Below, one piece after another: positions 1 to 57,491 of a DNA stretch of 57,491 nucleotides (its first letter is position 1; every line of letters starts with the position of its first letter). The notes beneath the pieces are model-generated. The model had not been told where the DNA came from. It saw only the letters and a list, made by a program, of their open reading frames with translations, and ran no database searches. The position numbers were made by a program, and so were the translations under genes. Source of the stretch: a virus. The stretch lies in IMG/VR virus record IMGVR_UViG_3300018081_000005, one strand, 5' to 3'.

Positions 1-123
1 GTCAGGATGGCATTCGCTTCCATTACTTGTCCTCACAACCACAAGTCCTGGTATGCCTATCCCCGTGCTTGCCATCCGGACCTAGCGGACGGTGCCGATC
101 GCATTCATCAATCAGCCGCTGTA
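1..123. repeat. Terminal direct repeat, copy 1 (identical to 57369-57491)
   Basis: Both window ends read gtcaggatggcattcgcttccattacttgt...catcaatcagccgctgta, 123/123 identical by eye. This implies a circular assembly overlap or a short terminal redundancy; unique length is 57,368 bp. Confidence 0.95.
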
Positions 124-238
124 ACCTTGCTATGTGATCGGATCTATCCGTTCTCTGTGAGAGTCCCATCCAGGTCTGGGCAATGCAAAGTGTCTCGCGC
201 AACATCTTGGGGCTATCGGAGACTCTCAGGATGGTCAT
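23..238 (-). CDS. Small Cys/His-rich protein (71 aa), C-terminus CDRHRPLGPDGKHGDRHTRTCGCEDK
   Basis: ORF track. ATGA start/stop overlap with ORF 235-816. Its stop overlaps (TAATG) the start of a small ORF across the circular junction (equivalent to 57391). Function unknown. Confidence 0.5.
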   Translation of the reverse strand: MTILRVSDSPKMLRETLCIAQTWMGLSQRTDRSDHIARLQRLIDECDRHRPLGPDGKHGDRHTRTCGCEDK

Positions 239-816
239 GTTCCCACCTGAGTCTTGGGGTCATATCCGCAGGAGTCCGGCGGAAGTTGGACTTCGCCATC
301 CTCCGTTCTCGGGTTGTCGATGGCGGCCGACATGTTACCGTCCACGCGGACTAGGCTACCCGGTTCCCAGTGGGGCGGCTCGCCCGGCTGACCAGTAGGG
401 ACCGCAACCCGATGGAGGTCATACTCCACCAGGACTATCCCGCACCATTCACATCGCTGGCGCATATACCGGCCGAACAACGTAAGCCAAGCGCCGGCTA
501 TATGTACCACGCCATCCTCGGGCGCCTTATCCCAAAGGCGCGGAGACGCCAGTTCACAGACGCAACCGTCGCCCTTTGCCCCCATACCGCGTGGGCCATC
601 TCCGTGGTACATGTCCCAATCATCTTTGCAGTATTGATTGTGTACCTTCCCCGGTTGCGGAGGGAATATGTCTGCAATGTTCGGTATCGGCCTGTTGGGA
701 TCACGCTTCTGCATCATGTCCCAGATAGGACTGTCTGGCGGGATCAATGGCGGTTCCAGATTGCTCAACGTAGCTCCCCCTACTTGGCGATGGCGCTGAA
801 TGCCGGTGGGCGACAC
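235..816 (-). CDS. Hypothetical Cys/Trp-rich protein; start uncertain (TTG 768 after GGGGGAG, or ATG 717)
   Basis: ORF track. The listed N-terminus overlaps the lipoprotein gene end (780). Contains CxC and CEWC pairs. No family recognised. Confidence 0.5.
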   Translation of the reverse strand: MSPTGIQRHRQVGGATLSNLEPPLIPPDSPIWDMMQKRDPNRPIPNIADIFPPQPGKVHNQYCKDDWDMYHGDGPRGMGAKGDGCVCELASPRLWDKAPEDGVVHIAGAWLTLFGRYMRQRCEWCGIVLVEYDLHRVAVPTGQPGEPPHWEPGSLVRVDGNMSAAIDNPRTEDGEVQLPPDSCGYDPKTQVGT

Positions 817-1523
817 TTCACGAATGGTCCCTGGAAGTATTCGCCGGTGAGATCCGGGACATCAAGCTTAGCGGAAGGGGCAAACACATCCGTACTCATG
901 GACATCGAAAACACATTGGTGTCCTGCCTAATGCGGCACATCATCCCGATCGTGGCGTCCTTTGGCTCGGCCAACTCGGCTAGACCAGGACCGCGCTCCA
1001 GTCGCGCACTCAACTCGAAGTTCATCACCGGCGGAGACGTAGCCTTTGGATCCCATTTGACGATAATGGTGGCCCGCCAAGGCGTGTTGCGAAGCGCGTT
1101 CCAAGGTGTCGTGTGACGAATCACGCCGGCGTCGGTCGTCTCAACAATTGGCGCCAATTGGATGACCGTTCCTGGTTGTCCGGATGCGGTCACGTATACA
1201 TACAGACTGACCGGGATGCAGTACTCCAGATCGAAGCGCTTCAGTTCACCGTGAGGGACGCGAACCGCATCAACCAAGAGAGTGTAGGTGGCGAAGCGCC
1301 AGCCGGCCTCGGCGCCTTCCAGCGGGACCTTTGGCGGAATGGGGTCCGCTGGCATTGGCATAGTGGAGCACCCTTGCTCCGGAATGACATCCTTGACCTT
1401 CTCGCCATAAGGGTTGAACCACTCATGGTACGGCCCCGGCTGGCTACCGGGAGTCTTGGGCGCCATGCACGACGCAACCGTTGCTAGCAGGATACAGATT
1501 GCAATTGCTCGGACTGATCTCAT
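780..1523 (-). CDS. Putative secreted lipoprotein
   Basis: N-terminus MRSVRAIAICILLATVASC has a basic n-region, hydrophobic core and lipobox-like V-A-S-C. GGAGG lies 6 nt upstream of the ATG. The mature part is beta-rich with no recognised family. Confidence 0.65.
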   Translation of the reverse strand: MRSVRAIAICILLATVASCMAPKTPGSQPGPYHEWFNPYGEKVKDVIPEQGCSTMPMPADPIPPKVPLEGAEAGWRFATYTLLVDAVRVPHGELKRFDLEYCIPVSLYVYVTASGQPGTVIQLAPIVETTDAGVIRHTTPWNALRNTPWRATIIVKWDPKATSPPVMNFELSARLERGPGLAELAEPKDATIGMMCRIRQDTNVFSMSMSTDVFAPSAKLDVPDLTGEYFQGPFVKCRPPAFSAIAK

Positions 1524-1653
1524 TTCCGGCCTCCAAGGGCTCCATATACCGCATTAACTGACGATCTAGCTCCGGTCCTTCGATGAGCGCCCGAACCGCT
1601 AGCCACAACAACAGCACTCCCATTGTATCCTACCTTCTGCGGGACTCTTGGGG

Positions 1654-1947
1654 CTATTCCTCCTCCTCCTGATTCTCCAGGCGATTGATGCCGGCGTCCA
1701 TGAGACCGCGCGCTCGGTACCAAGGGATCGAGCCGCCGCGATAGATGATGCCGTACGTCGTTTGGTCGTTGTCGCTGTCTTCCATGTCCGGCTTGATCTC
1801 GGCGGTAACGATGATCCAATCCACCATGGTCCCGCGCGGGTGATCCGGGTTCTCTTGGTACCAGACCGCGCTATGCGCCTCAATTGCCGCTTCGAGCGCT
1901 TCCAGCGCGGCCTTCTCTTCGGCGGACCTAGCCATTAGCTTCGCCAC
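1654..1947 (-). CDS. Hypothetical protein with poly-Glu C-terminus
   Basis: ORF track (97 aa). Balanced composition. Overlaps the upstream gene end by about 8-20 nt depending on which start is used. Confidence 0.5.
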   Translation of the reverse strand: MAKLMARSAEEKAALEALEAAIEAHSAVWYQENPDHPRGTMVDWIIVTAEIKPDMEDSDNDQTTYGIIYRGGSIPWYRARGLMDAGINRLENQEEEE

Positions 1948-2191
1948 CGGAGTTGTAGCACTTCTCGGCCGTCCCGACCTGCTGGTGGGGCATGAAGTGG
2001 CCGGTCAAGGTAACCGGCATGATCTGATTGCAGGCATAGCAAAGGACATGACGCGCGCCGGTCAACGACTGCATGTCCAATTGCGAGACCTTGATGGCAA
2101 GTTGCGCGAACTGCTTGCTGATCGAATCGAAATACGATTCCAGCTTGGAGAGTCTTGCTTGCATCTCCGCCATTCGGTCCACGTCAGTCAT
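1928..2191 (-). CDS. Hypothetical coiled-coil protein (87 aa from MTDVDRMAEMQ...)
   Basis: ORF 1928-2239 trimmed to ATG 2191, which is preceded by GGAAGGAA (2196-2203). The upstream part of the ORF lies inside a hairpin. Confidence 0.5.
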   Translation of the reverse strand: MTDVDRMAEMQARLSKLESYFDSISKQFAQLAIKVSQLDMQSLTGARHVLCYACNQIMPVTLTGHFMPHQQVGTAEKCYNSGGEANG

Positions 2192-2203
2192 ATCATTCCT
2201 TCC

Positions 2204-2240
2204 AATGAGGAGTGGGGCGGAGTGGCCGCCCCACCTCATT
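2204..2240 (-). terminator. GC-rich interrupted hairpin after the beta-helix gene
   Basis: aatgagg-agt-ggggcgg agtgg ccgcccc-a-cctcatt gives 7+7 bp arms with a small bulge. No U-tract follows, so terminator function is uncertain. Confidence 0.4.
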
Positions 2241-2255
2241 CCTATATGGTCGTGG

Positions 2256-3350
2256 TTAGCAGGGGATCGTGAGGTTGGTGTAGTTGTTGACCACGGAGTA
2301 GTCCGCGCTCACATCGGCCAGGCTGTTACCGGACCAGGTGATCCGGCCGCAGGGGTTCTCGATCAGCGTCGGGCCGGTGCCCGCACCCCATTCGTTGCGT
2401 GCAATGACATTCCCGGTAGCGACCGCGCCGGTGCCAGAGGCGCCACCGATCCGGAAGCTGTACGAACCGCCGACCAGAAGGTTGTCGAGGATCTGTGGCG
2501 CCGGACCGACGTCACCAGACCAGAAGATCGGTGAGGTAGATGGGGTCCCGCGCTGAGTCATCGTGTTATGCCGCAGGACCACGTTGGCGCCGGAGCCCAG
2601 CAACTGAACGCCATCGCTGTGGGCGCCTCCGGTGGGGTGCTGCTCCAGGAAGGAATCCGTCACGGAGATGTTGTTGCCCTCGACATCCACGCCATCGCCG
2701 CCGCTGAATGACTTCACGCGCAGCAGAGAGAAGTCGTGCCCTCCGAATGCGGACTCACGAGCGAACGGATTGGATCCCTTGGCTTGGACCGTCGTGTCCT
2801 CGAATGTCGCCGATCCGAACACCTGGACACCACCGAATTGACCGGCGTAGATGACGCTGTTGGTGATCTTGACGCCAGTCGCGTTCACCGTCAACCAGTT
2901 CGTGCCGTTGCAGTCGAAGAGCTTGTGATCGTAAACGGCATTGTTGGTATTCAGGACGCAGCCCTGCGCGGAAAGCGCATTCATCGCGCCGAGGTAGCCG
3001 GTGTTTGCCGCAGTGGGCCAAGTTGCGGGCGGCGGAGGGGGTGGCGGGGTTGTCGTCGGTGGCGCCGTTGTAGTGGGAGGCGGCGTGGTCGCAGTAGGCG
3101 TTGGGGTAGGCGCAGTGAGTCCGGCGATCACCTTGTCCTGAATGACGATGCATGCCTGCGCCGTTGCCGTCTCTTCCGGCGTAGTCGCGTAGACCAATTG
3201 CAATTCGCAGTTGTGGCGAAGCTGTTGCGCAAACAACAGATCTTCGGCCGGCGTCGCGGCGGATGCTCCACCCACATTCGCGAACAGACCGGCGAAGAGC
3301 GCCAGTACAGCAGCAATGAATGTCCATCGCCACTTGTTGGTTGACTTCAC
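2256..3350 (-). CDS. Secreted right-handed beta-helix protein (candidate glycan depolymerase/lyase) with Pro/Thr linker
   Basis: Start reassigned to GTG 3350 (AGGAG + 5 nt). The N-terminus VKSTNKWRWTFIAAVLALFAGLFANVGGASA|AT looks like a Sec signal. A small Cys-containing domain and the linker TAPTPTPTATTPPPTTTAPPTTTPPPPPPPA follow. Repeated N-x-[IV] rungs (ITNSVIY, NISVTDSF, NVVLRHNT, ILDNLLVGG, GNVIARN) are typical of parallel beta-helices. Confidence 0.7.
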   Translation of the reverse strand: MKSTNKWRWTFIAAVLALFAGLFANVGGASAATPAEDLLFAQQLRHNCELQLVYATTPEETATAQACIVIQDKVIAGLTAPTPTPTATTPPPTTTAPPTTTPPPPPPPATWPTAANTGYLGAMNALSAQGCVLNTNNAVYDHKLFDCNGTNWLTVNATGVKITNSVIYAGQFGGVQVFGSATFEDTTVQAKGSNPFARESAFGGHDFSLLRVKSFSGGDGVDVEGNNISVTDSFLEQHPTGGAHSDGVQLLGSGANVVLRHNTMTQRGTPSTSPIFWSGDVGPAPQILDNLLVGGSYSFRIGGASGTGAVATGNVIARNEWGAGTGPTLIENPCGRITWSGNSLADVSADYSVVNNYTNLTIPC

Positions 3351-3434
3351 TACATCTCCTTGTATCGGGGGATTGATCCGGGCCACTCCCGGTGCTATCA
3401 AAGCTATACTGCGACGCAGTTATGGCGCTAGCAA

Positions 3435-3728
3435 TCAAGCTAGGTCCGCTAACACAGTCAGGCTCATCATCCCATTGCTTGGAGCGGTAATGACCTCTCC
3501 TGCAACGGTAACCTGTACCTCCAACAGGAACCGCCCGGCTGGCAACAGGCCATCCAACGGCCAAACAACAACGTTACCGTCTAGCGTTGCATTATAGACA
3601 ATAGAGGCTCCGCCGAGGGATGGCCGCACATGGACCTTAGCAACGCCACCAGTTAGCGCTCTGGGAGGGTTCCCAATGGTAAGCCGGACGTCATGCTCAT
3701 CGCCCCGTTTGATCGTCAACTCATCCAC
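3435..3728 (-). CDS. Small all-beta protein (Ig-like?), function unknown
   Basis: ORF track (97 aa). Alternating hydrophobic pattern. 13-nt overlap with the upstream repeat-protein gene. Confidence 0.5.
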   Translation of the reverse strand: MDELTIKRGDEHDVRLTIGNPPRALTGGVAKVHVRPSLGGASIVYNATLDGNVVVWPLDGLLPAGRFLLEVQVTVAGEVITAPSNGMMSLTVLADLA

Positions 3729-4624
3729 GCCAAGCTCACCTCGTTATCATCCAACGTCAGGTCTGTAGGGGATCCGTCTGCCAGCGAGGCCTGATCGTCA
3801 ATCGCCAACGTTACAACATGGTCTGCTGCTAATCCTACGGGCGCGACCGGCGTCAACGTCACGACATAGTCCGTAGTCAACAAGACGGTCCCGATTACTG
3901 TTTCGCCGCCAGAAGCTGCAAATGCAGCGAGCCCAACTCCCAGATTGAATGCGGCGCTACCTTCAGCTACGCCTACACCAGGAGCGTTCCCGATTGCTGT
4001 CAACGTTATGTTGATCCCGGCCTGCGTCGTGCCGGACCCCTTAGCGCGTCCGGTCCCTGCAAGCGCAACCCCGAGAGTAACCGCTGCCGTCCCGCTAGCT
4101 CCACCTACAACGGGCGCAAGTCCGGTTGCTGCAATTGTTACGGTCATGCCTGTTGCAGCTGATCCCTTACCAATAGCCTTTCCTGCGGACAACAATCCAA
4201 CGGTGACACCAATTGCCGCGCTCCCCCGGCGCGTCGCCTTACCGATCGCCGCCAGTCCTACGTTGACAGCAATAGCGCTATTGCCCTTGACTAAAGCCTT
4301 ACCAGTCGCCGCCAACCCTATGGTGGTGCTTACTGCGGATGTACCGCGACCAATAGCCTTACCGGTAGCAGCAATGGTGAGCGTTAAACCTACAGCAACG
4401 GTTCCCTTACTGATTCGAGCGCCAGTTGCAGCCATACCAACATTGACGCCTATGGCTGCCGAACCGCTACCGATTGCAGATCCAACAGCGGCGCTTGATA
4501 TCTCCAAAGCCAGATCGGCGCTACCTACAAAAGTCGCTAACGCTGTGTATCCCCCACCGGGGCTCGGTCTGTTGCCCGGCCATGTAGCGCGTGGGCCAGA
4601 ACGGATACCCGCCTCGCGGGCCAT
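3716..4624 (-). CDS. Gly/Ala/Thr-rich protein built from about 8-9 tandem 20-residue repeats
   Basis: Repeats such as SKGTVAVGLTLTIAATGKAI, GRGTSAVSTTIGLAATGKAL, VKGNSAIAVNVGLAAIGKAT and RRGSAAIGVTVGLLSAGKAI. The same unit occurs in tail protein 37655-39712. TAATG coupling to the upstream gene. The N-terminal ~30 aa look off-composition, so the true start may be further in. Confidence 0.6.
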   Translation of the reverse strand: MAREAGIRSGPRATWPGNRPSPGGGYTALATFVGSADLALEISSAAVGSAIGSGSAAIGVNVGMAATGARISKGTVAVGLTLTIAATGKAIGRGTSAVSTTIGLAATGKALVKGNSAIAVNVGLAAIGKATRRGSAAIGVTVGLLSAGKAIGKGSAATGMTVTIAATGLAPVVGGASGTAAVTLGVALAGTGRAKGSGTTQAGINITLTAIGNAPGVGVAEGSAAFNLGVGLAAFAASGGETVIGTVLLTTDYVVTLTPVAPVGLAADHVVTLAIDDQASLADGSPTDLTLDDNEVSLAWMS

Positions 4625-5211
4625 TACACGCCTAGGTCTTCAAGCGTGTACTGTTGTAGCTGGAATGCATTCGTAGCTTGGCTATTGGAGCAAGCCACAA
4701 AGAAGTCGGCCATGTTCTGGATTGTGGAGTCGAACCCAGTCCCTTGCGCCGGCGTGGTCTCAGGCCCCAACAGCGTCGGATGGCCAATGGTGGTCACATC
4801 GGCGCCGGACACATCCACAATGGCACGGGAGGTGACGATGCCCTGGCCCATAAGCTTGGCCGTTGTTCCTGCACCTAGGACTTGCGCAGTCATGAGGATC
4901 TCGCCCCAGATAGGAACCGTGGTATGGGCGGTAGTTGAACACACTAGCGCGCCGGTAGAGAACGCTGCAATGGTAGATGTCGGACCTAGCCGGAACTCAA
5001 ACGTGAATGACGTTGGGCCGGTCACCACATTAGATATAGCACCAGCAAACGTCAACCGGAGTACACGGCCTTCGTACCAATCAGCCGGATCCATAGCCAC
5101 GCGCGCTTGCTCATTGAGCGCAGTAATGGCGGTGCTGAAGGTAGCGCGGTTAGGTCCGGCTGCGCGTAACGCTGCCAGAGTCCTTACATATCCAAGACCG
5201 CCCATGGGCAT
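4624..5211 (-). CDS. Hypothetical beta-rich protein (possible structural or host-recognition protein)
   Basis: ORF track (195 aa). Ser/Thr/Gly/Ala-rich, beta-like pattern. Translationally coupled to the repeat protein. No family recognised. Confidence 0.55.
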   Translation of the reverse strand: MPMGGLGYVRTLAALRAAGPNRATFSTAITALNEQARVAMDPADWYEGRVLRLTFAGAISNVVTGPTSFTFEFRLGPTSTIAAFSTGALVCSTTAHTTVPIWGEILMTAQVLGAGTTAKLMGQGIVTSRAIVDVSGADVTTIGHPTLLGPETTPAQGTGFDSTIQNMADFFVACSNSQATNAFQLQQYTLEDLGV

Positions 5212-5217
5212 ATCCGG

Positions 5218-5793
5218 TCACCATCCTTCGAACTTAGGCTTCGCCGTCGGTTGCGCCTTTGGCTTCGCAGCCTTACGCGCCTTCGGCTTAGTCTCCTCGG
5301 ACTCCGGGGACGGCTCCGGTTCATCCTCCGGAGAACCGAACATCTTGCCGAGAATGCCTTGCCATTTGGGCGCTTCAAATCCTACGTCCACACCAGTCCG
5401 GATTCCAATACGATCCAATCCCTGGGCCGCCGCTCTCAATTGCGTTTCGACCGGCACGCGCTCATCGGTAGCCAAACGCTTAATTGTTTCCGCGAAGTCA
5501 TCAGCGGCCAACGCGAGGGTCCGCTTAGCAGCATTGATTGTCTGCGGCGCACTACCACCATGGACTCCGCAGAAGTCCGTCCCGTGCGCCCCCCAACCCT
5601 CGCAAGGCCGGTATTGGCGCGCGTAGTCGGCATCAAGAATGGGGTCATCCTTGCGATGGATGCGCTCACCCTTCTCATACACGTCACTCTTGTAACGAAT
5701 GAGAGAGCGCCCCTGACAACGCTTGCGATGATTCCTTGGCGGTTTCGGAACGCCATTCGTAAGGGATACTGCATCGAGAGAGGGGTCCGACAC
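5218..5793 (-). CDS. Putative small terminase subunit / Zn-binding DNA-binding protein
   Basis: Cys/His cluster CEGWGAHGTDFCGVHGG is followed by a helical segment APQTINAAKRTL...AAQGLDRIGI and a Lys/Pro/Glu-rich tail. This resembles HGG-type small terminases as I recall them. It lies about 5.8 kb upstream of TerL in transcription order. Confidence 0.4.
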   Translation of the reverse strand: MSDPSLDAVSLTNGVPKPPRNHRKRCQGRSLIRYKSDVYEKGERIHRKDDPILDADYARQYRPCEGWGAHGTDFCGVHGGSAPQTINAAKRTLALAADDFAETIKRLATDERVPVETQLRAAAQGLDRIGIRTGVDVGFEAPKWQGILGKMFGSPEDEPEPSPESEETKPKARKAAKPKAQPTAKPKFEGW

Positions 5794-5794
5794 C

Positions 5795-6145
5795 CTATCC
5801 TCCCATCTCCGCTTCTGGAACAGGCATACCCTCAGCCCGTCCCGTATCCGACTCTCCCACGACGCTACTCACAAGCCCCGCCCACGCGCCGCTGCCGTCC
5901 TGAACCGCTCTGAGGCTATCCTGGACCGTAGTCAGCATGTCCTCCAAAGCCCTGGTGTCGGCAAACTGATCCCGCCTCCACTGGGCTAAGCGTAACTGAA
6001 GCTCACTTTGGCACCAAAGCAAAGTCTCTACCCGCCCGGCGAGGCGGCCGGCGTCAACCGAAGCGCTATCCAACCCACCAAGAACGTCGCCCAGATTACC
6101 CGCCACTCGGGCGGCGGCGACATCCTCAGTTTCTTCGCCCGACAT
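5795..6145 (-). CDS. Hypothetical helical protein
   Basis: ORF track (116 aa), acidic, helical. Its stop is adjacent to the TerS-like start. Confidence 0.5.
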   Translation of the reverse strand: MSGEETEDVAAARVAGNLGDVLGGLDSASVDAGRLAGRVETLLWCQSELQLRLAQWRRDQFADTRALEDMLTTVQDSLRAVQDGSGAWAGLVSSVVGESDTGRAEGMPVPEAEMGG

Positions 6146-6172
6146 ATCATCTCACCAACCTTACGGCGTCAA

Positions 6173-6430
6173 TTACGGCGTCGAGGTCCCGGCCTTGGGC
6201 TCTTGCGGTCCGAGCGTTCCCTCCCCTTGCGCATAGATCTCGCGCAACTGCGCCCCATTCGTAAACAGCTGGTTGCCATCCTCAGCACCGGCGCCAGCCT
6301 TAATCGCTTCGGCATCAGTCAGCCCGGTGATCCGCTTCGCCCCAACCGCGTCATCCGGGATCGGTACTCCAAACGGGTCGGGTAACACAGGCAGTCCAAA
6401 CTCGCTCTCAGTCCGGAAATCCCTAGCCAT
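6173..6430 (-). CDS. Hypothetical protein (85 aa from MARDFRTESEF...)
   Basis: ORF 6173-6454 trimmed to ATG 6430, which is preceded by GAGGAGGA + 4 nt. It is the first gene after the AT-rich island. Confidence 0.5.
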   Translation of the reverse strand: MARDFRTESEFGLPVLPDPFGVPIPDDAVGAKRITGLTDAEAIKAGAGAEDGNQLFTNGAQLREIYAQGEGTLGPQEPKAGTSTP

Positions 6431-6478
6431 TGCATCCTCCTCGTAACCAAACAAAACGACAAACGATCAACAACAACA

Positions 6479-6507
6479 ATCCTACTCTGACTAGGACAGT
6501 AGGACAG
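6479..6507 (-). promoter_or_regulatory. Candidate promoter (proximal): CTGTCC-17 nt-TAGGAT
   Basis: Minus strand reads CTACTGTCCTACTGTCCTAGTCAGAGTAGGAT. The -10-like TAGGAT (6484-6479) is preceded by GAG as in the early promoters. CTGTCC (6507-6502) lies exactly 17 nt upstream. Confidence 0.35.
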
Positions 6508-6555
6508 TAGAACGGTTCTTTTCGGAAACCCTCCCGTAAAGCGCGTCTCGCGTAG

Positions 6556-6571
6556 CGCGCGTATACGCGCG
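6556..6571. repeat. Perfect 16-bp palindrome CGCGCGTATACGCGCG
   Basis: Read directly. It is flanked by further CGCG(T/A) units (gcgcgtctcgcgtagcgcgcgtatacgcgcgtaacg). Confidence 0.9.
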
Positions 6572-6647
6572 TAACGATTGCATTCGTAACCCGTATATAC
6601 GTAGTAGTTTACTTTTAAGTGTTCTAGTATACTAACTGTACTAATAC

Positions 6648-6676
6648 CTTATATATATGGGAATGCAGTAGGACAG
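6648..6676 (-). promoter_or_regulatory. Candidate promoter (distal): CTGTCC-17 nt-TATAAG
   Basis: Second exact copy of CTGTCCTACTG (6676-6666). CTGTCC lies 17 nt upstream of a TA-rich hexamer (6653-6648). Confidence 0.3.
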
Positions 6677-6699
6677 ACAGCAGTACAGTAGTACGGTTT

Positions 6700-9186
6700 C
6701 TAGCCTTTAGTTGCGAGTTTACGCAACCGCAAACCAATACGGACGATGGTTTGCGACCCATCTATGTAGCGACGTTCCTTGCGGTAGTTGTTGCTAGACA
6801 TCGCCCGTCCGAAGGCCGAAAGTGAACTATGGCGTTTATCCTCCTCGCGATTCAGCTCCAACCAGGTCAGATACGAGGTGTGCAATTCCTCGGTCCGCTC
6901 ACAGTATTCAGCACCAAACTCACACGTTTGCCGCATCCATGCATCCATCAGCGAGAGCGATTCGCGAACCTCAAACGTGGTTTCCATAACCTCCATTCCA
7001 GGCCCGTCTAGCCCTTCGCTTTGGTACAGATTCCAACCCTCCACCGCCCAGGCCAGGATGCCGGGTAGTTGAGACTGGTCGCTCAGCTTAGCGCGTAGCG
7101 TGGTATCAATTCGGTCAGGGTCTAGCGACACCACAAATGGCGCCACCTTGAGCCGGCGACGGAGCGCGGCGTCGGCGCCCGGCACGCTAGGCGGCTCATT
7201 GCACATCAACCAAGGGGTAAACGCCGGCACAGCCTCCACATATACATTGGATGCCATACCGCGCGCCGTAAGCCGATCGCCACCGGTCATTCGCTTGATT
7301 GAGTCAACGTGCAGCACGACATCGGAGCTAGCCTCAACCGTATAAAGGAACCGCTTTGGTAACGCCGAGAGCAAGTCAACACGCGGCCCCTCGTCGCGCT
7401 TTTCACGGAACATCTGGAGGTTATAGGTAGCCGCGTACCCGCCTATGGCGGTGGCGAGGACTTCAACAAAGGTACTCTTGCCCGAGGTAGTAGGACCGAT
7501 ACCAATGACCATAGACCGGTCCGGGTTACCGCCCACAAGGGAAGCTCCCACCAGCTTCTGCACCCATTGGCGGGTCTCGGCATCAGGCAGGACTTCCCGG
7601 AGGAATCGCTCCCACAAGGCCGACTTAGCCTTAGCGTCATACGCAACCGGCGCACAGAGCGTAGCCATGTCTCCGTGGACGCGCGGCCGGAAGGCTACCC
7701 CGTTCGGCCCCAGGACTAGCGCGCCGTTAAGCGCGTGCAGAACGCCCCAATCGGCATCAAACTCTTCGGCCCGCGCTCCGAGCCCGCCCAGGTTGCGAGC
7801 AATGGTCTGCATAGCCGCCAGTCGGGGCAGGCCACCACTGGTCTTGACCCAGGACTTGAATGCCTTGAGAGATTCGGGGTCCTCTATGTACGCCGCTTCA
7901 GTCCCCATCTTGCGGACAACTGATATCGCCTGCCGCATCATGAGGCTATTACCCTGGATCCGATTCCAGGTAGCGGTAGCCATATCATACACGACCCAAG
8001 TCTGCCAGGAGTCTACCCAGCGAGCATCCGTTCCAACCGCGTTGGCTAACCTTTGCGCATTCCCGATATCGTCCCGTTCCCAATCAAACGCCGATGACCC
8101 AGCATTCGCCTTCGCCGGCTGGGCGGGCACATCGGAGAACATATCACAGGGGTCGGTCTCCGTTACTGCGCCATCGCCACCATTGCCCCGCCGCATCTCT
8201 TCGCGAACCTTGCCTACGCCTTTGATGACGATTCGGCGCCACTCGCCTTGACCGTCGCGCCTACCCGCCACGGCCGTAAGGAACACGGCCCCTAACTGGC
8301 GGATGGCGTCTTCGGCGCCGGCGTGACCTAATCCGGCGTCCCCCAAGAGCGCCCAAGCCCCGTCGCGCGCCTTATCGTGAGCACCCCCGGCTTCGCCCGC
8401 CCCGCGTACCTCACGGGTGTACTTCGTAAGGGTCCCATGCATAGTAGCGCACATCTCACCGGCGCCGTTAGCTTCAAGCCAAGCCTTTGCGCTGTTGTAG
8501 TCGATATCGCCGGCGTCGCCCGAGCCGCTGTATTCTTGACCATCGGTCAGCCCGGCCACCCATTGGGCGGGTAACATTGGGAGTTCATCAACGGCCGGAA
8601 ACTCATCGGTTACTCGTTGGCCGTCCGGTCGGACCCATATGTAACGTTTGTTCGTCTTGTCGTGCACGGAGGGCATCACGATAACGTATCGGTGATACCA
8701 CTTGATCGTTTCGATCCCAGGCCCAACATCGCGCCACTTCAGACCTTCCGGGACGCGATACAACCGGATACCGGATCCGTCGGTACGGGAAGTCGAAGCC
8801 CAAGTAGGCGGTAGCGCCCCCCAACGCTTCTCAGCGTCCGCTAGTGTTTCGGCGCCAGCCTTACCGCCGTAGAGATCTACGTCAATGCCCAGAACATCAG
8901 GCGGCATACGGAGCGCTATGTTACCGGGCATGAAGGATAGGTTGCCGGCCCGCGCTAGCTCCGGGCGCCCCTTGAACGTACTCCCAGGACGCTTTCGCCC
9001 CAACCAACGGGCTACCTGCTCAGCGGTTACGTACGGTGCCGTACTCCCGGTGACATTGTCCGGGACAGGGGACTTCTCTTTGTATGGTAACGGGACGGGC
9101 GACCAACCGGCATCAAAGTACGTTTGAGCGGTTTGCCAATAGGGCATTGAGCTGGCGTCGGTCACGATAGGGTAGCCTTTCGTCAA
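6700..9186 (-). CDS. Bifunctional primase-polymerase / D5-type (SF3) helicase
   Basis: N-terminal prim-pol motifs (GWSPVPLPYKEKSPVP, GIDVDLYGG, MPSVHDKTNKRYIW). D5_N-like segment (DDIGNAQRLANAVG). Walker A GIGPTTSGKSTF. The listed start is TTG; GTG 9165 or ATG 9147 are alternatives. Confidence 0.85.
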   Translation of the reverse strand: MTKGYPIVTDASSMPYWQTAQTYFDAGWSPVPLPYKEKSPVPDNVTGSTAPYVTAEQVARWLGRKRPGSTFKGRPELARAGNLSFMPGNIALRMPPDVLGIDVDLYGGKAGAETLADAEKRWGALPPTWASTSRTDGSGIRLYRVPEGLKWRDVGPGIETIKWYHRYVIVMPSVHDKTNKRYIWVRPDGQRVTDEFPAVDELPMLPAQWVAGLTDGQEYSGSGDAGDIDYNSAKAWLEANGAGEMCATMHGTLTKYTREVRGAGEAGGAHDKARDGAWALLGDAGLGHAGAEDAIRQLGAVFLTAVAGRRDGQGEWRRIVIKGVGKVREEMRRGNGGDGAVTETDPCDMFSDVPAQPAKANAGSSAFDWERDDIGNAQRLANAVGTDARWVDSWQTWVVYDMATATWNRIQGNSLMMRQAISVVRKMGTEAAYIEDPESLKAFKSWVKTSGGLPRLAAMQTIARNLGGLGARAEEFDADWGVLHALNGALVLGPNGVAFRPRVHGDMATLCAPVAYDAKAKSALWERFLREVLPDAETRQWVQKLVGASLVGGNPDRSMVIGIGPTTSGKSTFVEVLATAIGGYAATYNLQMFREKRDEGPRVDLLSALPKRFLYTVEASSDVVLHVDSIKRMTGGDRLTARGMASNVYVEAVPAFTPWLMCNEPPSVPGADAALRRRLKVAPFVVSLDPDRIDTTLRAKLSDQSQLPGILAWAVEGWNLYQSEGLDGPGMEVMETTFEVRESLSLMDAWMRQTCEFGAEYCERTEELHTSYLTWLELNREEDKRHSSLSAFGRAMSSNNYRKERRYIDGSQTIVRIGLRLRKLATKG

Positions 9187-9205
9187 GGGCCTGGGGCGGG
9201 CCTAA

Positions 9206-9241
9206 AGGGGCGTCGGTTAGCTTACCGCTACCGACGCCCCT
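9206..9241 (-). terminator. Hairpin (11-bp stem) followed by UUUA
   Basis: aggggcgtcgg-14 nt loop-ccgacgcccct. On the minus strand it is followed by TTTAGG. It lies between gene 9254-9640 and the primase gene. Confidence 0.45.
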
Positions 9242-9253
9242 CGCCTACCGTGG

Positions 9254-9640
9254 TTAGCAGCCGCAAACCCCATTGCTAGCTGGGATTTGGAAGCAGACCG
9301 GGCACATATCGGCCTTAGTCCTCCGAAGCGGCAATACCTGATCCAATGACACGAAGTCGGACCCCTGGATATCCTCGGCCCCGTCCAAGTCTCCGAGCGA
9401 ATCGGACCGGACATCGTCGCGAGTCGCGCAACAGTTAACCGCAACCAATTGTTCCTCGCTCCCCCTGAACAGCCAATCGCCCTTCCGGTAAGGCTTATCG
9501 CAACGGCCACAAGCGCCTGGCTCAAAAGCCTGTTGGGCGTCAAACAGCTTCGCGACCGGGATGTAATGCTCGTCCTCCATTCCCTTCCAAACGATCGCGC
9601 CGCCCTCGTCCAACTTCGGTTTGGTCTTCGGTTTGGTCAT
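9254..9640 (-). CDS. Cys-rich (putative Zn-binding) protein
   Basis: ORF 9254-9652 trimmed to ATG 9640 (TAATG coupling). CGRC...NCC...MCPVC...VCGC clusters. No family recognised. Confidence 0.5.
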   Translation of the reverse strand: MTKPKTKPKLDEGGAIVWKGMEDEHYIPVAKLFDAQQAFEPGACGRCDKPYRKGDWLFRGSEEQLVAVNCCATRDDVRSDSLGDLDGAEDIQGSDFVSLDQVLPLRRTKADMCPVCFQIPASNGVCGC

Positions 9641-9870
9641 TACCGCTCCCATAGACAGGCGTGCGCGTAGAAGTACCCGGCCCAGAAGTGCGCCATTGCC
9701 TTCTGCTCGGAATCCAATTGCGGCATTGCGTCAATTGCCCGATGGACGTTGATATCGTTCCCCGCTAACGCTTCGAATTGCCCGAGGGCCAGACCGATGT
9801 CGTCGATCAACATCACTATGCCGCCGACTTGTTGCATGAGGAATCGCCCATCCGGCGATAGCTTAGCCAC
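9640..9870 (-). CDS. Hypothetical protein
   Basis: ORF track (76 aa). Balanced composition. Confidence 0.5.
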   Translation of the reverse strand: MAKLSPDGRFLMQQVGGIVMLIDDIGLALGQFEALAGNDINVHRAIDAMPQLDSEQKAMAHFWAGYFYAHACLWER

Positions 9871-10048
9871 GGTCTCGTTCCTTGTCTAATAGCGTTTGAC
9901 AAGCGTTACGGAGCTCGACCCCGCGTAGGCGCGGCTTATCCACACGCGCCAAGCGAAGTAGCCGGAGCGCATGTACGTAACGGATCTCCAACGCACTAGA
10001 TATCTCACGGGCCGCCACTCGCTCCCGCCCCGAGTCAGGCAACGTCAT
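9863..10048 (-). CDS. Hypothetical small basic protein
   Basis: ORF track (61 aa). 14-nt overlap with the small ORF upstream. Confidence 0.45.
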   Translation of the reverse strand: MTLPDSGRERVAAREISSALEIRYVHALRLLRLARVDKPRLRGVELRNACQTLLDKERDRG

Positions 10049-10178
10049 CCCCTCTCAAGATGGTAATACGTGGCCGCCAGAACGGCCGGAACCAGAGATA
10101 GAACTCCCAACGCCTGGCACGAATGCGTAGCGTCCAGGAGGTCGTCAGGGCCCGGTCGTTACAGACGTCGATCTTCAC
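10035..10178 (-). CDS. Unlisted 47-aa Trp/Arg/Phe-rich ORF (VKIDVCNDRALTTSWTLRIRARRWEFYLWFRPFWRPRITILRGDDVA)
   Basis: GTG start overlaps the MazG-like stop (GTGA), a coupling used repeatedly in this genome. Third-position G/C is about 74% by hand count. It fills an otherwise empty 126-nt gap. Confidence 0.3.
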   Translation of the reverse strand: MKIDVCNDRALTTSWTLRIRARRWEFYLWFRPFWRPRITILRGDDVA

Positions 10179-10711
10179 GATCGCTTGCCGCCGTGGCGGT
10201 ATTGGCGGGTCTCGTTGTAGGCCATCTTGTCCGCCAGCGCGTGTGCGATATCGATACCATGGAACCCGCAGATATCCAAAACTCGAATGATGATGTCCGC
10301 GAGTTCGGACGGGATACCTTCCGGCTTGAAATGGCCGATCATGTTGGGCAGGTTCCGGAGTAGCTCCGGCGTTAGCTCCACCCATTCGGGGTCATGGTCC
10401 GGCAGCCCTACCGGCTCGGCCTCGCGGTAGCCCCAAGCGGTAGAGTTGCGAAGCATGAGCTTCCCGTTGACGCCTACCTTGAACCATTCGCCCGACAGCG
10501 TGTCCTTAACGGACCAATGATGCTCATTGAATCCGCGCCCGTCACGCCACTCCTCCTGCGCCTCCGAAGCCTCAGTCACGACGTTCATGAGCATTCCGTC
10601 GAACGGGCGCTCAGCTCCGCCGTAGAATCCAAGCCGGACGTTACGCTCGTGAATGACCCGTGCTAAGTCATTCAAACTGCCTAGGAAATAGGCATCTGCA
10701 ACGCTAGTCAC
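10175..10711 (-). CDS. MazG-like all-alpha nucleoside triphosphate pyrophosphohydrolase
   Basis: Motifs VVTEASEAQEEWR, PSELADIIIRVLD and KMAYNETR..RHGGK fit the MazG/NTP-PPase pattern. Confidence 0.7.
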   Translation of the reverse strand: MTSVADAYFLGSLNDLARVIHERNVRLGFYGGAERPFDGMLMNVVTEASEAQEEWRDGRGFNEHHWSVKDTLSGEWFKVGVNGKLMLRNSTAWGYREAEPVGLPDHDPEWVELTPELLRNLPNMIGHFKPEGIPSELADIIIRVLDICGFHGIDIAHALADKMAYNETRQYRHGGKRS

Positions 10712-11342
10712 TCAATCTCTCCTCATTAGCTAGTCTCTCCAGCGATGTCAACTCAACCATTGCGGCCTTGCGAAGTCTCGCGAATGTCAATGCATGGCGC
10801 ATTGCATCACGCGCATGCGGCTGACCATTGGTCAGGTGAAGTACCCCAAATGACCTCAAGCGTTCGTCGGTGATTGTGGTCATGGCCAAGGCGGGTTGTT
10901 GCATATGTAGCTCGCGCGGCTTCCAGTCTTCCCCCTCTTCGACATCCCAAGCCCGAACGCCGCCGCGCTCCAACCACCACTTGAGCGGTTCCGTAATCCG
11001 CACAGGATCCAAGAGTTCCGGCCCGCCCCGTAGTTGGCGAAGATAGAAGTCCTCACAGACTAGCTCCGCCTCCGGCCAAGCATCTACCAGATCGACCAGC
11101 TTGTCAATCTGATGCCCGACTGTTCCTTTGATCTGGCCGGCCGCCCAACTTACAATGTTGTCAAGGATTCGGTACTCGTTTGATATCATTGCGAGCAAAT
11201 GAATCCGTAACACGCACCAGCCAGAAGTGCCGCCCGGATCCAGGCTGATGCAGGTCCACATTCCAATCCCCCTCCCCTCGAATGGTAGCAAGGGCGGCAG
11301 GGGAATCTCCCCTGCCTCCGTCGCTATGTACTGCTCTCTCAA
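10704..11342 (-). CDS. RuvC-like Holliday junction resolvase
   Basis: ISLDPGGTSGWCVL (first Asp), LVCEDF (Glu) and HARDAMRHAL (C-terminal His/Asp) match phage RuvC-fold resolvases. Confidence 0.7.
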   Translation of the reverse strand: MREQYIATEAGEIPLPPLLPFEGRGIGMWTCISLDPGGTSGWCVLRIHLLAMISNEYRILDNIVSWAAGQIKGTVGHQIDKLVDLVDAWPEAELVCEDFYLRQLRGGPELLDPVRITEPLKWWLERGGVRAWDVEEGEDWKPRELHMQQPALAMTTITDERLRSFGVLHLTNGQPHARDAMRHALTFARLRKAAMVELTSLERLANEERLSD

Positions 11343-12064
11343 AGCACGCCGCCCTTGGCTTGCCGATCACGGTCGTTGACGTATTCCCGCCAAGCGGGCT
11401 GGATAAGGGCGAGAGCGATGAGTCCGAAGCAGGACAGGACTACGTACTGGGCGAAGTCGACTCCGATGTGGGCGGTCCAGATTGCGGTGTATCCGATGAA
11501 GAAGGATCCGACAACTCTGGCGACGATCCAGACCCAACCACCTCGAGTGTTACTGTGTCCTGTGCATCCGGGACAGTGGCGATGGGATCGGATCGGTACG
11601 CTGCGCCGGTCGGATAGATCCCCCACTTCGGGGACAACTCGTGCAGCGCTACCTCTACGCTCTTGAGGATCCGTTCCCGTTCCAGGTCCAGATCCATCCC
11701 CGGTATCGTGCCCCGCACGATCAACGTAAACCGGCGGCGATTCTCCGGTCTCTCCGACGTACCATTCGGGTCGGATACGTCGTACACCGGGAGCGTCTTC
11801 GTGTCCTCCAAGGCCTCGGAGGGCTTCGTATCGGGGACTACCGTTGCCGGCTTCTTGGTACTGCCATTCCTCGTCCCAGGCTTGCCGGTTCTCCTGCGTG
11901 GTGCTGGCACGGTGACCCTCCTGGTCATAGATGATGTAGATCTCGTCGGTAGCGTCCCAGACGGGAGCGCCGTTGGCCCAAGCGCGCGGCTCGATTCGGA
12001 GTTCGAGCTCCACGGCACCGGGGGCGGGTATGGTTGGAGTCAGGACTGTAGTGTCATCCACCAT
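11339..12064 (-). CDS. Membrane protein gene with anomalous frame structure (coding signal shifts to ORF 11440-12018 in the middle)
   Basis: The ends of the 241-aa ORF look genuine (N-term MVDDTTVLTPTIPAPGAVELELRIEP..., C-term two TM helices). Between about 11850 and 11530, third-position G/C and composition favour the other frame (78-81% vs 39-48% by hand count). Confidence 0.4.
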   Translation of the reverse strand: MVDDTTVLTPTIPAPGAVELELRIEPRAWANGAPVWDATDEIYIIYDQEGHRASTTQENRQAWDEEWQYQEAGNGSPRYEALRGLGGHEDAPGVRRIRPEWYVGETGESPPVYVDRAGHDTGDGSGPGTGTDPQERRGSAARVVPEVGDLSDRRSVPIRSHRHCPGCTGHSNTRGGWVWIVARVVGSFFIGYTAIWTAHIGVDFAQYVVLSCFGLIALALIQPAWREYVNDRDRQAKGGVL

Positions 12065-12216
12065 TCCAAGACCTTCATTCCTAGCGCCAGGTGCATTAGT
12101 CCTAATAGTACGATCATCAAGCTAGCGCACCAGGCTATCAGAAGTCGCCAACCTTTGTCCCAAGGGGAGTATGTATCCGCTGGGTCAGCGACCGGTTGGA
12201 AGCGATCGGCTTTCAC
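12040..12216 (-). CDS. Small membrane protein (58 aa from GTG)
   Basis: ORF 12040-12243 trimmed to a GTG overlapping the upstream stop (GTGA). One TM segment, LLIAWCASLMIVLLGLMHLALG. Confidence 0.4.
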   Translation of the reverse strand: MKADRFQPVADPADTYSPWDKGWRLLIAWCASLMIVLLGLMHLALGMKVLEWWMTLQS

Positions 12217-12773
12217 CCCAGAGGCGTGAACTTGAGGATCCAATTCCCCTGAGTGTTACTGACCTTCACCATGGTTACATCCTTGAGATGAACGACGGTG
12301 CTCCCGGTCAACTTGGTCTCAAAGTTGTCGGAGCAGTCATTGATACTCTCGAATGTACCGGAACCTTCGCTGCCATCCGCCTTGAGGAAGTGGACGATCC
12401 CGCACCAACTGCCGAATGAGTATTCAACATTGAATGCGCCGATGAGAGTAACGCTCACCGGTCCGACCGCATTACCCTTCCCCTTGACGGTCACCGGCGT
12501 CGGGGCCGGTACCGTTGGCGGCTTGGCGCCCACAGTAACCTGGGACGGGTAGAAGTTGGTCGGCCAATCGGAGGTAGTAGCCGTTGGATGTTGAACGGTA
12601 GCGTTGCCAACCAACGCCGCCCCGACCACACACAACGTGACGACGAACAAAGCCGCCAAGATAACTGTGATCCAGTTCCTGGTCTTGCGGTCCACCGGTT
12701 CATCCTTTCTTGGTTTGCGCGGCTGCGCTTTGGTGTGAGTCCCATGCCGTTCATCGCCGTCGTACATCACCAT
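12213..12773 (-). CDS. Single-pass membrane-anchored protein with extracytoplasmic beta-rich domain
   Basis: ORF 12213-12836 trimmed to ATG 12773 (TAATG coupling to thyX). Basic N-terminus, TM segment WITVILAALFVVTLCVVGAALVG, then a Pro/Thr stretch and a Cys-containing domain. Confidence 0.55.
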   Translation of the reverse strand: MVMYDGDERHGTHTKAQPRKPRKDEPVDRKTRNWITVILAALFVVTLCVVGAALVGNATVQHPTATTSDWPTNFYPSQVTVGAKPPTVPAPTPVTVKGKGNAVGPVSVTLIGAFNVEYSFGSWCGIVHFLKADGSEGSGTFESINDCSDNFETKLTGSTVVHLKDVTMVKVSNTQGNWILKFTPLG

Positions 12774-13936
12774 TACTTTGCTCCAATCCGGAGGCGCGGC
12801 GAAGCAACGAACACGCGGTTGGATTCCTTGGCCCAAGGGAAGCTACACGCCAACTCGACGTTCTCCCACCCCTGGAAGGTACATACGTGCTCGGTAGGAA
12901 CGAATGGGGCGCCCGGCTGCGAAGTATCCTGGTATCCACCCGGCTTCGATTTCTCGCAGGAGATCTTGATGAACTCCGCGAGATCTGGCGTGTCGTGAAC
13001 GATGAGCGCCCGCATAGCCCGCATGCATTCCACCATCTCCCGGAGGAACATTGAGCAGCCACGGTATGCGTAGACCGCGATGAACTCACGGATCGTGTAC
13101 TCGCACTGGATGTAGTTGACGGTCCCTTCGGGGAGGATGTAGCGCGCATCCTCATAAGGGACTCCGACGTCACACGCGGCAGCATAAGCGCCCCAAGATG
13201 CCTTGTAGGCATCCAGCCATTTGGTACGGACTTCCCAACCTGCGCGCCAGACGGTTTCGGGCATACGGACTTCCGGCCGGTCTCCGTACCAGGTAGACCG
13301 TTGACTCTGCTGATGGAATCCTGCGCGGCGGCTGCGGACCAGTTGATGCGTCAGAACCCGAGAGGCGCCCCAGACCTCAAAGACAACAGTCTGCGACTCC
13401 AGCGCGGCCTGGAGTCCGCCCTTAAACATCTCCTTCCAGTCCTCATCCGCGATTGGATGACGGTCGGAGTAGGTAGGGCTTTGGGTCGGACGCGGACGCC
13501 CAATGGTAGCTTGGGTTCCGGACGCGACGACCTGAAATAGGCTGTCCATTTCGAGGCCCTGCATCAGCCGGACTTCGAGCCCGTCCACCCCAACCTGTAC
13601 GGTCCCCGTATCGAAGGGCGAGACGTGCGCGCCGGTGTTCTTCGCGTGATTGTTGAAAGCCGTTTGGGCCACATTCGCGAGATCGTCGTATCCGCCCTGG
13701 TGCGCGGAGAACATCGGACCGTCCATTCCGCCGTACGGCCGGCTGAGCCTATGCTTCAGCAACCAGTCTGTCATTCTCCCGTCTCCAAATTCGAATTGAT
13801 CCAGCTTCCGCCGCAGCGCTTCGCGCGTTCCTTGGCGGCTTCGGCGAACATGCTTAGGACTACAAGCGTACCGGTCCCCATCCAGAAGACCAGGAAGGCC
13901 AAAAGCCATTGGTTCACGGGGTTCCCTCTCCAACAT
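12773..13936 (-). CDS. thyX: Divergent flavin-dependent thymidylate synthase (ThyX family) with N-terminal extension
   Basis: ASRVLTHQLVRSRRAGFHQQSQRS aligns with the ThyX signature S-R-x-x-T-H-E-L-I-R-H-R-x-x-S-x-x-Q-x-S-Q-R-Y. ARYILPEGTVNY...REFIAVYAYR aligns with the second conserved block. Start uncertain (13909, 13936 or 14038). Confidence 0.75.
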   Translation of the reverse strand: MLEREPREPMAFGLPGLLDGDRYACSPKHVRRSRQGTREALRRKLDQFEFGDGRMTDWLLKHRLSRPYGGMDGPMFSAHQGGYDDLANVAQTAFNNHAKNTGAHVSPFDTGTVQVGVDGLEVRLMQGLEMDSLFQVVASGTQATIGRPRPTQSPTYSDRHPIADEDWKEMFKGGLQAALESQTVVFEVWGASRVLTHQLVRSRRAGFHQQSQRSTWYGDRPEVRMPETVWRAGWEVRTKWLDAYKASWGAYAAACDVGVPYEDARYILPEGTVNYIQCEYTIREFIAVYAYRGCSMFLREMVECMRAMRALIVHDTPDLAEFIKISCEKSKPGGYQDTSQPGAPFVPTEHVCTFQGWENVELACSFPWAKESNRVFVASPRLRIGAK

Positions 13937-14210
13937 ACGGGCAATCAGGGTCGACGCAATGTTGCTGTAGATGTGCGAGCAATCGCCCGATTGAAGCCGC
14001 CTGGCGGGAAACACGGCCATCGGCATAGGCGGACACACCCCAAGCTTTTATGCCGCCAGTAATCACCATCCGGTCGGAACTCAGGCTGCAAGGGTCGCGA
14101 ACTACAATCGAGTAAAGGACATTCTCGTCCTTCACCTCCCGTTGGATCGTGAGCAATTCGCCCGCCAAGAATGGGACCAACAACTTTACGTCGCCCTTTG
14201 GTTTAGTCAT
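13914..14210 (-). CDS. Hypothetical protein
   Basis: ORF track (98 aa). RBS AGAGAGGGAA + 5 nt upstream of ATG 14210. The C-terminal third overlaps possible thyX starts, so the boundary is uncertain. Confidence 0.45.
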   Translation of the reverse strand: MTKPKGDVKLLVPFLAGELLTIQREVKDENVLYSIVVRDPCSLSSDRMVITGGIKAWGVSAYADGRVSRQAASIGRLLAHLQQHCVDPDCPYVGEGTP

Positions 14211-14252
14211 CAGATTCCCTCTCTAAAGGATCTTCATCAGGTTTGAAGCAAA

Positions 14253-14283
14253 CAGGGGGCAGGAACCAATGCCCCGCCCCCTG
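14253..14283 (-). terminator. Rho-independent-type terminator
   Basis: cagggggc-15 nt-gccccctg. On the minus strand it is followed by TTTGCTTCA. It lies between the acidic ORF and gene 13914-14210. Confidence 0.5.
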
Positions 14284-14315
14284 CACTCGACAGCTGTGCG
14301 CGCCCCGGTCGGGGG

Positions 14316-14537
14316 TCAGATCCGGTCTTTGGATCCCCAGACCTGCTCGGGCGCGTCGGCGGCCTCGGCCCCGTCGTCCTTCTTCGTCTCCAGCCCGCCG
14401 ACGTCGGTGCCATCGCCCGGGTCGACTCCGCTGGCGGCCTCGCTGGCCTCGTTCTCGAGGTCGCGCTCGGTCTTGTCCTTCTCCACTTCAATCCTCTCCT
14501 CTGGTTCCGATCCTTCAAAGTGATTCTTACCGATCAC
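14316..14537 (-). CDS. Highly acidic 73-aa protein
   Basis: Of three overlapping minus-strand ORFs here, only this frame has protein-like composition (EGSEPEERIEVEKDKTERDLENEASEAASGVDPGDGTD...). The other two are Arg/Pro-rich. Confidence 0.45.
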   Translation of the reverse strand: MIGKNHFEGSEPEERIEVEKDKTERDLENEASEAASGVDPGDGTDVGGLETKKDDGAEAADAPEQVWGSKDRI

Positions 14538-14571
14538 GATGCCCTGGGGATAGTAGGATCCTCAAGATTCT

Positions 14572-16836
14572 TTAGTCATTAGGATCAATGGGGACTAACC
14601 ATTTGGTCTGGACTGAGATCCCGAATGCCGCCACCTTGTCGCTCTTGCGGCCCCGAACCAGGATCATGTCTCGCCCAACCACTATGCCATCTATCCGTCC
14701 TTTGAGGCGTGGGAAGTCATATCGATTGATACGGACGTACACATCCTCATCGCCATCATCTACGCATCGGAGGACAACGCTCGTCTTGAGGTCCGGCCGC
14801 TTCATATCCCGCAGGATGTCCTTGACCTCGGTCCCATAGCGGGCTCGTTTGTTCTCTACATAGTCCTGGTAGTTGCGCTCCAAAACAAATCCTAGGAACA
14901 CCACTTCCAATTCGCTAACGTTTAGCAGTTCATCGCTCACATGCGTAGGCTTAGGCAAGCCGGCTTCGGGCAACCATTCTCGAACGCGCCCCATATCCTC
15001 TTCCAGGCGGCGAAGCCCGAACGGATCGTCCACATTGACTAATGGCCGCATCTTGTCCAGGATCTTAGGACCAATCCCCGATACCGTAAGCAATTCCTCC
15101 ACCTGAGTGAATCCGCCGCGCTCCGCCTCCGCCGCCGCTATCTTGGCGGCTACTACCGGCCCAACTCCGGGTAGGGTCTCGTATCCCGCCACGAGCTCGC
15201 CTTTACGCGGAGACGACCAACCGATGGCGCTTTCGCCTAGGGTGACTCCCCGGACCCGAACCTTATGCCGTTCAGCATCCCTTACCAAAATGGGACGTTG
15301 TGCGTCCGGCGTCCGCTCCAGCTTGATCTGATAGAACTCAGTGGTGTAGTGTTGCTTGAACCATTGGCACCAGTATCCGATGATACTGTACGAAAGCGAG
15401 TGACTATATACGAACGCATACGAGGCCGAGGTAACAACGCGCTCCCAAACCTTGGCGGCTACCTCTCTTGAGACCCCGTTGAGCTTCATAGCCGTAGTGA
15501 TGAAGTCTTCCGAGGAAGCGTTGAACTGAGCCTCGCCTAGTTTCTGACTGATGATCCGCCGAATATCATGTACCCGCCCAATGGGCAGGCCACCGAATTC
15601 CCCGAGCGCATGCAACACCTGTTCCTGATAGATGATCTGACCTCTTGTGGGCGCCGCGATCCGATCAACAATGGGATGGATCTTCGGAATCTCCATCAGG
15701 CCGCGCTTGATGTTGATGAACTCGGTGGTAGTCCCAGAGAACAACGGACCTGGCCGCGAGAGCGCGTTGACGTGAATGAGCTCGTAAATGTCTTCGGGCT
15801 TGACCTCACGGCAGACCAGGCGGGTAGCTCTCCCTTCGAATTGGAAAACGCCAACCACATCTGCGCGGACAAACGCATCAAATGTCAGCTTGTCGTTCAA
15901 CGGGAGCGCGTACAACTCCTCCAGACTCATTCCAGTCAGCCTTAGCATCTCCGCTATCTCGCCCATGGTGGTGAGACCCAAGACATCGATCTTCATCAGT
16001 CCTAGGTACTCAGCATCCTTCTTGTCCACCGAGACCGCTGCAATCGGACGGCCATGAACATCACGCGAGTACATAGCGCAAACGTCTGCGATCGGAGTAT
16101 CGGAGATCACCAGCCCGGCCGCGTGGGTACTCATCCCACGGTAGTTGCCTTCAAGCGCAATAGCCATACGTAGCGCGGGATACTCCGCCAGGACCGCCGC
16201 CGCTAGCGGGAAGGAATCAAAGGTGTCCACAAGAGAGGCGTCCGCGCGAGAGTCGCCGCCGGACCGCTCAATGATCATCCCCTTGACAGTCTCCAGTGGA
16301 CCATATGGGATGCTGTAGACCCGCCCAACGTCCGTGAGGCTATTCTTCCCCTTGTACTTGGTGAAGGTCCCGATGTTAGCGACACAGTCCGGCCCCCAAC
16401 GATTGACCGCATAAGTCCGGACCTCGTGCCGCCGGACGTCATCAAAGTCAACGTCAATGTCCGGTAGGTCAACACGGGTAGGGTCAATGAACCGGGTGAA
16501 GTCTGTAAGCGGGAACTGGAGCGGATCGGGTTCGGTAATGCGAAGTAGGTAACACACCAAACTGGCCGCTGAGCTACCGCGCCCAGGGCCCACCGCGATG
16601 CCTTGGTCCTTAGCCCAGCGAACGATATCGGACACCAATAGGAAGTAGCTTACGAAGTCCTTGGAGATGATGAGTTCCATCTCTCGGTGCATTTGCTCCA
16701 GATACTCCGCTTGGCGGGTCTTGAGGTTGCGATTCCCTTGCGCGAACCGGTATCGCCATCCTTCCCGAAGCCAAGCCCACAGGATTTCTACCGGTTCAAC
16801 GTTCAAGGTCTTCGGTCGGACCATTGTCATTACCAT
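14572..16836 (-). CDS. dnaE: DNA polymerase III alpha (DnaE-type) catalytic core, lacking the PHP domain
   Basis: FVSYFLLVSDIVRWAKDQGIAVGPGRGSSAASLVCYLLRITEPDP...DLPDIDVDFDD is the DnaE palm signature. HhH segment PGVGPVVAAKI...VSGIGPKILDKM. C-terminal OB-like region. Confidence 0.9.
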   Translation of the reverse strand: MVMTMVRPKTLNVEPVEILWAWLREGWRYRFAQGNRNLKTRQAEYLEQMHREMELIISKDFVSYFLLVSDIVRWAKDQGIAVGPGRGSSAASLVCYLLRITEPDPLQFPLTDFTRFIDPTRVDLPDIDVDFDDVRRHEVRTYAVNRWGPDCVANIGTFTKYKGKNSLTDVGRVYSIPYGPLETVKGMIIERSGGDSRADASLVDTFDSFPLAAAVLAEYPALRMAIALEGNYRGMSTHAAGLVISDTPIADVCAMYSRDVHGRPIAAVSVDKKDAEYLGLMKIDVLGLTTMGEIAEMLRLTGMSLEELYALPLNDKLTFDAFVRADVVGVFQFEGRATRLVCREVKPEDIYELIHVNALSRPGPLFSGTTTEFINIKRGLMEIPKIHPIVDRIAAPTRGQIIYQEQVLHALGEFGGLPIGRVHDIRRIISQKLGEAQFNASSEDFITTAMKLNGVSREVAAKVWERVVTSASYAFVYSHSLSYSIIGYWCQWFKQHYTTEFYQIKLERTPDAQRPILVRDAERHKVRVRGVTLGESAIGWSSPRKGELVAGYETLPGVGPVVAAKIAAAEAERGGFTQVEELLTVSGIGPKILDKMRPLVNVDDPFGLRRLEEDMGRVREWLPEAGLPKPTHVSDELLNVSELEVVFLGFVLERNYQDYVENKRARYGTEVKDILRDMKRPDLKTSVVLRCVDDGDEDVYVRINRYDFPRLKGRIDGIVVGRDMILVRGRKSDKVAAFGISVQTKWLVPIDPND

Positions 16837-17738
16837 ACTAGGTCGGCCTCCGTTCCCTTATAGCGGAACCGTTCTGCTTTGGGCAACGTCACGTTACAAC
16901 GCTCCGCTACCTCAGCGGTATTCGCCATGATCTGCTGCGCTTGTTTGCGCTTGTAGCCTATCCCGCGTAACCGCTCTAATACATACTCATCATTAATAGG
17001 TGGGTAATCCGGGACGTCATATTCCCAGCTTGACAGCTGCTTGGCTATAGTATTGTTCCCGCGACCGGCAGCGTGGAGAAGCGCCCGCATCTCGCCTTGC
17101 CCCGGCCTAATGGTATGGACGTCGAACGTGACGACCAACGGGATCCTATGTAGCTCCGAAATCCGCCGGTATGCCTCCGCTATCAGCTTGGCGCGCGGGA
17201 ACTCCGGGAATGCTTGGACCTCAAGATAGTATCGATCACCGAACAGCGCACGGAAGTTGGTCGCTACCCGCTGGGCCTTCTTGAAGCTAGCATCCTCTTC
17301 AGGGATGTCCTTCCCGCCCAAGAGCGTACAAGCTAGGAGGCTGTCGCTACATCCGCTCAAGCAGATCAGGCCTTCATCATGATCCGCGAGCATCTGGCCG
17401 CTCACCGTTGGGTAGTAATAGAACCCCTCCGCCCAAGAGCGGGTAACGATCCTATTGAGGTTAGCGTAACCAGTCTGGTCGGCCGCCAATAGCGTCAAGT
17501 GGAACTTGCGCTGGGAATCTGACTGCGGGTGAGTGTATGCCTCCAAACCGAAGATTGGTTTGATCCCAGCCTTCTGTGCGGCTTTCTCCAATCCTACATG
17601 GGAACTGACGTTGCCGTGCTCCGTAGCCGCAATGGCGGGTAACTCCAGTTCAACAGCGCGCTCAACGTGCTGAGCCGGCGTCCCGAACCCATCCATGTAG
17701 CTGAACGTCGTATGGTGGTGGAGGCTAGGCGTCAGCAT
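16830..17738 (-). CDS. dnaE: PHP-domain protein = N-terminal domain of DnaE, encoded as a separate ORF
   Basis: LHHHTTFSYMDGFGTP...AATEHGNVSSHV...PIFGLEAY is the DnaE PHP motif set. It ends in TAA, overlapping the ATG of the core ORF (ATGGTAA), in the -1 frame relationship. Confidence 0.85.
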   Translation of the reverse strand: MLTPSLHHHTTFSYMDGFGTPAQHVERAVELELPAIAATEHGNVSSHVGLEKAAQKAGIKPIFGLEAYTHPQSDSQRKFHLTLLAADQTGYANLNRIVTRSWAEGFYYYPTVSGQMLADHDEGLICLSGCSDSLLACTLLGGKDIPEEDASFKKAQRVATNFRALFGDRYYLEVQAFPEFPRAKLIAEAYRRISELHRIPLVVTFDVHTIRPGQGEMRALLHAAGRGNNTIAKQLSSWEYDVPDYPPINDEYVLERLRGIGYKRKQAQQIMANTAEVAERCNVTLPKAERFRYKGTEADLVW

Positions 17739-17858
17739 CCCGATCCCACCAACGATAACTGATACAAAGGAATGGTATGGGACAAACGAATAGCTCCCCC
17801 GGTCCGAAGTAGGCTCCGATCCAGAAGTCGTACCAACGCCAACGAATCCTCCAACGCC

Positions 17859-18188
17859 TCACGGATGCTCCCATACCAGGCCGCCGGTGAAATCGCCTTT
17901 AGCCGCCACTTTAGCGCTGATGTACGATTCTATCTGAGGCCATTGGATTCCCGTTCGGACCATCAAGAATGTGACGGCGACCTCAACTACGTCGCAACCC
18001 TCTGCAATGATATCCGTATTCAGCCCTAGCTCGTGGGCCTCTACTAGCTCGCTCAGTTCCTCCAGGATCTTCTTGAGAAGTAGGGTCTCGTGCTCCGTCC
18101 GGTCCCTTACCGGCCGAAAGCTATCGGAGCTACAGGGAACGAATCCCTCCGCCTCACGGATCCTGTCGCGTACTATCTTGGTTGCCAT
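17859..18188 (-). CDS. Small MazG/PRA-PH-like nucleotide pyrophosphohydrolase
   Basis: N-terminal KIVRDRIRE and the helical acidic segment KKILEELSELVEA...EGCDVVEV resemble the house-cleaning NTP-PPase family. Confidence 0.6.
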   Translation of the reverse strand: MATKIVRDRIREAEGFVPCSSDSFRPVRDRTEHETLLLKKILEELSELVEAHELGLNTDIIAEGCDVVEVAVTFLMVRTGIQWPQIESYISAKVAAKGDFTGGLVWEHP

Positions 18189-18669
18189 CCGTTCCCTCCC
18201 AGACTAGATCGATACCCGCCCAAGCGGCATACTTCAAACAATCCTCACACGGAACGGATGAGGTATAGATCGTCACGCCTAACGGTCGGGCCCAACCTTC
18301 AAGGCTACGCGCTCTCTGCGAATGGCGGAAGTTCTCTGCCGCGTTTAACTCCGCATGGAGATACACGCAATTGGAGTACCCTACACCATGGGGCTGCTCT
18401 TCGGCCGAGAGGAATCCGCGCGGGCAACCCCCACCCATACAAGTAGCCGCGTTCTCGGAGCGCTCCATCCCGTTCCATCCGAGCTCGCGTTGCCGGCCGT
18501 TGGATACCAGGACCGCACCCACGTTCCGCCGCACGCAGGTCCCCATCATATCGCCGACTATATGGGCGATACGTAAGTACATGAAATGCGAGGAGTCAAG
18601 GAAGACTATCGGATTGGAGTGGGATATCACATCAGGTTCAAGCTGATCCACTTTCCCATCTCCTCCCAT
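18154..18669 (-). CDS. dCMP (deoxycytidylate) deaminase
   Basis: Zinc motifs HAELNAAEN and PCEDCLKYAAWAGI. VGAVLV core. ORF 18154-18771 trimmed; a GTG at 18630 overlapping the UDG stop (GTGA) is an alternative start. Confidence 0.85.
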   Translation of the reverse strand: MGGDGKVDQLEPDVISHSNPIVFLDSSHFMYLRIAHIVGDMMGTCVRRNVGAVLVSNGRQRELGWNGMERSENAATCMGGGCPRGFLSAEEQPHGVGYSNCVYLHAELNAAENFRHSQRARSLEGWARPLGVTIYTSSVPCEDCLKYAAWAGIDLVWEGTDGNQDSTRQDP

Positions 18670-19247
18670 TGACGCTCCATTATGGTGCGCGCTCGCGGTC
18701 CATCTCGGAGACCCCAAGCTGGATGGTATTGAATCCAGACGAAGGTCTCGCCGTCCTGCATCGCCAACCAATCACCAGGCTTAGAACGGATCTCCACGGG
18801 AGTAAGCGCGCCGCGCGCCGTTGCACCTACAGCTACAATGAGAGTCGGCCGGCCAATCGCCTTCCACTCCTCTCTGAGAGCTTGTTGCCCGTGGAGGATC
18901 TCAGCGATAGTTGGGGTCCGGTTCCCAGGCGGCCGATACTTCACCACATTGGTAATGAAGGAGTTCGCAGAGAATGTCCCCATATCGTGCTCTTCGCCTT
19001 CACGGGTATCCTCCGCATACAGACCGGCCAGCGCCATCAGTTGGGTCAACACCCGCCCGCTAGGACCGCAGAATGGACGCCGTTTGAGGTTCTCGGTCGC
19101 CCCTGGTGCCTCCCCAACAATCATGGCTAACGGATCGTCAGAGTTGCCTCGTCCAGGGACCAAGACGATGCCCGGTTGCCGAAGATGGTTCCAACCATCA
19201 TCCTCCCGGATAGCCTCGTAAACATCAGATAGATCCACGACGATCAA
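18627..19247 (-). CDS. Uracil-DNA glycosylase, family 4 type
   Basis: GEAPGATENLKRRPFCGPSG, FITNVVKYRPPGNRTP and QYHPAWGLR match the UDG family 4 motifs. Confidence 0.8.
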   Translation of the reverse strand: MIVVDLSDVYEAIREDDGWNHLRQPGIVLVPGRGNSDDPLAMIVGEAPGATENLKRRPFCGPSGRVLTQLMALAGLYAEDTREGEEHDMGTFSANSFITNVVKYRPPGNRTPTIAEILHGQQALREEWKAIGRPTLIVAVGATARGALTPVEIRSKPGDWLAMQDGETFVWIQYHPAWGLRDGPRARTIMERQWEEMGKWISLNLM

Positions 19248-19632
19248 CCTTCTGCTGGATCATATCGATTGTCAGGAATGCGTGACCGATGAGATCCCTA
19301 CAGATCTCGTCCGGTCCCTCTTGCGTCAGTTCCTCGCCGTCCCAGAGCGCGCGGCGTAGCGGTCCGATCTTCCGCCAAATATCAGCGAACTGGCCGGCCG
19401 GACCGAGGACGTTGGCGTTGGCGTCTCCGTAGTGAAGACTCTTCTCGACAAATCGTTGGGCGAACGCCGGAATGATTTCCATTATGATCCGACGAGCTTG
19501 CGGGCCCAATTGATCCCAAGCCTCCGGACTGATCCCGAGGCTGAGGCATATCACATCCGACCTCTCGACCGACCCGTCCCCATCCATGGCTAGTTGGATT
19601 GCATCTCGTGCATTCATTTCAGCGACCTCCAT
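19225..19632 (-). CDS. Helical protein resembling DUF1599 / nucleotide-modification-associated domain 1
   Basis: Pattern HYGDANANVLGPAGQFADIWRKIGPLRRAL...EGPDEICRDLIGHAFLTIDMI resembles the DYG...D-x-x-x-K-x-x-R...D-x-x-N-Y layout I recall for DUF1599. From memory only. Confidence 0.4.
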   Translation of the reverse strand: MEVAEMNARDAIQLAMDGDGSVERSDVICLSLGISPEAWDQLGPQARRIIMEIIPAFAQRFVEKSLHYGDANANVLGPAGQFADIWRKIGPLRRALWDGEELTQEGPDEICRDLIGHAFLTIDMIQQKVDRRGSI

Positions 19633-20341
19633 TTACGGTAATGATGTCTCCCGTCCATCCTTTGACGTCGGATAGGAGAACATCGCAAGCAACAGATGCA
19701 ACCTCGGTCGTAGATAGGTGGCGACCGATTGGGGACGAGGATAGCTCATACTTCGTCGCCCAGGAGCGCGCCCAGCCCCGTATTTCGGGCACACGCTCAT
19801 CTACGTACTCGGTCATAGCGGTCCCGACAACCTTCCCCGGCGCGAGACCGTTGACCCGCCAGCCCTCCGCCGCTAGCTCGCGCGAGGCTACCCGAATCAC
19901 CATATCCAACGCAGCCTTGCTAGCGCAGTAGGCCATGGAAGTCCGCATTGGACGTACGGCGGCATCCGAAGTAATCGCCAGGACCGAGTACGGCTTACTG
20001 GTAAGCTGTAGTCCTTTGAGAACGTTCATGAAGCCCCAGACGTTGGTCGCCATGATGCGGTCGAAGGACTTCCGCTCAACCGCCCAACTCCAGTCAAGCT
20101 CATTGACCCCAACGGAATACACCACGGAGTCCGGGCTGCACTCGTCCAAGAGTAGGCCCAACTCCTCAATGGCATACTCGTCGCGCGTCACGTCTAGGAC
20201 TTCCAGCGGGGGCGCAAATGCCAAATGCCCTAGATCCGTTAGCCGCGTACAGATTGCTTCCCCGATCCCATTTGGAGAGGTCCCTCCAAGGACCAGGACG
20301 CTCCGGCTTACAGCCCCGTTATCTGCAGTTCCTTTATCCAT
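19619..20341 (-). CDS. Short-chain dehydrogenase/reductase (SDR)
   Basis: Rossmann motif VLVLGGTSPNGIGEAI and catalytic YCASKAAL (YxxxK). About 240 aa, classical SDR length. Confidence 0.8.
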   Translation of the reverse strand: MDKGTADNGAVSRSVLVLGGTSPNGIGEAICTRLTDLGHLAFAPPLEVLDVTRDEYAIEELGLLLDECSPDSVVYSVGVNELDWSWAVERKSFDRIMATNVWGFMNVLKGLQLTSKPYSVLAITSDAAVRPMRTSMAYCASKAALDMVIRVASRELAAEGWRVNGLAPGKVVGTAMTEYVDERVPEIRGWARSWATKYELSSSPIGRHLSTTEVASVACDVLLSDVKGWTGDIITVNGGR

Positions 20342-20982
20342 TTCCCTCTCTCTTCCTTCCAGGATTGCACAGCATCTAGTAGGACTTCCCTTGCGCGGAT
20401 GAGAGTCTCGACTGACTCAGCAGCTTGGATAGGATTAGCTCCCGCCACCCGATTGTAAGGCTGGTCTCGCAGGACCACGAACGCCTTGGGGAACAAACGC
20501 TGGGCCTCTGCGTATAGCTCCGGTAAGTCCTCCAATACGCCTGCTACCCGCCAACCGGCTTGACGTCTCAGCTCGCGGTACTTGTCGTCTCCATATAGAA
20601 TGGCGTCATACTTGATCTTGTTACGTAACAACCATTCCCTGGTATCGGGGTCGATGCTATCTAGCCGCAAGTAGGGGCGGGTGGTGCAGATCCAAACCTC
20701 CGCACCCTTCCGGCGGATATCGGTTGCTAACTCCGCTGCACCCGGATAACAAGGCATGAACCGCTTAAGCCCGCCTTGACGATAGGCCAGCTTGCATTCA
20801 CGATACTGCCGCAATTGAACGCCCATGAACTTATGGAGCCGCATTCCCGGATTGATCTCATCAGACTTAGGCATGGGCTTGCCTAGCCATTGCTCCGCGA
20901 ACCAAAGGAAGTGGCCGTGGTAGTCGCCTAGCGTCCCGTCGATATCCAACGCCACTATAGGTTTGGTTCGCATAGGGATCAC
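20308..20982 (-). CDS. HAD-superfamily phosphatase (nucleotidase-like)
   Basis: Motif I ALDIDGTLGD, motif II ICTTRP and a C-terminal Asp region (GDDKY..). Substrate unknown. Confidence 0.65.
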   Translation of the reverse strand: MIPMRTKPIVALDIDGTLGDYHGHFLWFAEQWLGKPMPKSDEINPGMRLHKFMGVQLRQYRECKLAYRQGGLKRFMPCYPGAAELATDIRRKGAEVWICTTRPYLRLDSIDPDTREWLLRNKIKYDAILYGDDKYRELRRQAGWRVAGVLEDLPELYAEAQRLFPKAFVVLRDQPYNRVAGANPIQAAESVETLIRAREVLLDAVQSWKEERGKWIKELQITGL

Positions 20983-21809
20983 CGCATCGATTCGAGTACG
21001 GTACGAGTCTTTGTATACGCCTGATGACTGTACTCACCCTTGGTCCAAGTGCCATACCGGCCAACCCGCAAGACCGGCGAGTCGCCAAGTCGGAGCCAAC
21101 AACTACACAAAGTCCGGATCGGCTTGTTGACGCGCGCTATCCCTTTGATAGGCGGCCGAGGACCATCCGGCCACTCCGCCGTACGATGGCCGAAGACATT
21201 GCTAGCCCGATACCAGCGCGGGCTGTCCTCCCCGTTGACGATGACCGTCCAGGGCTCAACCGTAACCGAGCATTCAAGCCCCAACTCCGGCGCGTCCCCT
21301 TGCGCCCAAACACTTTGGACCAGGAATTGGTGTCCGCCTACGCAGGCTGACGCTAGCGGGATACCCCAGACAACGAGATCGGCGCCGATGATCCTTCCTT
21401 GGCTATCGAGCCAAGCCGGCGTGATCTCGGTTGGTTGGATGAGTCCTTGGAAGCGCTCCCAAGCGTTCTCGTATGTAGCACGGATATCCCAGGCGTCATG
21501 ATGGGGAGCGAGCGCGTCTGGAGATACCGTGACCGATGACCCAGACCCGTATACCTTACGGCGATAGCCGTCAACGGTCCCCTTAAGGATGTAGGAGACC
21601 GTTTCGCGAGCCATTGGAGGAATGGTCAAACCGGGGATCGGTTCGTGAAGATACTGCGCTCCATGCAATGGTGAACGCTCGCCCCTTGCATAGATCTGAA
21701 CCACATTCCCGGTGTCGTATGCCGCCTGGGCCGCGAAGAGTCCCGCCGGACCGGACCCGAAGATCGCAACCATTAATGGACGCTTTGGCTTCGGCTTCCA
21801 GAAGCTCAT
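20979..21809 (-). CDS. FAD/NAD(P)-binding oxidoreductase-like protein
   Basis: N-terminal dinucleotide-binding fingerprint VAIFGSGPAGLFAAQAA. The rest is unrecognised. Only one Rossmann motif seen in 276 aa. Confidence 0.6.
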   Translation of the reverse strand: MSFWKPKPKRPLMVAIFGSGPAGLFAAQAAYDTGNVVQIYARGERSPLHGAQYLHEPIPGLTIPPMARETVSYILKGTVDGYRRKVYGSGSSVTVSPDALAPHHDAWDIRATYENAWERFQGLIQPTEITPAWLDSQGRIIGADLVVWGIPLASACVGGHQFLVQSVWAQGDAPELGLECSVTVEPWTVIVNGEDSPRWYRASNVFGHRTAEWPDGPRPPIKGIARVNKPIRTLCSCWLRLGDSPVLRVGRYGTWTKGEYSHQAYTKTRTVLESMR

Positions 21810-22084
21810 TCTCGCTCTGCCTTCCAGCGCTCCATGGCCTCATCCTTAATGACATTAATGTCCGGCATTCTGGGGGTATGTAGCATCACCGCTAGGCTCC
21901 ATGCTACACCTTCCGCGCGCCCCTCCGTTCGCGTCCGGTCCCATCCCGAGTCATCGTCGTAGTATTCATCCGGCTCCATCAACTTATCGATGCATAAGAT
22001 CAAGTCTTCCCAGAGAACCTCAATGATAGATGGTCCGGCGTACTTGGGACGCAATAGCTCTGCGTCTCCGGGCCGCGCAGGCAT
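21806..22084 (-). CDS. Hypothetical acidic protein (92 aa from MPARPGD...)
   Basis: ORF 21806-22105 trimmed to ATG 22084 (TAATG coupling). Confidence 0.45.
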   Translation of the reverse strand: MPARPGDAELLRPKYAGPSIIEVLWEDLILCIDKLMEPDEYYDDDSGWDRTRTEGRAEGVAWSLAVMLHTPRMPDINVIKDEAMERWKAERE

Positions 22085-22377
22085 TAGGAAACGCTCCCGC
22101 GCCATCCGTGCGTTTCGCAGACGATCGCAATTGGATGATGCGAGTCACCGGAGAACAGGAGATCTATCGCGCAGTCTCCAAAATCATTCTTCGTGCCGAT
22201 GTCCGGAGTCAGATCTTCGGTGCAGGGCGGCGTGGGCGCTCTCCCATGCGCCCCTTGCGCCGAGCCGAAAAGGTCGTCCGCGAGCGACCCGATCGGGTCC
22301 CGGGACCGGTTCGAGCGGTCCACCCCGCCCGTAGCATTCAGCGTGCCTGTGTTTGAAGTGGAGCGCGATCTGCTCAT
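22084..22377 (-). CDS. Hypothetical protein
   Basis: ORF track (97 aa). ATGA coupling to the upstream gene. High third-position G/C by hand count. Confidence 0.45.
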   Translation of the reverse strand: MSRSRSTSNTGTLNATGGVDRSNRSRDPIGSLADDLFGSAQGAHGRAPTPPCTEDLTPDIGTKNDFGDCAIDLLFSGDSHHPIAIVCETHGWRGSVS

Positions 22378-22628
22378 CCGTCATCTCTCCTAGCGCGATT
22401 ACGAGCGTCAACATCAGCAAGCCAATCTTCCATTGACATCGGCTCGAGGTAACCTTTGCAACGCGGCCCTTGATGGTGCGCCGAAAGTCTTACCAACGAC
22501 TGGTTAACGAATGTCGCATCCGGATACGGCTCGCAGCAACCAGGGAAAGGCGCATTCAACGCCACCATTACCACAGGCTCGCCGAAGCGTTCTACGGCAC
22601 GATTGGGGCGAGTACGTTTGGCCGACAT
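22374..22628 (-). CDS. Hypothetical protein
   Basis: ORF track (84 aa). RBS GAGAGAGGGAAC + 2 nt upstream of the ATG. Confidence 0.5.
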   Translation of the reverse strand: MSAKRTRPNRAVERFGEPVVMVALNAPFPGCCEPYPDATFVNQSLVRLSAHHQGPRCKGYLEPMSMEDWLADVDARNRARRDDG

Positions 22629-22665
22629 TGTTCCCTCTCTCGGTTCCTAACGTAATGCTACTCTC
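22629..22665 (-). promoter_or_regulatory. Candidate promoter with GAG-TAGCAT -10 element (no leader hairpin)
   Basis: Minus strand reads AACGAGAGTAGCATTACGTTAGGAACCGAGAGAGGGAACAATG, sharing the GAGTAnnnT core of the early promoters. The -35 is poor. Confidence 0.3.
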
Positions 22666-22757
22666 GTTGGTACGATGGGGGAAGGGGGCAGGCGCCAACG
22701 TAAATCCGTTGGATAGAAGGTTTGACCCCGCCCGCCCCCTAGCCTATCCCGCCATAG

Positions 22758-23357
22758 CTAGAACGGCGGCTCGTCGTCGTCGGCCTTGCTCTTCTTGCCC
22801 TTGCCGGCCTTGGCGGTCGCCGGCTTCTTGGACGGCTTGGCATCATCGGCCGGTTCTTCGTCGGAGTCAGCGATCTCCACGACCTGGTATCCGGTCCCTG
22901 CCTTCTCCAGACGCGGCTCGTCGTTCCAAGTTCCGCGCTTGACCGCAACGTACAGAATGATGTCCTCGCTGATGACCTTCCGGCCGATCTTGGTGACCAC
23001 GCCGTCCTCGTCGACGATCACCTTGGTCAGGAGGTCATTGGCGGAAACCCCAAGAGCCGCTGCGAACGCCTTGACGAAACCGGCGGCCGACTTGGTCATG
23101 ACGATACGGTCCCAGAGCGGGCAGCCGTTGTACTTGGCGTGATCTTTCTTCCAGGAGCCGTCCATGACGAGCAGGACGTTCAGCCCCTGATTGCCGGTCC
23201 CGAACTCCGTGTACTTCCCCCTCCGCCAACGGAATCGGTACACACCGCCGGTGGGGATGTCCCCGGCGTAGGTCTCGAAGCCATCCTCAGCATTCTCGAT
23301 ATCCTCAGCGGTGAGTTCTTCGTCCTCATCCGCTGCCGCCCAATTGATCTTCGGCAT
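22758..23357 (-). CDS. ssb: Single-stranded DNA-binding protein
   Basis: Acidic C-terminal tail ending DDDEPPF (the classic SSB partner-binding tip) after a Lys/Ala/Pro linker. Located within the recombination module. Confidence 0.7.
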   Translation of the reverse strand: MPKINWAAADEDEELTAEDIENAEDGFETYAGDIPTGGVYRFRWRRGKYTEFGTGNQGLNVLLVMDGSWKKDHAKYNGCPLWDRIVMTKSAAGFVKAFAAALGVSANDLLTKVIVDEDGVVTKIGRKVISEDIILYVAVKRGTWNDEPRLEKAGTGYQVVEIADSDEEPADDAKPSKKPATAKAGKGKKSKADDDEPPF

Positions 23358-23375
23358 GTTCTGTGTTCCCTCCTG

Positions 23376-24233
23376 TTACTTGCGCGCCTTGCGCGGTTTG
23401 TCGCCCGACTTACTTGGACTGTTCATCAGCGCGATGAGTTCGGGCATCATCACGCCTTCAGCCCCGGTGTTGTTGAGATCGCGCATGGTCGCCCAGTTCC
23501 CCAACATAGTGGTTTGGTCCTTGGCAAAGTACCGCGTCTCATTGACGGGATCCACGTACTGTTGGAAGAGAATACGCCGAGTTTGGAAAGCCTCTCCATT
23601 CTTCTCTATGATTCGCGGCGCTATGTACCAAACACCGTGCATCAGCCCGGATATGTAGTTGCTGACCTCGTAACCCTTTCCCTGGATCCCGGGGTAGACA
23701 AGCGTCTCCCCATTCTCATCCTCCGGCCGCATAGCGTGACCGGTGAACAAGACGTTACAAGGAAGGTCAATGAACCGCGCAGACCAGGACTTCATGAAGT
23801 TCTGAGTGTTGAAGTAGTCCGGCTTGTCGGGTAGGTTGCGGTGCGCGCGCTTGGCGGGATTGGCATCAAACGCTTCCGCCGCGTAGTTGAGAAGGAACTT
23901 GACCCCCATTGTAGTGAAACCATCCACTACAATCCAGTCGTACTTGTTGGCCCCGCCGCTCTCAAGAGAGAGTATGGCGGCCGAAGCGGTAGCGGTATCC
24001 GGGATCAGCCGGCACTTGGCTCCAGGCGCCAATCCGCCCATCCTTGCAGCCGTGATATAGCCGGGCTCGCCGGCCAGGAACAGTACCCGCCCCGGGAGGC
24101 TGCCGGCCAGAACGGTCTTGCCCGAACCGGAGTCCCCATATAGCAGGATGTTCCAATACTCGGTAGAGCCGTCCAGGTCGAACATTCCATCCTCGAATTC
24201 CCGGATGGACATCCCCTTACGCTCGGTAGCCAT
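23376..24233 (-). CDS. AAA_24 / Sak4-like RecA-fold ATPase
   Basis: ORF 23376-24404 trimmed to ATG 24233 (TAATG coupling). Walker A LLYGDSGSGKT, Walker B WIVVDGFT. Confidence 0.75.
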   Translation of the reverse strand: MATERKGMSIREFEDGMFDLDGSTEYWNILLYGDSGSGKTVLAGSLPGRVLFLAGEPGYITAARMGGLAPGAKCRLIPDTATASAAILSLESGGANKYDWIVVDGFTTMGVKFLLNYAAEAFDANPAKRAHRNLPDKPDYFNTQNFMKSWSARFIDLPCNVLFTGHAMRPEDENGETLVYPGIQGKGYEVSNYISGLMHGVWYIAPRIIEKNGEAFQTRRILFQQYVDPVNETRYFAKDQTTMLGNWATMRDLNNTGAEGVMMPELIALMNSPSKSGDKPRKARK

Positions 24234-24712
24234 TACACCTCCCAAGCTACGGGGATGCTCTTGCCGACGAGGTAGGCGCGTAGGTTCCGGCGCCGTGCTG
24301 GACCCAGCCCGGGAATCTCCCGGATGGCGGATGTCGGGAGTTGGCTCAACTGCCAAACGTTCCGGATCCCCGGAACACTCGCCACCCATTTGACTTCCGG
24401 GCACTCCACCAGGAGCCTAGTCACTTTAACCTTACTCAAATAGCCGCGCATTGCTAGCCGCTCCTCGCTAGCGCGCTGAGCTTCGCTCTTGGTGAGTTTC
24501 GCCCCGCCCAAGCGTGCATGGGGCCTAGCCGCGCGGTCCGGGACCTTGGTACTTTGCGCCATAACTCGCCTTACCCTTCGTGCTTCACCGGCCGAACGGC
24601 GCCTATCCCGGCCTGCTTTGGACTGGGGCCTAACCCCCTTTGTTGAGGCTTTCTTAGCCGTGACCTGTTCCATCACCGCATTGGATACAGGGTCCGCAAG
24701 TTTGTCTTCCAT
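24233..24712 (-). CDS. Basic protein with C-terminal helix-hairpin-helix (RNAP alpha-CTD-like) DNA-binding domain
   Basis: SAIREIPGLGPARRRNLRAYL is HhH-like. Arg/Lys-rich N-terminal half. Confidence 0.45.
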   Translation of the reverse strand: MEDKLADPVSNAVMEQVTAKKASTKGVRPQSKAGRDRRRSAGEARRVRRVMAQSTKVPDRAARPHARLGGAKLTKSEAQRASEERLAMRGYLSKVKVTRLLVECPEVKWVASVPGIRNVWQLSQLPTSAIREIPGLGPARRRNLRAYLVGKSIPVAWEV

Positions 24713-24768
24713 GGATTCCCTCTCTCGTAACAGGTAGCCTACCCGCTAGGCGGCCGTGGGGCTAGGTG

Positions 24769-25965
24769 CTATTCGTCAGTCGACTTCCGGTGATCCGCGT
24801 ACGGATCCTGGACCTTGTACGCGATATCCCGTAGGGATTCCCAATCGCCGCCACGTTCCTGCAACTCGCACATGTCGTAGAATTCGCACCAGGAACATTC
24901 ACGGGTGGCGGTCTTGGTGGGAATCAATAGTCCGTCCCGGAGTAGCTCCATCTGGAGCGCGTCTTGTTGCGCCCGAAGGAGTTGCGATCTACGCTCCGCA
25001 CTAGTCCTATGAACCGCGTGGCGAAGGAACAATGGCGGCGGCTGGACCTTACTTCTGTCGCCAAGAACGAACATAGATTCGCTAACGGCTAATTCGGACA
25101 ACCTCACCAGGGTACATTTCTCTAGCGGCTTACCGTCTATCTGATGTATTCCGCGCGCCTCAAAAGCCTCTATGTAGCTCTGCTTGGTAGGCTTGTTGGT
25201 CTTGTAGCCCTCCGCGTCCAACGGACGTTCGTCTGGGAGTGCTTTGCGTAGGAAGTTGTACATGATACCCGCCAAGACTTCGTCCTCTGGGATCAGCCCA
25301 TCGCGCCGTAGCTCTGCGGTCGCGGTCGCCCAGTAGGTCCCGGCTTGGTTGTCCATAGCCAAATGGCGGGTCTGGACGGCCTTAGCCGTCTTGTGCTCCC
25401 CCAACCAGTACCGCGTCGTCTCGGTATCCAGGTACACAACGTCATACGTACCAACGAGTTCAGCCATGACCGTGCTGGGGTCTACGGAGGCGGCGTCCCA
25501 GAAGTTAGAAGCGTTGGCGGGCCATGGGATCCTGAGGTTGAACGTCCTTTCGGGACTAACGATCGACCAGGTCTCGTCCCGCCCGTACAGCTTCCGGTAG
25601 CCCTCCAGCATGGTTATGCCTAGCTCGCGTGCATCTACATACTTGGCCACGGTATCGTCATCGGGGTCATCGGTTCTGACATACGCCATCTCCATCTCGC
25701 TGGCGTACTTGTCCCAAGTCTCCGCCGGTTCCGGGCCACGCTTGACTCCGGGGCCGCAGTACCAGAGCGCTAACGCTAGGTGGACGCCGGTCCCGAACCA
25801 CAAAGGGGTGGATGGGATCCCCTTTGGTACCAACCCTTCCCGGTTACGCCACCACCAAGCCGCTTGACACCGTTGGAACGAGACCCGCTCGCTAGCGCGG
25901 ATTCGCGGCGGAGGTATCGTCTCGATTGGGAGTCCGGTTGCGAAGTCTCTCTTCACCTTAGCCAT
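24769..25965 (-). CDS. PD-(D/E)xK exonuclease, Cas4/RecB-like with 4-Cys cluster
   Basis: YDVVYLD...LGEHKTAK (D...ExK). One N-terminal Cys (FQRCQAAW) plus C-terminal CSWCEFYDMC (C-x2-C-x5-C), as in Cas4/AddB Fe-S nucleases. Confidence 0.75.
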   Translation of the reverse strand: MAKVKRDFATGLPIETIPPPRIRASERVSFQRCQAAWWWRNREGLVPKGIPSTPLWFGTGVHLALALWYCGPGVKRGPEPAETWDKYASEMEMAYVRTDDPDDDTVAKYVDARELGITMLEGYRKLYGRDETWSIVSPERTFNLRIPWPANASNFWDAASVDPSTVMAELVGTYDVVYLDTETTRYWLGEHKTAKAVQTRHLAMDNQAGTYWATATAELRRDGLIPEDEVLAGIMYNFLRKALPDERPLDAEGYKTNKPTKQSYIEAFEARGIHQIDGKPLEKCTLVRLSELAVSESMFVLGDRSKVQPPPLFLRHAVHRTSAERRSQLLRAQQDALQMELLRDGLLIPTKTATRECSWCEFYDMCELQERGGDWESLRDIAYKVQDPYADHRKSTDE

Positions 25966-25980
25966 TGGGTTCCCTCTCTA

Positions 25981-26034
25981 ACAACAAATCGGAAGGGGAG
26001 TGTCCGGACCCGACCGAACGGACACTCCCCTTCC
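25981..26034 (-). terminator. Rho-independent terminator (perfect 16-bp stem + U-rich tail)
   Basis: ggaaggggagtgtccg-12 nt-cggacactccccttcc (25991-26034). On the minus strand it is followed by GATTTGTTGTT, then the RBS of the nuclease gene. Confidence 0.7.
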
Positions 26035-26094
26035 TAGGCGCTGCTTCCGTCGGTGCGCTAGCAGGGGTGCGCAACCGGCCCTCGGGGGTGGGGC

Positions 26095-26568
26095 CTAGAA
26101 CGGAGCGGCAACGCCGGATCGAGCCGAAGCCTTGCGGGGACTGGACTTCTTGGGCGCCGGAGCCACGACCTCGTCGCCGCTGTCCTCGTCATCCTCGACC
26201 TTGGAAGCCTTCGCCGGCCGACCGCGCTTGGCGGGCTTGGTCTTGGGGAAGACTCTGGCGTCGGCGTCGTCTTCGGTCTCGTCCTCCACCGGCTTGGCCT
26301 TAGCCGTCTTCTTGGGCTTGGCGGACCTGACTTCCTCGCGCTCCGCACGCGCCGCCGTACGCGCGTCCTGGTTCTCGGGGCTGGCCTGGAAGATCATCCG
26401 GAGCGCGGTTGCGAGCCGCACGGCCTCACGGAAAGCGGCCTCGGCCTTAGCGTTGGGGAACTCGAGCTCGAGCTTCTCGATCAGCCAGTCCGCGAAGCGT
26501 TCCTGAACGGCAGTGCTCTCCTTGTCCTTGTAGCCGAGGATTTCCTCATCGGTCAACTGCTTGGGCAT
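26095..26568 (-). CDS. AT-hook-containing DNA-binding protein
   Basis: Helical N-domain, then a Lys/Ala/Glu-rich tail with KPAKRGRPAKASK (GRP AT-hook core). Confidence 0.5.
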   Translation of the reverse strand: MPKQLTDEEILGYKDKESTAVQERFADWLIEKLELEFPNAKAEAAFREAVRLATALRMIFQASPENQDARTAARAEREEVRSAKPKKTAKAKPVEDETEDDADARVFPKTKPAKRGRPAKASKVEDDEDSGDEVVAPAPKKSSPRKASARSGVAAPF

Positions 26569-26634
26569 TGTCTTACCTCTCTCTTTGGGTCGTTCACGTC
26601 TAACTCTTTTGTACCGGCCCGACTTGGTTTGGCG

Positions 26635-26811
26635 CTAGCGCTCAATCCTAAGTCTTTTCAGAATGATCCCGCCGGTCCGACGGCGATCCTCCCGTACGGC
26701 TTCCTGGATGGAATCCCAACGCGCGTGACGTCCCCGCTCTGCCCGAACTCCCATCCAGTAGGCCACCGCCCCGGATAGCGCGCAGCCGGTCAGGGCGATA
26801 ACCCATCCCAC
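26635..26811 (-). CDS. Unlisted 58-aa membrane protein candidate (VGWVIALTGCALSGAVAYWMGV + basic tail)
   Basis: Hand translation of the 244-nt gap after SNF2. GTG start lies 2 nt past the SNF2 stop. One TM segment. Third-position G/C about 66%. Confidence 0.3.
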   Translation of the reverse strand: MGWVIALTGCALSGAVAYWMGVRAERGRHARWDSIQEAVREDRRRTGGIILKRLRIER

Positions 26812-26812
26812 T

Positions 26813-28921
26813 TCACAACTCCCGGGTACGTCTGAGTACTGCTCGCGCGTACTCTACTCCCCGCCTACCATCAAGCAGACGTTTGCTGTTCTCATCGCGC
26901 TCCGCATTCGTAAGCGCGATTCCAAGGTCCACCGTCTCCAAACTCCGTAGGTAGTGATAGAACACCGGCCTTGGATTTGATACGCGGTGGATCCGGTCTT
27001 CGGCTTGCTCTTGGTCATCCGGGACCCAGGTTTCATCCAGGAAGACCATCACATCCGCCTGGTCCAACGTAATGGCCACGCCGCCCGTCTTGGTCTGGAG
27101 CAACATCAGATGGGCTCCGCTACCCACCGGCCGGTTCATGGCCGCTATGGCCTCCTCACGCCTGCGCCCCGACTGCTCTCCCGTTAGGAGGACAGGCATT
27201 ACGTCTGAGCGGATCGGAGTTCGTGAGTTGACGCTCAACGCCTGTAACCGGGCGGGTAGCTCCCGCGCGAACAGGTTCAGCATCTCCGTGAATTGGGACA
27301 CTATCACCACCTTGGTAGATGGTGCATCCGGAAACCCCAACTCATCCAATAGTTGCACTAAGTATTCGAACTTGTTGGAGGGTAGCTCCGGCTGGAAGTG
27401 TTGGACCGTCTTAGTATGCGTATGGGGGCCAGGCTGCTCGGGGCAATCCGGACCGGAATCGTCGCAATCCCAAGTCTTCGTCTGAGGGATCATCCTACCG
27501 GAAGCGCCGGCAAACTGCTTCAGCCGCGTCAACTCCGCTAGGATCCCAATGGCCTCAACCCTTGAACCGTCCGCTAGATCGGCCGCACTAGTCTCCAACA
27601 TCTCTTTGTAGGCGCGCCCCTGAGCCCCTTCCATAGGCAACCAAACGCCATGGGGAGAGTCTTCATCGCCCGTTACGGCCGGCGTCCCGACATAAGTCTT
27701 GGGCGGCAAGTCCGGCGCCACCTCAGCTTTAGTCCGCCGGAGGACATAGCGGTCTAGGCTCCGCCAAAGCCCTTCCTCGTCAATGAGCTTGCCGATAACG
27801 TGGTTGCTGTAGCCATTGGAAGATAGCTCCCAGAACAGCTCAGTCCAGTTCCAGAATGAAGGGAATGCCTTGGGGGCAAGCCAATTCAATTGGCCCCATA
27901 GGAGGTGCGGCCTACCTCGGGTAGGCGTACCCGTCATGGCGATTCGTAGCCCGTCCGTCCGTAGGCGGAGCATCTCCATACCTTGGCGCGTTTGGGTAGG
28001 CGTGCCGGTCAAGCGGAGGAGGGAACGGTCGGACTCATCTACGATTACAGCGCCCCATTCACGCGCAAACAGTTGTGGGAACTCATGCTCCACGCGGTCC
28101 GGCTTCCGTAGCTCCGGATCATGCCACGCCAGACGCTTCCGTTCATCCTTGCACTTGAGTTCAACCTTGCCAGCCTTCCGAGGGGTCTCCTGGCCACATA
28201 CGCCACAGACCCAGTACACTCGGGTACGAACCGCCTCAGGATGCACTATCAACCACGTAGCGGCCAAATCAAGGCTGTTATCGAGTGCGTCTAGAACGGC
28301 GTCGCGCCTAGCGCGCTGCTTAGTGGTGATCTTGTTGATCCTCTGGTCGCCCTCCGGAAGCGTAACGATGGTCTGGCCGTCCATCCAGCGCGGGATCTCA
28401 CGGGCCCAAACCGGTACCACGGAAGTCTTTGGCGTCACAACGAGGTACGGTCCGGCGGTCTGGCTCTCTACCACGCCGCCAATGGCCTCCAGAGTCTTCC
28501 CCAATCCCGGCTGGTCCGCTACCAGACAACCCGCCCCGTTGGCCATAGCCTCCGCCACGAAGCGCGCGCCCACCCGTTGGTACTTACGAGCCTCCATTGC
28601 CTTCGCTAGCCTAGGCGCGTATGCTGGCACCCAAGCCAACTCAGCGTCCCGCGCAGCGGCAAGGATCTTCATCTTCGCCGCTTTTGCCTGTTCCGCTTTG
28701 GCCCAAGTCCAAAGGCGCGGCCCAATGATCAACTCGGAACCAAACTCCTCACGGAGGCGCCGGCAGACCGGCATACTCAACGGTAGGCTCCAGTAGGGCT
28801 TGTTGTATTGGCCTTGATTGAGATTGGCGCCAGGGATCCGCTCTTTGAGACCCGCCAACGGGGACGAGGAACTCAGGTAAATGCGCCGGCCATTCTTGGC
28901 CAAATCCGCCTTAACGGTCAC
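26813..28921 (-). CDS. SNF2-family helicase/translocase
   Basis: LVADQPGLGKTLEAIG (motif I), VIVDESDRS (motif II), helicase-C block TKTGGVAITLDQADVMVFLDETWVPDDQEQAEDRIHR. Start set to the GTG overlapping the upstream stop (GTGA). Confidence 0.85.
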   Translation of the reverse strand: MTVKADLAKNGRRIYLSSSSPLAGLKERIPGANLNQGQYNKPYWSLPLSMPVCRRLREEFGSELIIGPRLWTWAKAEQAKAAKMKILAAARDAELAWVPAYAPRLAKAMEARKYQRVGARFVAEAMANGAGCLVADQPGLGKTLEAIGGVVESQTAGPYLVVTPKTSVVPVWAREIPRWMDGQTIVTLPEGDQRINKITTKQRARRDAVLDALDNSLDLAATWLIVHPEAVRTRVYWVCGVCGQETPRKAGKVELKCKDERKRLAWHDPELRKPDRVEHEFPQLFAREWGAVIVDESDRSLLRLTGTPTQTRQGMEMLRLRTDGLRIAMTGTPTRGRPHLLWGQLNWLAPKAFPSFWNWTELFWELSSNGYSNHVIGKLIDEEGLWRSLDRYVLRRTKAEVAPDLPPKTYVGTPAVTGDEDSPHGVWLPMEGAQGRAYKEMLETSAADLADGSRVEAIGILAELTRLKQFAGASGRMIPQTKTWDCDDSGPDCPEQPGPHTHTKTVQHFQPELPSNKFEYLVQLLDELGFPDAPSTKVVIVSQFTEMLNLFARELPARLQALSVNSRTPIRSDVMPVLLTGEQSGRRREEAIAAMNRPVGSGAHLMLLQTKTGGVAITLDQADVMVFLDETWVPDDQEQAEDRIHRVSNPRPVFYHYLRSLETVDLGIALTNAERDENSKRLLDGRRGVEYARAVLRRTREL

Positions 28922-29715
28922 GACGCCACCGCATTCTTGGCTAGGTGGGGATAGCGCGCGTAGCAGGTTGGGCCCATCCCGCGCTTGACGCTCTCTGGGT
29001 TGGTAAGGAAGTGGCCGAACACACACCAACCGGTATTCTTGGTCAGCTCCTGAACTTCTTCCGCCGGCACCAATTCCGACTCCAGGATCTGGTAGATCAT
29101 TGAGCCCACGTAGGTAAGCGTGGGGCGCTTCTTAGCGCCATCCTTGGGGAACTCCACGAGCTTGGCGTATAGCCGGCCGGAGTCCTTCCCGAGTAGGCAC
29201 TGGAAGAGTGCGCCGCTCTGGTAGATCTGGCCGTGTACCACTACGGTACGGCTGAGCCGGTAGAGTCCTTCCTCGGTGGCGGTAGCCGGCTTATACCATG
29301 TCTCTACTGAAGCCTTCCGGCCCGCCTTGGCGCGCTCCTCGCGGTAGGTCTCCGTGCGGTCGCCCTCCGCTTCCATCCGCTGCATATCGCGCTCGTCCTG
29401 CTCGGTGAAAGCCCTTGCGGACGCACCCTTCAACGGGCATTGGAACGAATGGATAAGAATGGCCCCATCCGTAGCGGGATCCCCTCCACAAGTACAAACA
29501 GGAGCGGTCTGCGCGCATTCGCGGACGGCTTGGACGCTAGGGTGAGTCTGGCCGCAGTGCCCGCAATTGATAGTCATGGTATCCGCCTCTGGCTCAAAGG
29601 AAACTCCGGGGCAACGCCGTATCCCGCGCTGGGGGTCCCACCATTCGTGGGCTTCGTGATTGCGCCTAACCGTCTCTGCGAAGTAGCGCCAATCGCGGCA
29701 CTTAACGATCCGCAT
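28918..29715 (-). CDS. Cys-rich protein with DUF6011-like C-terminus
   Basis: ORF trimmed to ATG 29715. NCGHCGQTHPS...CTCGG clusters. C-terminal GWCVFGHFLTNPESVKRGMGPTCYARY resembles the C-x-x-C-G-x-x-L-T-D-P-x-S-x-x-x-G-x-G-P-x-C motif I recall for DUF6011. Confidence 0.5.
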   Translation of the reverse strand: MRIVKCRDWRYFAETVRRNHEAHEWWDPQRGIRRCPGVSFEPEADTMTINCGHCGQTHPSVQAVRECAQTAPVCTCGGDPATDGAILIHSFQCPLKGASARAFTEQDERDMQRMEAEGDRTETYREERAKAGRKASVETWYKPATATEEGLYRLSRTVVVHGQIYQSGALFQCLLGKDSGRLYAKLVEFPKDGAKKRPTLTYVGSMIYQILESELVPAEEVQELTKNTGWCVFGHFLTNPESVKRGMGPTCYARYPHLAKNAVAS

Positions 29716-29716
29716 G

Positions 29717-30049
29717 TCAGAACGCTTCCGCGTAGCGCGCGGCCGATACAAAACGGATCCGGAGGGTTTGGCCCGCGCGCTCTATCCGGTCTAGGATCTC
29801 TGCGTCTAGCGCTTCCTGCGGCGTACGGAGGCGCCGTTCCGGCCCGAACGGGTCGTGGTATCCCACGGCACACCAACTACTGGGATCCGCCGTGAGATAG
29901 TAGGCGGTAGCCTCCTCGATGAGCTCGTCTGAGGGTTCTAGGTACTCCGCTAGCCACTCGTCTCGCCCAAGATTCTCTACCAGCCGGTACTCGCCCCGGA
30001 ATACGTCCGCCTGGTAATCCCAGCGGTGGACGTCCCCAACCTTAGCCAT
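29717..30049 (-). CDS. Hypothetical acidic protein (110 aa from MAKVGDVHRW...)
   Basis: ORF 29717-30085 trimmed to ATG 30049, the start served by promoter/leader unit A. Confidence 0.5.
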   Translation of the reverse strand: MAKVGDVHRWDYQADVFRGEYRLVENLGRDEWLAEYLEPSDELIEEATAYYLTADPSSWCAVGYHDPFGPERRLRTPQEALDAEILDRIERAGQTLRIRFVSAARYAEAF

Positions 30050-30121
30050 CTCGGTCCCTCTCTCCGGAGCGCTCGCTCGCCCCACAACCCATACTCTACT
30101 CCACTGCGGTTCGGATGGCTA
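30050..30121 (-). promoter_or_regulatory. Early promoter + conserved 5' leader hairpin, unit A
   Basis: Minus strand: TAGCCA (30121-30116)-17 nt-TAGAGT (30098-30093). Hairpin GGGGCG-AGCGAG-CGCTCC (30083-30066). RBS AGAGAGGGA. ATG 30049. Confidence 0.55.
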
Positions 30122-30237
30122 CAGGCGTTTTAGTCGTTGGTACGTATGGAGGTCCTCGCGTAGTGGGCAAACTGGCTCTGGGGTGCATACCCGCCTAGGC
30201 TGCGGGTGGCAACCCACGTATGGCTTCGCTAGGCCGC

Positions 30238-30876
30238 TTAGATGGGCACTCCGTACTGGTTGCGTTGGATCCCCTTCAGCGCGTCCCGGTACGTGCACAG
30301 GAAGTCCTCCGCCATATCGGCGCTCAGCTGGAGTAACGCCGGAGGCCAGAAGTTACGTCCGACCCGCCCGTCGTAGACTCCGGCCGTCCGGCGCTCCCCC
30401 CACATAGCATCCCAGCCTAGCCGCGCGCCGGTGTGAAGGTAGATCTTGTCGGGCTCCAGCCGGAGGTAGGCGCCTATCCGCGTACCGACGTCATAAGTCG
30501 TCAACGGACCAATACCGGCCGGACGAATCTTCCGCAAGATGTCATAGAAGTCATCAAAGCTATTGCGTTCCACCAGATTGTTGACTAGCGACCCTACTTG
30601 GCCAATGATCTCCCAACCAAACTGGCGCCTGGCGCCTACGGATACTTTGGTCTGGTGCGAATGCATCTTCCCGTTCCGGCGCCTTGAGGCGCAAGCAATC
30701 CAAACCGCTTCCGCAAACGTGTCGGCCTCTGCACACATGGCGGGTATGTCATCCGCTTTGACGTCCATCCCGCCGCCCGGTGCACGTCGCCAAAGGAAGT
30801 CCCGGATACAAGCGTCCAGAGTATCCAAAGGCCAACGCGCCGGTCGCAATCGCATTTCCTTCTCGACGTTGGCCAT
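30238..30876 (-). CDS. Helix-hairpin-helix protein, possibly of the DNA-glycosylase superfamily
   Basis: IRPAGIGPLTTYDVGTRIGAYL is a GIGP-type HhH element. The rest is helical. No catalytic residues assigned. Confidence 0.45.
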   Translation of the reverse strand: MANVEKEMRLRPARWPLDTLDACIRDFLWRRAPGGGMDVKADDIPAMCAEADTFAEAVWIACASRRRNGKMHSHQTKVSVGARRQFGWEIIGQVGSLVNNLVERNSFDDFYDILRKIRPAGIGPLTTYDVGTRIGAYLRLEPDKIYLHTGARLGWDAMWGERRTAGVYDGRVGRNFWPPALLQLSADMAEDFLCTYRDALKGIQRNQYGVPI

Positions 30877-31133
30877 TACGCGCGCCGGTTCATGTAGGGT
30901 TCGGTGTCGTTGTCGACCTTCTCAACCGTCTGCACCCAGGAGTCCGGCAGGTCCTGCGTTCCCGCGAATGGGCGCGCATTCCAGCACCCATCCGATGACC
31001 CTGGCCCTAGATAGGTCATCACAGCCGTTCGGGCGTACTTCCAATTGGGAGCCTTGTAGGTAATGCGATACTTCTGCCCGGTCACCAGATCTTGCCCGGA
31101 TGGAGTAGGCGCGTGGGTCCGCTGGTCCATCAC
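30876..31133 (-). CDS. Hypothetical protein
   Basis: ORF track (85 aa). Start/stop coupled on both sides. Confidence 0.5.
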   Translation of the reverse strand: MMDQRTHAPTPSGQDLVTGQKYRITYKAPNWKYARTAVMTYLGPGSSDGCWNARPFAGTQDLPDSWVQTVEKVDNDTEPYMNRRA

Positions 31134-32047
31134 GCGGCCTTGGCCTTGCTCTTGCCTTGAGAGAGCGAAGCGAGGATCTGCTGCCGGATACGGTCCAGGT
31201 CTACCTTGCGCCCTACGTTCTCCAGGAGATCCAACCGGAAAGCGCGGAACCCGAACTCCGGGTCAACAAACGAAACGATCCGGTGACCCGCCCGGTGGTC
31301 GTCGATCCTGATTGACCGAGCGCGGCCAACAGTAGCCTTCTCGGAGTCCACCCTATACGGGTTGTGCCAGGAGATCTGATGCCCCTCAATTGCGTTGATG
31401 ATCTCCGTATCGGTAGCCGTGGCTAGGTCGAATGGGACCCTACGAACGGTAGGGCCGGTGGGGCGCTTCCGGAACTGCGTATTCCCGGAAACCTTTGCTT
31501 GCTTGGCCATAGCCTCGTCTGGTGTCTGGCCTGCCACCCGCATTGCTTCGGCCGGATTGCGTACCTTGACGGTCCGGTCCGCAATGGTGTGAGTACTGGT
31601 ACCGCTAACGTGGGCCTCCTTGAGCCAAGCCAGGTAAAGGGCTTCATTGCCGCGCGTAGCGACCAATTCGCAGAGGCCATCCAATCGGGTAACCCCCGAC
31701 ACCCATCCCAGCTTGGTCAATTCCTCGGCGTAATGGGCCGCCTTATCCGGCTTCGTATTGACGGGCTCCGGGGTGGCCATCGCCAACGCAGCCTCAGACT
31801 GCGTAGGTTGGCCGTGTTTCCCGGCATGGTTGCGCATCCGCAAGCATCCAGCCTTCGGGCATTGGTTTGCGGCGACAGCCGCGACGGTCTTGAAGACTGA
31901 ACGTTGGGACGGGACTGTGGCTACGGCCTCGCGGGCTAGCTCCAAATCCTCTTGCTTTGGCGGCAACGGAGTCCGCTGTGCAGCCTTGGTACGCTTGGCG
32001 GTAGCGGCGGCTCGTAAGCCACCCTTGCTTGCGATTGCGGTCGGCAT
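31130..32047 (-). CDS. Hypothetical protein (305 aa), basic N-terminus
   Basis: ORF track. RBS GAGAGGGAAC upstream. No family recognised. Confidence 0.5.
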   Translation of the reverse strand: MPTAIASKGGLRAAATAKRTKAAQRTPLPPKQEDLELAREAVATVPSQRSVFKTVAAVAANQCPKAGCLRMRNHAGKHGQPTQSEAALAMATPEPVNTKPDKAAHYAEELTKLGWVSGVTRLDGLCELVATRGNEALYLAWLKEAHVSGTSTHTIADRTVKVRNPAEAMRVAGQTPDEAMAKQAKVSGNTQFRKRPTGPTVRRVPFDLATATDTEIINAIEGHQISWHNPYRVDSEKATVGRARSIRIDDHRAGHRIVSFVDPEFGFRAFRLDLLENVGRKVDLDRIRQQILASLSQGKSKAKAA

Positions 32048-32086
32048 CTCAGTTCCCTCTCGAATGGTTTCTGGTGGGCTTGGGAG

Positions 32087-32272
32087 TTACGGACGGACTA
32101 GGGTCATGGAGCAGGTCTTGTACCCGCCAACGCCGCTGACGCCGGAGAACGAAGCCTCGCGCCATCCGTCCTTGGCTTGCGAATCGCGCCACTTGCGGGC
32201 ATTCTTCTTGCAGTTGACGCCACGGAATGTCTCCGTCCAGCGTTCGGTAGTGGTCGTGGGTTGCATTGTCAT
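32087..32272 (-). CDS. Hypothetical small protein
   Basis: ORF track (61 aa). RBS AGAGAGGAAA upstream of the ATG. Confidence 0.45.
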   Translation of the reverse strand: MTMQPTTTTERWTETFRGVNCKKNARKWRDSQAKDGWREASFSGVSGVGGYKTCSMTLVRP

Positions 32273-32279
32273 TTCCTCT

Positions 32280-32714
32280 CTAGAATTCGGGGCTCTGGTA
32301 GTAATCGCGGTGGCCTAGGGATAGGCCATCGCTTCCCTTTGGCGCCATGACGCGCCTACGGGTCTCGCGGCTGATGTAGGTCTTGCGTAGGCGCCCGTTC
32401 TTGTCCATGCGCCAGGTCTGTACCGGAGTATGGGCGTCCTCGTTGAAATGGATACAATCGGGACTAGGCTCGCTACAAATCTCCGTACTGGCCGGCGTGA
32501 TGTCGTAATCCTGCGCGGGCCAGACCTTCTTGTTGGCGCTGACGTGGTCTCCTCTGAGGTCAATCTCCTGGACCTTGCCGGCCCGGTCGTACCGGACGGC
32601 TACCACGGTGTATGGCTGACGGTCGGAGTACATGCAGACCGTAGCGCCCATTCCCACCACGATCTCCGGATAGCGGGAGTTCTCCATGATCCGGTTCACA
32701 ACAGATCCGTGCAT
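32280..32714 (-). CDS. Hypothetical protein (144 aa)
   Basis: ORF track. Served by promoter/leader unit B. Confidence 0.5.
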   Translation of the reverse strand: MHGSVVNRIMENSRYPEIVVGMGATVCMYSDRQPYTVVAVRYDRAGKVQEIDLRGDHVSANKKVWPAQDYDITPASTEICSEPSPDCIHFNEDAHTPVQTWRMDKNGRLRKTYISRETRRRVMAPKGSDGLSLGHRDYYQSPEF

Positions 32715-32790
32715 CTCATTCCCTCTCTCGCGTAGGCGGCTCGCTCCGCCAGACGTAACGTACGGTACTCGCTTTGATTGGTTATGGCTA
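32715..32790 (-). promoter_or_regulatory. Early promoter + conserved 5' leader hairpin, unit B
   Basis: TAGCCA (32790-32785, overlapping the upstream stop codon)-17 nt-TACCGT (32767-32762). Hairpin GGCGG-AGCGAG-CCGCC (32750-32735). RBS AGAGAGGGAA. ATG 32714. Confidence 0.55.
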
Positions 32791-33330
32791 GCTGGCGGCG
32801 GAATCTCTACGGCCCAGCTGGTACGCCTGCTCCAGGACTCGTACTAGCGCGGCACGGTTCCGGGAGTACTCGGAATCCCAACCGACCCCACCTTGGATTC
32901 CGCCCCCCAGGGTTGGCATTTCGTAAGACTTCATCCCAAGTTTGGCGGTCCACTCCTCCAGAGCGGCTTGGGAGGTTTCCGAACGCTTGGTCGCTGCCGC
33001 CAAGCGTTCCGCGCGGAGGCGCATCGTGGCGAGGTGCGAACTCCAAAGGTCGATCACATTGCGGCTCTTGATGACGGCCGTCCGGAAGCCATCTTCGGCC
33101 CGCTCGGGTTCGAGAGTATCGCGATCGAGCAGTTGGATCCGGACTCCGTCGCTGGTGGTCGAACTCGGACGGCGCAATGTCCACGACGCCCGACCCTTGT
33201 GGTTGAAGTTGTCTACCGCAACTCCGATCTCTACGACGATCGCGGGCTGAGCGGAAGCTTCCGCGCCCTCGTACATCGAGCCGATGACGACCGCGTAGGT
33301 CATTCCGGTCTTGATCTCGCTTCGCTTCAT
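32788..33330 (-). CDS. Hypothetical protein (180 aa from MKRSEIKTGMTY...)
   Basis: ORF 32788-33366 trimmed to ATG 33330, the start served by unit C. Confidence 0.5.
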   Translation of the reverse strand: MKRSEIKTGMTYAVVIGSMYEGAEASAQPAIVVEIGVAVDNFNHKGRASWTLRRPSSTTSDGVRIQLLDRDTLEPERAEDGFRTAVIKSRNVIDLWSSHLATMRLRAERLAAATKRSETSQAALEEWTAKLGMKSYEMPTLGGGIQGGVGWDSEYSRNRAALVRVLEQAYQLGRRDSAAS

Positions 33331-33405
33331 GACGGTCCCTCTCTCTCGGCGGGGCTCGCTCCCCACTCCAACGCCTACGGTACTCGGCCGTTTGGCGTAT
33401 GGCTA
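33331..33405 (-). promoter_or_regulatory. Early promoter + conserved 5' leader hairpin, unit C
   Basis: TAGCCA (33405-33400)-17 nt-TACCGT (33382-33377). Hairpin GGGG-AGCGAG-CCCC (33364-33351). RBS AGAGAGAGGGA. ATG 33330. Confidence 0.55.
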
Positions 33406-33568
33406 CCGTAGCACCAAGATTCTTTGCAGGAGATCCTTTGGTTGCGGCGCATGCGATCTAGAATCCTATGGGCAAACGCGAGGCTCGCTGGGTAACCGGG
33501 TACGTCTGTGGTCGCGACGCCCGTATGGCGTTCCTAGCCCACGCGGGATGCAGATAACGGAGGGTACG

Positions 33569-33594
33569 CAAAAGGGGCGCCTACTGGCGCCCCT
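33569..33594 (-). terminator. Rho-independent terminator
   Basis: aggggcgcc-tact-ggcgcccct (9-bp stem, tetraloop). On the minus strand it is followed by TTTTG. Confidence 0.6.
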
Positions 33595-33611
33595 CGCTAG
33601 ATCCGTTCCGG

Positions 33612-33743
33612 TCAGCCTAGGATCCGGACGGTTGCCACGATCACCATGGCTACCGCTACCCAGAAGAGGATAGCGAAGAGGCAGCCACTCATAGTGCCGC
33701 CAATACTCCGCTCGCCCCATTCCCTCTCAACATTCTTTCCCAT
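33612..33743 (-). CDS. Unlisted 43-aa membrane peptide candidate (..MSGCLFAILFWVAVAMVIVATVRILG)
   Basis: Hand translation. Third-position G/C is clearly higher than in the overlapping listed 84-aa ORF (33466-33720). Followed directly by a terminator. The internal ATG (MSGC...) may be the true start. Confidence 0.35.
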   Translation of the reverse strand: MGKNVEREWGERSIGGTMSGCLFAILFWVAVAMVIVATVRILG

Positions 33744-33787
33744 GCCTCTTATCCTAATGTAGGGAATTGGTTTTGGCTACAGTCACA

Positions 33788-33817
33788 AGAGGGCGAGTCC
33801 CCCGCAACTCGCCCTCT
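33788..33817 (-). terminator. Hairpin (10-bp stem) after the DUF2786 gene, no U-tract
   Basis: agagggcgag-10 nt-ctcgccctct. Confidence 0.35.
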
Positions 33818-33862
33818 ATAGCAACGACCAGCGTAGCCCTTTGGCGTACACCAGTCTTGCGC

Positions 33863-34918
33863 CTATCCCTCCAAGGCGCCGCGCGTACGGGGCGCGTCCG
33901 GACCGACGCGCTTGGCGGGAGCAACGCGGTCCAAGGGGACGTCTGCCGCTGCCGCGCGTCCGGCGCTCTGAGCCGCCAGACCGGTAGCGGAGTAACGACG
34001 GTCCCGTTCCTTCCGGTAGGCCGCAGTCTCCCAATAGGGCTTGGGCGTCCGCCCTTTCCTAGCCGGTGCCCTCTCGGGGATCGCCACGTCCGTCTTTGGC
34101 TGCGGGCGTAGCTCCGGGAACTCATCCCAGAGCGCTTCCTGAACGCGCTCCGTCCGTCCGTGGAGAACGAGCGCGCCTCCATTGGAGTCCGCTGCATCAC
34201 GAGCCGCGCAGAGGCGCCGGTCAAGCTCATCAACGAACGAGCGCGCGAACTCATCCCGGTAGAGAGCGGCGCTGATGCCGCGCCCATCTAGCGCCGGAGT
34301 CTCATTGCGAGCGGCGCATTCCTCCTTGTAGTACTTCCCTACCAGCGCCGCACGGGCATGGGAAGTCTCGCTCCAGATCAATTTGGCCGCCCGGTCGCGC
34401 GTTATACCAGCGCTGCGGAGCCGATAGGCGTTGGCCCGATCGCTGAGGTTCGGGTCTGGCTTAGGCTCTAACCGTTCCCCGAATACGATTCGGGCGTTGG
34501 CGGTGATGAGCTCGGCTAGCCGGAGATCACCGGAGTAGCCAACCATGACCGCCCAAATCCCGTACTCTCCGGTGTCGTGGTTGGTCTTCCAGCGGTAGTG
34601 CATCTTGACCCCGGAGTGGGTCGCCGCCGCGTAGGCCAGCGCATACCATTCCTGGTAGTAGCTACTCCCTGGCTTCTTGGTGGTAGCCCTAGTGGAGTCC
34701 TTCAGCGGCCCCAACCAGAGCTCGTGGACCTCAGGAAGGATCTCCACCTGATCGGAGGCGATCAAGTATTCCTCCGCGATCCGGTAGTCCCGCATCAGCT
34801 GCTCCGCCTTTGAGCGGAACGCTGTTGCCTCGTCCGGGAACTCGCTGGAGTCCGCCTTGGCTAGGAGTGCCTGCACCAAGGTCATGATCCGGTTAAGGTC
34901 AATCGTGGTAGTAGTCAT
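33863..34918 (-). CDS. DUF2786-family protein
   Basis: ORF trimmed to ATG 34918 (unit D). The N-terminus LNRIMTLVQALLAKADSSEFPDEATAFRSKAEQLMRDYRI matches the DUF2786 signature (K-x-x-x-L-L-A-K-A-E-S-T-x-F-x-x-E-A-E-A-F). Confidence 0.65.
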   Translation of the reverse strand: MTTTTIDLNRIMTLVQALLAKADSSEFPDEATAFRSKAEQLMRDYRIAEEYLIASDQVEILPEVHELWLGPLKDSTRATTKKPGSSYYQEWYALAYAAATHSGVKMHYRWKTNHDTGEYGIWAVMVGYSGDLRLAELITANARIVFGERLEPKPDPNLSDRANAYRLRSAGITRDRAAKLIWSETSHARAALVGKYYKEECAARNETPALDGRGISAALYRDEFARSFVDELDRRLCAARDAADSNGGALVLHGRTERVQEALWDEFPELRPQPKTDVAIPERAPARKGRTPKPYWETAAYRKERDRRYSATGLAAQSAGRAAAADVPLDRVAPAKRVGPDAPRTRGALEG

Positions 34919-34990
34919 CTCGGGTCCCTCTCTGCAGCGGCTCGCTCCGCTCGCACTCCGTACGGTACTCCACTGCGGTCCGGAAGTAAA
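34919..34990 (-). promoter_or_regulatory. Early promoter + conserved 5' leader hairpin, unit D (first after the late terminator)
   Basis: TTTACT (34990-34985)-17 nt-TACCGT (34967-34962). Hairpin AGCGG-AGCGAG-CCGCT (34951-34936). RBS AGAGAGGGA. ATG 34918. Confidence 0.55.
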
Positions 34991-34997
34991 GGGCGAT

Positions 34998-35039
34998 GGC
35001 CCCTCCTGTACGTGGTTGCGAGTCACCACAGGAGGGGCC
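34998..35039 (-). terminator. Strong hairpin ending the late (structural + lysis) block
   Basis: ggcccctcctgt ... acaggaggggcc forms a perfect 12-bp outer stem, with inner gtggt/accac pairing possible. It lies about 105 nt after the holin stop and immediately upstream of promoter D. Confidence 0.6.
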
Positions 35040-35143
35040 ACCAAGGTCTGGGGGAACGGTAGGGGAGAGGGAACTACCCATGCCCGTTCGACCGCGCCAG
35101 GCCCACCGTAGGGAACGGTACCTCACGCCGGAATCTGGCGCTA

Positions 35144-35368
35144 CTAGTTAGGACCGGACTCAGGCTCCTCCTCCGGCGGGTAGGCATTGACGTGTCCAGC
35201 GGCAACCAGACCCGCCAGGCCGGCTAAGTAGGTCACCAATTCAGTGACCGCATCCGCCGCGTCAACGGCCCAGGGAGACGGAATGTGCTTCAGCACAATT
35301 GCCGCGCCTGCGAGGACGATGGTGATCAAGTAGATGGTCTTTCGGACGTTCGGACTATCGGTGAACAT
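35144..35368 (-). CDS. Holin candidate (two TM helices, acidic C-terminus)
   Basis: IYLITIVLAGAAIVL and LVTYLAGLAGLVAAG TM segments. 74 aa. Last gene of the lysis cassette. Confidence 0.6.
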   Translation of the reverse strand: MFTDSPNVRKTIYLITIVLAGAAIVLKHIPSPWAVDAADAVTELVTYLAGLAGLVAAGHVNAYPPEEEPESGPN

Positions 35369-35380
35369 AGCGCTCCATTC

Positions 35381-35803
35381 CTACGTTATATCGGGCCGAG
35401 TCCTAGCTCCATTGCCCTTACGTCTCGGTAGCGTACCGGCCGCTGGTCGGCCGCCCGGGGAGGGATGCCATTGAATGTGAGTTTCGAGATCAGCCCGGAT
35501 GGCGGTTGACTCGGTTCGCAACCGGGCCACTTCAACTTGCAGCAGTTTGATCTCGGAACGTAGACTGGTAACCTCTGGTGAAATGAGGATTCCCTCGTCG
35601 TCGTATTCAGCCGGCTTCCCGAGAAGGTCGTCAATCCCTCGATCGAACCGACGAAACGTACGAACGCCACGTTTCCACATAGGACGTATCACCTTCCGGT
35701 ATACCCATCCTAGAACCGTACCGAGCGCTATCAGCGCTCCGCACACTACGCCAACCGTCCTCCACCAGTCTTCGCTGAATGACCTCCACGCATCCGCTAG
35801 CAT
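35381..35803 (-). CDS. N-terminally anchored membrane protein with coiled coil (lysis-associated)
   Basis: TM segment TVGVVCGALIALGTVLGWV, then a coiled-coil segment SLRSEIKLLQVEVARLRTE. Confidence 0.5.
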   Translation of the reverse strand: MLADAWRSFSEDWWRTVGVVCGALIALGTVLGWVYRKVIRPMWKRGVRTFRRFDRGIDDLLGKPAEYDDEGILISPEVTSLRSEIKLLQVEVARLRTESTAIRADLETHIQWHPSPGGRPAAGTLPRRKGNGARTRPDIT

Positions 35804-35859
35804 CGGAACGCCGTTCTCTTGTTGCCGCCCGTGCCGGGGTCCAGGACACGGGTGTCTTG

Positions 35860-36441
35860 CTATCCTCTAGCTAATAGTACGATGAGCGCAATTATAGAGA
35901 CCAGAACGGCTAATCCCCCAAAGATCGCGCCCAGATTGAGCCGCGATTCGCCTTGCTGACCTTGCTTCCCTTGTGCTTCGTATTGGGCCCGTCTTAGATC
36001 GGCGATATCCTTCTGGATTGGTTCCAGTGCGGCCGCAAGAGCAGTCGTAGCGGCCGATGCGGCCGCCTGAACTTGTGTCCTCAAGGCTTCAGCAGATTGC
36101 GCCACTTGGGCCGCCAGGGTCTGAGCTTGTTGGGCCGAAACCTCCGCCGCCCGTTGTACTGCGTTGACGTCAATCTGCCTAATGGCATTGATGCGTTCCG
36201 CTTCTTGTGCACGCAGTCGATCCTCATACCCAGCTCGAACCTCGGCTATCTCTCTAGAATGCCTTCTCGCCTCGTCGGCCAGGCGCTGATCGGCCGCTCT
36301 CAGATCATCTTGTCGTTGTATCGCGGCCCCAACAAGATCCAATACATTCCGAGTGGGATCAACGACGGGGTCACCGACCGCATCTACCCCCAAGCCATGA
36401 GCCGGCTCCAAATTTCGGCTTGGGGGCCTACGGCCGGTCAC
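35860..36441 (-). CDS. Tail-anchored membrane protein with long Ala/Gln-rich coiled coil (lysis-associated)
   Basis: C-terminal TM segment LGAIFGGLAVLVSIIALIVLLA. The preceding ~130 aa are heptad-like. Adjacent to the endolysin. Confidence 0.5.
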   Translation of the reverse strand: MTGRRPPSRNLEPAHGLGVDAVGDPVVDPTRNVLDLVGAAIQRQDDLRAADQRLADEARRHSREIAEVRAGYEDRLRAQEAERINAIRQIDVNAVQRAAEVSAQQAQTLAAQVAQSAEALRTQVQAAASAATTALAAALEPIQKDIADLRRAQYEAQGKQGQQGESRLNLGAIFGGLAVLVSIIALIVLLARG

Positions 36442-36444
36442 AAT

Positions 36445-37362
36445 TCAGACCTTGGGGGTAACGGCGAAGTGTTCAGCGAGTTCTTCGTCCAGCATTTCGC
36501 GGATCTCATCGGCCGTCTTGTCGGCCAGGAGCGCCGCCAACTTCTCCATCTGCTCGTCGCTGAGCTTGACGGTTTCCGTCGGACGGCCGACGTCATCCAT
36601 CGTATAGATGTCCACGCCGTACACGCCCGCTCGTACGTCGGCCATGGCGACCGAAACGTACGTAAGGCTCTTCATCCCTCGCGCCGCCAGATTCAGCGCC
36701 AGAGACCGCATGTCGGCAATCCCGCGTACCGTATTGCCGGCCATGATGACGATCTCGCCCTTTTCTCCCCGCAGGAAGACATCCACGTCGTCCACCCCAC
36801 CCTTCTCGAATTCGAGTACGGCGGCCGGAATGTTGTCTCCGGCCCAATAACGGATGTGCCAAGGTTCGGACTGGACCTCATGTGAGAATCCGTATGTCCC
36901 CTCATTCGCTACCAACCAGGCCAGCGTAAGGTTGTCCAACGATTCGGCCGCCGCATCGCTGTCGCGTTCCTCGCCGGTATCGATCGCTAACGCCCAACCG
37001 TGATTGGAAGTCCCGGGCACAGCAGCTACCGCAGTCCCGGGCTTTTGGTACCAGCGCTTTCCTTGCCACAAGACCGACGGGCGGCCGGCCAGGACCTTAG
37101 TTGTGTATCGCTCTACGAAGATTCGTTGCTGAACTTCGTATGGACGATACGAATCGAACAAGGAAGTAGCTTTGAGTGTATGCCCGGCCCTGAGAGCCGC
37201 AGCGCACAATGCCCGCCAACTGCGCGCTGCCGGCGATACCAGACGAACGGTGACGCCACCGGCTAACCCCGGGGTATCGACCAGAATCTCCGCTGGCAAC
37301 TTGCCGTTGGTCTTGCCGCCAAGGGATCCTGGCATCGTTACCGCATGTACGGGAAACGCCAT
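36445..37362 (-). CDS. Endolysin, LAS/M15 (VanY-like) metallopeptidase with C-terminal domain of unknown type
   Basis: SNHGWALAID (H-x6-D) and SEPWHIRY (second His) are the M15 zinc ligand motifs. The C-terminal ~120 aa are unassigned (possible wall-binding domain). Confidence 0.8.
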   Translation of the reverse strand: MAFPVHAVTMPGSLGGKTNGKLPAEILVDTPGLAGGVTVRLVSPAARSWRALCAAALRAGHTLKATSLFDSYRPYEVQQRIFVERYTTKVLAGRPSVLWQGKRWYQKPGTAVAAVPGTSNHGWALAIDTGEERDSDAAAESLDNLTLAWLVANEGTYGFSHEVQSEPWHIRYWAGDNIPAAVLEFEKGGVDDVDVFLRGEKGEIVIMAGNTVRGIADMRSLALNLAARGMKSLTYVSVAMADVRAGVYGVDIYTMDDVGRPTETVKLSDEQMEKLAALLADKTADEIREMLDEELAEHFAVTPKV

Positions 37363-37406
37363 TCTCTCACCCCTATCTCTTGTTACGGAGTCTACTCGAG
37401 CAGCCG

Positions 37407-37658
37407 TTACTGCGACTTGCCGAGAATGACTACCCTATGGCTCTTGCTAGCCGGAGCGGGATTGGCCCAAAGCAACACCAATACCCTATCATTCAGGACC
37501 AAGCCAGTTACTAGCTTATCCGGCGTAAATGGTAACGGGGTTGAGTCGCAGTCCAACCTGATTCGCAACGGGGACGCTTGAGTAACGGTTGCCCAAACAT
37601 GGACATCAGGCCCAAATGGCTCTTTTGGGACTAATAGGTCTAAGTTACGTTGGCTCAT
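37407..37658 (-). CDS. Small beta-rich protein at the tail/lysis boundary
   Basis: ORF track (83 aa). ATGA-type coupling to the upstream tail gene. Confidence 0.45.
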   Translation of the reverse strand: MSQRNLDLLVPKEPFGPDVHVWATVTQASPLRIRLDCDSTPLPFTPDKLVTGLVLNDRVLVLLWANPAPASKSHRVVILGKSQ

Positions 37659-39712
37659 AGGTCTACCACCTCGCGCAAGATAGTAACCGCCAACGCCTTC
37701 CCGTCCAATGTCAATCCGGTCCTGGAGACAACATGACGGGCATCAATCCCGGCCGGCTGCCGCCTGAACTTAGCGGCTTGGTTCACAGCCAAGCCGGGAA
37801 CGGGCGCGTGATTGATCTCCACACTAGACGTCGGGCTAGTCAGCTCAATCAGTCTCTTCTGCGCGGTTGCATCCAACGCCGCCTGATCGACGGCTTCGAT
37901 CCCAGTTTCGGTCCGCCCAATGACCCGCCCGCGGTTTGGTTGAGAGTATGGGGAGTCAACATCGGTATTGTTCACCGTAGATGTTAACGCGGCGGTAGTA
38001 CCATCACCGATCCCAACCAACGTGACCCGATTGGGGATGCTCCAGATGTCTACATCCCTGACGAAGTTAGGCTCATAGATAGATTCCGGGCCGTCAATGA
38101 ACTCGTAACGCAACGGCCGCTGGGCGGGTAGGATATATGGCGCCCCCACCATCTGACCTTCGAAGTTAGAGTACAGGCTGAAGTAGTTGATGAGATCCAA
38201 TAGGTCGTTGATGATTCGCAACTTACTGGTTCCCGAACTCCATACCAGGTCCCCATCCAAGACCTTAGCCGAAGCGGTGATCGCATGGTTGGTGATGCCA
38301 GCGCTCTCAATCAGGATGACGATCTCAGTCGTAACAACGGATCCCGCCGCTAATCCATACGTCTCGGATACCGTGTCTTGGTCTAGGATCGTACTCTTGT
38401 CCAGGAGCTTAATAGCCCAACTTCGACCGTTGGCCCAGGAGTCCGGCGCTTCGGCCGGCAGGAATACTCCCAACGGTTGAACGGGTAAGCCTTCAATCAG
38501 CATGTACGGACGGAGCCGCGCGCTCAACCAGTCGATAGTCTGATTCACGTCTTTCACCGTCAGCGAACCCGCACCTTTGACTACAGCATTAGACAGCCAA
38601 TCAAGCTTGCCACCGGTAACACCATCTAACCTGGCCAACGGAGAGTCATTCTGGTCCAAAACGTCAACGTAAAATCTGGTGTTCCTGTTACCGGTCAGGA
38701 TCTCCGCCGGAGTCAGGATCCGAACCGGAATAAGAGGAGTCAGCGCTAGTCCGGAGGCTTCAAGAGTCAGAGTCAGATCGAGAGCGGTCGACCCACCGCC
38801 ACCCGGAGAGTGCCCAACACCATTCAGGCCGAGAGTCAGACCTACATTGGCCGAGCCCTTTCCGATCGCCTTACCCGTAGCTGCAACGCCCAAGGTGACA
38901 TTCGGTCCGCCCGATGTCCCTTTCTTGACGGACTTCCCGACCCCAGCAACGCCTAACGTCAAACCGACATTGGCGGTGCCCTTGCTGACGGTCTTCTTCC
39001 CGGTTGCGGCCAACCCAAGGGTAATGTCTAGTGCCGAGCTTCCTTGATTGGCAGCCTGGCCGAGGACCTCTACCGCAACACCAACCCACTTCTGTCCGGA
39101 AGGGGTCGTCATGCCGGTTGTCTTCGCCGCAGCGGTTCCGGCATCAGTTACATAGGCGCCAAAGAAAGTCGCCGCGCCGGCAACGTCTTGCGCCATTAGC
39201 TCCGTACCGGCACCCGAGGATGGCGTAATGCTATTGATAGTCCGCCAAACGCGGCCGGTGATAGTACTTTCGTTCCAGTCACAGAAGTACTCGACAATGG
39301 CCGAATTGGCGACCGTCGTAGTCAGGGCAAGAGATGGAGCGCTAGTGCCGGCATTACCCTTGCTAGTGGCCCCGATCCCAGCCGATCCAGACCAACGAGT
39401 AACTTGAATCGCGCCGGGCTGGGCGCTCCCGCCATTACTAACGGATACGTTGAACGTCTCAGCAGTCGTAGCAGTAGCGGTCCAAACATACAGGACGCTA
39501 TTGGACGTCAACTGGTGCGATTGCTTCAACGTCCAAGTGAGGCTGGTCCCCCCGGTTGGAGTATTGAAGTTCTCCGACGAGGAATTGTATTCGCCCTCTA
39601 CCGCCGCACAGACTAGCTTGTCGCCAACAGCTGTTGTTACGCTAATGCTCTTCGGCCAAGTACCGTTGAATGCACTAGTGTAGGTAGCGACCCTAGTGGG
39701 CGGCGTAGCCAA
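37655..39712 (-). CDS. Minor tail protein (tail-tip/Tal-like C-terminal half, N-terminal lectin-like domain, central 20-aa repeats)
   Basis: Position after the tape measure and Dit-like gene. Central repeats SKGTANVGLTLGVAGVGKSV / GKGSANVGLTLGLNGVGHSP are shared with 3716-4624. The C-terminal ~370 aa resemble actinophage minor tail proteins as I recall them. Confidence 0.7.
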   Translation of the reverse strand: MATPPTRVATYTSAFNGTWPKSISVTTAVGDKLVCAAVEGEYNSSSENFNTPTGGTSLTWTLKQSHQLTSNSVLYVWTATATTAETFNVSVSNGGSAQPGAIQVTRWSGSAGIGATSKGNAGTSAPSLALTTTVANSAIVEYFCDWNESTITGRVWRTINSITPSSGAGTELMAQDVAGAATFFGAYVTDAGTAAAKTTGMTTPSGQKWVGVAVEVLGQAANQGSSALDITLGLAATGKKTVSKGTANVGLTLGVAGVGKSVKKGTSGGPNVTLGVAATGKAIGKGSANVGLTLGLNGVGHSPGGGGSTALDLTLTLEASGLALTPLIPVRILTPAEILTGNRNTRFYVDVLDQNDSPLARLDGVTGGKLDWLSNAVVKGAGSLTVKDVNQTIDWLSARLRPYMLIEGLPVQPLGVFLPAEAPDSWANGRSWAIKLLDKSTILDQDTVSETYGLAAGSVVTTEIVILIESAGITNHAITASAKVLDGDLVWSSGTSKLRIINDLLDLINYFSLYSNFEGQMVGAPYILPAQRPLRYEFIDGPESIYEPNFVRDVDIWSIPNRVTLVGIGDGTTAALTSTVNNTDVDSPYSQPNRGRVIGRTETGIEAVDQAALDATAQKRLIELTSPTSSVEINHAPVPGLAVNQAAKFRRQPAGIDARHVVSRTGLTLDGKALAVTILREVVDL

Positions 39713-39716
39713 TGTA

Positions 39717-40064
39717 CTAGACCGCCGTAGCGGTGACCGTCAGGGCGGTGATCTGGTAATCACCGGTGGCGTTGTAGGCGGAGTCGCCAGTCAACGCCTG
39801 GTTGCCATAGAACGTTCCGGCCGTTGACGCGCTGAACAGAAGCACGTTGGTAACCGAAGCGGCCGGCGTCCCGGTAAAGGCCAGCGGGACGTTGGTAACG
39901 GTAATGACGCTAGGAGACGCCGTTGTGGGCGTTCCAAGCGTCAGGAGAACGCGCGCCGCGCTGTTCTCCGTACCGGACGTTGTGCCGCTTCCAAGAGCGG
40001 CGTAGACCACAGCCTCATTGCCGTCATCCATGAGGGCTTTGAGACCGGCAGCGTTAAGTGACAT
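39717..40064 (-). CDS. Small tail-associated protein (fibre-like Ser/Thr/Gly/Ala-rich)
   Basis: ORF track (115 aa). Lies between two minor tail genes. Confidence 0.5.
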   Translation of the reverse strand: MSLNAAGLKALMDDGNEAVVYAALGSGTTSGTENSAARVLLTLGTPTTASPSVITVTNVPLAFTGTPAASVTNVLLFSASTAGTFYGNQALTGDSAYNATGDYQITALTVTATAV

Positions 40065-40075
40065 GGGATCCCTTC

Positions 40076-42400
40076 CTATCCAACATTCTCGTCGTAGTCT
40101 ACTAGCGTCAGGACGAATCCGAATGGGTACAGTACCGAGTCCGCATTGTAGTCCACGCCGACATCACCCAAACTAGCAAAGATCCTACGGCCGGTGTAAT
40201 CTCTCCAAAGCACTACGCCGGTGGTCAAGGCCAACGCTTCCAACTCTTGCGGTTCCGAGGACATCCCGCCCCGGCTTGGCGGGTACAGGACTCCTTGTGT
40301 GTCCAGGACCAATCGAGTTGCTTCCCCGGAGAGCTCGACCGGGTTTGCTCGCCCGGCGAAATGATAGGTGTCCTTATCGCGCCCAACGGTAGCTCGGTTC
40401 GACAAACGCGCCCGCATTCGAGCAATATCGGTAAAGCTGCTGCCAGTACTAAGGAATCCCCAATGCTCCTCGGCGGTTGTAACGGCTACTTCACCACTCA
40501 ACGCAGACGAGGCTCCGGTCGAGAGGATAATGGCGCGATAGTTATTGATGCCCCGAATTGTTGGCATGGTATCAGTCACAATAGCCACTAGCGGAGTCCC
40601 CGCCAGAGGGACGCCCGTGACCCAAGTCGCCCATTCACCGCCGTTGATCTGGCGCTGGAGGTCCACGCTGGCAATTGGTAGCGTCACGCCCCCCACAGCA
40701 TCGGCACCGGTGATCATGATGACCATTCGGCCCCAATCAGCCGTATAGCTAGCCGTGAGGGTGACACCAGCCGGCGGCAGATAGGTAACCAGGAACTCTT
40801 CGCGCTCGGTCCCGGATGCAATAGATTGCAACCCTACGGCGCTGGTAACATACACACGGACGCCGTAAGTTTCACCATCAAGCAACGTTGCGCCGAACGT
40901 TACGGATGCGGTGGTTCCAGTCCCCGCTTGTTCATCTACTAACGTCGCATCGCTGAAGTCGGACAAAGCACCTTTGCGCCATAGATAAGCGTGCCAAGCC
41001 GCTTGCGCGCTGCTTTGGGCTTGGAAATACGTCCAATCGGCAGTCAGCGTTGAAGTCGCATACGAGCCGCCGGACGGGCTCGATATCGTTGAGGTCGGCC
41101 GCGCGCTAGTGGTGAACGAAGCATCAGCGGAGTAAGCCCCGATTGTACCGTTCTCGCCGGCCGTCGCAACATGCCAAGTAATCGTGTGGCCATTGGTGAG
41201 CGTAGCGGCCGTCAATGTAAACGAGGATGTCCCGGAAACCGTTGGGCCTACAGTGGTATACGAACCGGCATCTATCTTGTATTGGAGTTGGTACTTGCTC
41301 TGTGGCGTTCCGTCAGTTGGATTGTGAGTCCAAGTAAAGACGATTGCTTCAGCGGCGTCAAGCGCGTTACCTGACGGAGCGAGAGCAGTTGGCGGTCCTG
41401 CCGTGCTCAATAGGACGATGGTCGCGGACTCATTGGAGTAGCTAGAGTTCAGCGTTGTCCCGGAGCTAGTTCGCGCCCGGATCCGGTACTTATGAGTGAC
41501 GGCCGGGTTTGGGGCAACGTGATCCCACGTCGTAGTTCCGGTGGCTACGTTAGTGATTTCGGTATACGCTCCGCCGTTCTGCGACTCCTCAATCCTAACT
41601 GTATATTCGGAGTAGTTGACGTTATTGGTCCACGTTAACCGGATGTTACCGCCGCCAAGTTTGGTCGCCACCAAAGATGTCGGAGTGCCGGGCGTAGTCC
41701 AGATTGCCGCAGCGGTCGCGTATCCGACCTCAACACCGTTAGGGCCATTTGCAGACACCCGATATACGTACTTATGGTTCGCAGAGGTAGTTGTGTCGCT
41801 GTAGGACGTCACCACGCCCAACGTAGCGATAAGCGCGTATCCGCCTCCGTCGGCCGAACGATACACTTTGACGTTGGAGTACGGCGCGTTCCCGGTACTA
41901 TTGTTGGTCCAGTTGACCGTATGCTGCGTATCGCTAACTCGTGTTACGGTACAAGAAGTTGGCGAAGCAACGGTTTGCGGGATCTGTGGTAGTGCGGTAG
42001 ACAAGCTAGCGGTTGACGTCGCGCCGGATGAACCGTGGTGCGAGCCCGACATACTTATGTTGCCATTACCATTCACATCATGGTTGATGACAAACTGCCC
42101 GCTCCCGAACCCACCCTGGGCGATCGTATTGACGAATGGGTAATCTCCGGAGTGCGAGTGCCCGCTGTTGAAGACGTGTGGAAGAGAATTGCTATAGACC
42201 GAACTGCTGTTGATGGCTACCGAACCAGCTTCGATCCGGTGGCATCCATCCCCGGGCGCGAAGTTAACGGCCCAACACCAGTTAACGGTGGAAGTCCCAT
42301 ATCCTGCGCCGCCGGTGTAACTCTGTCCGGCCAACCACCAGAAGATCCGGTTTTTGCCATTGAAGACATCGTTGCCTCCAGTAGCTTCGCCGCCGGTCAT
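40076..42400 (-). CDS. Minor tail protein with fibronectin type III repeats and Dit-like C-terminal region
   Basis: At least three FN3-like units (e.g. CTVTRVSDTQHTVNWTNN...YRVSANG and LVATKLGGGNIRLTWTNN...YRIRART). Immediately follows the tape measure with a 4-nt overlap. Confidence 0.75.
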   Translation of the reverse strand: MTGGEATGGNDVFNGKNRIFWWLAGQSYTGGAGYGTSTVNWCWAVNFAPGDGCHRIEAGSVAINSSSVYSNSLPHVFNSGHSHSGDYPFVNTIAQGGFGSGQFVINHDVNGNGNISMSGSHHGSSGATSTASLSTALPQIPQTVASPTSCTVTRVSDTQHTVNWTNNSTGNAPYSNVKVYRSADGGGYALIATLGVVTSYSDTTTSANHKYVYRVSANGPNGVEVGYATAAAIWTTPGTPTSLVATKLGGGNIRLTWTNNVNYSEYTVRIEESQNGGAYTEITNVATGTTTWDHVAPNPAVTHKYRIRARTSSGTTLNSSYSNESATIVLLSTAGPPTALAPSGNALDAAEAIVFTWTHNPTDGTPQSKYQLQYKIDAGSYTTVGPTVSGTSSFTLTAATLTNGHTITWHVATAGENGTIGAYSADASFTTSARPTSTISSPSGGSYATSTLTADWTYFQAQSSAQAAWHAYLWRKGALSDFSDATLVDEQAGTGTTASVTFGATLLDGETYGVRVYVTSAVGLQSIASGTEREEFLVTYLPPAGVTLTASYTADWGRMVIMITGADAVGGVTLPIASVDLQRQINGGEWATWVTGVPLAGTPLVAIVTDTMPTIRGINNYRAIILSTGASSALSGEVAVTTAEEHWGFLSTGSSFTDIARMRARLSNRATVGRDKDTYHFAGRANPVELSGEATRLVLDTQGVLYPPSRGGMSSEPQELEALALTTGVVLWRDYTGRRIFASLGDVGVDYNADSVLYPFGFVLTLVDYDENVG

Positions 42401-45400
42401 TGAGCTTCCACCAACCCTCTCCGGCTATCGTTACGCAGACGGTCAATGAAGTCGAGCAAGTCTTGGACATCACGGATCGAACGCAAGTCATCCAACGGAA
42501 CGTTAATGTTGACCTCGGTGTTACTTGTATTGTTCGAGCCCGCTGATCCTACTCCGCTGGCCCCGCCCATCCCGGCCGACAACCCAGCGCCGCTAGTGGC
42601 CGTTCCTACCGTGGCAGAGAAGTCGGTCGGTAGGGCTCCGGAGACCCCCGCCAAGGCGCGGGCGGCAGCGGTCTGTACCATACCGATACGATCTTCCATT
42701 CCTTCCGCGAAGCCCTCCATCAGAGCGCGCCCAGCATACAAGGTGTATCCACGGCCGGAGAATGGACCCCACTTAGCGGGCGAGAATGGCAATAACCCGC
42801 GCAGTTGGGCCATCTTATCTTGCACCCATCCAATAATGCTGCCCCAGATTGATTGCAGGCCATTCCACAGCCCTTGGAGCAAGGACCGGCCGGCACCGAA
42901 GAGCGCAGATCCAAGATTCCCCAGCGCACCAATCAGCCGACCGGGCAATCCCTGGACCCAGTTGATGAGTTCTTGAGCCTTGGCAATCGCCGCGTCCTTC
43001 ATCTGGTTGAAGATATCGCGGGCTCTGTTGACTATCTCGCTGAAGTTGTTGACGATTGAGACAACTTTGTTACGGGCATTGGTAAAGGAAGCTACAACAG
43101 CATCCCAAACAGCCTTGACTACGCTAAGGACCTCGGACATACGAGCCGAAATCCAGTCCTTAACGAAGTTGAAAGCTGCAACGATGGGGACAACAATCCA
43201 TCCCCACAGAGCATTCCAGATCCCACGGACAGCGGACGCGAAATCAGATAGCTTGCCCCCGATCCAAGAAAGCCCTGCGCCGACTACGTCAATGATAGCC
43301 TTGAATCCAACGGAGACCGGTACGATGATGAACTTCCAGAGCGCATCCCAGATAGCCGTCACGCCAGCCCAGAAGGCTTGGAACAAGCTACTGATGACGG
43401 TAAAGGCCAGTCCGACTATCGCGGCGATAAGGTCGAAGACCGCCTTTGTTACCGGCCAGAGGAAGTTCCACACGGCCATGAACCGAGAAACCCAAGCCTC
43501 GACAACGGCCATGAGTGTCTCGAAGACGAACTTGCCAACCTGGAAGATCGCATAGAACGGCGCGATCACAACGGCCGCAATGACCTTCCCTATGGTCATC
43601 AGGACATTGATGAAGCTCTTGAAGCCGGCGACTAGACCTGGGATAGCGGATATCACCGCCGCTATAACGGAAATCAGAACCGAGAAGATAGGCCCGATGA
43701 TGTTCAGGAGCAGCGGGATGATGAATCCCAATGCCTTACCCAGAACGTTGAAGATAACCTTGCCGACTTCAAGGAACGCTTTAGCGATTGCAATGATCGT
43801 GGGCATGGCCGGCTCGATAGCCGCTCGCAACTTCTGCCACGCCGGTAGCACTCGGTTCTGAATGAAATCCCCGATCGCCTTAAATGCAGGCGCCAGGTTC
43901 TTCATCAAGGTCTGAGCGATTTCCTTGACTGCGGGAACGACTTGATTCTTGAAGAATTCGGCTATTGGCCTAACCACCGCAAGGATGGTCGCAAAGATCT
44001 CCTTGGCCACCCGACCGAGGTTGCCGAGCAGATCTCGAAATTGCTGGCTGTTGTCATACGCTAGCTTGACGGCGGCCGCAATCCCAATGATGACCGCAAT
44101 GATGCCGCCAATGATGGCCGCTATCTTGATAGCGGCAACTGAGGCCGCCAGCCCAGCTATCACCGCTCCCACGCCGGCGATAACCGCAATCAGACCAAAC
44201 AAGGCCGCGCCGGCAACGGCAGCGAATGCGATCAGCTTCTGCCACTTGGGGTCTAGCGCGCTGAACTTGTTGACGAGCATAGTGATGAACTCGGCTGCGG
44301 CGCGAATGGCCGGCAAGAGCGCGGTCCCAAAGGCGATAGCAGCCGTCTCGACGCTTCCCTTGAGTTGCTCGATCGCTCCTGAGACGTTGTCCAGCCTAGC
44401 GGCCGCCACGTCTTGAGCGGAGACTTCGCCCATGGCGGTAGCCATCGCGTTGAAGGCTTCGGCGCCTCCACCGGCGATAACCGCTGCCGCCCGAATCGCA
44501 TCGCTTCCGAAGATGACTTCGAGCGCCATTGCCTTCTGCGCATCGGTCATACCCGCCAAGGACTTGTTCAGGATCCCGGCGACGTCAGAAAGCGACTTTA
44601 GCTTGCCGTGTTGGTCGAAGAACTTATTGGTACCGTCAGCGGTGACGATGCCAAGTTTCCTCATCAGGTCGGTTTGCTTCTTGGTACTCGGCTGAAGGTT
44701 TTGGAGCATTGTCTTCAGCGAGGTCCCGGCATCCGATCCCTTGATCCCGGCGTTCCCCATTAGCGCGATTGCGACTGCTAGGTCATCAAAGCTCACGCCA
44801 ACAAGGTTCGCCACCGCACCGGCCTGGCTTAGCGCGAACCCGAACTCCCCCACGTCAATGGCAGAGGAGTTAGCCGCACCGGCAATCAGGTCGGCGATCC
44901 TCGGAAGGTCCGAGGCCGCCAGCGAGAACTGGTTCATCGCATTGGAGGCAATGGCCGCCGCCGCCGGTAGGTCAATCCCGCCCGCTGCCGCTAGCGCGAC
45001 GGTAGCATCGGCCGCTCCATTGAGGACATCCTCAACAGACAGGCCGGCCTTGACCAACTCCTCCATTGCTTGCGCGGATTCGCTAGCGGAGAACGCCGTA
45101 TCGGCACCGAGTTGGAGCGCCTTCTTGCGTAGCTGATCCATCTGGTCTGCGGTAGCACCAGAGACCGCACCAATAGCAGAGATTCGCTTCTCAAAGTCAA
45201 TCGCCGCATTGACAGCGAACCCAATGCCGGCAGCAATAGCCGCTCCGGCTACCGCTGAAGCCGTAGCTACCTGCAGCAGCCCTTGGCGGGCGCTGGCCAG
45301 CGATCCGCCCCCTCCGCCGCTACCGGAGCCCGTAAAGCGTCCGAGGTCGTCACGCGCTTGGCCGATTCCCTTACCGTCATAATCGATCTTGATCTTACCT

Positions 45401-45429
45401 TCAGCGGAGCCAAGACTGTAATCGGCCAT
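42397..45429 (-). CDS. Tape measure protein
   Basis: 1010 aa, Ala/Gly/Ile-rich helical with a long hydrophobic central region. Canonical position after the chaperone pair. Confidence 0.9.
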   Translation of the reverse strand: MADYSLGSAEGKIKIDYDGKGIGQARDDLGRFTGSGSGGGGGSLASARQGLLQVATASAVAGAAIAAGIGFAVNAAIDFEKRISAIGAVSGATADQMDQLRKKALQLGADTAFSASESAQAMEELVKAGLSVEDVLNGAADATVALAAAGGIDLPAAAAIASNAMNQFSLAASDLPRIADLIAGAANSSAIDVGEFGFALSQAGAVANLVGVSFDDLAVAIALMGNAGIKGSDAGTSLKTMLQNLQPSTKKQTDLMRKLGIVTADGTNKFFDQHGKLKSLSDVAGILNKSLAGMTDAQKAMALEVIFGSDAIRAAAVIAGGGAEAFNAMATAMGEVSAQDVAAARLDNVSGAIEQLKGSVETAAIAFGTALLPAIRAAAEFITMLVNKFSALDPKWQKLIAFAAVAGAALFGLIAVIAGVGAVIAGLAASVAAIKIAAIIGGIIAVIIGIAAAVKLAYDNSQQFRDLLGNLGRVAKEIFATILAVVRPIAEFFKNQVVPAVKEIAQTLMKNLAPAFKAIGDFIQNRVLPAWQKLRAAIEPAMPTIIAIAKAFLEVGKVIFNVLGKALGFIIPLLLNIIGPIFSVLISVIAAVISAIPGLVAGFKSFINVLMTIGKVIAAVVIAPFYAIFQVGKFVFETLMAVVEAWVSRFMAVWNFLWPVTKAVFDLIAAIVGLAFTVISSLFQAFWAGVTAIWDALWKFIIVPVSVGFKAIIDVVGAGLSWIGGKLSDFASAVRGIWNALWGWIVVPIVAAFNFVKDWISARMSEVLSVVKAVWDAVVASFTNARNKVVSIVNNFSEIVNRARDIFNQMKDAAIAKAQELINWVQGLPGRLIGALGNLGSALFGAGRSLLQGLWNGLQSIWGSIIGWVQDKMAQLRGLLPFSPAKWGPFSGRGYTLYAGRALMEGFAEGMEDRIGMVQTAAARALAGVSGALPTDFSATVGTATSGAGLSAGMGGASGVGSAGSNNTSNTEVNINVPLDDLRSIRDVQDLLDFIDRLRNDSRRGLVEAQ

Positions 45430-45434
45430 TCATG

Positions 45435-45713
45435 TCACCCCCTCTTGGCGGGATCAGCGAACCTCTGAGTTCCTAGCCATCGAGCCATAATCTGTTGCCG
45501 GGCCATAGCTATCTGGCTATCCGTCTTCTTGCTCTTGCCTTTGGACTGTCCCGCTTTCTCCAATTCGGACTCCAAAGCCGATCCAAAAGTGAACACCGCC
45601 CGATCGAAGTAGAACGCGGCCGGTTGCTCAGTTACCCCCAGGATCTCGCTAGGCCGACAACGGAATTGCTGAGATTGCAACCATGTAAACCAGACCTTAT
45701 TGGGGTCCTTCAC
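45435..45713 (-). CDS. Tail assembly chaperone, frameshift-extension ORF (T-like)
   Basis: Overlaps the 3' end of 45697-46251 in the +1 frame. That frame is open only from 45722, so any fusion must occur within 45700-45722. Confidence 0.5.
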   Translation of the reverse strand: MKDPNKVWFTWLQSQQFRCRPSEILGVTEQPAAFYFDRAVFTFGSALESELEKAGQSKGKSKKTDSQIAMARQQIMARWLGTQRFADPAKRG

Positions 45714-46251
45714 GAAACAAGGTCAGGTCGGATGAACCCCCGACCGCCCATTGCATCAGGAATACCTTATCGTCCAAGTCGATCAAGCGGACGGCAATAG
45801 CGTCCTGTTCCGTCGCCATCGCCTCACGCTTGGCGAACTCTTCATCGTTCTCCTCGCGTTTGACTCCGTCGACGTCGACCATCAGCCTGTAGTCAATCCA
45901 GACCTTTGGCTGCGTGACGACGTAAGCAGTCAACCGGTCAATCATCAGGAAGGCCGCATGTAGCTTGGTCTGATCGCCGCTGAGAAGATCAATGGCCGCC
46001 TTGGTATCCTCGGCCGTAATCTTCGGTGTGGACGCGATCCCCTTGAGGGACTTGGTGTCCAGGTGTTCCGTCTTGACGAGAGAAGTGAGGTCGTCGAAGC
46101 TATCCAACAGCCCCGCAGCAATCAAACCCTGAACCCCGGGCCGACGCGCCTGACAAGTAGCGCCGGAGGGCAAGATTAGATCTTGCAGGTCTGAGGATTT
46201 GCCTAGCGTGTACTTCGGTAGGTTGATAACCGACTTCTTGGCGGCGGGCAT
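45697..46251 (-). CDS. Tail assembly chaperone (G-like)
   Basis: Position between the major tail region and the tape measure. Acidic 184-aa protein. Overlapping downstream ORF. Confidence 0.65.
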   Translation of the reverse strand: MPAAKKSVINLPKYTLGKSSDLQDLILPSGATCQARRPGVQGLIAAGLLDSFDDLTSLVKTEHLDTKSLKGIASTPKITAEDTKAAIDLLSGDQTKLHAAFLMIDRLTAYVVTQPKVWIDYRLMVDVDGVKREENDEEFAKREAMATEQDAIAVRLIDLDDKVFLMQWAVGGSSDLTLFREGPQ

Positions 46252-46281
46252 CCTAGTGCTCCTTTGGTTAGGTATTTGCAG

Positions 46282-46668
46282 TTACGCGGGGAACGGACCG
46301 AGAATGTTGACCGTGACGGTTGTCAGGGTCCCGCCGTGTACGAGGTTGATGCGGTTCTGCGAATCCATGAACCGTGTTGAGTTCGCGATGACGGCCTTCA
46401 GTTCGGTAGTAGCGAGCATCCCCGTTACCGCCACGATCCCGTCGGCAAATCCGGCGACGGCCGAAGACCCGACTGGAATCGGAGTCGTGGGATCGGTGAC
46501 CTTGAACGGAAGCGCGCCACCGGTGGTTGTGGCGCCGTTCTTGTAGTGGATCTCGTAACGGGAGTTCGGCGCCGCAGTAAAGAAGTCCGCTGCGGATGCC
46601 GCTACATACAGCGGCGCAACGCCGGTAAGGCCGGGCTTCTGTACGGCGGTAAGTGTGAGGTCGGCCAT
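46282..46668 (-). CDS. Hypothetical beta-rich protein between major tail and chaperone genes
   Basis: ORF track (128 aa). The overlapping 154-aa ORF 46268-46732 is Arg-rich and was rejected. Confidence 0.5.
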   Translation of the reverse strand: MADLTLTAVQKPGLTGVAPLYVAASAADFFTAAPNSRYEIHYKNGATTTGGALPFKVTDPTTPIPVGSSAVAGFADGIVAVTGMLATTELKAVIANSTRFMDSQNRINLVHGGTLTTVTVNILGPFPA

Positions 46669-46689
46669 TTGCTATTCCTCCTAACAGGA

Positions 46690-47244
46690 CTAGACGATTG
46701 CGGTTGCGGTCTCGTTCTGGACCAGGTCCCAAACGACTCCGAAGTCGGCGCCCACGATGAGGCAGCCCAAGCCCTGACCGGACGCGCCCGTCAGGAAGAA
46801 CTGACCATCCGCGAATTCGCCGCTGAAGTCGTCGGTCGCCTTACAGCGCCAAACGACCGCGTGGAAGTCGCCGCCGGAGTCTGAGATGACCTGGCCTTCG
46901 ACGCGGAAGTACGGACGCTGATCCGTCTTGAGTTTCCGGAGTCGCTTGATCTGGTTGGGAGTTGTGCCGGTCAGCGTGAGAGTTCCGCCGTACATGGCCT
47001 GTACGGCTTCCAAGCTAACGCCTCCGCCTTCCAACTCCCAGTTGACAATCGGACCATTGCCATGGGTGGCGACCAGACTGTCATCGCCGCGCAGTTCCTC
47101 GAAATCCTCGGTCTCTGCGAACGAGAACGTCCGGCTGTTCGGCAAGTCAATCCGAGACGCCGACAGAACCGTTGCCGTAGCATCGGTATACGGTGTGATC
47201 TTCACATCCCGCAGGCCGAAGGGCAATGGGATGGGCATCGTCAT
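46690..47244 (-). CDS. Major tail protein
   Basis: Position and size (184 aa). N-terminal FGLRDVKITPY...FSFAETEDFEELRGDD pattern resembles siphophage major tail proteins. Confidence 0.7.
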   Translation of the reverse strand: MTMPIPLPFGLRDVKITPYTDATATVLSASRIDLPNSRTFSFAETEDFEELRGDDSLVATHGNGPIVNWELEGGGVSLEAVQAMYGGTLTLTGTTPNQIKRLRKLKTDQRPYFRVEGQVISDSGGDFHAVVWRCKATDDFSGEFADGQFFLTGASGQGLGCLIVGADFGVVWDLVQNETATAIV

Positions 47245-47447
47245 AGCCTTGCTCCCTCCTTTTGTTGTCTTGCGGCCGACGAGACGGGATCCCGGAACCG
47301 CTTGTCGTCGAGACGCTCACCAGTAAGCGTCCAACGGTGGATCACCACCACCCCGCTACCAGCACCACAGAAACGCGACGAGCATTTGATCTCGATGACG
47401 CCATCGAGGATCTCGCCGTGCTTCTTGTTCTGGCAACGGACGTCCAT
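47241..47447 (-). CDS. Small Com-like zinc-finger protein
   Basis: MDVRCQNKKHGEILDGVIEIKCSSRFCG has a C-x4-H...(I)EIKC-x4-C layout reminiscent of the Mu Com Zn ribbon. TAGATG junction with the upstream gene and ATGA with the downstream gene. Confidence 0.45.
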   Translation of the reverse strand: MDVRCQNKKHGEILDGVIEIKCSSRFCGAGSGVVVIHRWTLTGERLDDKRFRDPVSSAARQQKEGARL

Positions 47448-47819
47448 CTACTCCTCCGGCCCGCCAATGTTGAACTCTTCCTCGTCGTCAACGATCCAGA
47501 ACTCTTCCGAACCGGGACCAACGAGCTCGAATTCGTGTTGCTGAGACCGAAGAACCGTCCGGGCGCGCTCCTCGTCTCCGGCGGCGAACTCGACGACAGT
47601 CTCCCAATCGATATCGGATCCCGGCGTCCAATTGAGAGAATCCCCGGATTCGTCGCCCGGAACGCCGGAGAGGTCGCCGCGAGTCAGGACGCGACGGTCG
47701 GCAGTCCCTTTGTATCGCACACGAAGAGTCTCCGGCTCCTCGACCTCTTCGGTTACAGCTTCAGACGGGTCCTCGGGACGCGGACCAGTCTCGGTAATGA
47801 GCTTGTCGTCCATCATCAA
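47448..47819 (-). CDS. Hypothetical acidic protein
   Basis: ORF track (123 aa). Confidence 0.5.
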   Translation of the reverse strand: MMMDDKLITETGPRPEDPSEAVTEEVEEPETLRVRYKGTADRRVLTRGDLSGVPGDESGDSLNWTPGSDIDWETVVEFAAGDEERARTVLRSQQHEFELVGPGSEEFWIVDDEEEFNIGGPEE

Positions 47820-48226
47820 CTCCCACTCGCGGTAATGGTATGACTAGTCCATCGCGTGTAAGCGCGATAGCCGTCGTCGTACAGGTCGTCGCTATCCCCC
47901 TCGTAGTCTACCGACAAGACTGCTTCCGTCGGTGACATCCGCACGCCCTCCAAGGAAGGAAGGCGAGTTCGAATCTCAAGGATTGCGTTTACAATTGGAA
48001 CGTAGTCCGGCTGCCGATTGTACACCCAACATTGCAACCGTACCCTATTGACCCGTCCGATCCCTCTGTTGGTGGTCCCCCAACGGATTACTAGGAATCG
48101 CTCTCCGGCCGGTCCATCAACGCTGAAGTTGGGCGAGATCGTGTTCTCGTCAAACCCAAGACCGGTCAGGACAGGCGAAGCTACATAGAGGGCGAACACC
48201 GCCTGGCGAAGCGTAGTACTGGCCAT
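47816..48226 (-). CDS. Tail terminator / tail completion protein (by position)
   Basis: 136 aa, directly after the gp10-like gene and before the tail tube region. Confidence 0.55.
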   Translation of the reverse strand: MASTTLRQAVFALYVASPVLTGLGFDENTISPNFSVDGPAGERFLVIRWGTTNRGIGRVNRVRLQCWVYNRQPDYVPIVNAILEIRTRLPSLEGVRMSPTEAVLSVDYEGDSDDLYDDGYRAYTRWTSHTITASGS

Positions 48227-48612
48227 TATGGCATCCCTCCCCCGAGCTTTCCGAACAGCTTCCCCAGTAGCCGCATGGTATCCGGCCCAAACTGTTGGAT
48301 GGTGGGAATGATCACCGCGTACCTACCCGCCCAGCGGGCCTCCAGGAAGATACCATAGGGGACACTATGGAATAGCCGGATGGAATGGGACTTTCTCGGC
48401 ACCCAACCTACTTCGGTGCGGAGTCCGCTGCGCGCGTTGCCGGTCCGGTCCGTCCAAGGCGCCGTTGTCTTCATATGCGATTCGGCCTTAGTGGCCTGAT
48501 ATGACATCACCGCGTGAACGGCTCCATCTACCTTGTCGTCAAGGGTAGACAGGTTCCGGCCCAATGGGTCGGTATCGAAGTCCAACGACATCCTGAACAT
48601 AGGCTTAGGCAC
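48226..48612 (-). CDS. HK97 gp10-family head-tail joining protein
   Basis: WTDRTGNARSGLRTEV matches the T-G-x-L-R-x-S signature region of the gp10 family. Position supports the call. Confidence 0.65.
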   Translation of the reverse strand: MPKPMFRMSLDFDTDPLGRNLSTLDDKVDGAVHAVMSYQATKAESHMKTTAPWTDRTGNARSGLRTEVGWVPRKSHSIRLFHSVPYGIFLEARWAGRYAVIIPTIQQFGPDTMRLLGKLFGKLGGGMP

Positions 48613-48979
48613 GGCGTACCACCGCCGCCCGTAGCTCGTATTGGTTGGAGGGATAGATCTCGGCGACCTCTAAGGTCCCCGTTCCGTCCACCCAGAAGTC
48701 CCAGAGCTCGACGATAACGGCGGGATGTCCCAGCAAGATGAGGTCAACCAGCCGTTCCACACCGTCGCTGGTTTGGACTCTACCCGGGATCGTATTGCGA
48801 GCCGTGGATTGGTCTATCAACCGGAGGGTTTGCGGGGCGCGCGGCGTTCCATTGACGAAACGAGTTCCGGACCCATCCTTATGGCGAGTCCTCGGAGTCA
48901 ATACAATACTGCTTGGGTTAGCCGCTATGAATGCAACCGTATTCGCTATCTGGGCGGCGAGCTCGCCGGGCGCCAACAT
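48605..48979 (-). CDS. Head closure / head-tail joining protein (by position)
   Basis: 124 aa, coupled between the adaptor and the gp10-like gene. Confidence 0.55.
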   Translation of the reverse strand: MLAPGELAAQIANTVAFIAANPSSIVLTPRTRHKDGSGTRFVNGTPRAPQTLRLIDQSTARNTIPGRVQTSDGVERLVDLILLGHPAVIVELWDFWVDGTGTLEVAEIYPSNQYELRAAVVRRA

Positions 48980-49305
48980 TAGGGCCTAGCCAGTTTGCGA
49001 ATCCGGATCCCTGGCCCAAAGCCGTCCGGCGGCTGCGTTGCCGATATCGCGCGTAGGCGCATACCCTCAGCCATGGAGAGGTATTGCTCGTACAGGTCGC
49101 CCATCTTCCGGCTGCTGCCGCCCTCAGAGATATCAACGAGTCCGGCTGCGCCAGCTGCCTTCTGCGTCCAGACCTCAAAGGCGGCAGCGTATTCATTCGA
49201 GCTGTTGTCAAGAAGCGTAGCCAAAGCCAAATCGGTGTAGGGGGCAGCATCGTTGGGCTCCGCAATCAGCAACCGCAACGCCGCGATCTCTTCGGCCGTA
49301 GCCAT
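48979..49305 (-). CDS. Head-tail adaptor (by position)
   Basis: 108 aa helical protein. First connector gene after the capsid module. Confidence 0.55.
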   Translation of the reverse strand: MATAEEIAALRLLIAEPNDAAPYTDLALATLLDNSSNEYAAAFEVWTQKAAGAAGLVDISEGGSSRKMGDLYEQYLSMAEGMRLRAISATQPPDGFGPGIRIRKLARP

Positions 49306-49378
49306 ATCTGCCTCCCAACCGTCCTATCAGGACCGGTGGAGGGACGGGCGTCGGGCGGCACCGTCCCTCCGGATCCGG

Positions 49379-49813
49379 CTACTCGGCGAAGTAGTCCGTC
49401 AGCGCGGTCGCCATCTCGGCAACCGTACCCTTGCTGAGGGCCGCGTCGGGATCCTCACGGTTCACCCGGTCGATCTCCGCCTCCAGCTCTGCCTTCTTCA
49501 TGGCGTTGAAGTTGGGCGGCGATTCCTCGACCTGTTCGCCCTTCAGCGCGGCGAGCTCGGCCCTCAGCCGTTCGTTCTCCGACTGGAGATTGGCCTGGTC
49601 GCCGGGCGTAAGGCCCTGGCCATTGAGCTCGGCCGCCGCCTTCCGCTCAGCCGTTTCGAATTCGACCAACGCATCCGCATCCGGCGGGTACGCGTCGTCA
49701 ATCCGCGCCTCCAGGGCCATTCCGTGCGCCCCGAGTTGGCGAAGGTAGTGACGGTCCTCGTCGGTGAGGGCTTGGTCCAATGGAACTTGGCGAGACATTC
49801 CTTCATCCTCCAA
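49379..49813 (-). CDS. Coiled-coil protein with HeH/SAP-like C-terminal motif
   Basis: NLQSENERLRAELAALKGE coiled coil. MKKAELEAEIDRVN...GTVAEMATALTDY resembles a Rho-N/HeH motif. Confidence 0.5.
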   Translation of the reverse strand: MEDEGMSRQVPLDQALTDEDRHYLRQLGAHGMALEARIDDAYPPDADALVEFETAERKAAAELNGQGLTPGDQANLQSENERLRAELAALKGEQVEESPPNFNAMKKAELEAEIDRVNREDPDAALSKGTVAEMATALTDYFAE

Positions 49814-49863
49814 AAGGTTCCGGCCATTAGGTGGAGACCGGAGTCTCCACCCTCAGCTACCGA

Positions 49864-51003
49864 TCAGGCCGACCAAGCGAAGGCGGTCGGAACGGAGTAG
49901 GCGCCAGCGGTCACCTTCATGACCGCAGCCTGGCCGCGACGGCCGATGCCCGACCCCATACCCTTGATGAAGTACGAGTCGATCAGCGGGTACGCCGAGT
50001 TATTGCCCGGCTTGAGAACCAGACCCTTGAGCGTGGATTGGGAGTGCTCGCGAAGACCGACGATTCCGAGGTTGGTGTTTCGCCCGAGCGAAGCGGCGGC
50101 GACCATCCATCCCGACGGAATGTTGCCATTCTCGATGATCAGATACGACCCGTAGGTCCCGACCACGTTCATGCCGGCGAACACGTTCTGGGCCTGACCA
50201 CCAGCGGCGACCTCCCAGCCAACTGGAAGCAGGAAGCCCGTTCCGGTAGCCGGAATGAAGTCGTAGACCGCCGTCACCGCGTTGTTGTTCACGACGCCGC
50301 GTCGGAACGTCTTGATGACGTCCGCCTCGGTCTTGTTGACCAGAATGAGCGGCGTATAACCGTTCTGCTGGTCGTAGCCGTGCTCGGTGATGAGAGTCAC
50401 CAGGTTGTCGAGGTCCGTGCTGTCCAGAGTTGCGGCGCCGGAAGCGACGTAGTGGGTATGGGTAGCCGGGTTGAAGGTAACCCCGTTGTACGGCGGGATG
50501 TACGCGGAGTCGGCATTGTAGAGCGCCGTTACCGTGTACGCCACGTCGTTCAGGTTGGTGGTCCGGTTGGCGCTGTTGAAGATGGCCTTCATGGTCAGCT
50601 CGAACTCGAGCCGGTTCTCGGCCTCCATCGCCATCTGGAACACGGCGTCGATCTGCTGAGCGGAGGCGCCTTCCGTGTTACCGTTCCCGGCGAGGAACTG
50701 GAAGGTGTAACCCTGCCGCATGTCGTACCACTTGAACGGGAATGCCCTTTGCGCGACGACCGGCGCCGGACGAACCGACATCGGGATGCCGTACTCAGTA
50801 GCTTCCTCGAACCGCTCGGTCCCGGCCTGGACGATGTCCTCGATCGCATTGCTCACCGAGAATGACAGCAGGTCCACAAGCGGAGTCCGCTGCGCATTGA
50901 ACGTCTCGAGGATCGCGTTGAACCCGGCCCAGATCGCGTTGAGGTCCTGGCCATCGCGGGTCCTGACGAGGATATCGCCACTGGTTGCAATTCCTTTTGC
51001 CAT
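49864..51003 (-). CDS. Major capsid protein (HK97 fold inferred)
   Basis: 379 aa. Position after the scaffold and decoration genes. Composition typical of major capsid proteins. Confidence 0.85.
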   Translation of the reverse strand: MAKGIATSGDILVRTRDGQDLNAIWAGFNAILETFNAQRTPLVDLLSFSVSNAIEDIVQAGTERFEEATEYGIPMSVRPAPVVAQRAFPFKWYDMRQGYTFQFLAGNGNTEGASAQQIDAVFQMAMEAENRLEFELTMKAIFNSANRTTNLNDVAYTVTALYNADSAYIPPYNGVTFNPATHTHYVASGAATLDSTDLDNLVTLITEHGYDQQNGYTPLILVNKTEADVIKTFRRGVVNNNAVTAVYDFIPATGTGFLLPVGWEVAAGGQAQNVFAGMNVVGTYGSYLIIENGNIPSGWMVAAASLGRNTNLGIVGLREHSQSTLKGLVLKPGNNSAYPLIDSYFIKGMGSGIGRRGQAAVMKVTAGAYSVPTAFAWSA

Positions 51004-51021
51004 TAGCGTCTACCCTCCTTG

Positions 51022-51411
51022 TTACGTAGTCGAGACCGGGCAGCGGATGACCAAGCGGTTGAGCTCGATCACACGGCCGATCACCTTGCCGGCGGCCGAA
51101 GCAATCAGGCCGGTGGAAGCGCCTGTCGCCACGGAAACGATTGCGCCGGCCACAAATGCAGCACCGGCCGTGGTGGTGGCGTCCGCGATCTCGCCGTGAG
51201 TCATGACGTCAATCATGTCGCCGGCCGCCATCGCGCGAACGGGACAGATCACGCCGATGATTGCGGTTTCCGCCGCGCCTCCGATAGCGACCTGACCCGA
51301 GCTGTTAATGGACACAGCCTGGATCTTGTCCTTGTCGGCCACGAGAATCGCTGCGGCCAACGGCGCCCGGAAGCCACCCGATACCGGGTCGTACTTATCA
51401 AACCTTGACAT
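51022..51411 (-). CDS. DUF2190-type head decoration / cement protein
   Basis: 129 aa Ala/Gly/Ile-rich. The pattern ...GGAAETAIIGVICP...AGDMIDVMTHGEI... fits DUF2190 as I recall it. Precedes the capsid gene. Confidence 0.6.
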   Translation of the reverse strand: MSRFDKYDPVSGGFRAPLAAAILVADKDKIQAVSINSSGQVAIGGAAETAIIGVICPVRAMAAGDMIDVMTHGEIADATTTAGAAFVAGAIVSVATGASTGLIASAAGKVIGRVIELNRLVIRCPVSTT

Positions 51412-51463
51412 TGGGCCCTTCCACTCCCTTCCTGTATCGGGGGCTTCCCTTGCCCCGTATGCG

Positions 51464-52132
51464 TTAGTTCAACTTCTGCCTCAGCGCCGGGAATCGCTTC
51501 GCCAAAGCACCCTTGTCCGGCTGCGCCCCCGTTTGCGGCGCAATCCCGCTATTGGCGGGCATAACACCGGGCGGGGGAGAGTTCCCCGTACCGGCACCTT
51601 GGCCCTGCTCTTCAGCGGGCTTCGGCTTGAGCAAGAAAGGATTTGCCTGGGCCAGGGCCTTCAGCGCATCCTTCATCCCCGTTACGTTGCCTTCGGCGTC
51701 CACCAGGACCTTTGAGCGGTCCAGAAGCTGAAGCGCGGCGGCCGGGGAATGCCAGTCATGCGTATTGTCGGTGAGGAATGCGTTCTCGACGCGCAGCGCC
51801 TCGTTCGCAGCCTTGACTGCCGTCATCGCCGTCTGGGTCTCCGTCAAGTCACGCTGGAGCTTTTGAAGCTCCGGCATGTCTTTGTCGCGCAGCTGCTTAA
51901 GGGCAGCGTCGGTCTCGCTGAATCGCTTATCGGCCGCCTGCAACTGGGCCTTCAGCCGGTCGTAATCCCCTTGACTGACGGCGCTCTGTCCGTCGGCCGG
52001 GGGAGTAACCCCGGTAGTCCCGGTGGCGCTCTGTCCACCCGTTGCTGGATCGGTTCCCGTTCCCTGGTCGCTGGCTCCGCCGCTCTGTGCGTCCCCAGCT
52101 GCGCCGCCCTGTGCGCCCAATGGGTCGGTCAT
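51464..52132 (-). CDS. Capsid scaffolding protein
   Basis: Gly/Thr/Gln-rich N-terminus, then a long coiled coil (DYDRLKAQLQAADKRFSETDAALKQLRDKD...). Position supports the call. Confidence 0.65.
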   Translation of the reverse strand: MTDPLGAQGGAAGDAQSGGASDQGTGTDPATGGQSATGTTGVTPPADGQSAVSQGDYDRLKAQLQAADKRFSETDAALKQLRDKDMPELQKLQRDLTETQTAMTAVKAANEALRVENAFLTDNTHDWHSPAAALQLLDRSKVLVDAEGNVTGMKDALKALAQANPFLLKPKPAEEQGQGAGTGNSPPPGVMPANSGIAPQTGAQPDKGALAKRFPALRQKLN

Positions 52133-52209
52133 AACTGCCTCCTGAGTATAGCCCGACGATACTCCCCAGAGTCTACTGGGGTTAGTTCACGTTGCGCATT
52201 GAATGGGAC

Positions 52210-53448
52210 TCAAGCCCTACTTCGGCTTGATAGCTTGGCCTTCAAGCGTCTAAGCAACACCGCTCTGGTTTGACTGCTAGCGCCCGCTAGGCCATAGGTC
52301 TTGGCCAATGCCTTTAAGTCCGGGACCCGCATTCCATCCAATAACCTAACGTCCCGCGTGAAGTCTCCATACACGCGCTTCGCCGCGTCCAACTGGCCCG
52401 CCGTTAGCCCGTCCGTGCCCGTCCTCATGGACGTAGTGGCGGGAGATGGTCGCGAAGCCCTAATAGGGGGCGCCGTAGCGGCTCGAGTCCCGCCAGATAC
52501 GCTCCTGGGCGGAGAAACCACCGGCTGCTTGGAGTTAGCGATTGCGCGCTGCTCGTCAATCCATTTATCGTACCCGCCGTTAGTGAGAGTATCCAAAAAC
52601 TGATCCTCATCCACTTGGACCGGCGTCACGTAGCAGAAGCAATGTGGGTGTGGTTTCCTGGGGACTTCCGCTTTGGGAAAGATCCCCGCCCCCTGACGAA
52701 ACTGATCCTCATGCGCGTAGTCGTCACAAACGTCCGATTTTGGGTGGCTTCCGCTCAAGTGCCATTGCATCGCGTGAACCCAAGGCTTGTCCTGCACCTG
52801 CTGCACGGCTACTGCATGGAAAGCATTGTTGATCTCAGAGCGCGCCAGACGCAAGGCCGCATACCGAACGCCACCCGGCGTATTGGGGTTGAACCAATCC
52901 ACCGCCTCCGCAGCAAACTCGCGCGCGCTCTTGCCTTGGGCTAGAATGGAAGTGATCCGTTGGTCAATCCGGCTACCGAGCCAAACGTCATTGTTGTAGA
53001 TCCGTTGCGCCAGATCAGTGTAGCTATACCCCATACGCGCCAACGCAACGTCAGCAGTCCGCGCTAGTCCAAACGTCAGGTTGGTCAAGACCTCATTCGC
53101 TAGCGCGGTATACCCCAGACGATCCAACACAAAGGCATCCATGGCATTGCCCAGTTGGATAGCGCGCGCCGTAGCCTCCAAGCGACGCGCTTCAACTACC
53201 CGCCCCAGCGCGCGGAGAACCGCAGCCTGCTGTTCGAGTAATGCCTTCCGTACCGTAGCCATTTGCTGGTGGCGAACGGTGTCGCTCATTGTCATGCTTG
53301 TCTTGGAAGCTATGCGAGCAATATCGGTCCGCATGGCGTCGGCCGCATTCGCAAGCATAGCAACAATCTGCTGATCAGTCAGAACCTGAACCCTTGCATA
53401 GGCACGAATCCAGTCTTGTGGCGCCGGCTGCCTAACGGGACCGGTCAT
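52210..53448 (-). CDS. MuF/SPP1 gp7-like minor capsid (head morphogenesis) protein with C-terminal HeH/SAP-like domain
   Basis: ORF trimmed to ATG 53448 (ATGA coupling). SDVCDDYAHE...PHPHCFCYVTP is the gp7-family H-x-x-C-x-C motif. C-terminal RVPDLKALAKTYGLAGASSQTRAVLLRRL is Rho-N/HeH-like. Confidence 0.75.
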   Translation of the reverse strand: MTGPVRQPAPQDWIRAYARVQVLTDQQIVAMLANAADAMRTDIARIASKTSMTMSDTVRHQQMATVRKALLEQQAAVLRALGRVVEARRLEATARAIQLGNAMDAFVLDRLGYTALANEVLTNLTFGLARTADVALARMGYSYTDLAQRIYNNDVWLGSRIDQRITSILAQGKSAREFAAEAVDWFNPNTPGGVRYAALRLARSEINNAFHAVAVQQVQDKPWVHAMQWHLSGSHPKSDVCDDYAHEDQFRQGAGIFPKAEVPRKPHPHCFCYVTPVQVDEDQFLDTLTNGGYDKWIDEQRAIANSKQPVVSPPRSVSGGTRAATAPPIRASRPSPATTSMRTGTDGLTAGQLDAAKRVYGDFTRDVRLLDGMRVPDLKALAKTYGLAGASSQTRAVLLRRLKAKLSSRSRA

Positions 53449-53738
53449 GCCGGGGTCCACTTCCCGTCGCGAATGAAACCGTGCTTTTCGCAACAAGGCC
53501 ACAACAGGCTGGGTTCAAGATGCAACGGTTCCGATGAGACCAACGTATGCTTGATAACACCAGCCGCCATCCAGCGCGGCGCCGGTAGGTTGGGAGCTTC
53601 GCACCAATGCCAGATCAGAATCCCGGCTTGCGTCGGGTCATCGGGATCCTGCATCCAATAGGTATCATCCCCTACTGGCCGCGCTTCAATCCCGTCCCAG
53701 AGGGAAGGCGGGTTGCTGCGATCAGTATTGTTGGTCAC
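53445..53738 (-). CDS. Small Trp/Cys/His protein, DUF6527-like
   Basis: ILIWHWCEAPN...HTLVSSEPLHLEPSLLWPCCEKHGFIRDGKW resembles the PS[IL]...C-x-x-H-x-F-[IV]-x-x-G layout I recall for DUF6527. From memory only. Confidence 0.4.
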   Translation of the reverse strand: MTNNTDRSNPPSLWDGIEARPVGDDTYWMQDPDDPTQAGILIWHWCEAPNLPAPRWMAAGVIKHTLVSSEPLHLEPSLLWPCCEKHGFIRDGKWTPA

Positions 53739-55315
53739 GCCACACCACCGTCAACCGGCATCGCTTCCAACCCGAGACGAGACGCTTGCGCGTCCAACTC
53801 CGCCGTAGCGGCGGCCGCCATACGCGCCAACAGATCTGAAGGGAACTGGAACCCAAGCTTGGCCGACAGATACTCCTGGGCATACTGCACATCAACAATC
53901 CGGGCAGTAATGAGTTGCACGATCTCAGCAATGATCGAAGCGCGATCGACCGGCATCGCGTCGCCGAATGATACATTGACGGTGAACACACCGTCAGTAG
54001 GCGGCCGACCTTCATATGCCGGCGCCCAACCATTCAACAAATCCCACATGAATTGCGTCAGGACCGCAGACATCCCTTGTTCGCGTTCGCGGTTGCCGGC
54101 GATAACGGGCGCCATCTTGATTGCCAATGCCACACCGCTCTCCGCAACCTGGACGTCCACTTGCCCAACTGCGATGTCCGGCGTACCGGTGGCCTCCAAC
54201 GCAACGCTCTTGAGGCTATTCACATGGTCCTGCAGCGGGTCTACGCTCGTGACGCCTTCTACACGTCCGAACTTCTTACCGGCGCCCAACTCCAGGACCG
54301 AGGCGGGCGCAATCACCCAGTCCAGCTCAGTTCCATTGGCATCACGCGGGGAACCAGAGTCCGTCCAGTACACCCCAATACCCGCCAAGGCGATGGCCAT
54401 GTCCTCGTCTGTCATGCCTTGCGTGATACCGGCGAGAACGCTCTCCATACCCTGCAACAGACTGTAACCGAAAGCGGCGCTGTTGGAGTTCTTGAAATGG
54501 TACACCGGGATCGCTTGGATTTCCTTTGGCAGCATGAAACCGGGGAAGGCTAGCGTCGTGTGCCACTCGCTCCAAGTCAGCCAGGATGGCGTCTCGGCCG
54601 GCTTGAGGTCAACGGCGGAGAGCGGGAACCGGTCATCCCATCCATTGGCCTCATAGAAGTCGATCTTGTAGTAGATACCGCCAATGGCCGAGCCAGGAAC
54701 GGCCGCAACATCCTCGTCCGTCAGGATCCGTTGGTAACGCTCGCGTTGGGCGATCGTAGTCTGCCCATCCGGGGAAGTCAACAACGTGACGATGTAGCAA
54801 CCAGCGATTCGCTCCGGATCAGTCCCCATAGGGATCCGGAAGTACTGCGCTCCATCCAATAGCGTGATTCGGAGTCGCTGGCCCTCCGGCTTACTGGTGT
54901 CCGCGCTCAGCTGCAGGAATGAATCGCCACGCCGGAGCATGGCGCGCTTGGTTTCGCCGAACTTCACCATGAACAGCTCGCGGTCGAAGAGCTTCTTGAC
55001 CCAGGCCGCTAACTCCGCCTGATCTTCTGGATGGGCCGGGCTGTCAACCGGGATGTCGTAGCTGATGGTCAAGCCCTGACCCAAGTACCGGTTGGTGGCT
55101 TCCAGGATCGCTCGTCCATATGGGATGTAGCGACGTCCTTTGAGGTCCGTCTCCGTCCTGAGTAGAGCATCAAACGCTTCGGCAGCATTGGACAGAATGT
55201 CATCATATGTCCAGTAAGCCTGAATGCGCCACAGGTCGTCTTCCGTGTGCTTGTTGCTTACATAGGTCGGGGCTGGGCGACCTAGCGCTATCGCAGTCGA
55301 GTATGGGGATACCAC
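53735..55315 (-). CDS. Portal protein
   Basis: 526 aa, immediately downstream of TerL and upstream of MuF. Acidic, typical size. Confidence 0.85.
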   Translation of the reverse strand: MVSPYSTAIALGRPAPTYVSNKHTEDDLWRIQAYWTYDDILSNAAEAFDALLRTETDLKGRRYIPYGRAILEATNRYLGQGLTISYDIPVDSPAHPEDQAELAAWVKKLFDRELFMVKFGETKRAMLRRGDSFLQLSADTSKPEGQRLRITLLDGAQYFRIPMGTDPERIAGCYIVTLLTSPDGQTTIAQRERYQRILTDEDVAAVPGSAIGGIYYKIDFYEANGWDDRFPLSAVDLKPAETPSWLTWSEWHTTLAFPGFMLPKEIQAIPVYHFKNSNSAAFGYSLLQGMESVLAGITQGMTDEDMAIALAGIGVYWTDSGSPRDANGTELDWVIAPASVLELGAGKKFGRVEGVTSVDPLQDHVNSLKSVALEATGTPDIAVGQVDVQVAESGVALAIKMAPVIAGNREREQGMSAVLTQFMWDLLNGWAPAYEGRPPTDGVFTVNVSFGDAMPVDRASIIAEIVQLITARIVDVQYAQEYLSAKLGFQFPSDLLARMAAAATAELDAQASRLGLEAMPVDGGVA

Positions 55316-55345
55316 CGGTTGCTCCTCCTCGGGTTCGAACGAATC

Positions 55346-56863
55346 CTACCTGGTCACGCTGGCCTTCGCTTGGCGGGTACTCAAGTACGGGCTCCCAAGC
55401 ATCCCGGAGAACATACGTCCCAACGCTTCCGGTGTATGATCGTCTTTCTTCAATGGGTTCTCCGGCGCGCTGCGACCCTTCTCGCTGGCCTGCTCTTTGC
55501 TTTCCTTGTATCGGTAATCATTGAACTCTCTTATTGTGTGGACGCACCTACGATGGACCGTCAACTGCGGCGGTGCACCCTCTCCTAACGTCCCAACCTT
55601 GAGCTTCCGCCGGAACCATTCCAAACGGTCGTTGATGGTTAGACTGCCGGGATCCATACTTCGCACCCGTAGCAATTGCTCTAGCCTTCTTGTGCGATCG
55701 GGCTCCGCTGGATCCGGATAGAAGCCGCGCAAGGTCACCGGGTTCATTCCGCGCTCCTGAATGATCTCGGCCATCTCCTCCGTAGTCCGGCCTACCTCAT
55801 ACACCTCATCCAGGATATGGAACCGTTGGTGCCTAGAATCCGTCTGGACGATGAGCCACACGAATGGGTTGGTAAAGCCGTAGTCCGCGCAAGCCCAAGT
55901 CTCCCAGCCGGCCCGGAAGCCGTCGCTATTGACGTGTATCTCTTCGTCAAAGTCCTTGAACACGCGGCCCACATACTCCGTGAACAGCGCTGCAATCTCC
56001 TGGTTGAACATCTCCACAGACATGTCCAGCCACATGACCCAGATCTCGGGGTGGATCCCTTCCGGCGCAATAACTCCGTCTCCACCACGAATCATCCGAC
56101 CGAGCTCAGACAGCGCCTGCTTGGCCTTGTCTAGCCGGCCGTGTCTGTGTTGCTCCGTCAACCACTTGAGCAAATCCTCATTGACGCCACCGGGATACAC
56201 ATAAGGGTTAACCCAAGCCGGTGCCCGCCAAGACTTCCAGTCAGCGCGCTCTGGGTCCTGCCCAATCATCCAAAGGTCATAGAACCAGTTCTTGCCTTCT
56301 GGTGTAGAACCGAACTGCATCCAACCATTGAAGTCGGCCAATGTTGGACGGATGTACTTGATCAGGACAGAGGGCTTGAGCTTAGCAGCTTCAGAGAACA
56401 CTACGCCGCTAAGGCCCTCACCAACTAGCGTTTGTGGGTACTTGGCGGACTTGGCCGTGATCAGATAGCGCCTATCGAAGAGACTAATCTGCATGTTGCC
56501 GGATTCGGGATTGTTGTACGTCCCCGGATGATCAAAAGCAAAGCCCAAGCACTCCAAGGCATTGTAGATAACGCGGAACTCTTTCTCGGCATCGCTGTAC
56601 TCCGGCCCAACAATCCAGTACTCACGCCGCAGACTCTTCCGCCGTAGGTAGTTCAACTCAGCATAAGTACGGAACGCTTCCGGAACAAGGCGATGCGCGC
56701 CCATCTGGCTCTTACCCGCGCGGCGGCCTGCTGCTACAACCTTGTTACGAGTGCGATCTAACAACACCTCTCGCTGCAGGTCATATGGAACCCAATCGAG
56801 CTCCTCCCAGATGTAGGGCCAGAGCTCGTTGGGGGGCGGCGGCGTGAGCAGCTGCTGTTCCAT
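55346..56863 (-). CDS. terL: Terminase large subunit
   Basis: Walker A VVAAGRRAGKS, Walker B-like GVVFSEA, nuclease-domain acidic motifs ACADYG and KKDDHTPEALG. 505 aa. Confidence 0.92.
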   Translation of the reverse strand: MEQQLLTPPPPNELWPYIWEELDWVPYDLQREVLLDRTRNKVVAAGRRAGKSQMGAHRLVPEAFRTYAELNYLRRKSLRREYWIVGPEYSDAEKEFRVIYNALECLGFAFDHPGTYNNPESGNMQISLFDRRYLITAKSAKYPQTLVGEGLSGVVFSEAAKLKPSVLIKYIRPTLADFNGWMQFGSTPEGKNWFYDLWMIGQDPERADWKSWRAPAWVNPYVYPGGVNEDLLKWLTEQHRHGRLDKAKQALSELGRMIRGGDGVIAPEGIHPEIWVMWLDMSVEMFNQEIAALFTEYVGRVFKDFDEEIHVNSDGFRAGWETWACADYGFTNPFVWLIVQTDSRHQRFHILDEVYEVGRTTEEMAEIIQERGMNPVTLRGFYPDPAEPDRTRRLEQLLRVRSMDPGSLTINDRLEWFRRKLKVGTLGEGAPPQLTVHRRCVHTIREFNDYRYKESKEQASEKGRSAPENPLKKDDHTPEALGRMFSGMLGSPYLSTRQAKASVTR

Positions 56864-57054
56864 TAGTCCGTCTCAGCGGCTTCCATTGCCTTCTCGTATG
56901 CCTTGGTACGCTTACAGTTCTTGCAAGTTACGCCGTACGGGTTAACTGCACCGGATAGCACCATGCTTGGGTATGCGTTGCGTTCAACTCCACAGGCGTA
57001 CTTGTAGTCGGAATCCCCCATCTCCGATATACGCAAATGGCCCTTGTCACTCAC
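56863..57054 (-). CDS. Small Zn-ribbon protein (63 aa from GTG; ..YACGVERN...VTCKNCKRTKAYEKAMEA)
   Basis: ORF 56863-57192 trimmed. Its N-terminal 46 codons have poorer third-position G/C (about 59%) than the overlapping hand-found ORF 57051-57224 (about 75%). GTGA coupling upstream, TAATG coupling to terL. Confidence 0.4.
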   Translation of the reverse strand: MSDKGHLRISEMGDSDYKYACGVERNAYPSMVLSGAVNPYGVTCKNCKRTKAYEKAMEAAETD

Positions 57055-57224
57055 TTCGCCCACATCCCCATTCTCCGCACGCGCGCTCGGGCCAAGCAGG
57101 GGGTGAGGAAGGTACACATGAAGACGTTGATACCCTCGATTGTTGCTGCCTGTATCGACGCATCCGGCGGCCCTTCCCCGCATGCGTTGCACCGAACCAC
57201 AGGCTCGTCCGCTTTCTTGCTCAT
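57051..57224 (-). CDS. Unlisted 57-aa Zn-ribbon ORF (MSKKADEPVVRCNACGEGPPD...FMCTFLTPC...)
   Basis: Hand translation. ATGA coupling to the upstream small ORF. Below the 60-aa cutoff of the ORF track. Confidence 0.35.
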   Translation of the reverse strand: MSKKADEPVVRCNACGEGPPDASIQAATIEGINVFMCTFLTPCLARARVRRMGMWAK

Positions 57225-57391
57225 TTGATCACCACCGTGAACCTTGAAACCATGAATGCACGATCCTTCAATTGCGGGACTTCAAGCCTCTCGCCCGGCT
57301 TCCCGTTCAGCAGAAGCGGACCGATGTGCGCGGCCGCCAACCATTCTCGGCCATCTTCATCCCGGAACGTCAGGATGGCATTCGCTTCCAT
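57221..57391 (-). CDS. Unlisted 56-aa ORF (MEANAILTFRDEDGREWLAAAHIGPLLLNGKPGERLEV...)
   Basis: Hand translation. Its ATG overlaps (TAATG) the stop of the junction-spanning copy of ORF 23-238. Third-position G/C about 68%. Confidence 0.35.
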   Translation of the reverse strand: MEANAILTFRDEDGREWLAAAHIGPLLLNGKPGERLEVPQLKDRAFMVSRFTVVIK

Positions 57392-57491
57392 TACTTGTCC
57401 TCACAACCACAAGTCCTGGTATGCCTATCCCCGTGCTTGCCATCCGGACCTAGCGGACGGTGCCGATCGCATTCATCAATCAGCCGCTGTA
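57369..57491. repeat. Terminal direct repeat, copy 2 (identical to 1-123)
   Basis: See copy 1. It contains a duplicate of the 3' end of ORF 23-238. Confidence 0.95.

Follow-up and report, generated by a model that had tools for sequence, protein, structure and literature searches.

The question raised by this locus is what function is served by the 269 nt, positions 6431-6699, that separate on the minus strand the stop codon of a primase-helicase gene at 6700 from the next ATG at 6430. The window, by which is meant the whole 57,491-nt stretch of DNA analyzed here, is a circular contig of ~57.5 kb. A preliminary description had offered two readings of the gap, namely activator-dependent late promoters or a replication origin with iteron-like repeats. 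The origin reading is the better supported of the two. Judging from the sequence, a structural model, and analogy with known elements, the gap is probably the replication origin of the phage, of the iteron type and served by the primase-helicase encoded immediately upstream. This assignment is favored because the layout is conserved, the repeats are specific to the locus, the C-terminal domain of the primase-helicase is a predicted winged helix, and the arrangement matches the paradigm of the SaPI and P4 elements.

GC and ORF scans agree with the preliminary description as to the limits of the gap and its status as the sole long AT-rich, gene-free tract. Genome-wide, a GC content below 0.42 in 100-nt windows is found only within 6431-6699, and the gap is the only minus-strand stretch of 120 nt or more that lacks an ORF of at least 45 aa. 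The AT-rich segment, with a GC content of 27%, extends from 6604 to 6665; the proposed DNA unwinding element is delineated from 6594 to 6665. The 60-mer at 6594-6653 is the weakest duplex in the genome, with a nearest-neighbor ΔG of -64.3 kcal/mol, which lies 5.8 standard deviations from the genome mean of -90.9 (sd 4.6); the next-weakest has a value of -74.5. The cumulative GC skew of the whole genome is monotonic and displays no switch at the gap. Because nearly all of the genes lie on one strand, this is uninformative with respect to an origin rather than contrary to it. A near-identity DNA search against the GenBank phages returned no matches.

The gap contains 9-10 copies of an 8-bp unit, CYGTNCTA, in tandem runs with an 8-bp period. 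These form three clusters, forward, reversed, and forward, placed around the 60-bp duplex that is the least stable in the genome. The distal forward cluster (6666-6696, minus strand), the first repeat of which begins only 3 nt past the primase-helicase stop codon, consists of the units CCGTACTA at 6689-6696, CTGTACTG at 6681-6688, and CTGTCCTA at 6669-6676. The middle cluster (6619-6643, plus strand) lies within the AT-rich segment and is formed by three degenerate, reversed iterons, GTGTTCTA, GTATACTA, and CTGTACTA. A reversed tandem pair or triplet is also observed at this position in relatives. Note that this third cluster was overlooked in the preliminary description. The proximal forward cluster (6492-6515, minus strand) is an exact 8-bp tandem of CCGTTCTA, CTGTCCTA, and CTGTCCTA. 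The CYGTNCTA unit occurs 14 times in 57.5 kb, and whereas six of these occurrences fall within the 269-nt gap, no other window of 269 nt contains more than one. By the same count, no second iteron cluster was found elsewhere in the 57.5-kb window.

The two forward clusters account for the duplicated box that first drew attention to the region. The 11-mer CTGTCCTACTG is indeed present exactly twice on the minus strand, at 6666-6676 in the distal cluster and at 6497-6507 in the proximal cluster, where the partial copy CTGTCCTAG is also found at 6491-6499; the full 11-mer occurs nowhere else in the window. When up to two mismatches are allowed, 12 copies are observed versus 11 expected, which is the level of chance. 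Exact 11-mer duplication alone is not unusual in this genome: approximately 20 loci carry exact repeats of 11 nt or more within 300 nt, as compared to a mean of six repeat pairs in shuffled sequences. Likewise, a count of repeated 8-mers (one mismatch or fewer) per 270-nt window does not discriminate, given that the gap, with six copies versus up to seven in GC-rich coding DNA, is not an outlier. Two explanations for the repeats were considered and rejected. CTGTCCTA is loosely similar to the actinobacterial DnaA box TTGTCCACA, but host DnaA boxes fail as a family-wide explanation because the relatives have unrelated repeats. A target-site duplication arising from insertion of a mobile element is not in keeping with repeats that are multiple, in both orientations, and located in a region retained down to 27% protein identity.

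A cluster of seven TACG tetranucleotides in 70 nt, the densest in the genome, is located at 6538-6607 (minus strand) and begins with a relative of the family-wide motif CTCTTACGTATA. The second-densest such cluster, at ~36.6 kb, is coding sequence and was set aside as unrelated. The 16-bp palindrome CGCGCGTATACGCGCG is located at 6556-6571, as originally described, and has no loop. At the matching relative position, palindromes with arms of at least 7 bp are present in 8 of 22 relatives, all of which are among the closer ones except for L025; their sequences differ, with the exception of that in L003, which is identical to the palindrome of the window. The motif TTTCCGAAAA follows at 6519-6528 (minus strand), and variants of the form TTYCnGAAAA were recognized by eye at the same place in several relatives.

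Downstream of the last iteron, at a distance of 7 nt, lies the hexamer TAGGAT, which belongs to the -10-like element GAGTAGGAT at 6479-6487 (minus strand). Elements resembling G(G/A)GTAG(A/G)AT occupy the same position in ~11 relatives. In the closer ones, the distance from the last proximal repeat down to this element is 4-11 nt, and no recognizable -35 sequence precedes it. Similar motifs are observed in three further ORF-free gaps of the window, at 37397, 24744, and 22663, in each case 23-35 nt upstream of an ORF start. On this basis, GAGTAGGAT is a candidate element of the -10-only, actinobacterial style and probably drives the downstream operon. The duplicated box, on the other hand, is absent from these three sites and is not, therefore, a general promoter element. 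A scan of both strands from 5800 to 7400 for sigma-70 promoters (-35/-10 spacing of 16-18 nt, at least 9 of 12 consensus matches) yielded no sites.

The T/G-rich leader (TTGTTGTTG...) that follows, at 6431-6478 (minus strand), carries the ribosome-binding site GAGGAGG at 6436-6442 and leads into the first gene of the operon (6173-6430, minus strand). This gene encodes a protein of 85 aa with a conserved N-terminus, MAR...SEFGLP, for which no family match was found in Pfam or PHROG. The operon starting at the gap comprises ten unknown genes followed by the terminase and structural genes, the terminase gene being more than 6 kb downstream. Because the contig is circular, the operon can reach these genes, and the placement of the gap at an early/late junction, as suggested in the preliminary description, is plausible.

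The primase-helicase gene (6700-9186, minus strand) encodes, from the longest start, a polypeptide of 828 aa with Prim-Pol, D5_N, and SF3 P-loop helicase regions and a predicted C-terminal winged helix. The assignment is based on matches to Pfam PF09250 (Prim-Pol) and PF08706 (D5_N) and to PHROG 1156 (E=3.6e-141). The family profile also matches ASFV C962R, the poxvirus D5/E5 proteins, and PriRep5 of SaPI5 (7OLA, E=7e-5). The protein encoded next to the gap is thus an SF3 (D5-like) helicase joined to a primase. Approximately 100 homologous primase-helicases were found, for which the public labels read "P4 family phage/plasmid primase-like". Distant homologues of the helicase half are present among the primases of Streptococcus thermophilus phages (119 Streptococcus records).

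The C-terminal domain, encoded by 6712-6954 (minus strand; approximately residues 745-825), is confidently predicted to adopt a winged-helix fold in the order helix, strand, helix, helix, strand, strand. The AlphaFold2 model displays pLDDT values of ~87-97 per 10-residue block. The top matches in a Foldseek search with this model are RFX DNA-binding domains (1dp7, E=6e-4, TM 0.74, and then 8zjr), followed by the C-terminal region of the ASFV PrimPol. The domain, where conservation is among the lowest in the primase-helicase, is the candidate reader of the iterons, and the primase-helicase itself is the proposed initiator at the gap.

A non-coding gap of 205-529 bp follows the primase-helicase stop codon in ~20 distinct relatives with primase protein identities of 27-77%. 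The order of elements is constant among them, and the repeat sequence is lineage-specific: at least 14 iteron types were distinguished in all, among them CYGTNCTA, GGGCT/AACTGGG, TGGGATA, GGGGTGA, GGGTGTCA, GGGGTGC, CCAGATAC, CCAGAGAC, CAGCTAC, CTAGACG, and GACGAGACG. Within any one genome the repeat clusters match each other, and the 8-bp tandem period is retained in most uncultured lineages. In one lineage CCAGATAC occurs eight times in the gap versus none in 8 kb of flanking sequence. A comparable layout is found after the homologous primase gene of a cultured phage, Mycobacterium phage Fowlmouth, where GTAACCGAA is present five times in the forward and three times in the reversed orientation, all within an unannotated gap of 529 bp (61993-62521 of MH834613) with an AT-rich center. 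No iteron gap is present in the more distant cultured phages WhoseManz and ChewyVIII (30-32% identity), and thus the association of such a gap with this helicase family is not universal. In the cultured Gordonia and Rhodococcus phages with the nearest annotated primases, the primase gene converges on lysis genes, again with no iteron gap. In ChewyVIII only a bidirectional terminator hairpin follows the primase gene.

These relatives also bear on the promoters originally proposed. The hexamer CTGTCC lies exactly 17 nt upstream of TATAAG (6653-6648) and of TAGGAT (6484-6479), as had been stated. The distal promoter CTGTCC-17-TATAAG is not conserved, however. Many relatives carry instead, after the distal repeats, a lineage-independent TTGATA/TTGGTA motif that is degenerate in the window. 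What survives of the proposal for activator-dependent late promoters is the proximal -10 element, which most relatives retain, but not the distal promoter or a general promoter role for the box. The structured leader of ~170 nt that the distal promoter was thought to transcribe has no support from folding calculations, the z-scores being -0.83 with DNA and +0.34 with RNA parameters. Furthermore, the consensus fold of ten relatives has virtually no energy (-0.09 kcal/mol) and displays neither covariation nor a single compensatory pair.

If the primase-helicase reads the iterons, the two might be expected to vary together. In a small sample, in which linkage is a confounding factor, the Spearman correlations of gap repeat content with the helicase and with the C-terminal half of the primase are 0.58 and 0.67, respectively, as compared to 0.05 with the Prim-Pol domain and 0.05 with the equally adjacent downstream gene. 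Physical linkage could lie behind part of the correlation. Pairs of genomes with the same iterons have a somewhat higher identity in the C-terminal domain, again in a small sample. L094 has the iterons of the window but another downstream allele; in L101 the downstream allele is that of the window and the iterons are unrelated. The allele type of the 85-aa protein is independent of iteron type. Neither this protein nor the Cys-rich, zinc-ribbon-like protein of 132 aa encoded upstream was retained as a candidate repeat binder, the similarity pattern of both failing to track iteron type. At the level of residues, the putative recognition helix is nearly identical among relatives with different iterons, and several wing residues differ between the window and L094, which have the same iterons. 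As judged from these sequences, the iterons are weakly linked to the C-terminal domain.

According to the mechanism proposed here, the winged-helix C-terminal domain would bind the CYGTNCTA units in the three clusters, and oligomers of the primase-helicase would form on both sides of the AT-rich segment and melt it. The SF3 helicase would then load itself on the opened DNA, on which the Prim-Pol domain would prime synthesis. Given that the proximal iteron triplet lies directly upstream of the conserved -10-like element, the downstream operon probably has its promoter in the same region, and occupancy by the initiator may modulate that promoter. A bolder form of the proposal, which we consider distinctly doubtful, is that the origin doubles as a replication-coupled transcriptional switch. 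The primase-helicase bound to the proximal iterons would gate the promoter of the packaging and structural operon, either by replacing a -35 contact or by occluding the promoter until the origin fires, and late expression would be tied to origin occupancy or firing. The Prim-Pol domain would find its priming sites in the family-wide TACG cluster, within the zone that is unwound.

The main competitor to the origin assignment is a pure transcription-control region, devoid of origin function, in which the repeats are operators for a phage-specific activator or repressor governing one or two promoters where the replication genes give way to the operon leading into the packaging and structural genes. 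It is unlikely, although several observations speak for it. The -10-like element is maintained just past the last proximal repeat in closer relatives, and elements of its type precede ORFs in three other gaps. The TTGATA/TTGGTA motif follows the distal repeats irrespective of lineage, such that transcription signals are shared at the gap, and on a circular genome the late operon could start there. Operators and regulators are known to co-diverge rapidly in phage immunity regions. Against this stands the lack of a candidate regulator, in that the 85-aa and 132-aa neighbors do not follow iteron type and no repressor or integrase was detected in those ORFs that were scanned. In addition, the box accompanies no other promoter-like site in the genome, the sigma-70 consensus scan was empty, and the distal -35-like motif is degenerate in the window. 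A promoter would not need eight to ten sites, split among three clusters and facing both ways around the most meltable segment of the genome, and such an array always adjoins the primase-helicase gene.

Centromeres of the parC type are typically arrays of short direct and inverted repeats flanking a promoter, and in attP sites arm-type repeats flank AT-rich cores. On these grounds the gap might be another cis-acting repeat site, whether a partition centromere (parC/parS-like), a packaging site, or an attP with arm-type sites. This is very improbable: the flanking genes include no family match to ParA, ParM, ParR, an integrase, or a small terminase; partition genes (parA/parM, parB/parR) had no Pfam or PHROG match among the ten downstream ORFs and the upstream ORFs scanned; the terminase gene is far downstream; and the constant partner across relatives is the primase-helicase gene. 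Marginally less probable again is a structured RNA, either a small RNA or a 5' leader from the distal promoter, with the palindrome acting as a terminator or regulatory hairpin. The idea was put forward in the preliminary description, and promoter-like hexamers such as TTCCCA-17-TACAGT can be discerned upstream by eye, with TTT following the GC-rich palindrome. No Rfam family is found inside the gap up to E=10, however, and a search for intrinsic terminators at the gap gave no sites, the palindrome being loop-less and followed only by TTT. The fold is no more stable than those of shuffled sequences, and loop-less palindromes are better suited to recognition as double-stranded DNA than to an RNA hairpin. 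Finally, a non-functional spacer with repeats arising by chance or slippage is scarcely credible. The 11-mer duplication by itself is within the usual range for this genome, but the layout is retained among relatives with as little as 27% protein identity, the repeat clusters match one another genome by genome, and no other segment of the genome has its composition or duplex stability.

To our knowledge, which rests on a limited literature search, the replication origins of actinobacteriophages are largely unmapped. The gap provides a concrete, sequence-defined candidate for a large and mostly uncultured family of phages with genomes of ~57-61 kb, and Fowlmouth is a cultured counterpart in which it can be tested directly. 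The principle is not new, in that iteron origins of this kind are already known from other mobile elements. Should the assignment prove correct, it would extend the SaPI/P4 scheme, namely a self-loading primase-helicase with an iteron origin downstream, to full-size tailed phages. It would also furnish a natural range of initiator and iteron specificities on which winged-helix recognition could be studied, as well as fragments of origins that might serve to engineer phages or to confer origin-decoy (PER-type) resistance.

Of the known origins, that of phage lambda shows the same succession of iterons, AT-rich stretch, and palindrome, and in related phages its iteron specificity and the initiator diverge together. 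Ori-lambda, however, lies inside the gene of its initiator, the non-helicase O protein, and the P protein brings in the host DnaB; here the repeats are intergenic and the neighboring gene encodes a helicase. The S. thermophilus phage Sfi21 has a non-coding ori, the PER element, with origin properties (PMC6356513, citing Foley et al. 1998). With it the gap shares the character of a short, non-coding, repeat-bearing element within a replication module, but the two are not similar in sequence and the hosts belong to different phyla. In the Sulfolobus plasmid pRN1, the origin lies 3' of the gene for ORF904, a Prim-Pol/SF3/winged-helix protein, and its authors pointed to comparable arrangements in some bacteriophages (PMC4234260). 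Both the domain order and the position of the essential origin element just 3' of the replication gene are the same in the window. The pRN1 origin is an ~100-nt stem-loop without iterons, whereas the gap has iterons and no significant stem-loop.

The closest parallels are offered by P4 and the SaPIs. The P4 alpha protein binds origin repeats via a winged helix (cited in PMC4234260). Alpha combines primase, SF3-like helicase, and C-terminal winged helix in one polypeptide, which is also the organization here, where the winged helix is predicted. The origin repeats of P4 are octamers in both orientations, as are the 8-bp repeats of the gap. The ori of P4 is not known to follow the 3' end of the alpha gene directly. 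Further differences are that the P4 primase is of the Toprim (bacterial) rather than the Prim-Pol (archaeo-eukaryotic) type, and that P4 needs a second, distant site, crr, whereas the window has a single iteron locus. The SaPI ori lies directly downstream of rep and contains 6-12 short iterons, with opposed iterons on both sides of an AT-rich center, and the winged-helix C-terminal domain of Rep reads the iterons (PMC9371898). The gap likewise directly follows the helicase gene and has short iterons in opposite orientations on both sides of an AT-rich center. The SaPI initiator, like the one proposed here, belongs to the SF3-type helicases and carries a winged helix at its C-terminus (predicted here); in SaPI5 it is joined to a primase as well. 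Specificities vary from element to element, and the window helicase profile matches PriRep5. Unlike a satellite, the window represents the complete 57-kb genome of a tailed phage that has a DNA polymerase of its own. Its units are 8 bp in a strict 8-bp tandem period, as compared to 5-6 bp in the SaPIs, and are distributed over three clusters, with the reversed one set within the AT-rich part. The region further incorporates a TACG cluster, a palindrome, and a promoter-like element, and the sequence relationship is remote. By analogy, and on balance, the gap would seem to belong with the iteron origins of the self-loading primase-helicases typified by the SaPIs, P4, and pRN1.

On the minus strand, the tract of 269 nt that separates the stop codon of the primase-helicase gene (6700) from the next ATG (6430) has exactly the boundaries assigned to it in the preliminary description, and its character as an AT-rich, gene-free island is unique in the window by GC content, ORF-free length, and duplex stability alike. 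When the whole window was scanned, 100-nt segments with a GC content below 0.42 were found in this gap only, and the same holds for stretches of at least 120 nt devoid of minus-strand ORFs of 45 or more residues. No 60-mer of the genome forms a less stable duplex than that at 6594-6653, for which ΔG is -64.3 kcal/mol versus -90.9 on average (sd 4.6) and -74.5 kcal/mol for the next-weakest segment.

Nearly all genes are carried on the minus strand. In the reading direction, those for the terminase, portal, capsid, tape measure, and tail are followed by those for a helicase, an exonuclease, a Sak4-type annealing protein, DNA polymerase, thymidylate synthase, and then the primase-helicase. The DNA polymerase is apparently split into overlapping minus-strand ORFs at 14572-16836 and 16830-17738, of which the 302-residue ORF matches the N-terminal part of a PHROG polymerase family and the 754-residue ORF the remainder; the gene could be genuinely split, or the cause could be a frameshift or a fault in the assembly. 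Nucleotides 1-123 are identical to 57369-57491, and the assembly is therefore circular (or terminally redundant) with 57,368 unique bases. The ten ORFs after the gap gave no confident family match, one of them showing a weak, sub-threshold β-helix match, and these genes at the low-coordinate end run through the circle junction to the terminase genes at the high-coordinate end. Given this order around the circle, the gap separates the replication module from the operon leading into the packaging genes, in keeping with the early/late junction proposed earlier. The host is probably an actinobacterium, since the GenBank homologues of the capsid (≤42% identity) and the primase (≤32%) are all from actinobacteriophages; no close cultured relative was found.

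The features noted previously are all in place, namely two exact copies of CTGTCCTACTG (6666-6676 and 6497-6507), a partial one (6491-6499), spacings of 17 nt to both TATAAG and TAGGAT, and the palindrome CGCGCGTATACGCGCG (6556-6571). The 11-mer duplication alone is not significant because about 20 loci of the genome contain local direct repeats of at least 11 nt, and variants of the 11-mer with up to two mismatches occur genome-wide at chance level. Exact direct repeats of 11-14 nt also occur locally at 52597-52610 and 52699-52712, at 29088 and 29217, and at 44174-44187 and 44471-44484, the sequences being AAACTGATCCTCAT, TCTGGTAGATC, and a 14-mer within the tape-measure gene. The 11-mers are portions of runs of an 8-bp unit, the iteron, with a period of 8 bp. 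On the minus strand, the distal forward cluster (6669-6696) comprises CCGTACTA, CTGTACTG, (CTGT), and CTGTCCTA, and the proximal forward cluster (6492-6515) comprises CCGTTCTA, CTGTCCTA, and CTGTCCTA. A third, reversed cluster within the AT-rich part (6619-6643), read on the plus strand, contains GTGTTCTA, GTATACTA, and CTGTACTA. Six of the 14 occurrences of CYGTNCTA on both strands of the whole window fall in the gap; elsewhere there is at most one per 269 nt.

In the direction of transcription, the forward units are followed by 25 nt of AT-rich DNA, the reversed units, further AT-rich DNA, a TACG cluster with the palindrome, TTTCCGAAAA, the second set of forward units, GAGTAGGAT, a T/G-rich leader, and finally the ribosome-binding site and ATG. 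The TACG cluster (6538-6607, seven in 70 nt) is strand-biased and the densest in the genome, and it recurs at this position in relatives regardless of iteron type. Across 22 gaps, TACG/CGTA was observed 152 times versus 45 expected; these motifs might be priming sites.

For comparison, the DNA 3' of homologous primase genes was taken from IMG/VR, JGI metagenomes, and Logan assemblies, providing about 20 distinct lineages with protein identities of 36-77%. In all full-length relatives the same place is taken by a non-coding gap, 205-425 bp long and filled with short repeats whose sequence is lineage-specific: GGGCT/AACTGGG in locus L003, TGGGATA in L099, GGGGTGA in L100, GGGTGTCA in L101, GGGGTGC in L005, CCAGATAC in L025 and L031, CCAGAGAC in L026, CAGCTAC in L024, CTAGACG in L021, and GACGAGACG in L028, with further variants in the remaining lineages. 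Within each genome the clusters agree, and the repeat is rare or absent in the flanks (CCAGATAC, for example, occurs eight times in the gap and not at all in 8 kb of flanking DNA). The order is constant, namely a forward unit, an AT-rich stretch, a reversed tandem pair, a central region, a forward tandem pair, and a -10-like element, with an additional upstream array in the more distant relatives. Together with the tandem period of 8 bp in most uncultured lineages, this order argues for one conserved binding-protein architecture of drifting specificity. Independent of iteron type are a CTCTTACGTATA-like motif, TTYCnGAAAA, G(G/A)GTAGAAT, and a loop-less palindrome present in eight of 22 relatives (L025 and otherwise only closer ones). 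In two loci only, L097 (~4176-4341) and L098 (4176-4358), an extra Cys-rich ORF of ~60 residues with several CxxC motifs separates the origin-like region from the conserved small gene.

Mycobacterium phage Fowlmouth (MH834613) is a cultured counterpart in which the finding can be tested. Its homologous primase/polymerase gene (27% identity over 90% of the length) is followed by an unannotated 529-bp gap at 61993-62521 (4213-4741 of the retrieved locus, L104), which contains all copies of GTAACCGAA, five forward and three reversed, as well as a second repeat, CAGGTCAGAG, and an AT-rich center. No such gap is present in the Gordonia and Rhodococcus phages whose annotated primases score best. In a distant cultured relative, Rhodococcus phage ChewyVIII, the primase gene converges on lysis genes, and the 123-nt gap (4087-4209 of locus L102) lacks iterons; all it displays is a long perfect hairpin (GAACCCCCGGAGTC...GACTCCGGGGGTTC), which is probably a bidirectional terminator.

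The 828-residue primase-helicase contains Prim-Pol and D5_N domains, and its family profile matches ASFV C962R, poxvirus D5/E5, and the SaPI5 primase-helicase PriRep5 (7OLA). Its last ~80 residues adopt a helix-strand-helix-helix-strand-strand fold in a confident AlphaFold2 model. In structural comparison, this model comes closest to the winged-helix DNA-binding domains of RFX and next closest to the C-terminal part of ASFV PrimPol. Among close relatives, conservation within the protein is lowest in this domain and in the linker joining Prim-Pol to D5_N. Directly upstream of the gene, a minus-strand ORF of 132 residues (9254-9652) has a CxxC...CC zinc-ribbon-like motif; it is highly variable (38-49% identity among relatives with primases at 62-77%), independently of iteron type.

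The between-genome similarity of repeated 7-mers in the gaps was compared with that of the proteins. In this small sample of non-independent pairs, with physical linkage only partly controlled, the Spearman coefficients were 0.58 for the helicase part and 0.67 for the C-terminal part, versus 0.05 for both the Prim-Pol domain and the downstream 85-residue protein. The window and L094 have CTGTCCTAC iterons in common and mutually closest primases, and their downstream alleles differ (38% identity). For the window and L101 it is the iterons that are unrelated, the downstream allele being common to both (67%). Within the L025 group, identity varies little for Prim-Pol (0.77-0.83), and that of the C-terminal domain is 0.60 for the same-iteron pair versus 0.36-0.53 for different-iteron pairs. 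By eye, the second wing strand reads QT.VR.G with iteron core GTNCT, YYRMG with TGGG, and W(Y/F)RTG with CCAGATAC. These observations do no more than suggest that the repeats go with the helicase and C-terminal parts of the primase. The 85-residue protein (6173-6430) and its homologues in L094-L101 fall into two allele types, VLPDPFG...ITGLTDAEAIKAGAG and SPMPV...GGLPAATGDAEA. These cut across the primase/iteron phylogeny, which indicates a putative recombination breakpoint between the proximal iterons and the 85-residue protein gene.

The region clearly also carries transcription signals. Relatives conserve the -10-like GAGTAGGAT, and similar G(A/G)GTAGnnT motifs occur in ORF-free gaps at 37389-37397, 24736-24744, and 22655-22663 (minus strand), each followed after 23-35 nt by an ORF start that has a purine-rich ribosome-binding site; these are probably other promoters of the phage. 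The -10-like element invariably lies 4-11 nt downstream of the end of the last iteron in the closer relatives. From this conservation, likeness, and placement, a promoter for the downstream operon is likely, and its control by the iteron-binding protein is possible. Of the promoters earlier proposed to use the 11-mer, the proximal -10-like element is upheld by its conservation. The iteron box is absent at all three other motifs. A purely regulatory region is nonetheless considered unlikely, as no candidate regulator was found among the ORFs scanned and as it leaves unexplained why the repeats are constantly paired with the primase-helicase gene and with the DNA that melts most easily in the genome. 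Repeats also build centromeres, pac sites, and attP, but the partner genes were not found among the flanking ORFs scanned, and such a site is improbable. Improbable, too, is an RNA gene or the structured non-coding leader once envisaged, which is contradicted by an Rfam search, folding z-scores, and an alignment fold.

The region is best read as functional, namely as a replication origin of the iteron type in which a promoter is embedded. Of interest are how broad the family is, the fast turnover of iteron specificity, the constant 8-bp period, the TACG cluster, the fixed iteron position beside the promoter, and the availability of a cultured phage. SaPI origins lie immediately downstream of the helicase gene and contain 6-12 short iterons and an AT-rich center, with the flanking iterons oppositely directed and read by the C-terminal winged helix of a self-loading SF3 helicase (PMC9371898). 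The anatomy of the gap agrees with this layout point for point. P4 α and pRN1 ORF904 are primase-SF3-winged-helix proteins whose site of action adjoins, or is close to, the gene that encodes them (PMC4234260), and the gap and primase-helicase fit these paradigms as well. On the basis of these matches, the gap is taken, with moderate confidence, to be the replication origin of the phage and the upstream protein its initiator, so that the origin alternative of the preliminary description, iteron-like repeats plus an AT-rich element, is favored. An iteron origin with such an initiator follows a scheme already known from these systems and introduces no new principle.

Follow-up and report, generated by a model that had tools for sequence, protein, structure and literature searches.

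Gene content of the island

The window analysed here, a stretch of 57,491 nt of viral DNA, belongs to the genome of an actinophage-type siphovirus with a G+C content of 59%, presumably below that of its host; a close DNA match to it was absent among 50,697 phage records. Seven minus-strand open reading frames (ORFs), all running in the same direction, lie within positions 17859–21809 exactly where the preliminary description had placed seven consecutive, mostly overlapping genes, and neighbouring ORFs overlap by 4–145 nt. The island is placed in the replication module, in keeping with its earlier description as a nucleotide-metabolism block. It is flanked by a DnaE-type DNA polymerase III alpha (14572–17738, minus strand; PHP E 4.7e-39, DNA_pol3_alpha E 5.6e-67) that is split into a PHP part (16830–17738) and a polymerase part (14572–16836), as it is in phages Ajin and Wollypog, and it is adjoined by genes for a Sak4/RecA-like ATPase, a Cas4-like exonuclease and a helicase.

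The gene at 20979–21809 encodes a small phage-only flavoprotein of 276 aa, annotated as ‘oxidoreductase’ (phrog_8720, E 2.8e-70), which anchors the conserved core described below. Its invariant features are the N-terminal GxGxxG motif, a GDAP motif and the residues C156, H160, C235 and C237. Foldseek searches with its AlphaFold model (pLDDT 96.1) returned D-amino-acid oxidase (DAAO), UDP-galactopyranose mutase (UGM), VioD and MHPCO with E values of ~1e-7 and TM scores of ~0.5, and the predicted fold is of the FAD type. Together with the GxGxxG motif, these matches bear out the initial assignment as an FAD/NAD(P) oxidoreductase. Nearly all of its 923 homologues are metagenome- or phage-derived, and a single match was found across 185,579 species genomes; judged from these searches, the family appears to be essentially missing from cellular genomes.

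The next gene (20308–20982) shares its first 4 nt with the end of the flavoprotein gene. Its 224-aa product is a phosphatase of the HAD superfamily, as had been proposed, and by sequence a candidate of the NT5C (5′(3′)-deoxyribonucleotidase) type. It shares the core motifs of that family and scores below the Pfam cutoff (NT5C E 4e-4; 20.7 bits against 24.8), while PF06941 was found in 48 of the 120 homologues listed. Residues D13, D15, T100, K134 and D152 are invariant, and ~80 residues are inserted between motifs I and II, an arrangement suggesting the cap typical of small-molecule phosphatases. Among PHROGs it matches phrog_415 best (E 1e-18), a family named ‘polynucleotide kinase’.

A classical short-chain dehydrogenase/reductase (SDR, ‘FabG-like’) of 240 aa is encoded at 19619–20341, the earlier call being upheld by adh_short_C2 (E 8.4e-21), phrog_3142 (E 5.6e-27) and the YxxxK motif. 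Adjacent to it, positions 19225–19632 encode a 135-aa protein (phrog_10271, E 1.6e-17) with an all-helical AlphaFold model (pLDDT 90.5), a conserved stretch at residues 45–130 and 1159 representative clusters. The preliminary description had called this protein DUF1599-like (nucleotide modification associated domain 1). DUF1599 is indeed the sole Pfam family that recurs among its relatives, in 7 of 141 with a best E of 0.003; since the window protein itself has no Pfam match, the term denotes a remote, sub-threshold resemblance.

Three further genes complete the island. The 206-aa product of 18627–19247 is a homologue of family-4-type uracil-DNA glycosylases (UDG; PF03167, E 5.2e-23), its best PDB match being the family-4 enzyme TM0511 (E 5.7e-15); the GEAPG and HPA motifs are kept, the Fe-S cysteines are replaced by Thr/Tyr, and the earlier UDG call is upheld. 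The ORF listed at 18154–18771 was correctly recognized as a dCMP deaminase (dCMP_cyt_deam_1, E 2.6e-10; phrog_174, E 4.2e-21). The onset of conservation was examined for its start position alongside the HAE and PCxxC motifs, both present, and the true start probably lies near 18669 or 18585. At 17859–18188 lies a candidate for a small all-alpha MazG/HisE-like pyrophosphohydrolase of 109 aa. Its assignment as PRA-PH/MazG-like is weakly supported by phrog_5164 (E 6.7e-7), TIGR03188 (E 1e-3) and by acidic motifs of the EExxE and ExxD type, conserved in 2 relatives, but the Pfam PRA-PH match (E 6.5e-4; 20.5 bits) stays below the cutoff of 21.3 and a PDB sequence match is absent. A second MazG-like pyrophosphatase had been predicted outside the island at 10175–10711 on the minus strand and matches phrog_3301 (pyrophosphatase, E 1.2e-21), whereas neither Pfam nor PHROGs supports the HhH-glycosylase-like protein proposed at 30238–30876.

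A conserved core and its linkage to a ThyX-like gene

Across ~200 related phage loci a core consisting of the flavoprotein, the NT5C-type HAD phosphatase and the DUF1599-like protein is kept at a fixed place between recombination genes and DnaE, and is joined in about half of them by the SDR, which is an optional core member. In the 69 loci that were selected through the flavoprotein and contain DnaE as well, the DUF1599-like protein occurs in 63, the HAD phosphatase in 57 and the SDR in 33 (48%). UDG (23/69, 33%), dCMP deaminase (5/69, 7%) and the small MazG (2/69, 3%) are sporadic, lineage-specific add-ons, and a MazG-like pyrophosphatase of the 10175–10711 kind is present in 13 of the 69. 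The seven genes therefore do not form one unit, contrary to the one-pathway view of the island. In the same slot, relatives carry other, ordinary dUMP-supply enzymes, namely a dCTP deaminase/dUTPase-like protein (10 loci) and a dCMP deaminase (5 loci); a weak methyltransferase domain occupies it in 10 loci.

The core is tied to an atypical ThyX-like gene. Where at least 3.5 kb beyond DnaE could be assessed, all 31 of the flavoprotein-picked loci contained it, and phage Ajin has it as well. Conversely, loci picked by the ThyX-like gene with at least 9 kb upstream sequence hold the flavoprotein in 58 of 60 and the HAD phosphatase in 55 of 60 cases, and of 58 loci selected through the DUF1599-like protein, 57 have the flavoprotein upstream. 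In 11 of the 64 loci with both ThyX-like and flavoprotein genes, the former stands directly against a core gene, the contiguous orders being flavoprotein-ThyX, flavoprotein-HAD-ThyX, flavoprotein-HAD-SDR-ThyX and flavoprotein-HAD-DUF1599-like-ThyX; locus L220, in which the flavoprotein is cut off, reads HAD-SDR-DUF1599-like-ThyX, and the SDR is contiguous with the ThyX-like gene in L204 and L220. The preliminary description had set the SDR/HAD/FAD trio outside thymidylate metabolism. This is contradicted by the contiguity in ~12 phages and by a co-occurrence that is seen whether the loci are selected through the flavoprotein, the DUF1599-like protein or the ThyX-like gene. Part of this co-occurrence reflects shared ancestry, since the loci all belong to a single broad group of phages sharing a DnaE-type replication module.

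Homologues are annotated ‘Oxidoreductase / phosphatase / FabG-like / ThyX-like’ in actinophage clusters D, DG, DV, EF, BN and AE, for example PLot gp61, Ajin gp55-57 and Xenia2 gp69, 70, 75 and 84, with the same gene order between a RecA-like gene and DnaE; the window differs by the addition of UDG, dCMP deaminase and the small MazG. Identities to the phage matches listed are 31–41% for the flavoprotein and up to 63% for the HAD phosphatase. For these homologues, the records and PMC11385102 give names and no further function. Phages with the module include PBI1, Ajin, OtterstedtS21, Dryad and Wollypog.

The atypical ThyX-like enzyme

The ThyX-like enzyme is encoded on the minus strand at 12773–13936, in an ORF extendable to 14038 (Thy1 E 6.6e-21; phrog_35637 E 1.3e-100). 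A profile of its clade matches PDB ThyX structures over the catalytic core (E 3.9e-22), and the dUMP-binding residues Q75, R78, R80, S88, R90 and R174 are invariant in the 42 clade sequences compared, as in the canonical enzymes T. maritima TM0449, M. tuberculosis Rv2754c and PBCV-1 A674R. Unlike in these enzymes, His53, His79 and Tyr91 are all missing in 42/42 sequences: position 53 is Leu in 40, position 79, the His of the RHR motif, is S/Q/T/N/E, and position 91 is F/A/S. Glu86 is replaced by Gln in all 42. The clade further differs by an N-terminal extension of ~170 aa and by a Cys-rich extension with conserved Cys at the C terminus, so that its designation as atypical was well founded. 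Canonical ThyX works alone, whereas the window-type enzyme is accompanied by the separate small flavoprotein in nearly all loci. In canonical ThyX, Tyr91 and Ser88 are strictly conserved and critical, His53 stacks on FADH− and folate, and mutation of Tyr91 makes flavin oxidation 1000-fold slower (PMC11940539).

A possible multi-component thymidylate system and its alternatives

We propose, with a probability of roughly 45%, that the core and the ThyX-like enzyme make thymidylate as a multi-component, flavin-dependent system, to which genes for dUMP supply and uracil surveillance are added. The core would act together with the ThyX-like enzyme encoded 7 kb downstream, which, judged from its residues, would retain dUMP binding but lacks those by which canonical ThyX holds reduced flavin and folate and drives flavin oxidation. 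Reducing equivalents or cofactor would be provided or regenerated by the flavoprotein together with the SDR; the helical protein may be a nucleotide-binding accessory, and the HAD phosphatase may trim the dUMP/dNMP pool. In a second, lineage-specific layer, dCMP deaminase would feed dUMP, the MazG-like enzymes would clear dUTP or other unwanted dNTPs, and UDG would take uracil out of DNA; the expected product would be canonical dTMP. Consistent with this proposal are the dUMP-supply enzymes in the same slot of relatives, the NT5C matches of HAD homologues and the predicted FAD-type fold. We know of no demonstrated role of a separate flavoprotein, SDR or DUF1599 protein in ThyX catalysis anywhere, and a 5′-deoxyribonucleotidase beside a dTMP-making enzyme in one operon is counter-intuitive. 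A dUTPase-ThyX-DUF1599 block of Asgard archaeal viruses, interpreted as thymidylate synthesis (bioRxiv 10.1101/2021.07.29.453957), lends further support: it likewise encodes a DUF1599-type helical protein beside ThyX and a dUMP-supplying enzyme. The window-type helical protein is a more remote, sub-threshold DUF1599 relative, and its set adds the flavoprotein, the NT5C-type phosphatase and the SDR.

Because both Tyr91 and His53 are important for methyl transfer in T. maritima ThyX, an enzyme lacking both may do different chemistry. A clade never possessing His53, His79 or Tyr91, and with Gln for Glu86, could thus make a non-canonical C5-modified pyrimidine nucleotide that takes the place of T or C in the phage DNA, such as one with a hydroxymethyl group or another one-carbon adduct that is unreduced or oxidised, or methylated dCMP, with the phosphatase and pyrophosphatases clearing the canonical competitor. 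The crippled methylation step of Tyr91-mutated canonical ThyX (PMC11940539), the conserved extra redox enzymes and DUF1599-like domain, the NT5C-type nucleotidase with two pyrophosphatases, the same-slot methyltransferase domain and a glycosyltransferase annotated near DnaE in Ajin would fit. We nevertheless consider this unlikely, as UDG and dCMP/dCTP deaminases suit ordinary T synthesis and T-containing palindromes remain avoided (CATG O/E 0.68, AATT O/E 0.69), which weakly suggests that T is not protectively modified. Hypermodification in phages ViI, M6, SP10 and PhiW-14 relies on a ThyA-type dUMP hydroxymethylase, a 5-hmdU DNA kinase, and aGPT-type, PLP or radical-SAM enzymes. Those clusters (PMC8989533) resemble the island in having pyrimidine-pool genes near replication genes and pyrophosphatases; in the window, however, a ThyA-type hydroxymethylase, DNA kinase, glycosyltransferase, aGPT-type transferase, radical-SAM or PLP enzyme was not found, in agreement with the preliminary description for kinase, glycosyltransferase and aGPT-type enzymes. 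The open-access literature yielded no report of modified DNA in isolated phages carrying the module, and none of our findings is a positive indication of a modified pyrimidine. The modification pathway originally suggested is borne out in part: it points to a genuine anomaly, but the place of the redox and phosphatase genes is with ThyX.

Alternatively, flavoprotein, SDR, HAD phosphatase and pyrophosphatase might make or recycle a cofactor of the ThyX-like enzyme, such as reduced pterin, some other one-carbon carrier or reduced flavin in free form, leaving the nucleotide untouched, in the manner of two-component flavin systems or of a route through pteridine reductase. The invariable replacement of His53 would agree with this, as would the presence among the flavoprotein’s fold neighbours of StyA and indole monooxygenase, which accept free reduced FAD. 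The SDR has many weak matches, pteridine reductase among them, but all are far below family cutoffs; the HAD homologues match the deoxyribonucleotidase family rather than sugar/pterin phosphatases, and GTP cyclohydrolase or another pterin/flavin biosynthesis gene was not found, which makes this explanation quite improbable. The adjoining recombination genes and the phrog_415 match raise the idea of a DNA-repair/end-processing set unrelated to ThyX, with the HAD protein as polynucleotide 3′-phosphatase and UDG in base excision. This is very unlikely given the contiguity of HAD and ThyX-like genes in rearranged loci, the NT5C domain of HAD homologues, the cap-like insert and the restriction of UDG to a third of the loci. 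In PHROGs, the family of the SDR is classed as ‘moron, auxiliary metabolic gene’; that SDR, HAD and flavoprotein are host-metabolism morons unrelated to DNA synthesis is nonetheless disfavoured as highly improbable by the fixed place of these co-directional, overlapping genes in ~200 loci, by the near absence of the flavoprotein family from cellular genomes and by the ThyX-like gene adjoining them in rearranged genomes.

Since they are tied to an unusual ThyX-like enzyme across hundreds of phages of actinobacteria, the flavoprotein, the HAD phosphatase, the SDR and the helical protein most likely help to make the DNA base T, a modified base being less likely.

Genomic setting of the island

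The 57,491-base window is an entire metagenomic contig with a G+C content of about 59% and nearly all genes on the minus strand. The seven consecutive genes at 17859-21809, which the preliminary description had proposed to form a DNA-precursor modification pathway, were confirmed as minus-strand open reading frames (ORFs) with overlapping ends. They are located within a replication and recombination module. In minus-strand order, this module comprises a helicase (26813-29029), a Cas4-like exonuclease (24769-25965) and, before the island, a Sak4/RecA-like ATPase (23376-24404). After the island follow a DnaE-type polymerase in two ORFs (16830-17738 and 14572-16836), the ThyX-like gene (12773-13936), a second pyrophosphatase (10175-10711), whose earlier assignment was upheld by family search, and a primase-polymerase (6700-9186), all on the same strand. 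A near-identity DNA search with the island against 50,697 phage records gave no match, that is, no close DNA relative.

The two DnaE halves, a PHP domain (302 aa) and a polymerase part (754 aa), are in different frames and overlap by 7 nt (16830-16836). A split also occurs in Microbacterium phage Ajin, where a small gene separates the halves, and in Arthrobacter phage Wollypog, where an HNH endonuclease does; it therefore looks conserved rather than like an assembly error. Elsewhere in the window, six consecutive minus-strand ORFs of 116-381 aa at 780-6145 lack a PHROG match, and Pfam gives only a weak beta-helix match (2256-3401) and a weak 'beta flower' match (3716-4624) among them. They may be lineage-specific tail-fibre or host-recognition genes. 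The HhH-glycosylase label formerly attached to 30238-30876 was dropped, as neither Pfam nor PHROGs gave a match at the thresholds used.

A conserved core, add-on genes and the linkage to ThyX

For the analysis of relatives, 85 flavoprotein loci from six isolated phages and 79 IMG/VR contigs were gathered and searched with iterative profiles seeded by the window proteins; shares refer to those 69 in which DnaE was present as well. The DUF1599-like protein was present in 63 of these loci (91%), the HAD phosphatase in 57 (83%) and the short-chain dehydrogenase/reductase (SDR) in 33 (48%), while the uracil-DNA glycosylase (UDG) occurred in 23 (33%), dCMP deaminase in five (7%) and the small MazG-like protein in two (3%). 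The smallest arrangement consists of the flavoprotein, the DUF1599-like protein and DnaE. A single conserved operon of seven genes was rejected because of this uneven conservation. The island is composed of two layers rather than one pathway: a core of flavoprotein, phosphatase, DUF1599-like protein and often the SDR, and the add-ons UDG, dCMP deaminase and small MazG. The neighbourhood that the preliminary description had suggested checking in related phages is kept for the flavoprotein and HAD genes, in about half of the loci for the SDR, and only sporadically for the deaminase and UDG.

In isolated phages, the gene order runs from a RecA-like gene over genes for an oxidoreductase, a phosphatase and FabG-like or hypothetical proteins to DnaE and the ThyX-like gene. 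According to the genome note on phage Xenia2, which includes no functional study, clusters D, DG, DV, EF, BN and AE share these gene families. Loci L169 and L173 lie on one viral contig of 129,757 bp, IMGVR_UViG_3300046533_000294, where about 65 kb separate two non-identical copies of the whole block from flavoprotein, HAD and SDR to ThyX-like gene; apparently, two related genomes of about 65 kb were joined in one assembly.

Among the add-ons, the UDG (18627-19247) matched PF03167 (E 5e-23), with the family-4 UDG TM0511 as the nearest solved structure (E 6e-15). Motif A, GE(A/G)PG, and motif B, HP(S/A), are kept and align as GEAPG and HPA with TM0511. Family-4 UDGs carry four cysteines for a 4Fe-4S cluster. 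In the window protein, Thr and Tyr replace the two cysteines that TM0511 has in the aligned block (ICNVVKC), and an N-terminal CxxC was sought in the sequence and is absent. The previous family-4 label is borne out by the match to TM0511 and the motifs but not by the cluster ligands. The dCMP deaminase (18154-18771) agreed with its former label (PF00383, E 2.6e-10; phrog_174, E 4e-21; zinc motifs HAE and PCxxC in the alignment); the gene probably starts further downstream than the listed TTG. The small MazG/HisE-like protein (17859-18188) had been called a PRA-PH/MazG-like pyrophosphohydrolase. Its PRA-PH score is borderline (20.5 bits against a cutoff of 21.3) and a sequence search of the PDB gave no match; the acidic motifs LEELSELVEA and AEGCDVVEV, comparable to EExxE...ExxD metal motifs, are kept in two relatives.

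In ten loci, the slot between flavoprotein and DnaE is occupied by a dCTP deaminase/dUTPase-like gene in place of a dCMP deaminase, which is another route to dUMP at the same position. In one of them, L023, this gene (13610-14152) matched PF22769 (E 1.5e-26). Relatives also have DUF6378, HNH endonucleases or, in 10 loci, a weak methyltransferase domain in this slot.

The ThyX-like gene was found in all 31 flavoprotein loci with at least 3.5 kb of sequence past DnaE. The 12 loci without it are all too short past DnaE, and one of these, phage Ajin, has the gene further along. Reciprocally, 60 loci picked by the ThyX-like gene and having at least 9 kb upstream contained the flavoprotein in 58 and the HAD phosphatase in 55 cases, and loci picked by the DUF1599-like protein had the flavoprotein just upstream in 57 of 58, the exception being cut by the contig end. 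About a dozen loci have a relocated ThyX-like gene that directly abuts core genes and often overlaps them. It follows the flavoprotein (L209, L213-L216), flavoprotein-HAD (L206, L208), flavoprotein-HAD-SDR (L204), flavoprotein-HAD-DUF1599-like (L222, L225, L226) or HAD-SDR-DUF1599-like genes (L220). As the linkage persists through rearrangement, it argues for a shared function of core and ThyX-like enzyme beyond shared ancestry. Every locus here belongs to one broad phage group, however, so that part of the co-occurrence reflects common descent. We regard this functional link as probable, and as much firmer than the roles assigned to the single proteins.

The ThyX-like enzyme and the core proteins

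Research on ThyX has treated it as a flavoenzyme acting alone and as a target for antibiotics. The window protein, earlier described as an atypical ThyX, matched Pfam Thy1 (E 6.6e-21), and the profile of its clade (42 members) matched solved PDB ThyX (E 3.9e-22). Alignment columns, numbered as in T. maritima ThyX, were anchored by the PDB mutant entries 4gtf (H53A) and 8rep (Y91F). Throughout the 42 clade sequences, Gln75, Arg78, Arg80, Ser88, Arg90 and Arg174 are invariant. Position 53 is Leu in 40 of the 42 and never His; position 79, the central His of RHR, is Ser, Gln, Thr, Asn or Glu and never His; position 91 is Phe, Ala or Ser and never Tyr; and Glu86 is replaced by Gln in all. Accordingly, the ThyX signature RHR-x7-8-S-x-R-Y is absent and R[SQTNE]R-x7-S-x-R-[FAS] is present in 42/42, the window protein reading RSR...SQRS. 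In ThyX, His53 stacks on reduced flavin and folate, Tyr91 and Ser88 are strictly conserved and critical, and flavin oxidation is 1000-fold slower in Tyr91 mutants (PMC11940539 and work cited there).

Clade members are further extended at both termini, and about four cysteines are conserved in the C-terminal extension; these suggest a zinc or iron-sulfur site without counterpart in canonical ThyX. In the window protein these cysteines are C294, C327, C352 and one more. Besides the window, the observation covers loci L002, L007, L022, L029 and L064, and some relatives have an insert with two CxxCxGxG motifs between the conserved cysteines.

The flavoprotein (20979-21809; 276 residues) shows only its N-terminal GxGxxG to Pfam, and the PDB sequence search likewise matched the N-terminal Rossmann motif alone. 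Its AlphaFold model (pLDDT 96) resembles D-amino-acid oxidase (DAAO), UDP-galactopyranose mutase (UGM), VioD and related FAD enzymes. Foldseek probabilities against DAAO, UGM and VioD were 1.0; TM scores reached only about 0.5, since the protein is shorter by about 90 residues. The N-terminal GxGxxG beta-alpha-beta unit, the GD motif and the overall fold of DAAO/UGM/PHBH-type flavoproteins are present, with G18, G20 and GDAP invariant. The model agrees with the FAD/NAD(P) oxidoreductase label given before, and FAD binding is predicted. Cys156, His160, Cys235 and Cys237 are invariant in 51 homologues and not explained by the FAD fold; they may constitute a metal or redox-active site. The 923 homologues are mostly metagenomic, and 185,579 species genomes yielded one match, on a metagenome-assembled contig, so that the family is essentially confined to phages. 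Homologues exist in 126 isolated phages of Gordonia, Microbacterium, Mycobacterium, Streptomyces, Arthrobacter and Nocardia, are annotated 'oxidoreductase' and share 31-41% identity among the matches listed.

The HAD phosphatase (20308-20982) scored 20.7 bits against PF06941 (NT5C), just under the cutoff of 24.8; 48 of the 120 homologues listed carry PF06941. Its previous assignment as a HAD phosphatase is strengthened by HAD motifs I-IV (DxD, T/S, K, D), with D13, D15, T100, K134 and D152 invariant in 48 sequences; a sequence search of the PDB gave nothing useful. The SDR (19619-20341) was rightly called classical (adh_short_C2, E 8e-21) and keeps the Gly-rich dinucleotide motif (GGTSPNGIG) and the catalytic S...YxxxK (YCASK), while scores for specific NCBIfam families were all far under cutoff.

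The helical protein at 19225-19632 was without a Pfam match and did not reach the PF07659 cutoff. DUF1599 (nucleotide modification associated domain 1, PF07659) is the sole recurrent Pfam family in its relatives (1/31 and 7/141, E 0.003-0.006), so its earlier DUF1599-like label stands for a remote resemblance through sub-threshold matches in relatives. The PDB gave no useful match by sequence and nothing significant with the model in Foldseek (all E > 1). The weak top matches of the model include the MazG-type AF_0060, DCTPP1 and HisE, a hint at most of a relation to MazG-type proteins. In longer proteins containing the helical domain, the extra parts had neither a Pfam domain nor a match to other window proteins.

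Thymidylate synthesis or a modified pyrimidine

The most economical reading, to which we assign a probability slightly under one half (about 0.45), is flavin-dependent thymidylate synthesis in a multi-component form. Here, the ThyX-like enzyme would have kept the dUMP site and lost flavin- and folate-handling residues, and the dedicated flavoprotein, together with the SDR in half of the phages, would supply or recycle reducing power or cofactor. The DUF1599-type protein and the NT5C-type nucleotidase would serve as accessories. In this phage, the added dCMP deaminase, the two pyrophosphatases and the UDG would supply dUMP and guard the DNA against uracil. An independent dUTPase-ThyX-DUF1599 block in Asgard viruses has been interpreted as thymidylate synthesis (preprint bioRxiv 10.1101/2021.07.29.453957). 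A cofactor-supply variant, a repair module and a role in host metabolism are less likely.

The preliminary description had considered the gene set compatible with a non-canonical pyrimidine. In that case the same flavin system of a widespread group of actinobacterial phages, consisting of a ThyX-like enzyme without His53, His79 and Tyr91, the flavoprotein, the NT5C-type phosphatase, the DUF1599-like protein and often the SDR, would yield a C5-modified pyrimidine in virion DNA instead of thymidylate. The residue losses could indeed mean different chemistry, and a nucleotidase is odd beside an enzyme making dTMP. However, the enzymes characteristic of known hypermodification pathways were not found: Pfam and PHROGs searches with the tested ORFs of the non-structural half (780-37362) detected neither a ThyA-type hydroxymethylase nor a 5-hmdU DNA kinase, an aGPT-type transferase or a glycosyltransferase. 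The genes in the variable slot are ordinary dUMP-supply enzymes, and searches of open-access literature gave nothing relevant on modified DNA in cultured actinophages carrying module genes. A few palindromes are strongly avoided in the whole window (CCGCGG, 1 observed against 24 expected; ACGCGT, 1 against 15), and only 0.05% of non-palindromic 6-mers show an equal deficit, a pattern suggestive of SacII- or MluI-type restriction in the past. Avoidance still extends to palindromes with T (observed/expected 0.68 for CATG and 0.69 for AATT), a weak argument against modification: as a proxy for unmodified DNA such avoidance is only weakly informative, since CCGCGG, the strongest avoided site, has no T. 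Taking both sides together, we consider a modified pyrimidine unlikely.

Each of the families was known before, and hundreds of phage records already give these genes names. The open-access text searched contains no description of the split of the island into conserved core and add-ons, of the linkage between core and ThyX-like gene, which is reciprocal and withstands rearrangement, or of the clade-wide loss of His53, His79 and Tyr91. The phage clade is large, with at least 489 matching stretches in IMG/VR in addition to the 126 isolated phages. Its ThyX-like enzyme lacks residues that are considered strictly conserved, and the gene is tied to those of a small separate flavoprotein, a nucleotidase and a DUF1599-type protein. 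This link gives the genes annotated as oxidoreductase, phosphatase or hypothetical, and DUF1599-type proteins, a first testable functional context. Because cultured phages and hosts exist, either product could be checked quickly. If it is dTMP, the system would represent a new mode of flavin-dependent thymidylate synthesis. If it is not, easily grown and common phages of Mycobacterium, Gordonia, Microbacterium and Streptomyces would carry an undescribed DNA base, spanning clusters D, DG, DV, EF, BN and AE and hundreds of metagenomic relatives.

Follow-up and report, generated by a model that had tools for sequence, protein, structure and literature searches.

A repeated 5' leader hairpin with a conserved AGCGAG loop appears to be a common RNA signal of a phage's early genes

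Four cassettes of 75-79 nt (30047-30121, 32712-32790, 33328-33405 and 34916-34990) head four putative early units on the minus strand of the window, the whole 57,491-nucleotide stretch of viral DNA analysed here. Each presents, in the same order, a promoter, a small RNA hairpin, a strong ribosome-binding site and an ATG, and the hairpin is apparently a so far undescribed signal in leader RNA, common to the early genes of this uncultured phage of actinobacteria type; no Rfam family or paper describing the AGCGAG leader hairpin was found. The −35 hexamer (TTTACT at 34985-34990; TAGCCA at 33400-33405, 32785-32790 and 30116-30121) is separated by exactly 17 nt, with GAG at the end of the spacer, from a −10 hexamer that reads TACCGT three times and TAGAGT once, and the first paired base follows 8-11 nt after the −10. 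The stems AGCGG/CCGCT, (GU)GGGG/CCCC(GC), GGCGG/CCGCC and (U)GGGGCG/CGCUCC(G) all enclose the loop AGCGAG, and 3' of the hairpin come 1-6 nt, AGAGAGGGA, 5-6 nt and the ATG. The original prediction had drawn this layout, including promoter-like −35/−10 pairs at a fixed upstream distance, and coordinates, pattern matches and spacing counts place it at all four sites. The features are as follows.

34998..35039, minus strand: terminator-like hairpin GGCCCCUCCUGU...ACAGGAGGGGCC, seen in the sequence and conserved in L063 and L064
34962..34990, minus strand: cassette 1 promoter, −35 TTTACT (34985-34990), 17-nt spacer ending in GAG, −10 TACCGT (34962-34967)
34936..34951, minus strand: cassette 1 hairpin AGCGG/loop AGCGAG/CCGCU, MFE fold and covariance-model match of 25.9 bits
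34916..34933, minus strand: cassette 1 SD AGAGAGGGA (34925-34933) and ATG (34916-34918)
33863-34918, minus strand: gene after cassette 1, a 351-aa DUF2786 protein
33751..33779, minus strand: hairpin-less promoter TAGCCA-N17-TAGGAT, one mismatch to the pattern, conserved in L064
33569..33593, minus strand: strong intrinsic terminator GGGGCGCC-agua-GGCGCCCC-UUUUG after the 43-aa ORF, conserved in L063 and L064
33377..33405, minus strand: cassette 2 promoter TAGCCA-N17(..GAG)-TACCGT, exact pattern match
33349..33366, minus strand: cassette 2 hairpin GUGGGG/AGCGAG/CCCCGC, MFE fold and model match of 28.0 bits
33328..33344, minus strand: cassette 2 SD AGAGAGGGA and ATG
32788-33330, minus strand: gene after cassette 2, a 180-aa protein
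32762..32790, minus strand: cassette 3 promoter TAGCCA-N17(..GAG)-TACCGT, sequence and pattern match
32735..32750, minus strand: cassette 3 hairpin GGCGG/AGCGAG/CCGCC, MFE fold and model match of 27.8 bits
32712..32728, minus strand: cassette 3 SD and ATG
32714 down to 30238, minus strand: five-gene unit after cassette 3, the first gene encoding a 144-aa protein
30093..30121, minus strand: cassette 4 promoter TAGCCA-N17(..GAG)-TAGAGT, sequence and pattern match
30065..30084, minus strand: cassette 4 hairpin UGGGGCG/AGCGAG/CGCUCCG with one G.U and one U.G pair, MFE fold and model match of 28.8 bits
30047..30063, minus strand: cassette 4 SD and ATG
29717-30049, minus strand: gene after cassette 4, a 110-aa ORFan, with a DUF6011 protein and an SNF2 helicase encoded next

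The cassettes occupy an ORFan block right after the structural/lysis terminator, as had been foreseen, and ahead of the replication genes, and they are restricted to this block. The hairpin at 34998..35039, which received no score in a simple terminator scan, stands at the 3' end of the structural/lysis genes, and its T-rich tail extends into the −35 of cassette 1. Cassette units come after terminators; another terminator-like hairpin lies at 33789-33816, and others precede the genes near 25980 and 14240. Cassette 3, whose −35 shares bases with the stop codon of the preceding gene, is located inside a possible read-through transcript. The served genes had been described as small, which holds for those encoding 180, 144 and 110 aa but not for the first (351 aa). 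Across genomes, cassettes stand before genes of at least 12 unrelated families, several of which occur in one genome only, in agreement with the proposed tie to gene shuffling of the kind seen with the PeSLs of T4-type phages.

A search of the whole window with the hairpin covariance model, filters off, returned four minus-strand matches of 25.9-28.8 bits. These coincide exactly with the four cassettes, and the next-best match reached 15.5 bits (E = 0.34). A proposed degenerate fifth copy at 33480-33545 had to be dropped, having no stem, no match to the model and an AGCGAG that is not conserved in relatives. The promoter pattern TAGCCA-N17-TANNGT with at most one mismatch occurred 6 times against 1.5 expected, a count reached in 0 of 100 shuffles. 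AGCGAG alone is not enriched in the window (39 sites against 38.6 expected), and single-sequence folding energies were no better than those of shuffles (z = −0.1 to −0.7); the evidence for the hairpin is therefore comparative rather than thermodynamic.

Six related metagenomic phage contigs yielded about 30 further copies, giving a comparison set of 34 copies in 7 genomes with four to seven copies per genome. Among 28 distinct hairpins the inner five base pairs were paired in 139 of 140 cells, a proportion inflated by the stem filter used to select this main covariation set, a bias offset only in part by RNAalifold and by a comparison of AGCGAG sites chosen without regard to stems. In that comparison, 16 of 22 AGCGAG sites just 5' of an SD and start codon were enclosed by a stem of 5 bp or more, whereas on the antisense strand a stem of at least 4 bp was present in 1 of 36 (Fisher p ~1e-8 against sense). 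Pair 9-20 is C-G in 15 hairpins and G-C in 13, and pair 8-21 is G-C in 17 and C-G in 11. The covariation score was 0.559 compared with 0.189 in shuffles, none of 500 of which reached 0.559, and sliding the partner left at most 0.15. RNAalifold on 24 full leaders predicted the cassette hairpin as the sole structure, with compensatory changes in four of five pairs and the SD unpaired. Every copy lies on the coding strand, and the non-Watson-Crick cells of the inner pairs, read on the sense strand, comprise 6 G.U against 1 C.A. Given that pairing is kept amid G-C/C-G swaps, that RNAalifold agrees and that the wobble pairs fit the sense strand, the comparison indicates that selection acts on a folded RNA and not on a duplex operator, as had been argued from the variable but paired stems.

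Stems differ even among orthologous cassettes. Orthologues of cassette 1 with the same downstream gene carry different yet complementary stems, and its promoter is kept as TTTACT-N17-TAGCGT in L063, L067 and L068. Cassette 2 is retained before orthologues of its gene in L069 and L070. The counterpart of cassette 3 has the stem GGGGCG/CGCUCC in L063 and a 7-nt loop, AAGCGAG, in L064. For cassette 4, L063 has an almost identical promoter and hairpin at 14645, and its counterpart in relatives stands directly 5' of a DUF6011-type gene.

The loop had been called invariant, which is correct for the four window copies but not for the relatives: AGCGAG is found in 23 of the 34 copies, beside six variant loops (AAGCGAG, UAGCGAG, UUGCGAG, ACGAG, AGAGAG and one wholly different copy). 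Loop variants retain the terminal GAG and the closing C, and comparison of the copies indicates that the loop and its closing G-C pair are selected for sequence. One orthologous pair keeps the stem with unlike loops (ACGAG in L069, AGGGACUA in L070), and the family G gene of the window lacks a hairpin altogether; the loop is therefore dispensable at least there.

Three promoter types, TAGCCA-N17-TACCGT, TTTGCG-N17-TACGCT and TTCCCA..TGGAG-TAGCGT, are exchanged before the same hairpin and gene, and all share G[GC][AC]G-TAnnnT, the end of which lies 8-11 nt from the first paired base in 28 of the 34 copies. In the L064 copy at 9971 only 4 nt separate the −10 from the hairpin, which therefore cannot lie whole at the 5' end of an RNA started by that promoter. 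An E. coli-type promoter scan detected none of the cassette promoters, and the case for them as promoters is thus made by the actinobacterial TAnnnT rule and by conservation. Promoter activity, a transcription start between −10 and hairpin and immediate-early timing are inferred. The promoter at 33751..33779, located 7 nt 5' of the ATG (33743) of a 43-aa membrane ORF, shows that promoter and hairpin are separable. The purine-rich ribosome-binding sequence had been counted as part of the cassette; however, AGAGAGGGA has nine exact copies in the window, each placed 3-6 nt 5' of a minus-strand ATG, of which five have no cassette; it is a genome-wide ribosome-binding sequence rather than a cassette-specific one. 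The cassette SD is not sequestered in MFE folds or by RNAalifold.

At about an even chance, we propose that host-type early promoters, a protective 5' hairpin and a loop serving as recognition tag for a putative factor act together. Each cassette would provide a host-RNA-polymerase (sigma-A type) early promoter, and the transcript would carry a 5-7 bp G+C-rich hairpin within ~1-5 nt of its 5' end and an unpaired, extended SD 1-9 nt 3' of it, the stem being selected for pairing only and the closing G-C pair and A-G-C-G-A-G for sequence. That 5'-terminal stem-loops and strong SDs protect mRNA is well established (ompA, papA, the aprE leader and a polypurine 5' stabiliser, all among the references of PMC3997798). 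In a first layer, hairpin and strong SD may guard early mRNAs against 5'-end-dependent decay (RNase E, RNase J, RppH type) and insulate the SD from variable upstream sequence; this layer is suggested because related phages keep the promoter-hairpin-SD layout despite unconserved loops, as in Nocardia phage P3.1, with a 15-bp hairpin before its g1 homologue, and at the family G locus. In a second layer, the conserved loop may be a common tag for one trans-acting factor, phage- or host-encoded, that would bring all the early ORFan transcripts under joint control; in the simplest case it would bind beside the SD and so switch translation or stability. The tag is suggested because the cultured Gordonia phages of the Lambovirus clade, with an equal layout, keep their own fixed loop AGAGC on varying stems, one orthologous stem differing by two compensatory changes. 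Protein annotation and PDB sequence searches returned no candidate RNA-binding protein in the window. Since the cassettes resemble one another, the ~75-nt modules could double as recombination joints for early-gene swapping.

A purely cis-acting stabiliser or insulator, in which the hairpin blocks nucleases and frees the SD and the loop is kept for good stem closure with nothing bound, would account for the 8-11 nt between −10 and hairpin, the unpaired SD and the unrelated loops of leader hairpins in related phages. By our reasoning A[GCGA]G and A[GAGA]G also fit an A.G-closed GNRA tetraloop, and G-N-R-A is retained in five of six variant loops. Many stable loops exist, yet one sequence persists across repeatedly changed stems; the ACGAG variant lacks GNRA, and Lambovirus fixes a different, non-GNRA loop, which resembles recognition specificity rather than thermodynamics, and we regard this explanation as unlikely. 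Antitermination of nut/boxB type, with the nascent hairpin, alone or with a phage protein, making RNA polymerase pass terminators within and beyond the early block, would suit a short G+C stem and purine-rich GNRA-like loop just 3' of early promoters, and the terminator-like hairpins downstream (33789-33816, 33569-33593) and before the genes near 25980 and 14240. It is distinctly doubtful, given that no leader has a boxA-like motif or room for one 5' of the hairpin, that no N-like protein was recognised in the window, that every unit has its own promoter and that the hairpin always abuts the SD, which antitermination does not require.

If the element instead worked as DNA (a recombination hot spot or the target of a DNA-binding or structure-specific protein, roles on which there has been speculation for PeSL stem-loops, or an asymmetric operator), its position at mosaic joints, with non-homologous genes 3' and promoter types exchanged 5' of the same hairpin, would be explained. 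Strict strand polarity, G.U rather than A.C wobbles, fixed distances to −10 and SD and a conserved core of just 8 bases (G-AGCGAG-C), short for a DNA operator, make this quite improbable; no recombinase or repressor was recognised in the window, and shuffling may be a by-product of sequence similarity. About as improbable is a ribonuclease processing site, at which RNase III would cut the stem, or RNase E would cut 5' of the loop cytidine, to time the decay of early mRNAs or separate read-through transcripts. Typical RNase III substrates have longer stems than the cassette hairpins, and the AGAGAG variant has no C. Mycobacterial RNase E does cut immediately 5' of cytidines (PMC10641625), comparable to the single C in the purine context of the loop, and cassette 3 lies within a possible read-through transcript. 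That the likeness merely reflects the recent duplication of a single cassette, with no function beyond the promoter, is very improbable: the spacers of cassettes 1 and 4 share 16 of 17 bases, but neutral decay would erase the unpaired loop before making paired double changes in the stem, the reverse of the pattern among the 34 copies in 7 genomes.

Compared with known systems, the preferred reading of a protective and tagged leader hairpin has several partial analogues. The start-associated sequence (SAS), with its extended form (ESAS), of Cluster K mycobacteriophages (PMC3203893) is likewise a short asymmetric actinobacteriophage motif at translation starts of some non-structural genes, in a single orientation, half with an inverted-repeat feature just upstream; however, ESAS has sequence-conserved 17-bp arms and a variable spacer, the reverse of the cassette hairpins. 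The SAS 13-mer GGGATAGGAGCCC is absent, with 21 matches at up to 3 mismatches against 24 expected. Lambda-type nut boxB shares a 5-bp G+C stem and small purine-rich loop in nascent RNA 3' of early promoters, and its specificity resides in the loop and the closing pair. By contrast, the cassettes have no boxA or recognisable N-like protein, and their hairpin sits at the extreme 5' end, always beside the SD, in four to seven copies per genome instead of two. In the MS2/PP7 coat-protein operators, the E. coli thrS operator and Mu Com/mom, a small hairpin at or near the ribosome-binding site is recognised loop-specifically, and the bound protein can control initiation; these operators are single-gene, whereas the cassette motif heads many unrelated genes. 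The analogy to Com/mom that had been drawn finds no support: the cassette SD and start codon are not sequestered, and no Com-type protein was detectable. For the supposed Com-like gene, a 68-aa ORF at 47241-47447, Pfam gave nothing at a cutoff of E <= 10, and BLASTP against an approximate Mu Com sequence produced no alignment. The ompA, papA and aprE stabilisers (listed in PMC3997798) also place a stable stem-loop a few nt from the 5' end with a strong ribosome-binding site behind, but have no known loop-sequence need and do not recur as a family throughout a regulon. PeSLs (promoter-early stem-loop cassettes, PMC2839356) are repeated intergenic modules of ~75-100 nt with a host-type early promoter, G/C stem-loop and SD; they cluster between the ORFans of a plastic early region, where they mark gene-exchange sites. 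Their stem-loops vary in position relative to the promoter, act as terminator or attenuator for upstream transcription and have no conserved loop (PMC2839356), while the cassette hairpin is always 3' of the −10, in the leader, with no U-tract, a conserved loop and covarying stems, in an unrelated host and phage lineage. The Lambovirus cassettes, for which a literature search found no earlier description, differ in the 5-nt loop AGAGC, the promoter consensus CCTA(C/G)TAGGGTAGGnT and the SD, and reach only 12-14 bits with the window's covariance model; they share with the window an ORFan block between lysis genes and helicase, the order of promoter, 8-10 nt, variable stem, fixed loop and SD, and the sub-motif GAGC.

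Four minus-strand units that the original prediction had placed ahead of small early genes, each combining a promoter, a leader hairpin and an SD, were all recovered, at the following positions:

34916-34990, minus strand: cassette 1, which serves the first early gene (351-aa DUF2786 protein, 33863-34918)
33328-33405, minus strand: cassette 2
32712-32790, minus strand: cassette 3
30047-30121, minus strand: cassette 4

In each cassette the -35 hexamer reads TTTACT or TAGCCA, and a spacer of exactly 17 nt with GAG at its end separates it from the -10 hexamer (TACCGT or TAGAGT). These are followed, in this order, by 8-11 nt up to the first paired base, a stem of 5-7 bp with the loop AGCGAG, 1-6 nt, the sequence AGAGAGGGA, 5-6 nt and the ATG. 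The promoter pattern matched six times in a scan of the window, against 1.5 matches expected. A covariance model, the check proposed together with the units, was built from 21 hexaloop copies and run over the whole window with filters off; it returned exactly the four cassettes at 25.9-28.8 bits, while the rest of the window stayed at or below 15.5 bits. The hairpin is the minimum-energy structure in all four cassettes with energies no better than those of shuffled sequence, so that selection is not provable from the single genome, and for hairpins as short and G+C-rich as these, z-scores of folding energy are not informative.

All genes of the window (57.5 kb, 59% G+C) lie on the minus strand, in an order common to Nocardia phage P3.1 and the Gordonia Lambovirus phages, whose terminases are about 47% identical to that of the window. 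Near and distant DNA searches gave no DNA-level match to the region among GenBank phages, and the phage family of the window is known only from metagenomes. The gene blocks are arranged as follows:

55346-56863, minus strand: terminase, first in the minus-strand gene order
42397-45429, minus strand: longest ORF of the structural region (1,010 aa); large ORFs run on to about 35.1 kb
34918 to about 29700, minus strand: block of genes without known function, after the structural region
After the early block, minus strand: replication and nucleotide-metabolism module (SNF2 helicase, PD-(D/E)XK nuclease, AAA ATPase, PHP and DnaE-like polymerase, ThyX, primase-polymerase)

No integrase, repressor or sigma factor was recognisable in the window. 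The DnaE-like polymerase is split into a polymerase-core ORF of 754 aa (14572-16836, minus strand) and a PHP-domain ORF of 302 aa (16830-17738, minus strand) with a 7-nt overlap, and is annotated as a single gene of about 3.2-3.3 kb in Gordonia phage GOATification and in P3.1. The structural gene block also holds a Cys/His-containing 68-aa ORF (47241-47447, minus strand) that had been called Com-like; this designation was dropped, since the ORF matched no Pfam family at E <= 10 and only phrog_5278 (unknown function, E = 9e-17), and BLASTP gave no alignment to a Mu Com sequence.

The -35/-10 pairs of the cassettes are conserved, with 17-nt spacing and an actinobacterial-type TAnnnT -10; a simple promoter and terminator scan with the E. 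coli consensus picked up none of them, nor the obvious terminators. TAnnnT is the accepted actinobacterial -10, and transcription usually starts 6-8 nt downstream of it. Three different -35/-10 combinations precede the same hairpin and gene across the family, all promoter types having in common G[GC][AC]G-TAnnnT. Between the end of this motif and the first paired base there are 8-11 nt in 28 of the 34 copies. Given this distance and the usual start spacing, the hairpin would begin at about +1 to +5 of the transcript. In two related metagenomic contigs, TTTGCA-N17-TACGCT (L069, 12230-12310) and TAGCCA-N17-TACCGT (L070, 4780-4860) stand before the same hairpin, SD and gene, and the sequences are identical from just after the -10, which points to a recombination joint at the -10. 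A hairpin at 9971 in the related contig L064, only 4 nt after its -10, is probably read from the unit upstream, as a hairpin inside that transcript. The window also has one promoter of this kind without a hairpin, TAGCCA-N17-TAGGAT (33751-33779, minus strand); only 7 nt separate it from the ATG of a membrane ORF of 43 aa (33612-33743, minus strand), and it is kept in L064. Promoter and hairpin are therefore separable, and the transcript of this ORF is predicted to be nearly leaderless. A small ORF in the corresponding position of L069 and L070 is preceded by an 8-bp hairpin with the loop ACGAG.

Terminator-like hairpins lie upstream of the units:

34998-35039, minus strand: terminator-like hairpin
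33789-33816: terminator-like hairpin
33569-33593, minus strand: terminator-like hairpin

The T-rich tail of the structural/lysis terminator runs into the -35 TTTACT of the first early promoter (34985-35039, minus strand), so that the two form one fused element, which is kept in the related contigs L063, L067 and L068. Elsewhere, a long terminator hairpin (GGAAGGGGAGUGUCCG...CGGACACUCCCCUUCC with a U-rich tail, about 25985-26040, minus strand) lies just before the gene at 25965, and a GAG-TAGCAT -10-like element (about 22655-22663, minus strand) lies 14 nt before the SD of a gene starting near 22626.

Two elements of the original prediction had to be taken out of the cassette set. The sequence AGAGAGGGA, counted there as a cassette part, is better described as a general ribosome-binding sequence of the phage, because five of its nine exact copies, all of which lie 3-6 nt before minus-strand ATGs, are cassette-free:

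14216-14224, minus strand: exact 9-mer match without cassette
20343-20351, minus strand: exact 9-mer match without cassette
22632-22640, minus strand: exact 9-mer match without cassette
24717-24725, minus strand: exact 9-mer match without cassette
25971-25979, minus strand: exact 9-mer match without cassette

The element appears to be an extended SD, and in our own base-pairing check AGAGAGGG could pair over eight positions (two of them G.U) with the usual 16S rRNA 3' tail. The proposed degenerate fifth copy (33480-33545) has neither a stem nor a match to the covariance model, its AGCGAG is not conserved in relatives, and it sits inside a conserved non-coding spacer. The spacer, about 100-170 nt long, precedes cassettes 2 and 4 (33400-33575 and 30115-30245, both minus strand) and, by alignment, is also present in L063 (11640-11860) and L064 (11590-11790). 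It contains the blocks CTAG..GCCATACG, CGG(T/G)TATGCA and GTTTGCCCA between a strong terminator and the next promoter, and might represent a small RNA or a region to which a regulator binds.

Six related metagenomic phage contigs came out of pattern scans and of a protein search with the first early gene product (351-aa DUF2786 protein); their proteins are 68-78% identical to those of the window, or 38% in the distant L065. In a seventh contig (L071, 42% identical), the homologue is not preceded by a hairpin of this kind. Isolate genomes contained no relative of the first early gene and thus gave no prophage-based host clue. Counting hairpins of any loop sequence that directly precede an SD and a start codon yielded about 30 further cassettes in the relatives; in the four with long enough sequence they fall in a block of 5-6 kb that follows the structural genes. 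Scans of IMG/VR for the exact hairpins GGCGGAGCGAGCCGCC and GGGCGAGCGAGCGCCC returned only unrelated, mostly coding contexts outside the clade.

Loop sequences among 34 hairpin copies
AGCGAG: 23 copies
ACGAG: 3 copies
AAGCGAG: 2 copies
UAGCGAG: 2 copies
AGAGAG: 2 copies, in the distant relative
UUGCGAG: 1 copy
AGGGACUA: 1 copy, unrelated loop in an orthologous hairpin with unchanged stem

The loop, called invariant in the original prediction, is thus strongly conserved and not strictly invariant, given the variants in relatives; the terminal ...GAG and the closing C are constant in all loops save the single AGGGACUA copy.

Selection on the stem was examined in 28 distinct hairpins, chosen with a stem filter and aligned in register with N-padded loops. 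The closing pair is G-C in 28 of 28. The second pair is C-G in 15 and G-C in 13, the third G-C in 17 and C-G in 11, the fourth G-C in 17, C-G in six, G.U in three, U.G in one and mismatched in one, and the fifth G-C in 22, A-U in three, and C-G, G.U and U.G in one each. Within this stem-filtered set 139 of the 140 cells of the inner five pairs are paired, and the covariation score was 0.559 versus 0.189 in shuffles (0 of 500 reaching 0.559) and at most 0.15 with the partner slid. Because the set had been chosen with a stem filter, two filter-free checks were added. When every AGCGAG in the family's contigs was taken regardless of flanks, a stem of at least 5 bp was found in 16 of 22 sense-strand sites before an SD and start codon, compared with a stem of at least 4 bp in 1 of 36 antisense sites (p ~1e-8); the sense-strand exceptions were one true negative and variants with either a 7-nt loop or a single mismatch. 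From 24 whole leaders entered without any structure, RNAalifold predicted exactly the 5-bp stem and hexaloop and nothing more, with compensatory changes in four of five pairs and the SD unpaired. Even before orthologous DUF2786 genes the stems read AGCGG/CCGCU, GGGGCG/CGCCCC, GGCGG/CCGCC, GGGCGG/CCGCCC and GGGCG/CGCCC. All hairpin copies lie on the coding strand, and the non-Watson-Crick cells comprise six G.U versus one C.A, an excess that fits a sense-strand transcript and not a cruciform or duplex site. Taken together, covariation, the RNAalifold consensus, coding-strand placement and the G.U bias support the proposal that the compensatory stems reflect a folded RNA rather than a duplex operator.

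Genes from at least 12 unrelated protein families stand behind the cassettes, and several of these families occur in a single genome. At cassette 4, an ORFan (29717-30049) is inserted before a DUF6011-type gene that the cassette directly precedes in four relatives, and promoter modules are swapped ahead of the same hairpin. The ORFan association and gene replacement suggested by the original comparison with PeSL cassettes are therefore seen in this family.

Similar leaders are present in cultured phages. GOATification (OR521062.1) carries three cassettes in the same genomic position with the loop AGAGC (loop starts 9770, 11402 and 13827) on the stems GGAGCG/CGCUCC, GAGCAGG/CCUGCUC and CCGAGGG/CCCUUGG; these hairpins start 8-10 nt after a TAGGnT -10 and end 9-11 nt before the SD. 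The cultured Lambovirus phages L122, L123 and L124 have promoter, variable-stem, AGAGC-loop and SD cassettes in their ORFan block. Leaving DumpTruck aside, three other Lambovirus-type phages were examined, and each keeps the AGAGC loop at every locus that has the cassette; DumpTruck has a different loop at one locus. One stem of Apeppi has two compensatory changes (CCGGGAG/CUCCUGG). P3.1 (MW582532.1) has leader hairpins with unrelated loops before several early genes, and its DUF2786 homologue is preceded, at about 10370-10445, by GGTAGGGTATACT, a hairpin of 15 bp (GGAAGGCGTGACCGG-atgg-CCGGTTGCGCCTTCC) and then an SD, which is the layout of the cassettes with a far longer stem. Mycobacterium phage Leopard, which has a remote relative of the first early gene, showed no recurring loop. 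On this distribution, the promoter-hairpin-SD layout is old in the lineage and the fixed loop is clade-specific.

The comparative evidence points to a real leader-RNA motif attached to putative early promoters, for which we infer a function from sequence. According to references in PMC3997798, 5'-terminal stem-loops and strong ribosome-binding sites protect from 5'-end-dependent decay. The 5'-terminal hairpin and strong SD of the cassettes would shield early mRNAs in this way, a role that fits their position near the 5' end, the unpaired state of the strong SD, and the finding that P3.1 conserves the stem alone. Protection alone would be insufficient, because the loop is fixed while stems turn over and the other clade fixes a different loop. 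A trans-acting factor that recognises the loop and closing pair may handle the early ORFan transcripts as a single class. Its binding site would be 1-9 nt from the SD, where it could hinder or promote 30S binding, or affect stability. A protective hairpin combined with such a loop-reading factor is the likeliest of the readings weighed, at about even odds. Pfam, PHROGs and PDB sequence searches gave no candidate binding protein. More tentatively, and as a possibility we would not yet call probable, the loop may be an address label read by one phage-encoded, co-evolving protein that switches all early ORFan mRNAs on or off, the labels being AGCGAG in the clade of the window and AGAGC in the Gordonia Lambovirus phages. 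If true, it would represent an N/boxB- or coat-protein-like regulon switch in actinobacteriophages, in which we know of no post-transcriptional temporal control.

A stabiliser that acts only in cis, its loop being favourable and possibly GNRA-like, seems rather unlikely, as it leaves unexplained why the loop is fixed amid changing stems and why a second clade fixes a different one. In sequence, A[GCGA]G and A[GAGA]G could fit a boxB-like GNRA fold, and ACGAG could not. We consider a boxB-like antitermination signal unlikely, since no leader has a boxA-like match (the one match close by falls on the -35 of cassette 1, before the transcript begins) and no N-like protein was found. No Pfam or PHROG family of N-type antiterminators occurs among the early proteins, of which small disordered ones could escape detection. 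That the hairpin serves at the DNA level, as a recombination or operator site, is very unlikely in view of its coding-strand placement and the preference for G.U over C.A, and its eight sequence-conserved bases (G-AGCGAG-C) would be few for a DNA operator. Just below this we place an RNase processing site, and we give hardly any credence to a mere duplication history of the cassettes. An antisense or kissing partner is likewise unlikely, as none of 12 plus-strand AGCGAG sites has a stem.

Temporal control in actinobacteriophages is poorly understood save for repressors and stoperators in a few clusters. Here a compact motif with comparative support marks one transcript class, that of early ORFan or host-takeover genes, and its Gordonia counterpart is cultivable, making the hypothesis directly testable. 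If the loop is a protein tag, it would provide a new phage RNA-protein recognition pair and a means of locating early promoters and genes in the genomes of uncultured actinophages; the modules may also serve as portable promoter-leader parts for Actinobacteria. If the hairpin is only a 5' stabiliser, it would still offer a clean natural case of covarying leader hairpins, with regulatory cassettes as gene-shuffling joints outside the T4 group.

In agreement with the original prediction, no described element with the AGCGAG loop was found: Rfam gave no match at E <= 1 in 29500-35400 on either strand, and the literature searched contains no description of the AGCGAG element or the Lambovirus AGAGC element. 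The mom hairpin of Mu sequesters the SD or start codon, whereas the SD and ATG of the cassettes lie outside the hairpin and are unpaired in the consensus fold. The CIR of phiC31 is a conserved-sequence 17-bp inverted repeat that is bound by the phage repressor and accompanies early promoters; by contrast, the cassette arms vary in sequence, and the window has no recognisable repressor. Cluster K ESAS elements are paired imperfect 17-bp inverted repeats with conserved arms and a variable spacer (PMC3203893), while the cassettes have sequence-variable arms of 5-7 bp and a conserved spacer, the loop. The 13-bp Cluster K SAS motif GGGATAGGAGCCC does not occur above chance in the window even with three mismatches, and AGAGAGGGA is the analogue of that motif in the cassette phage, like it in kind and not in sequence. 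In PeSL cassettes (PMC2839356) the repeat carries a strong sigma-70-like early promoter, and the stem-loops, which terminate or attenuate transcription, vary in their position relative to the -35/-10 and share no conserved loop. The cassette hairpin lies 8-11 nt downstream of the -10 in most copies, is followed by no T-run and went unreported by the terminator scan. In how they would work, the cassettes resemble PeSL cassettes crossed with an RNA operator of the loop-specific type, and they belong to neither class.
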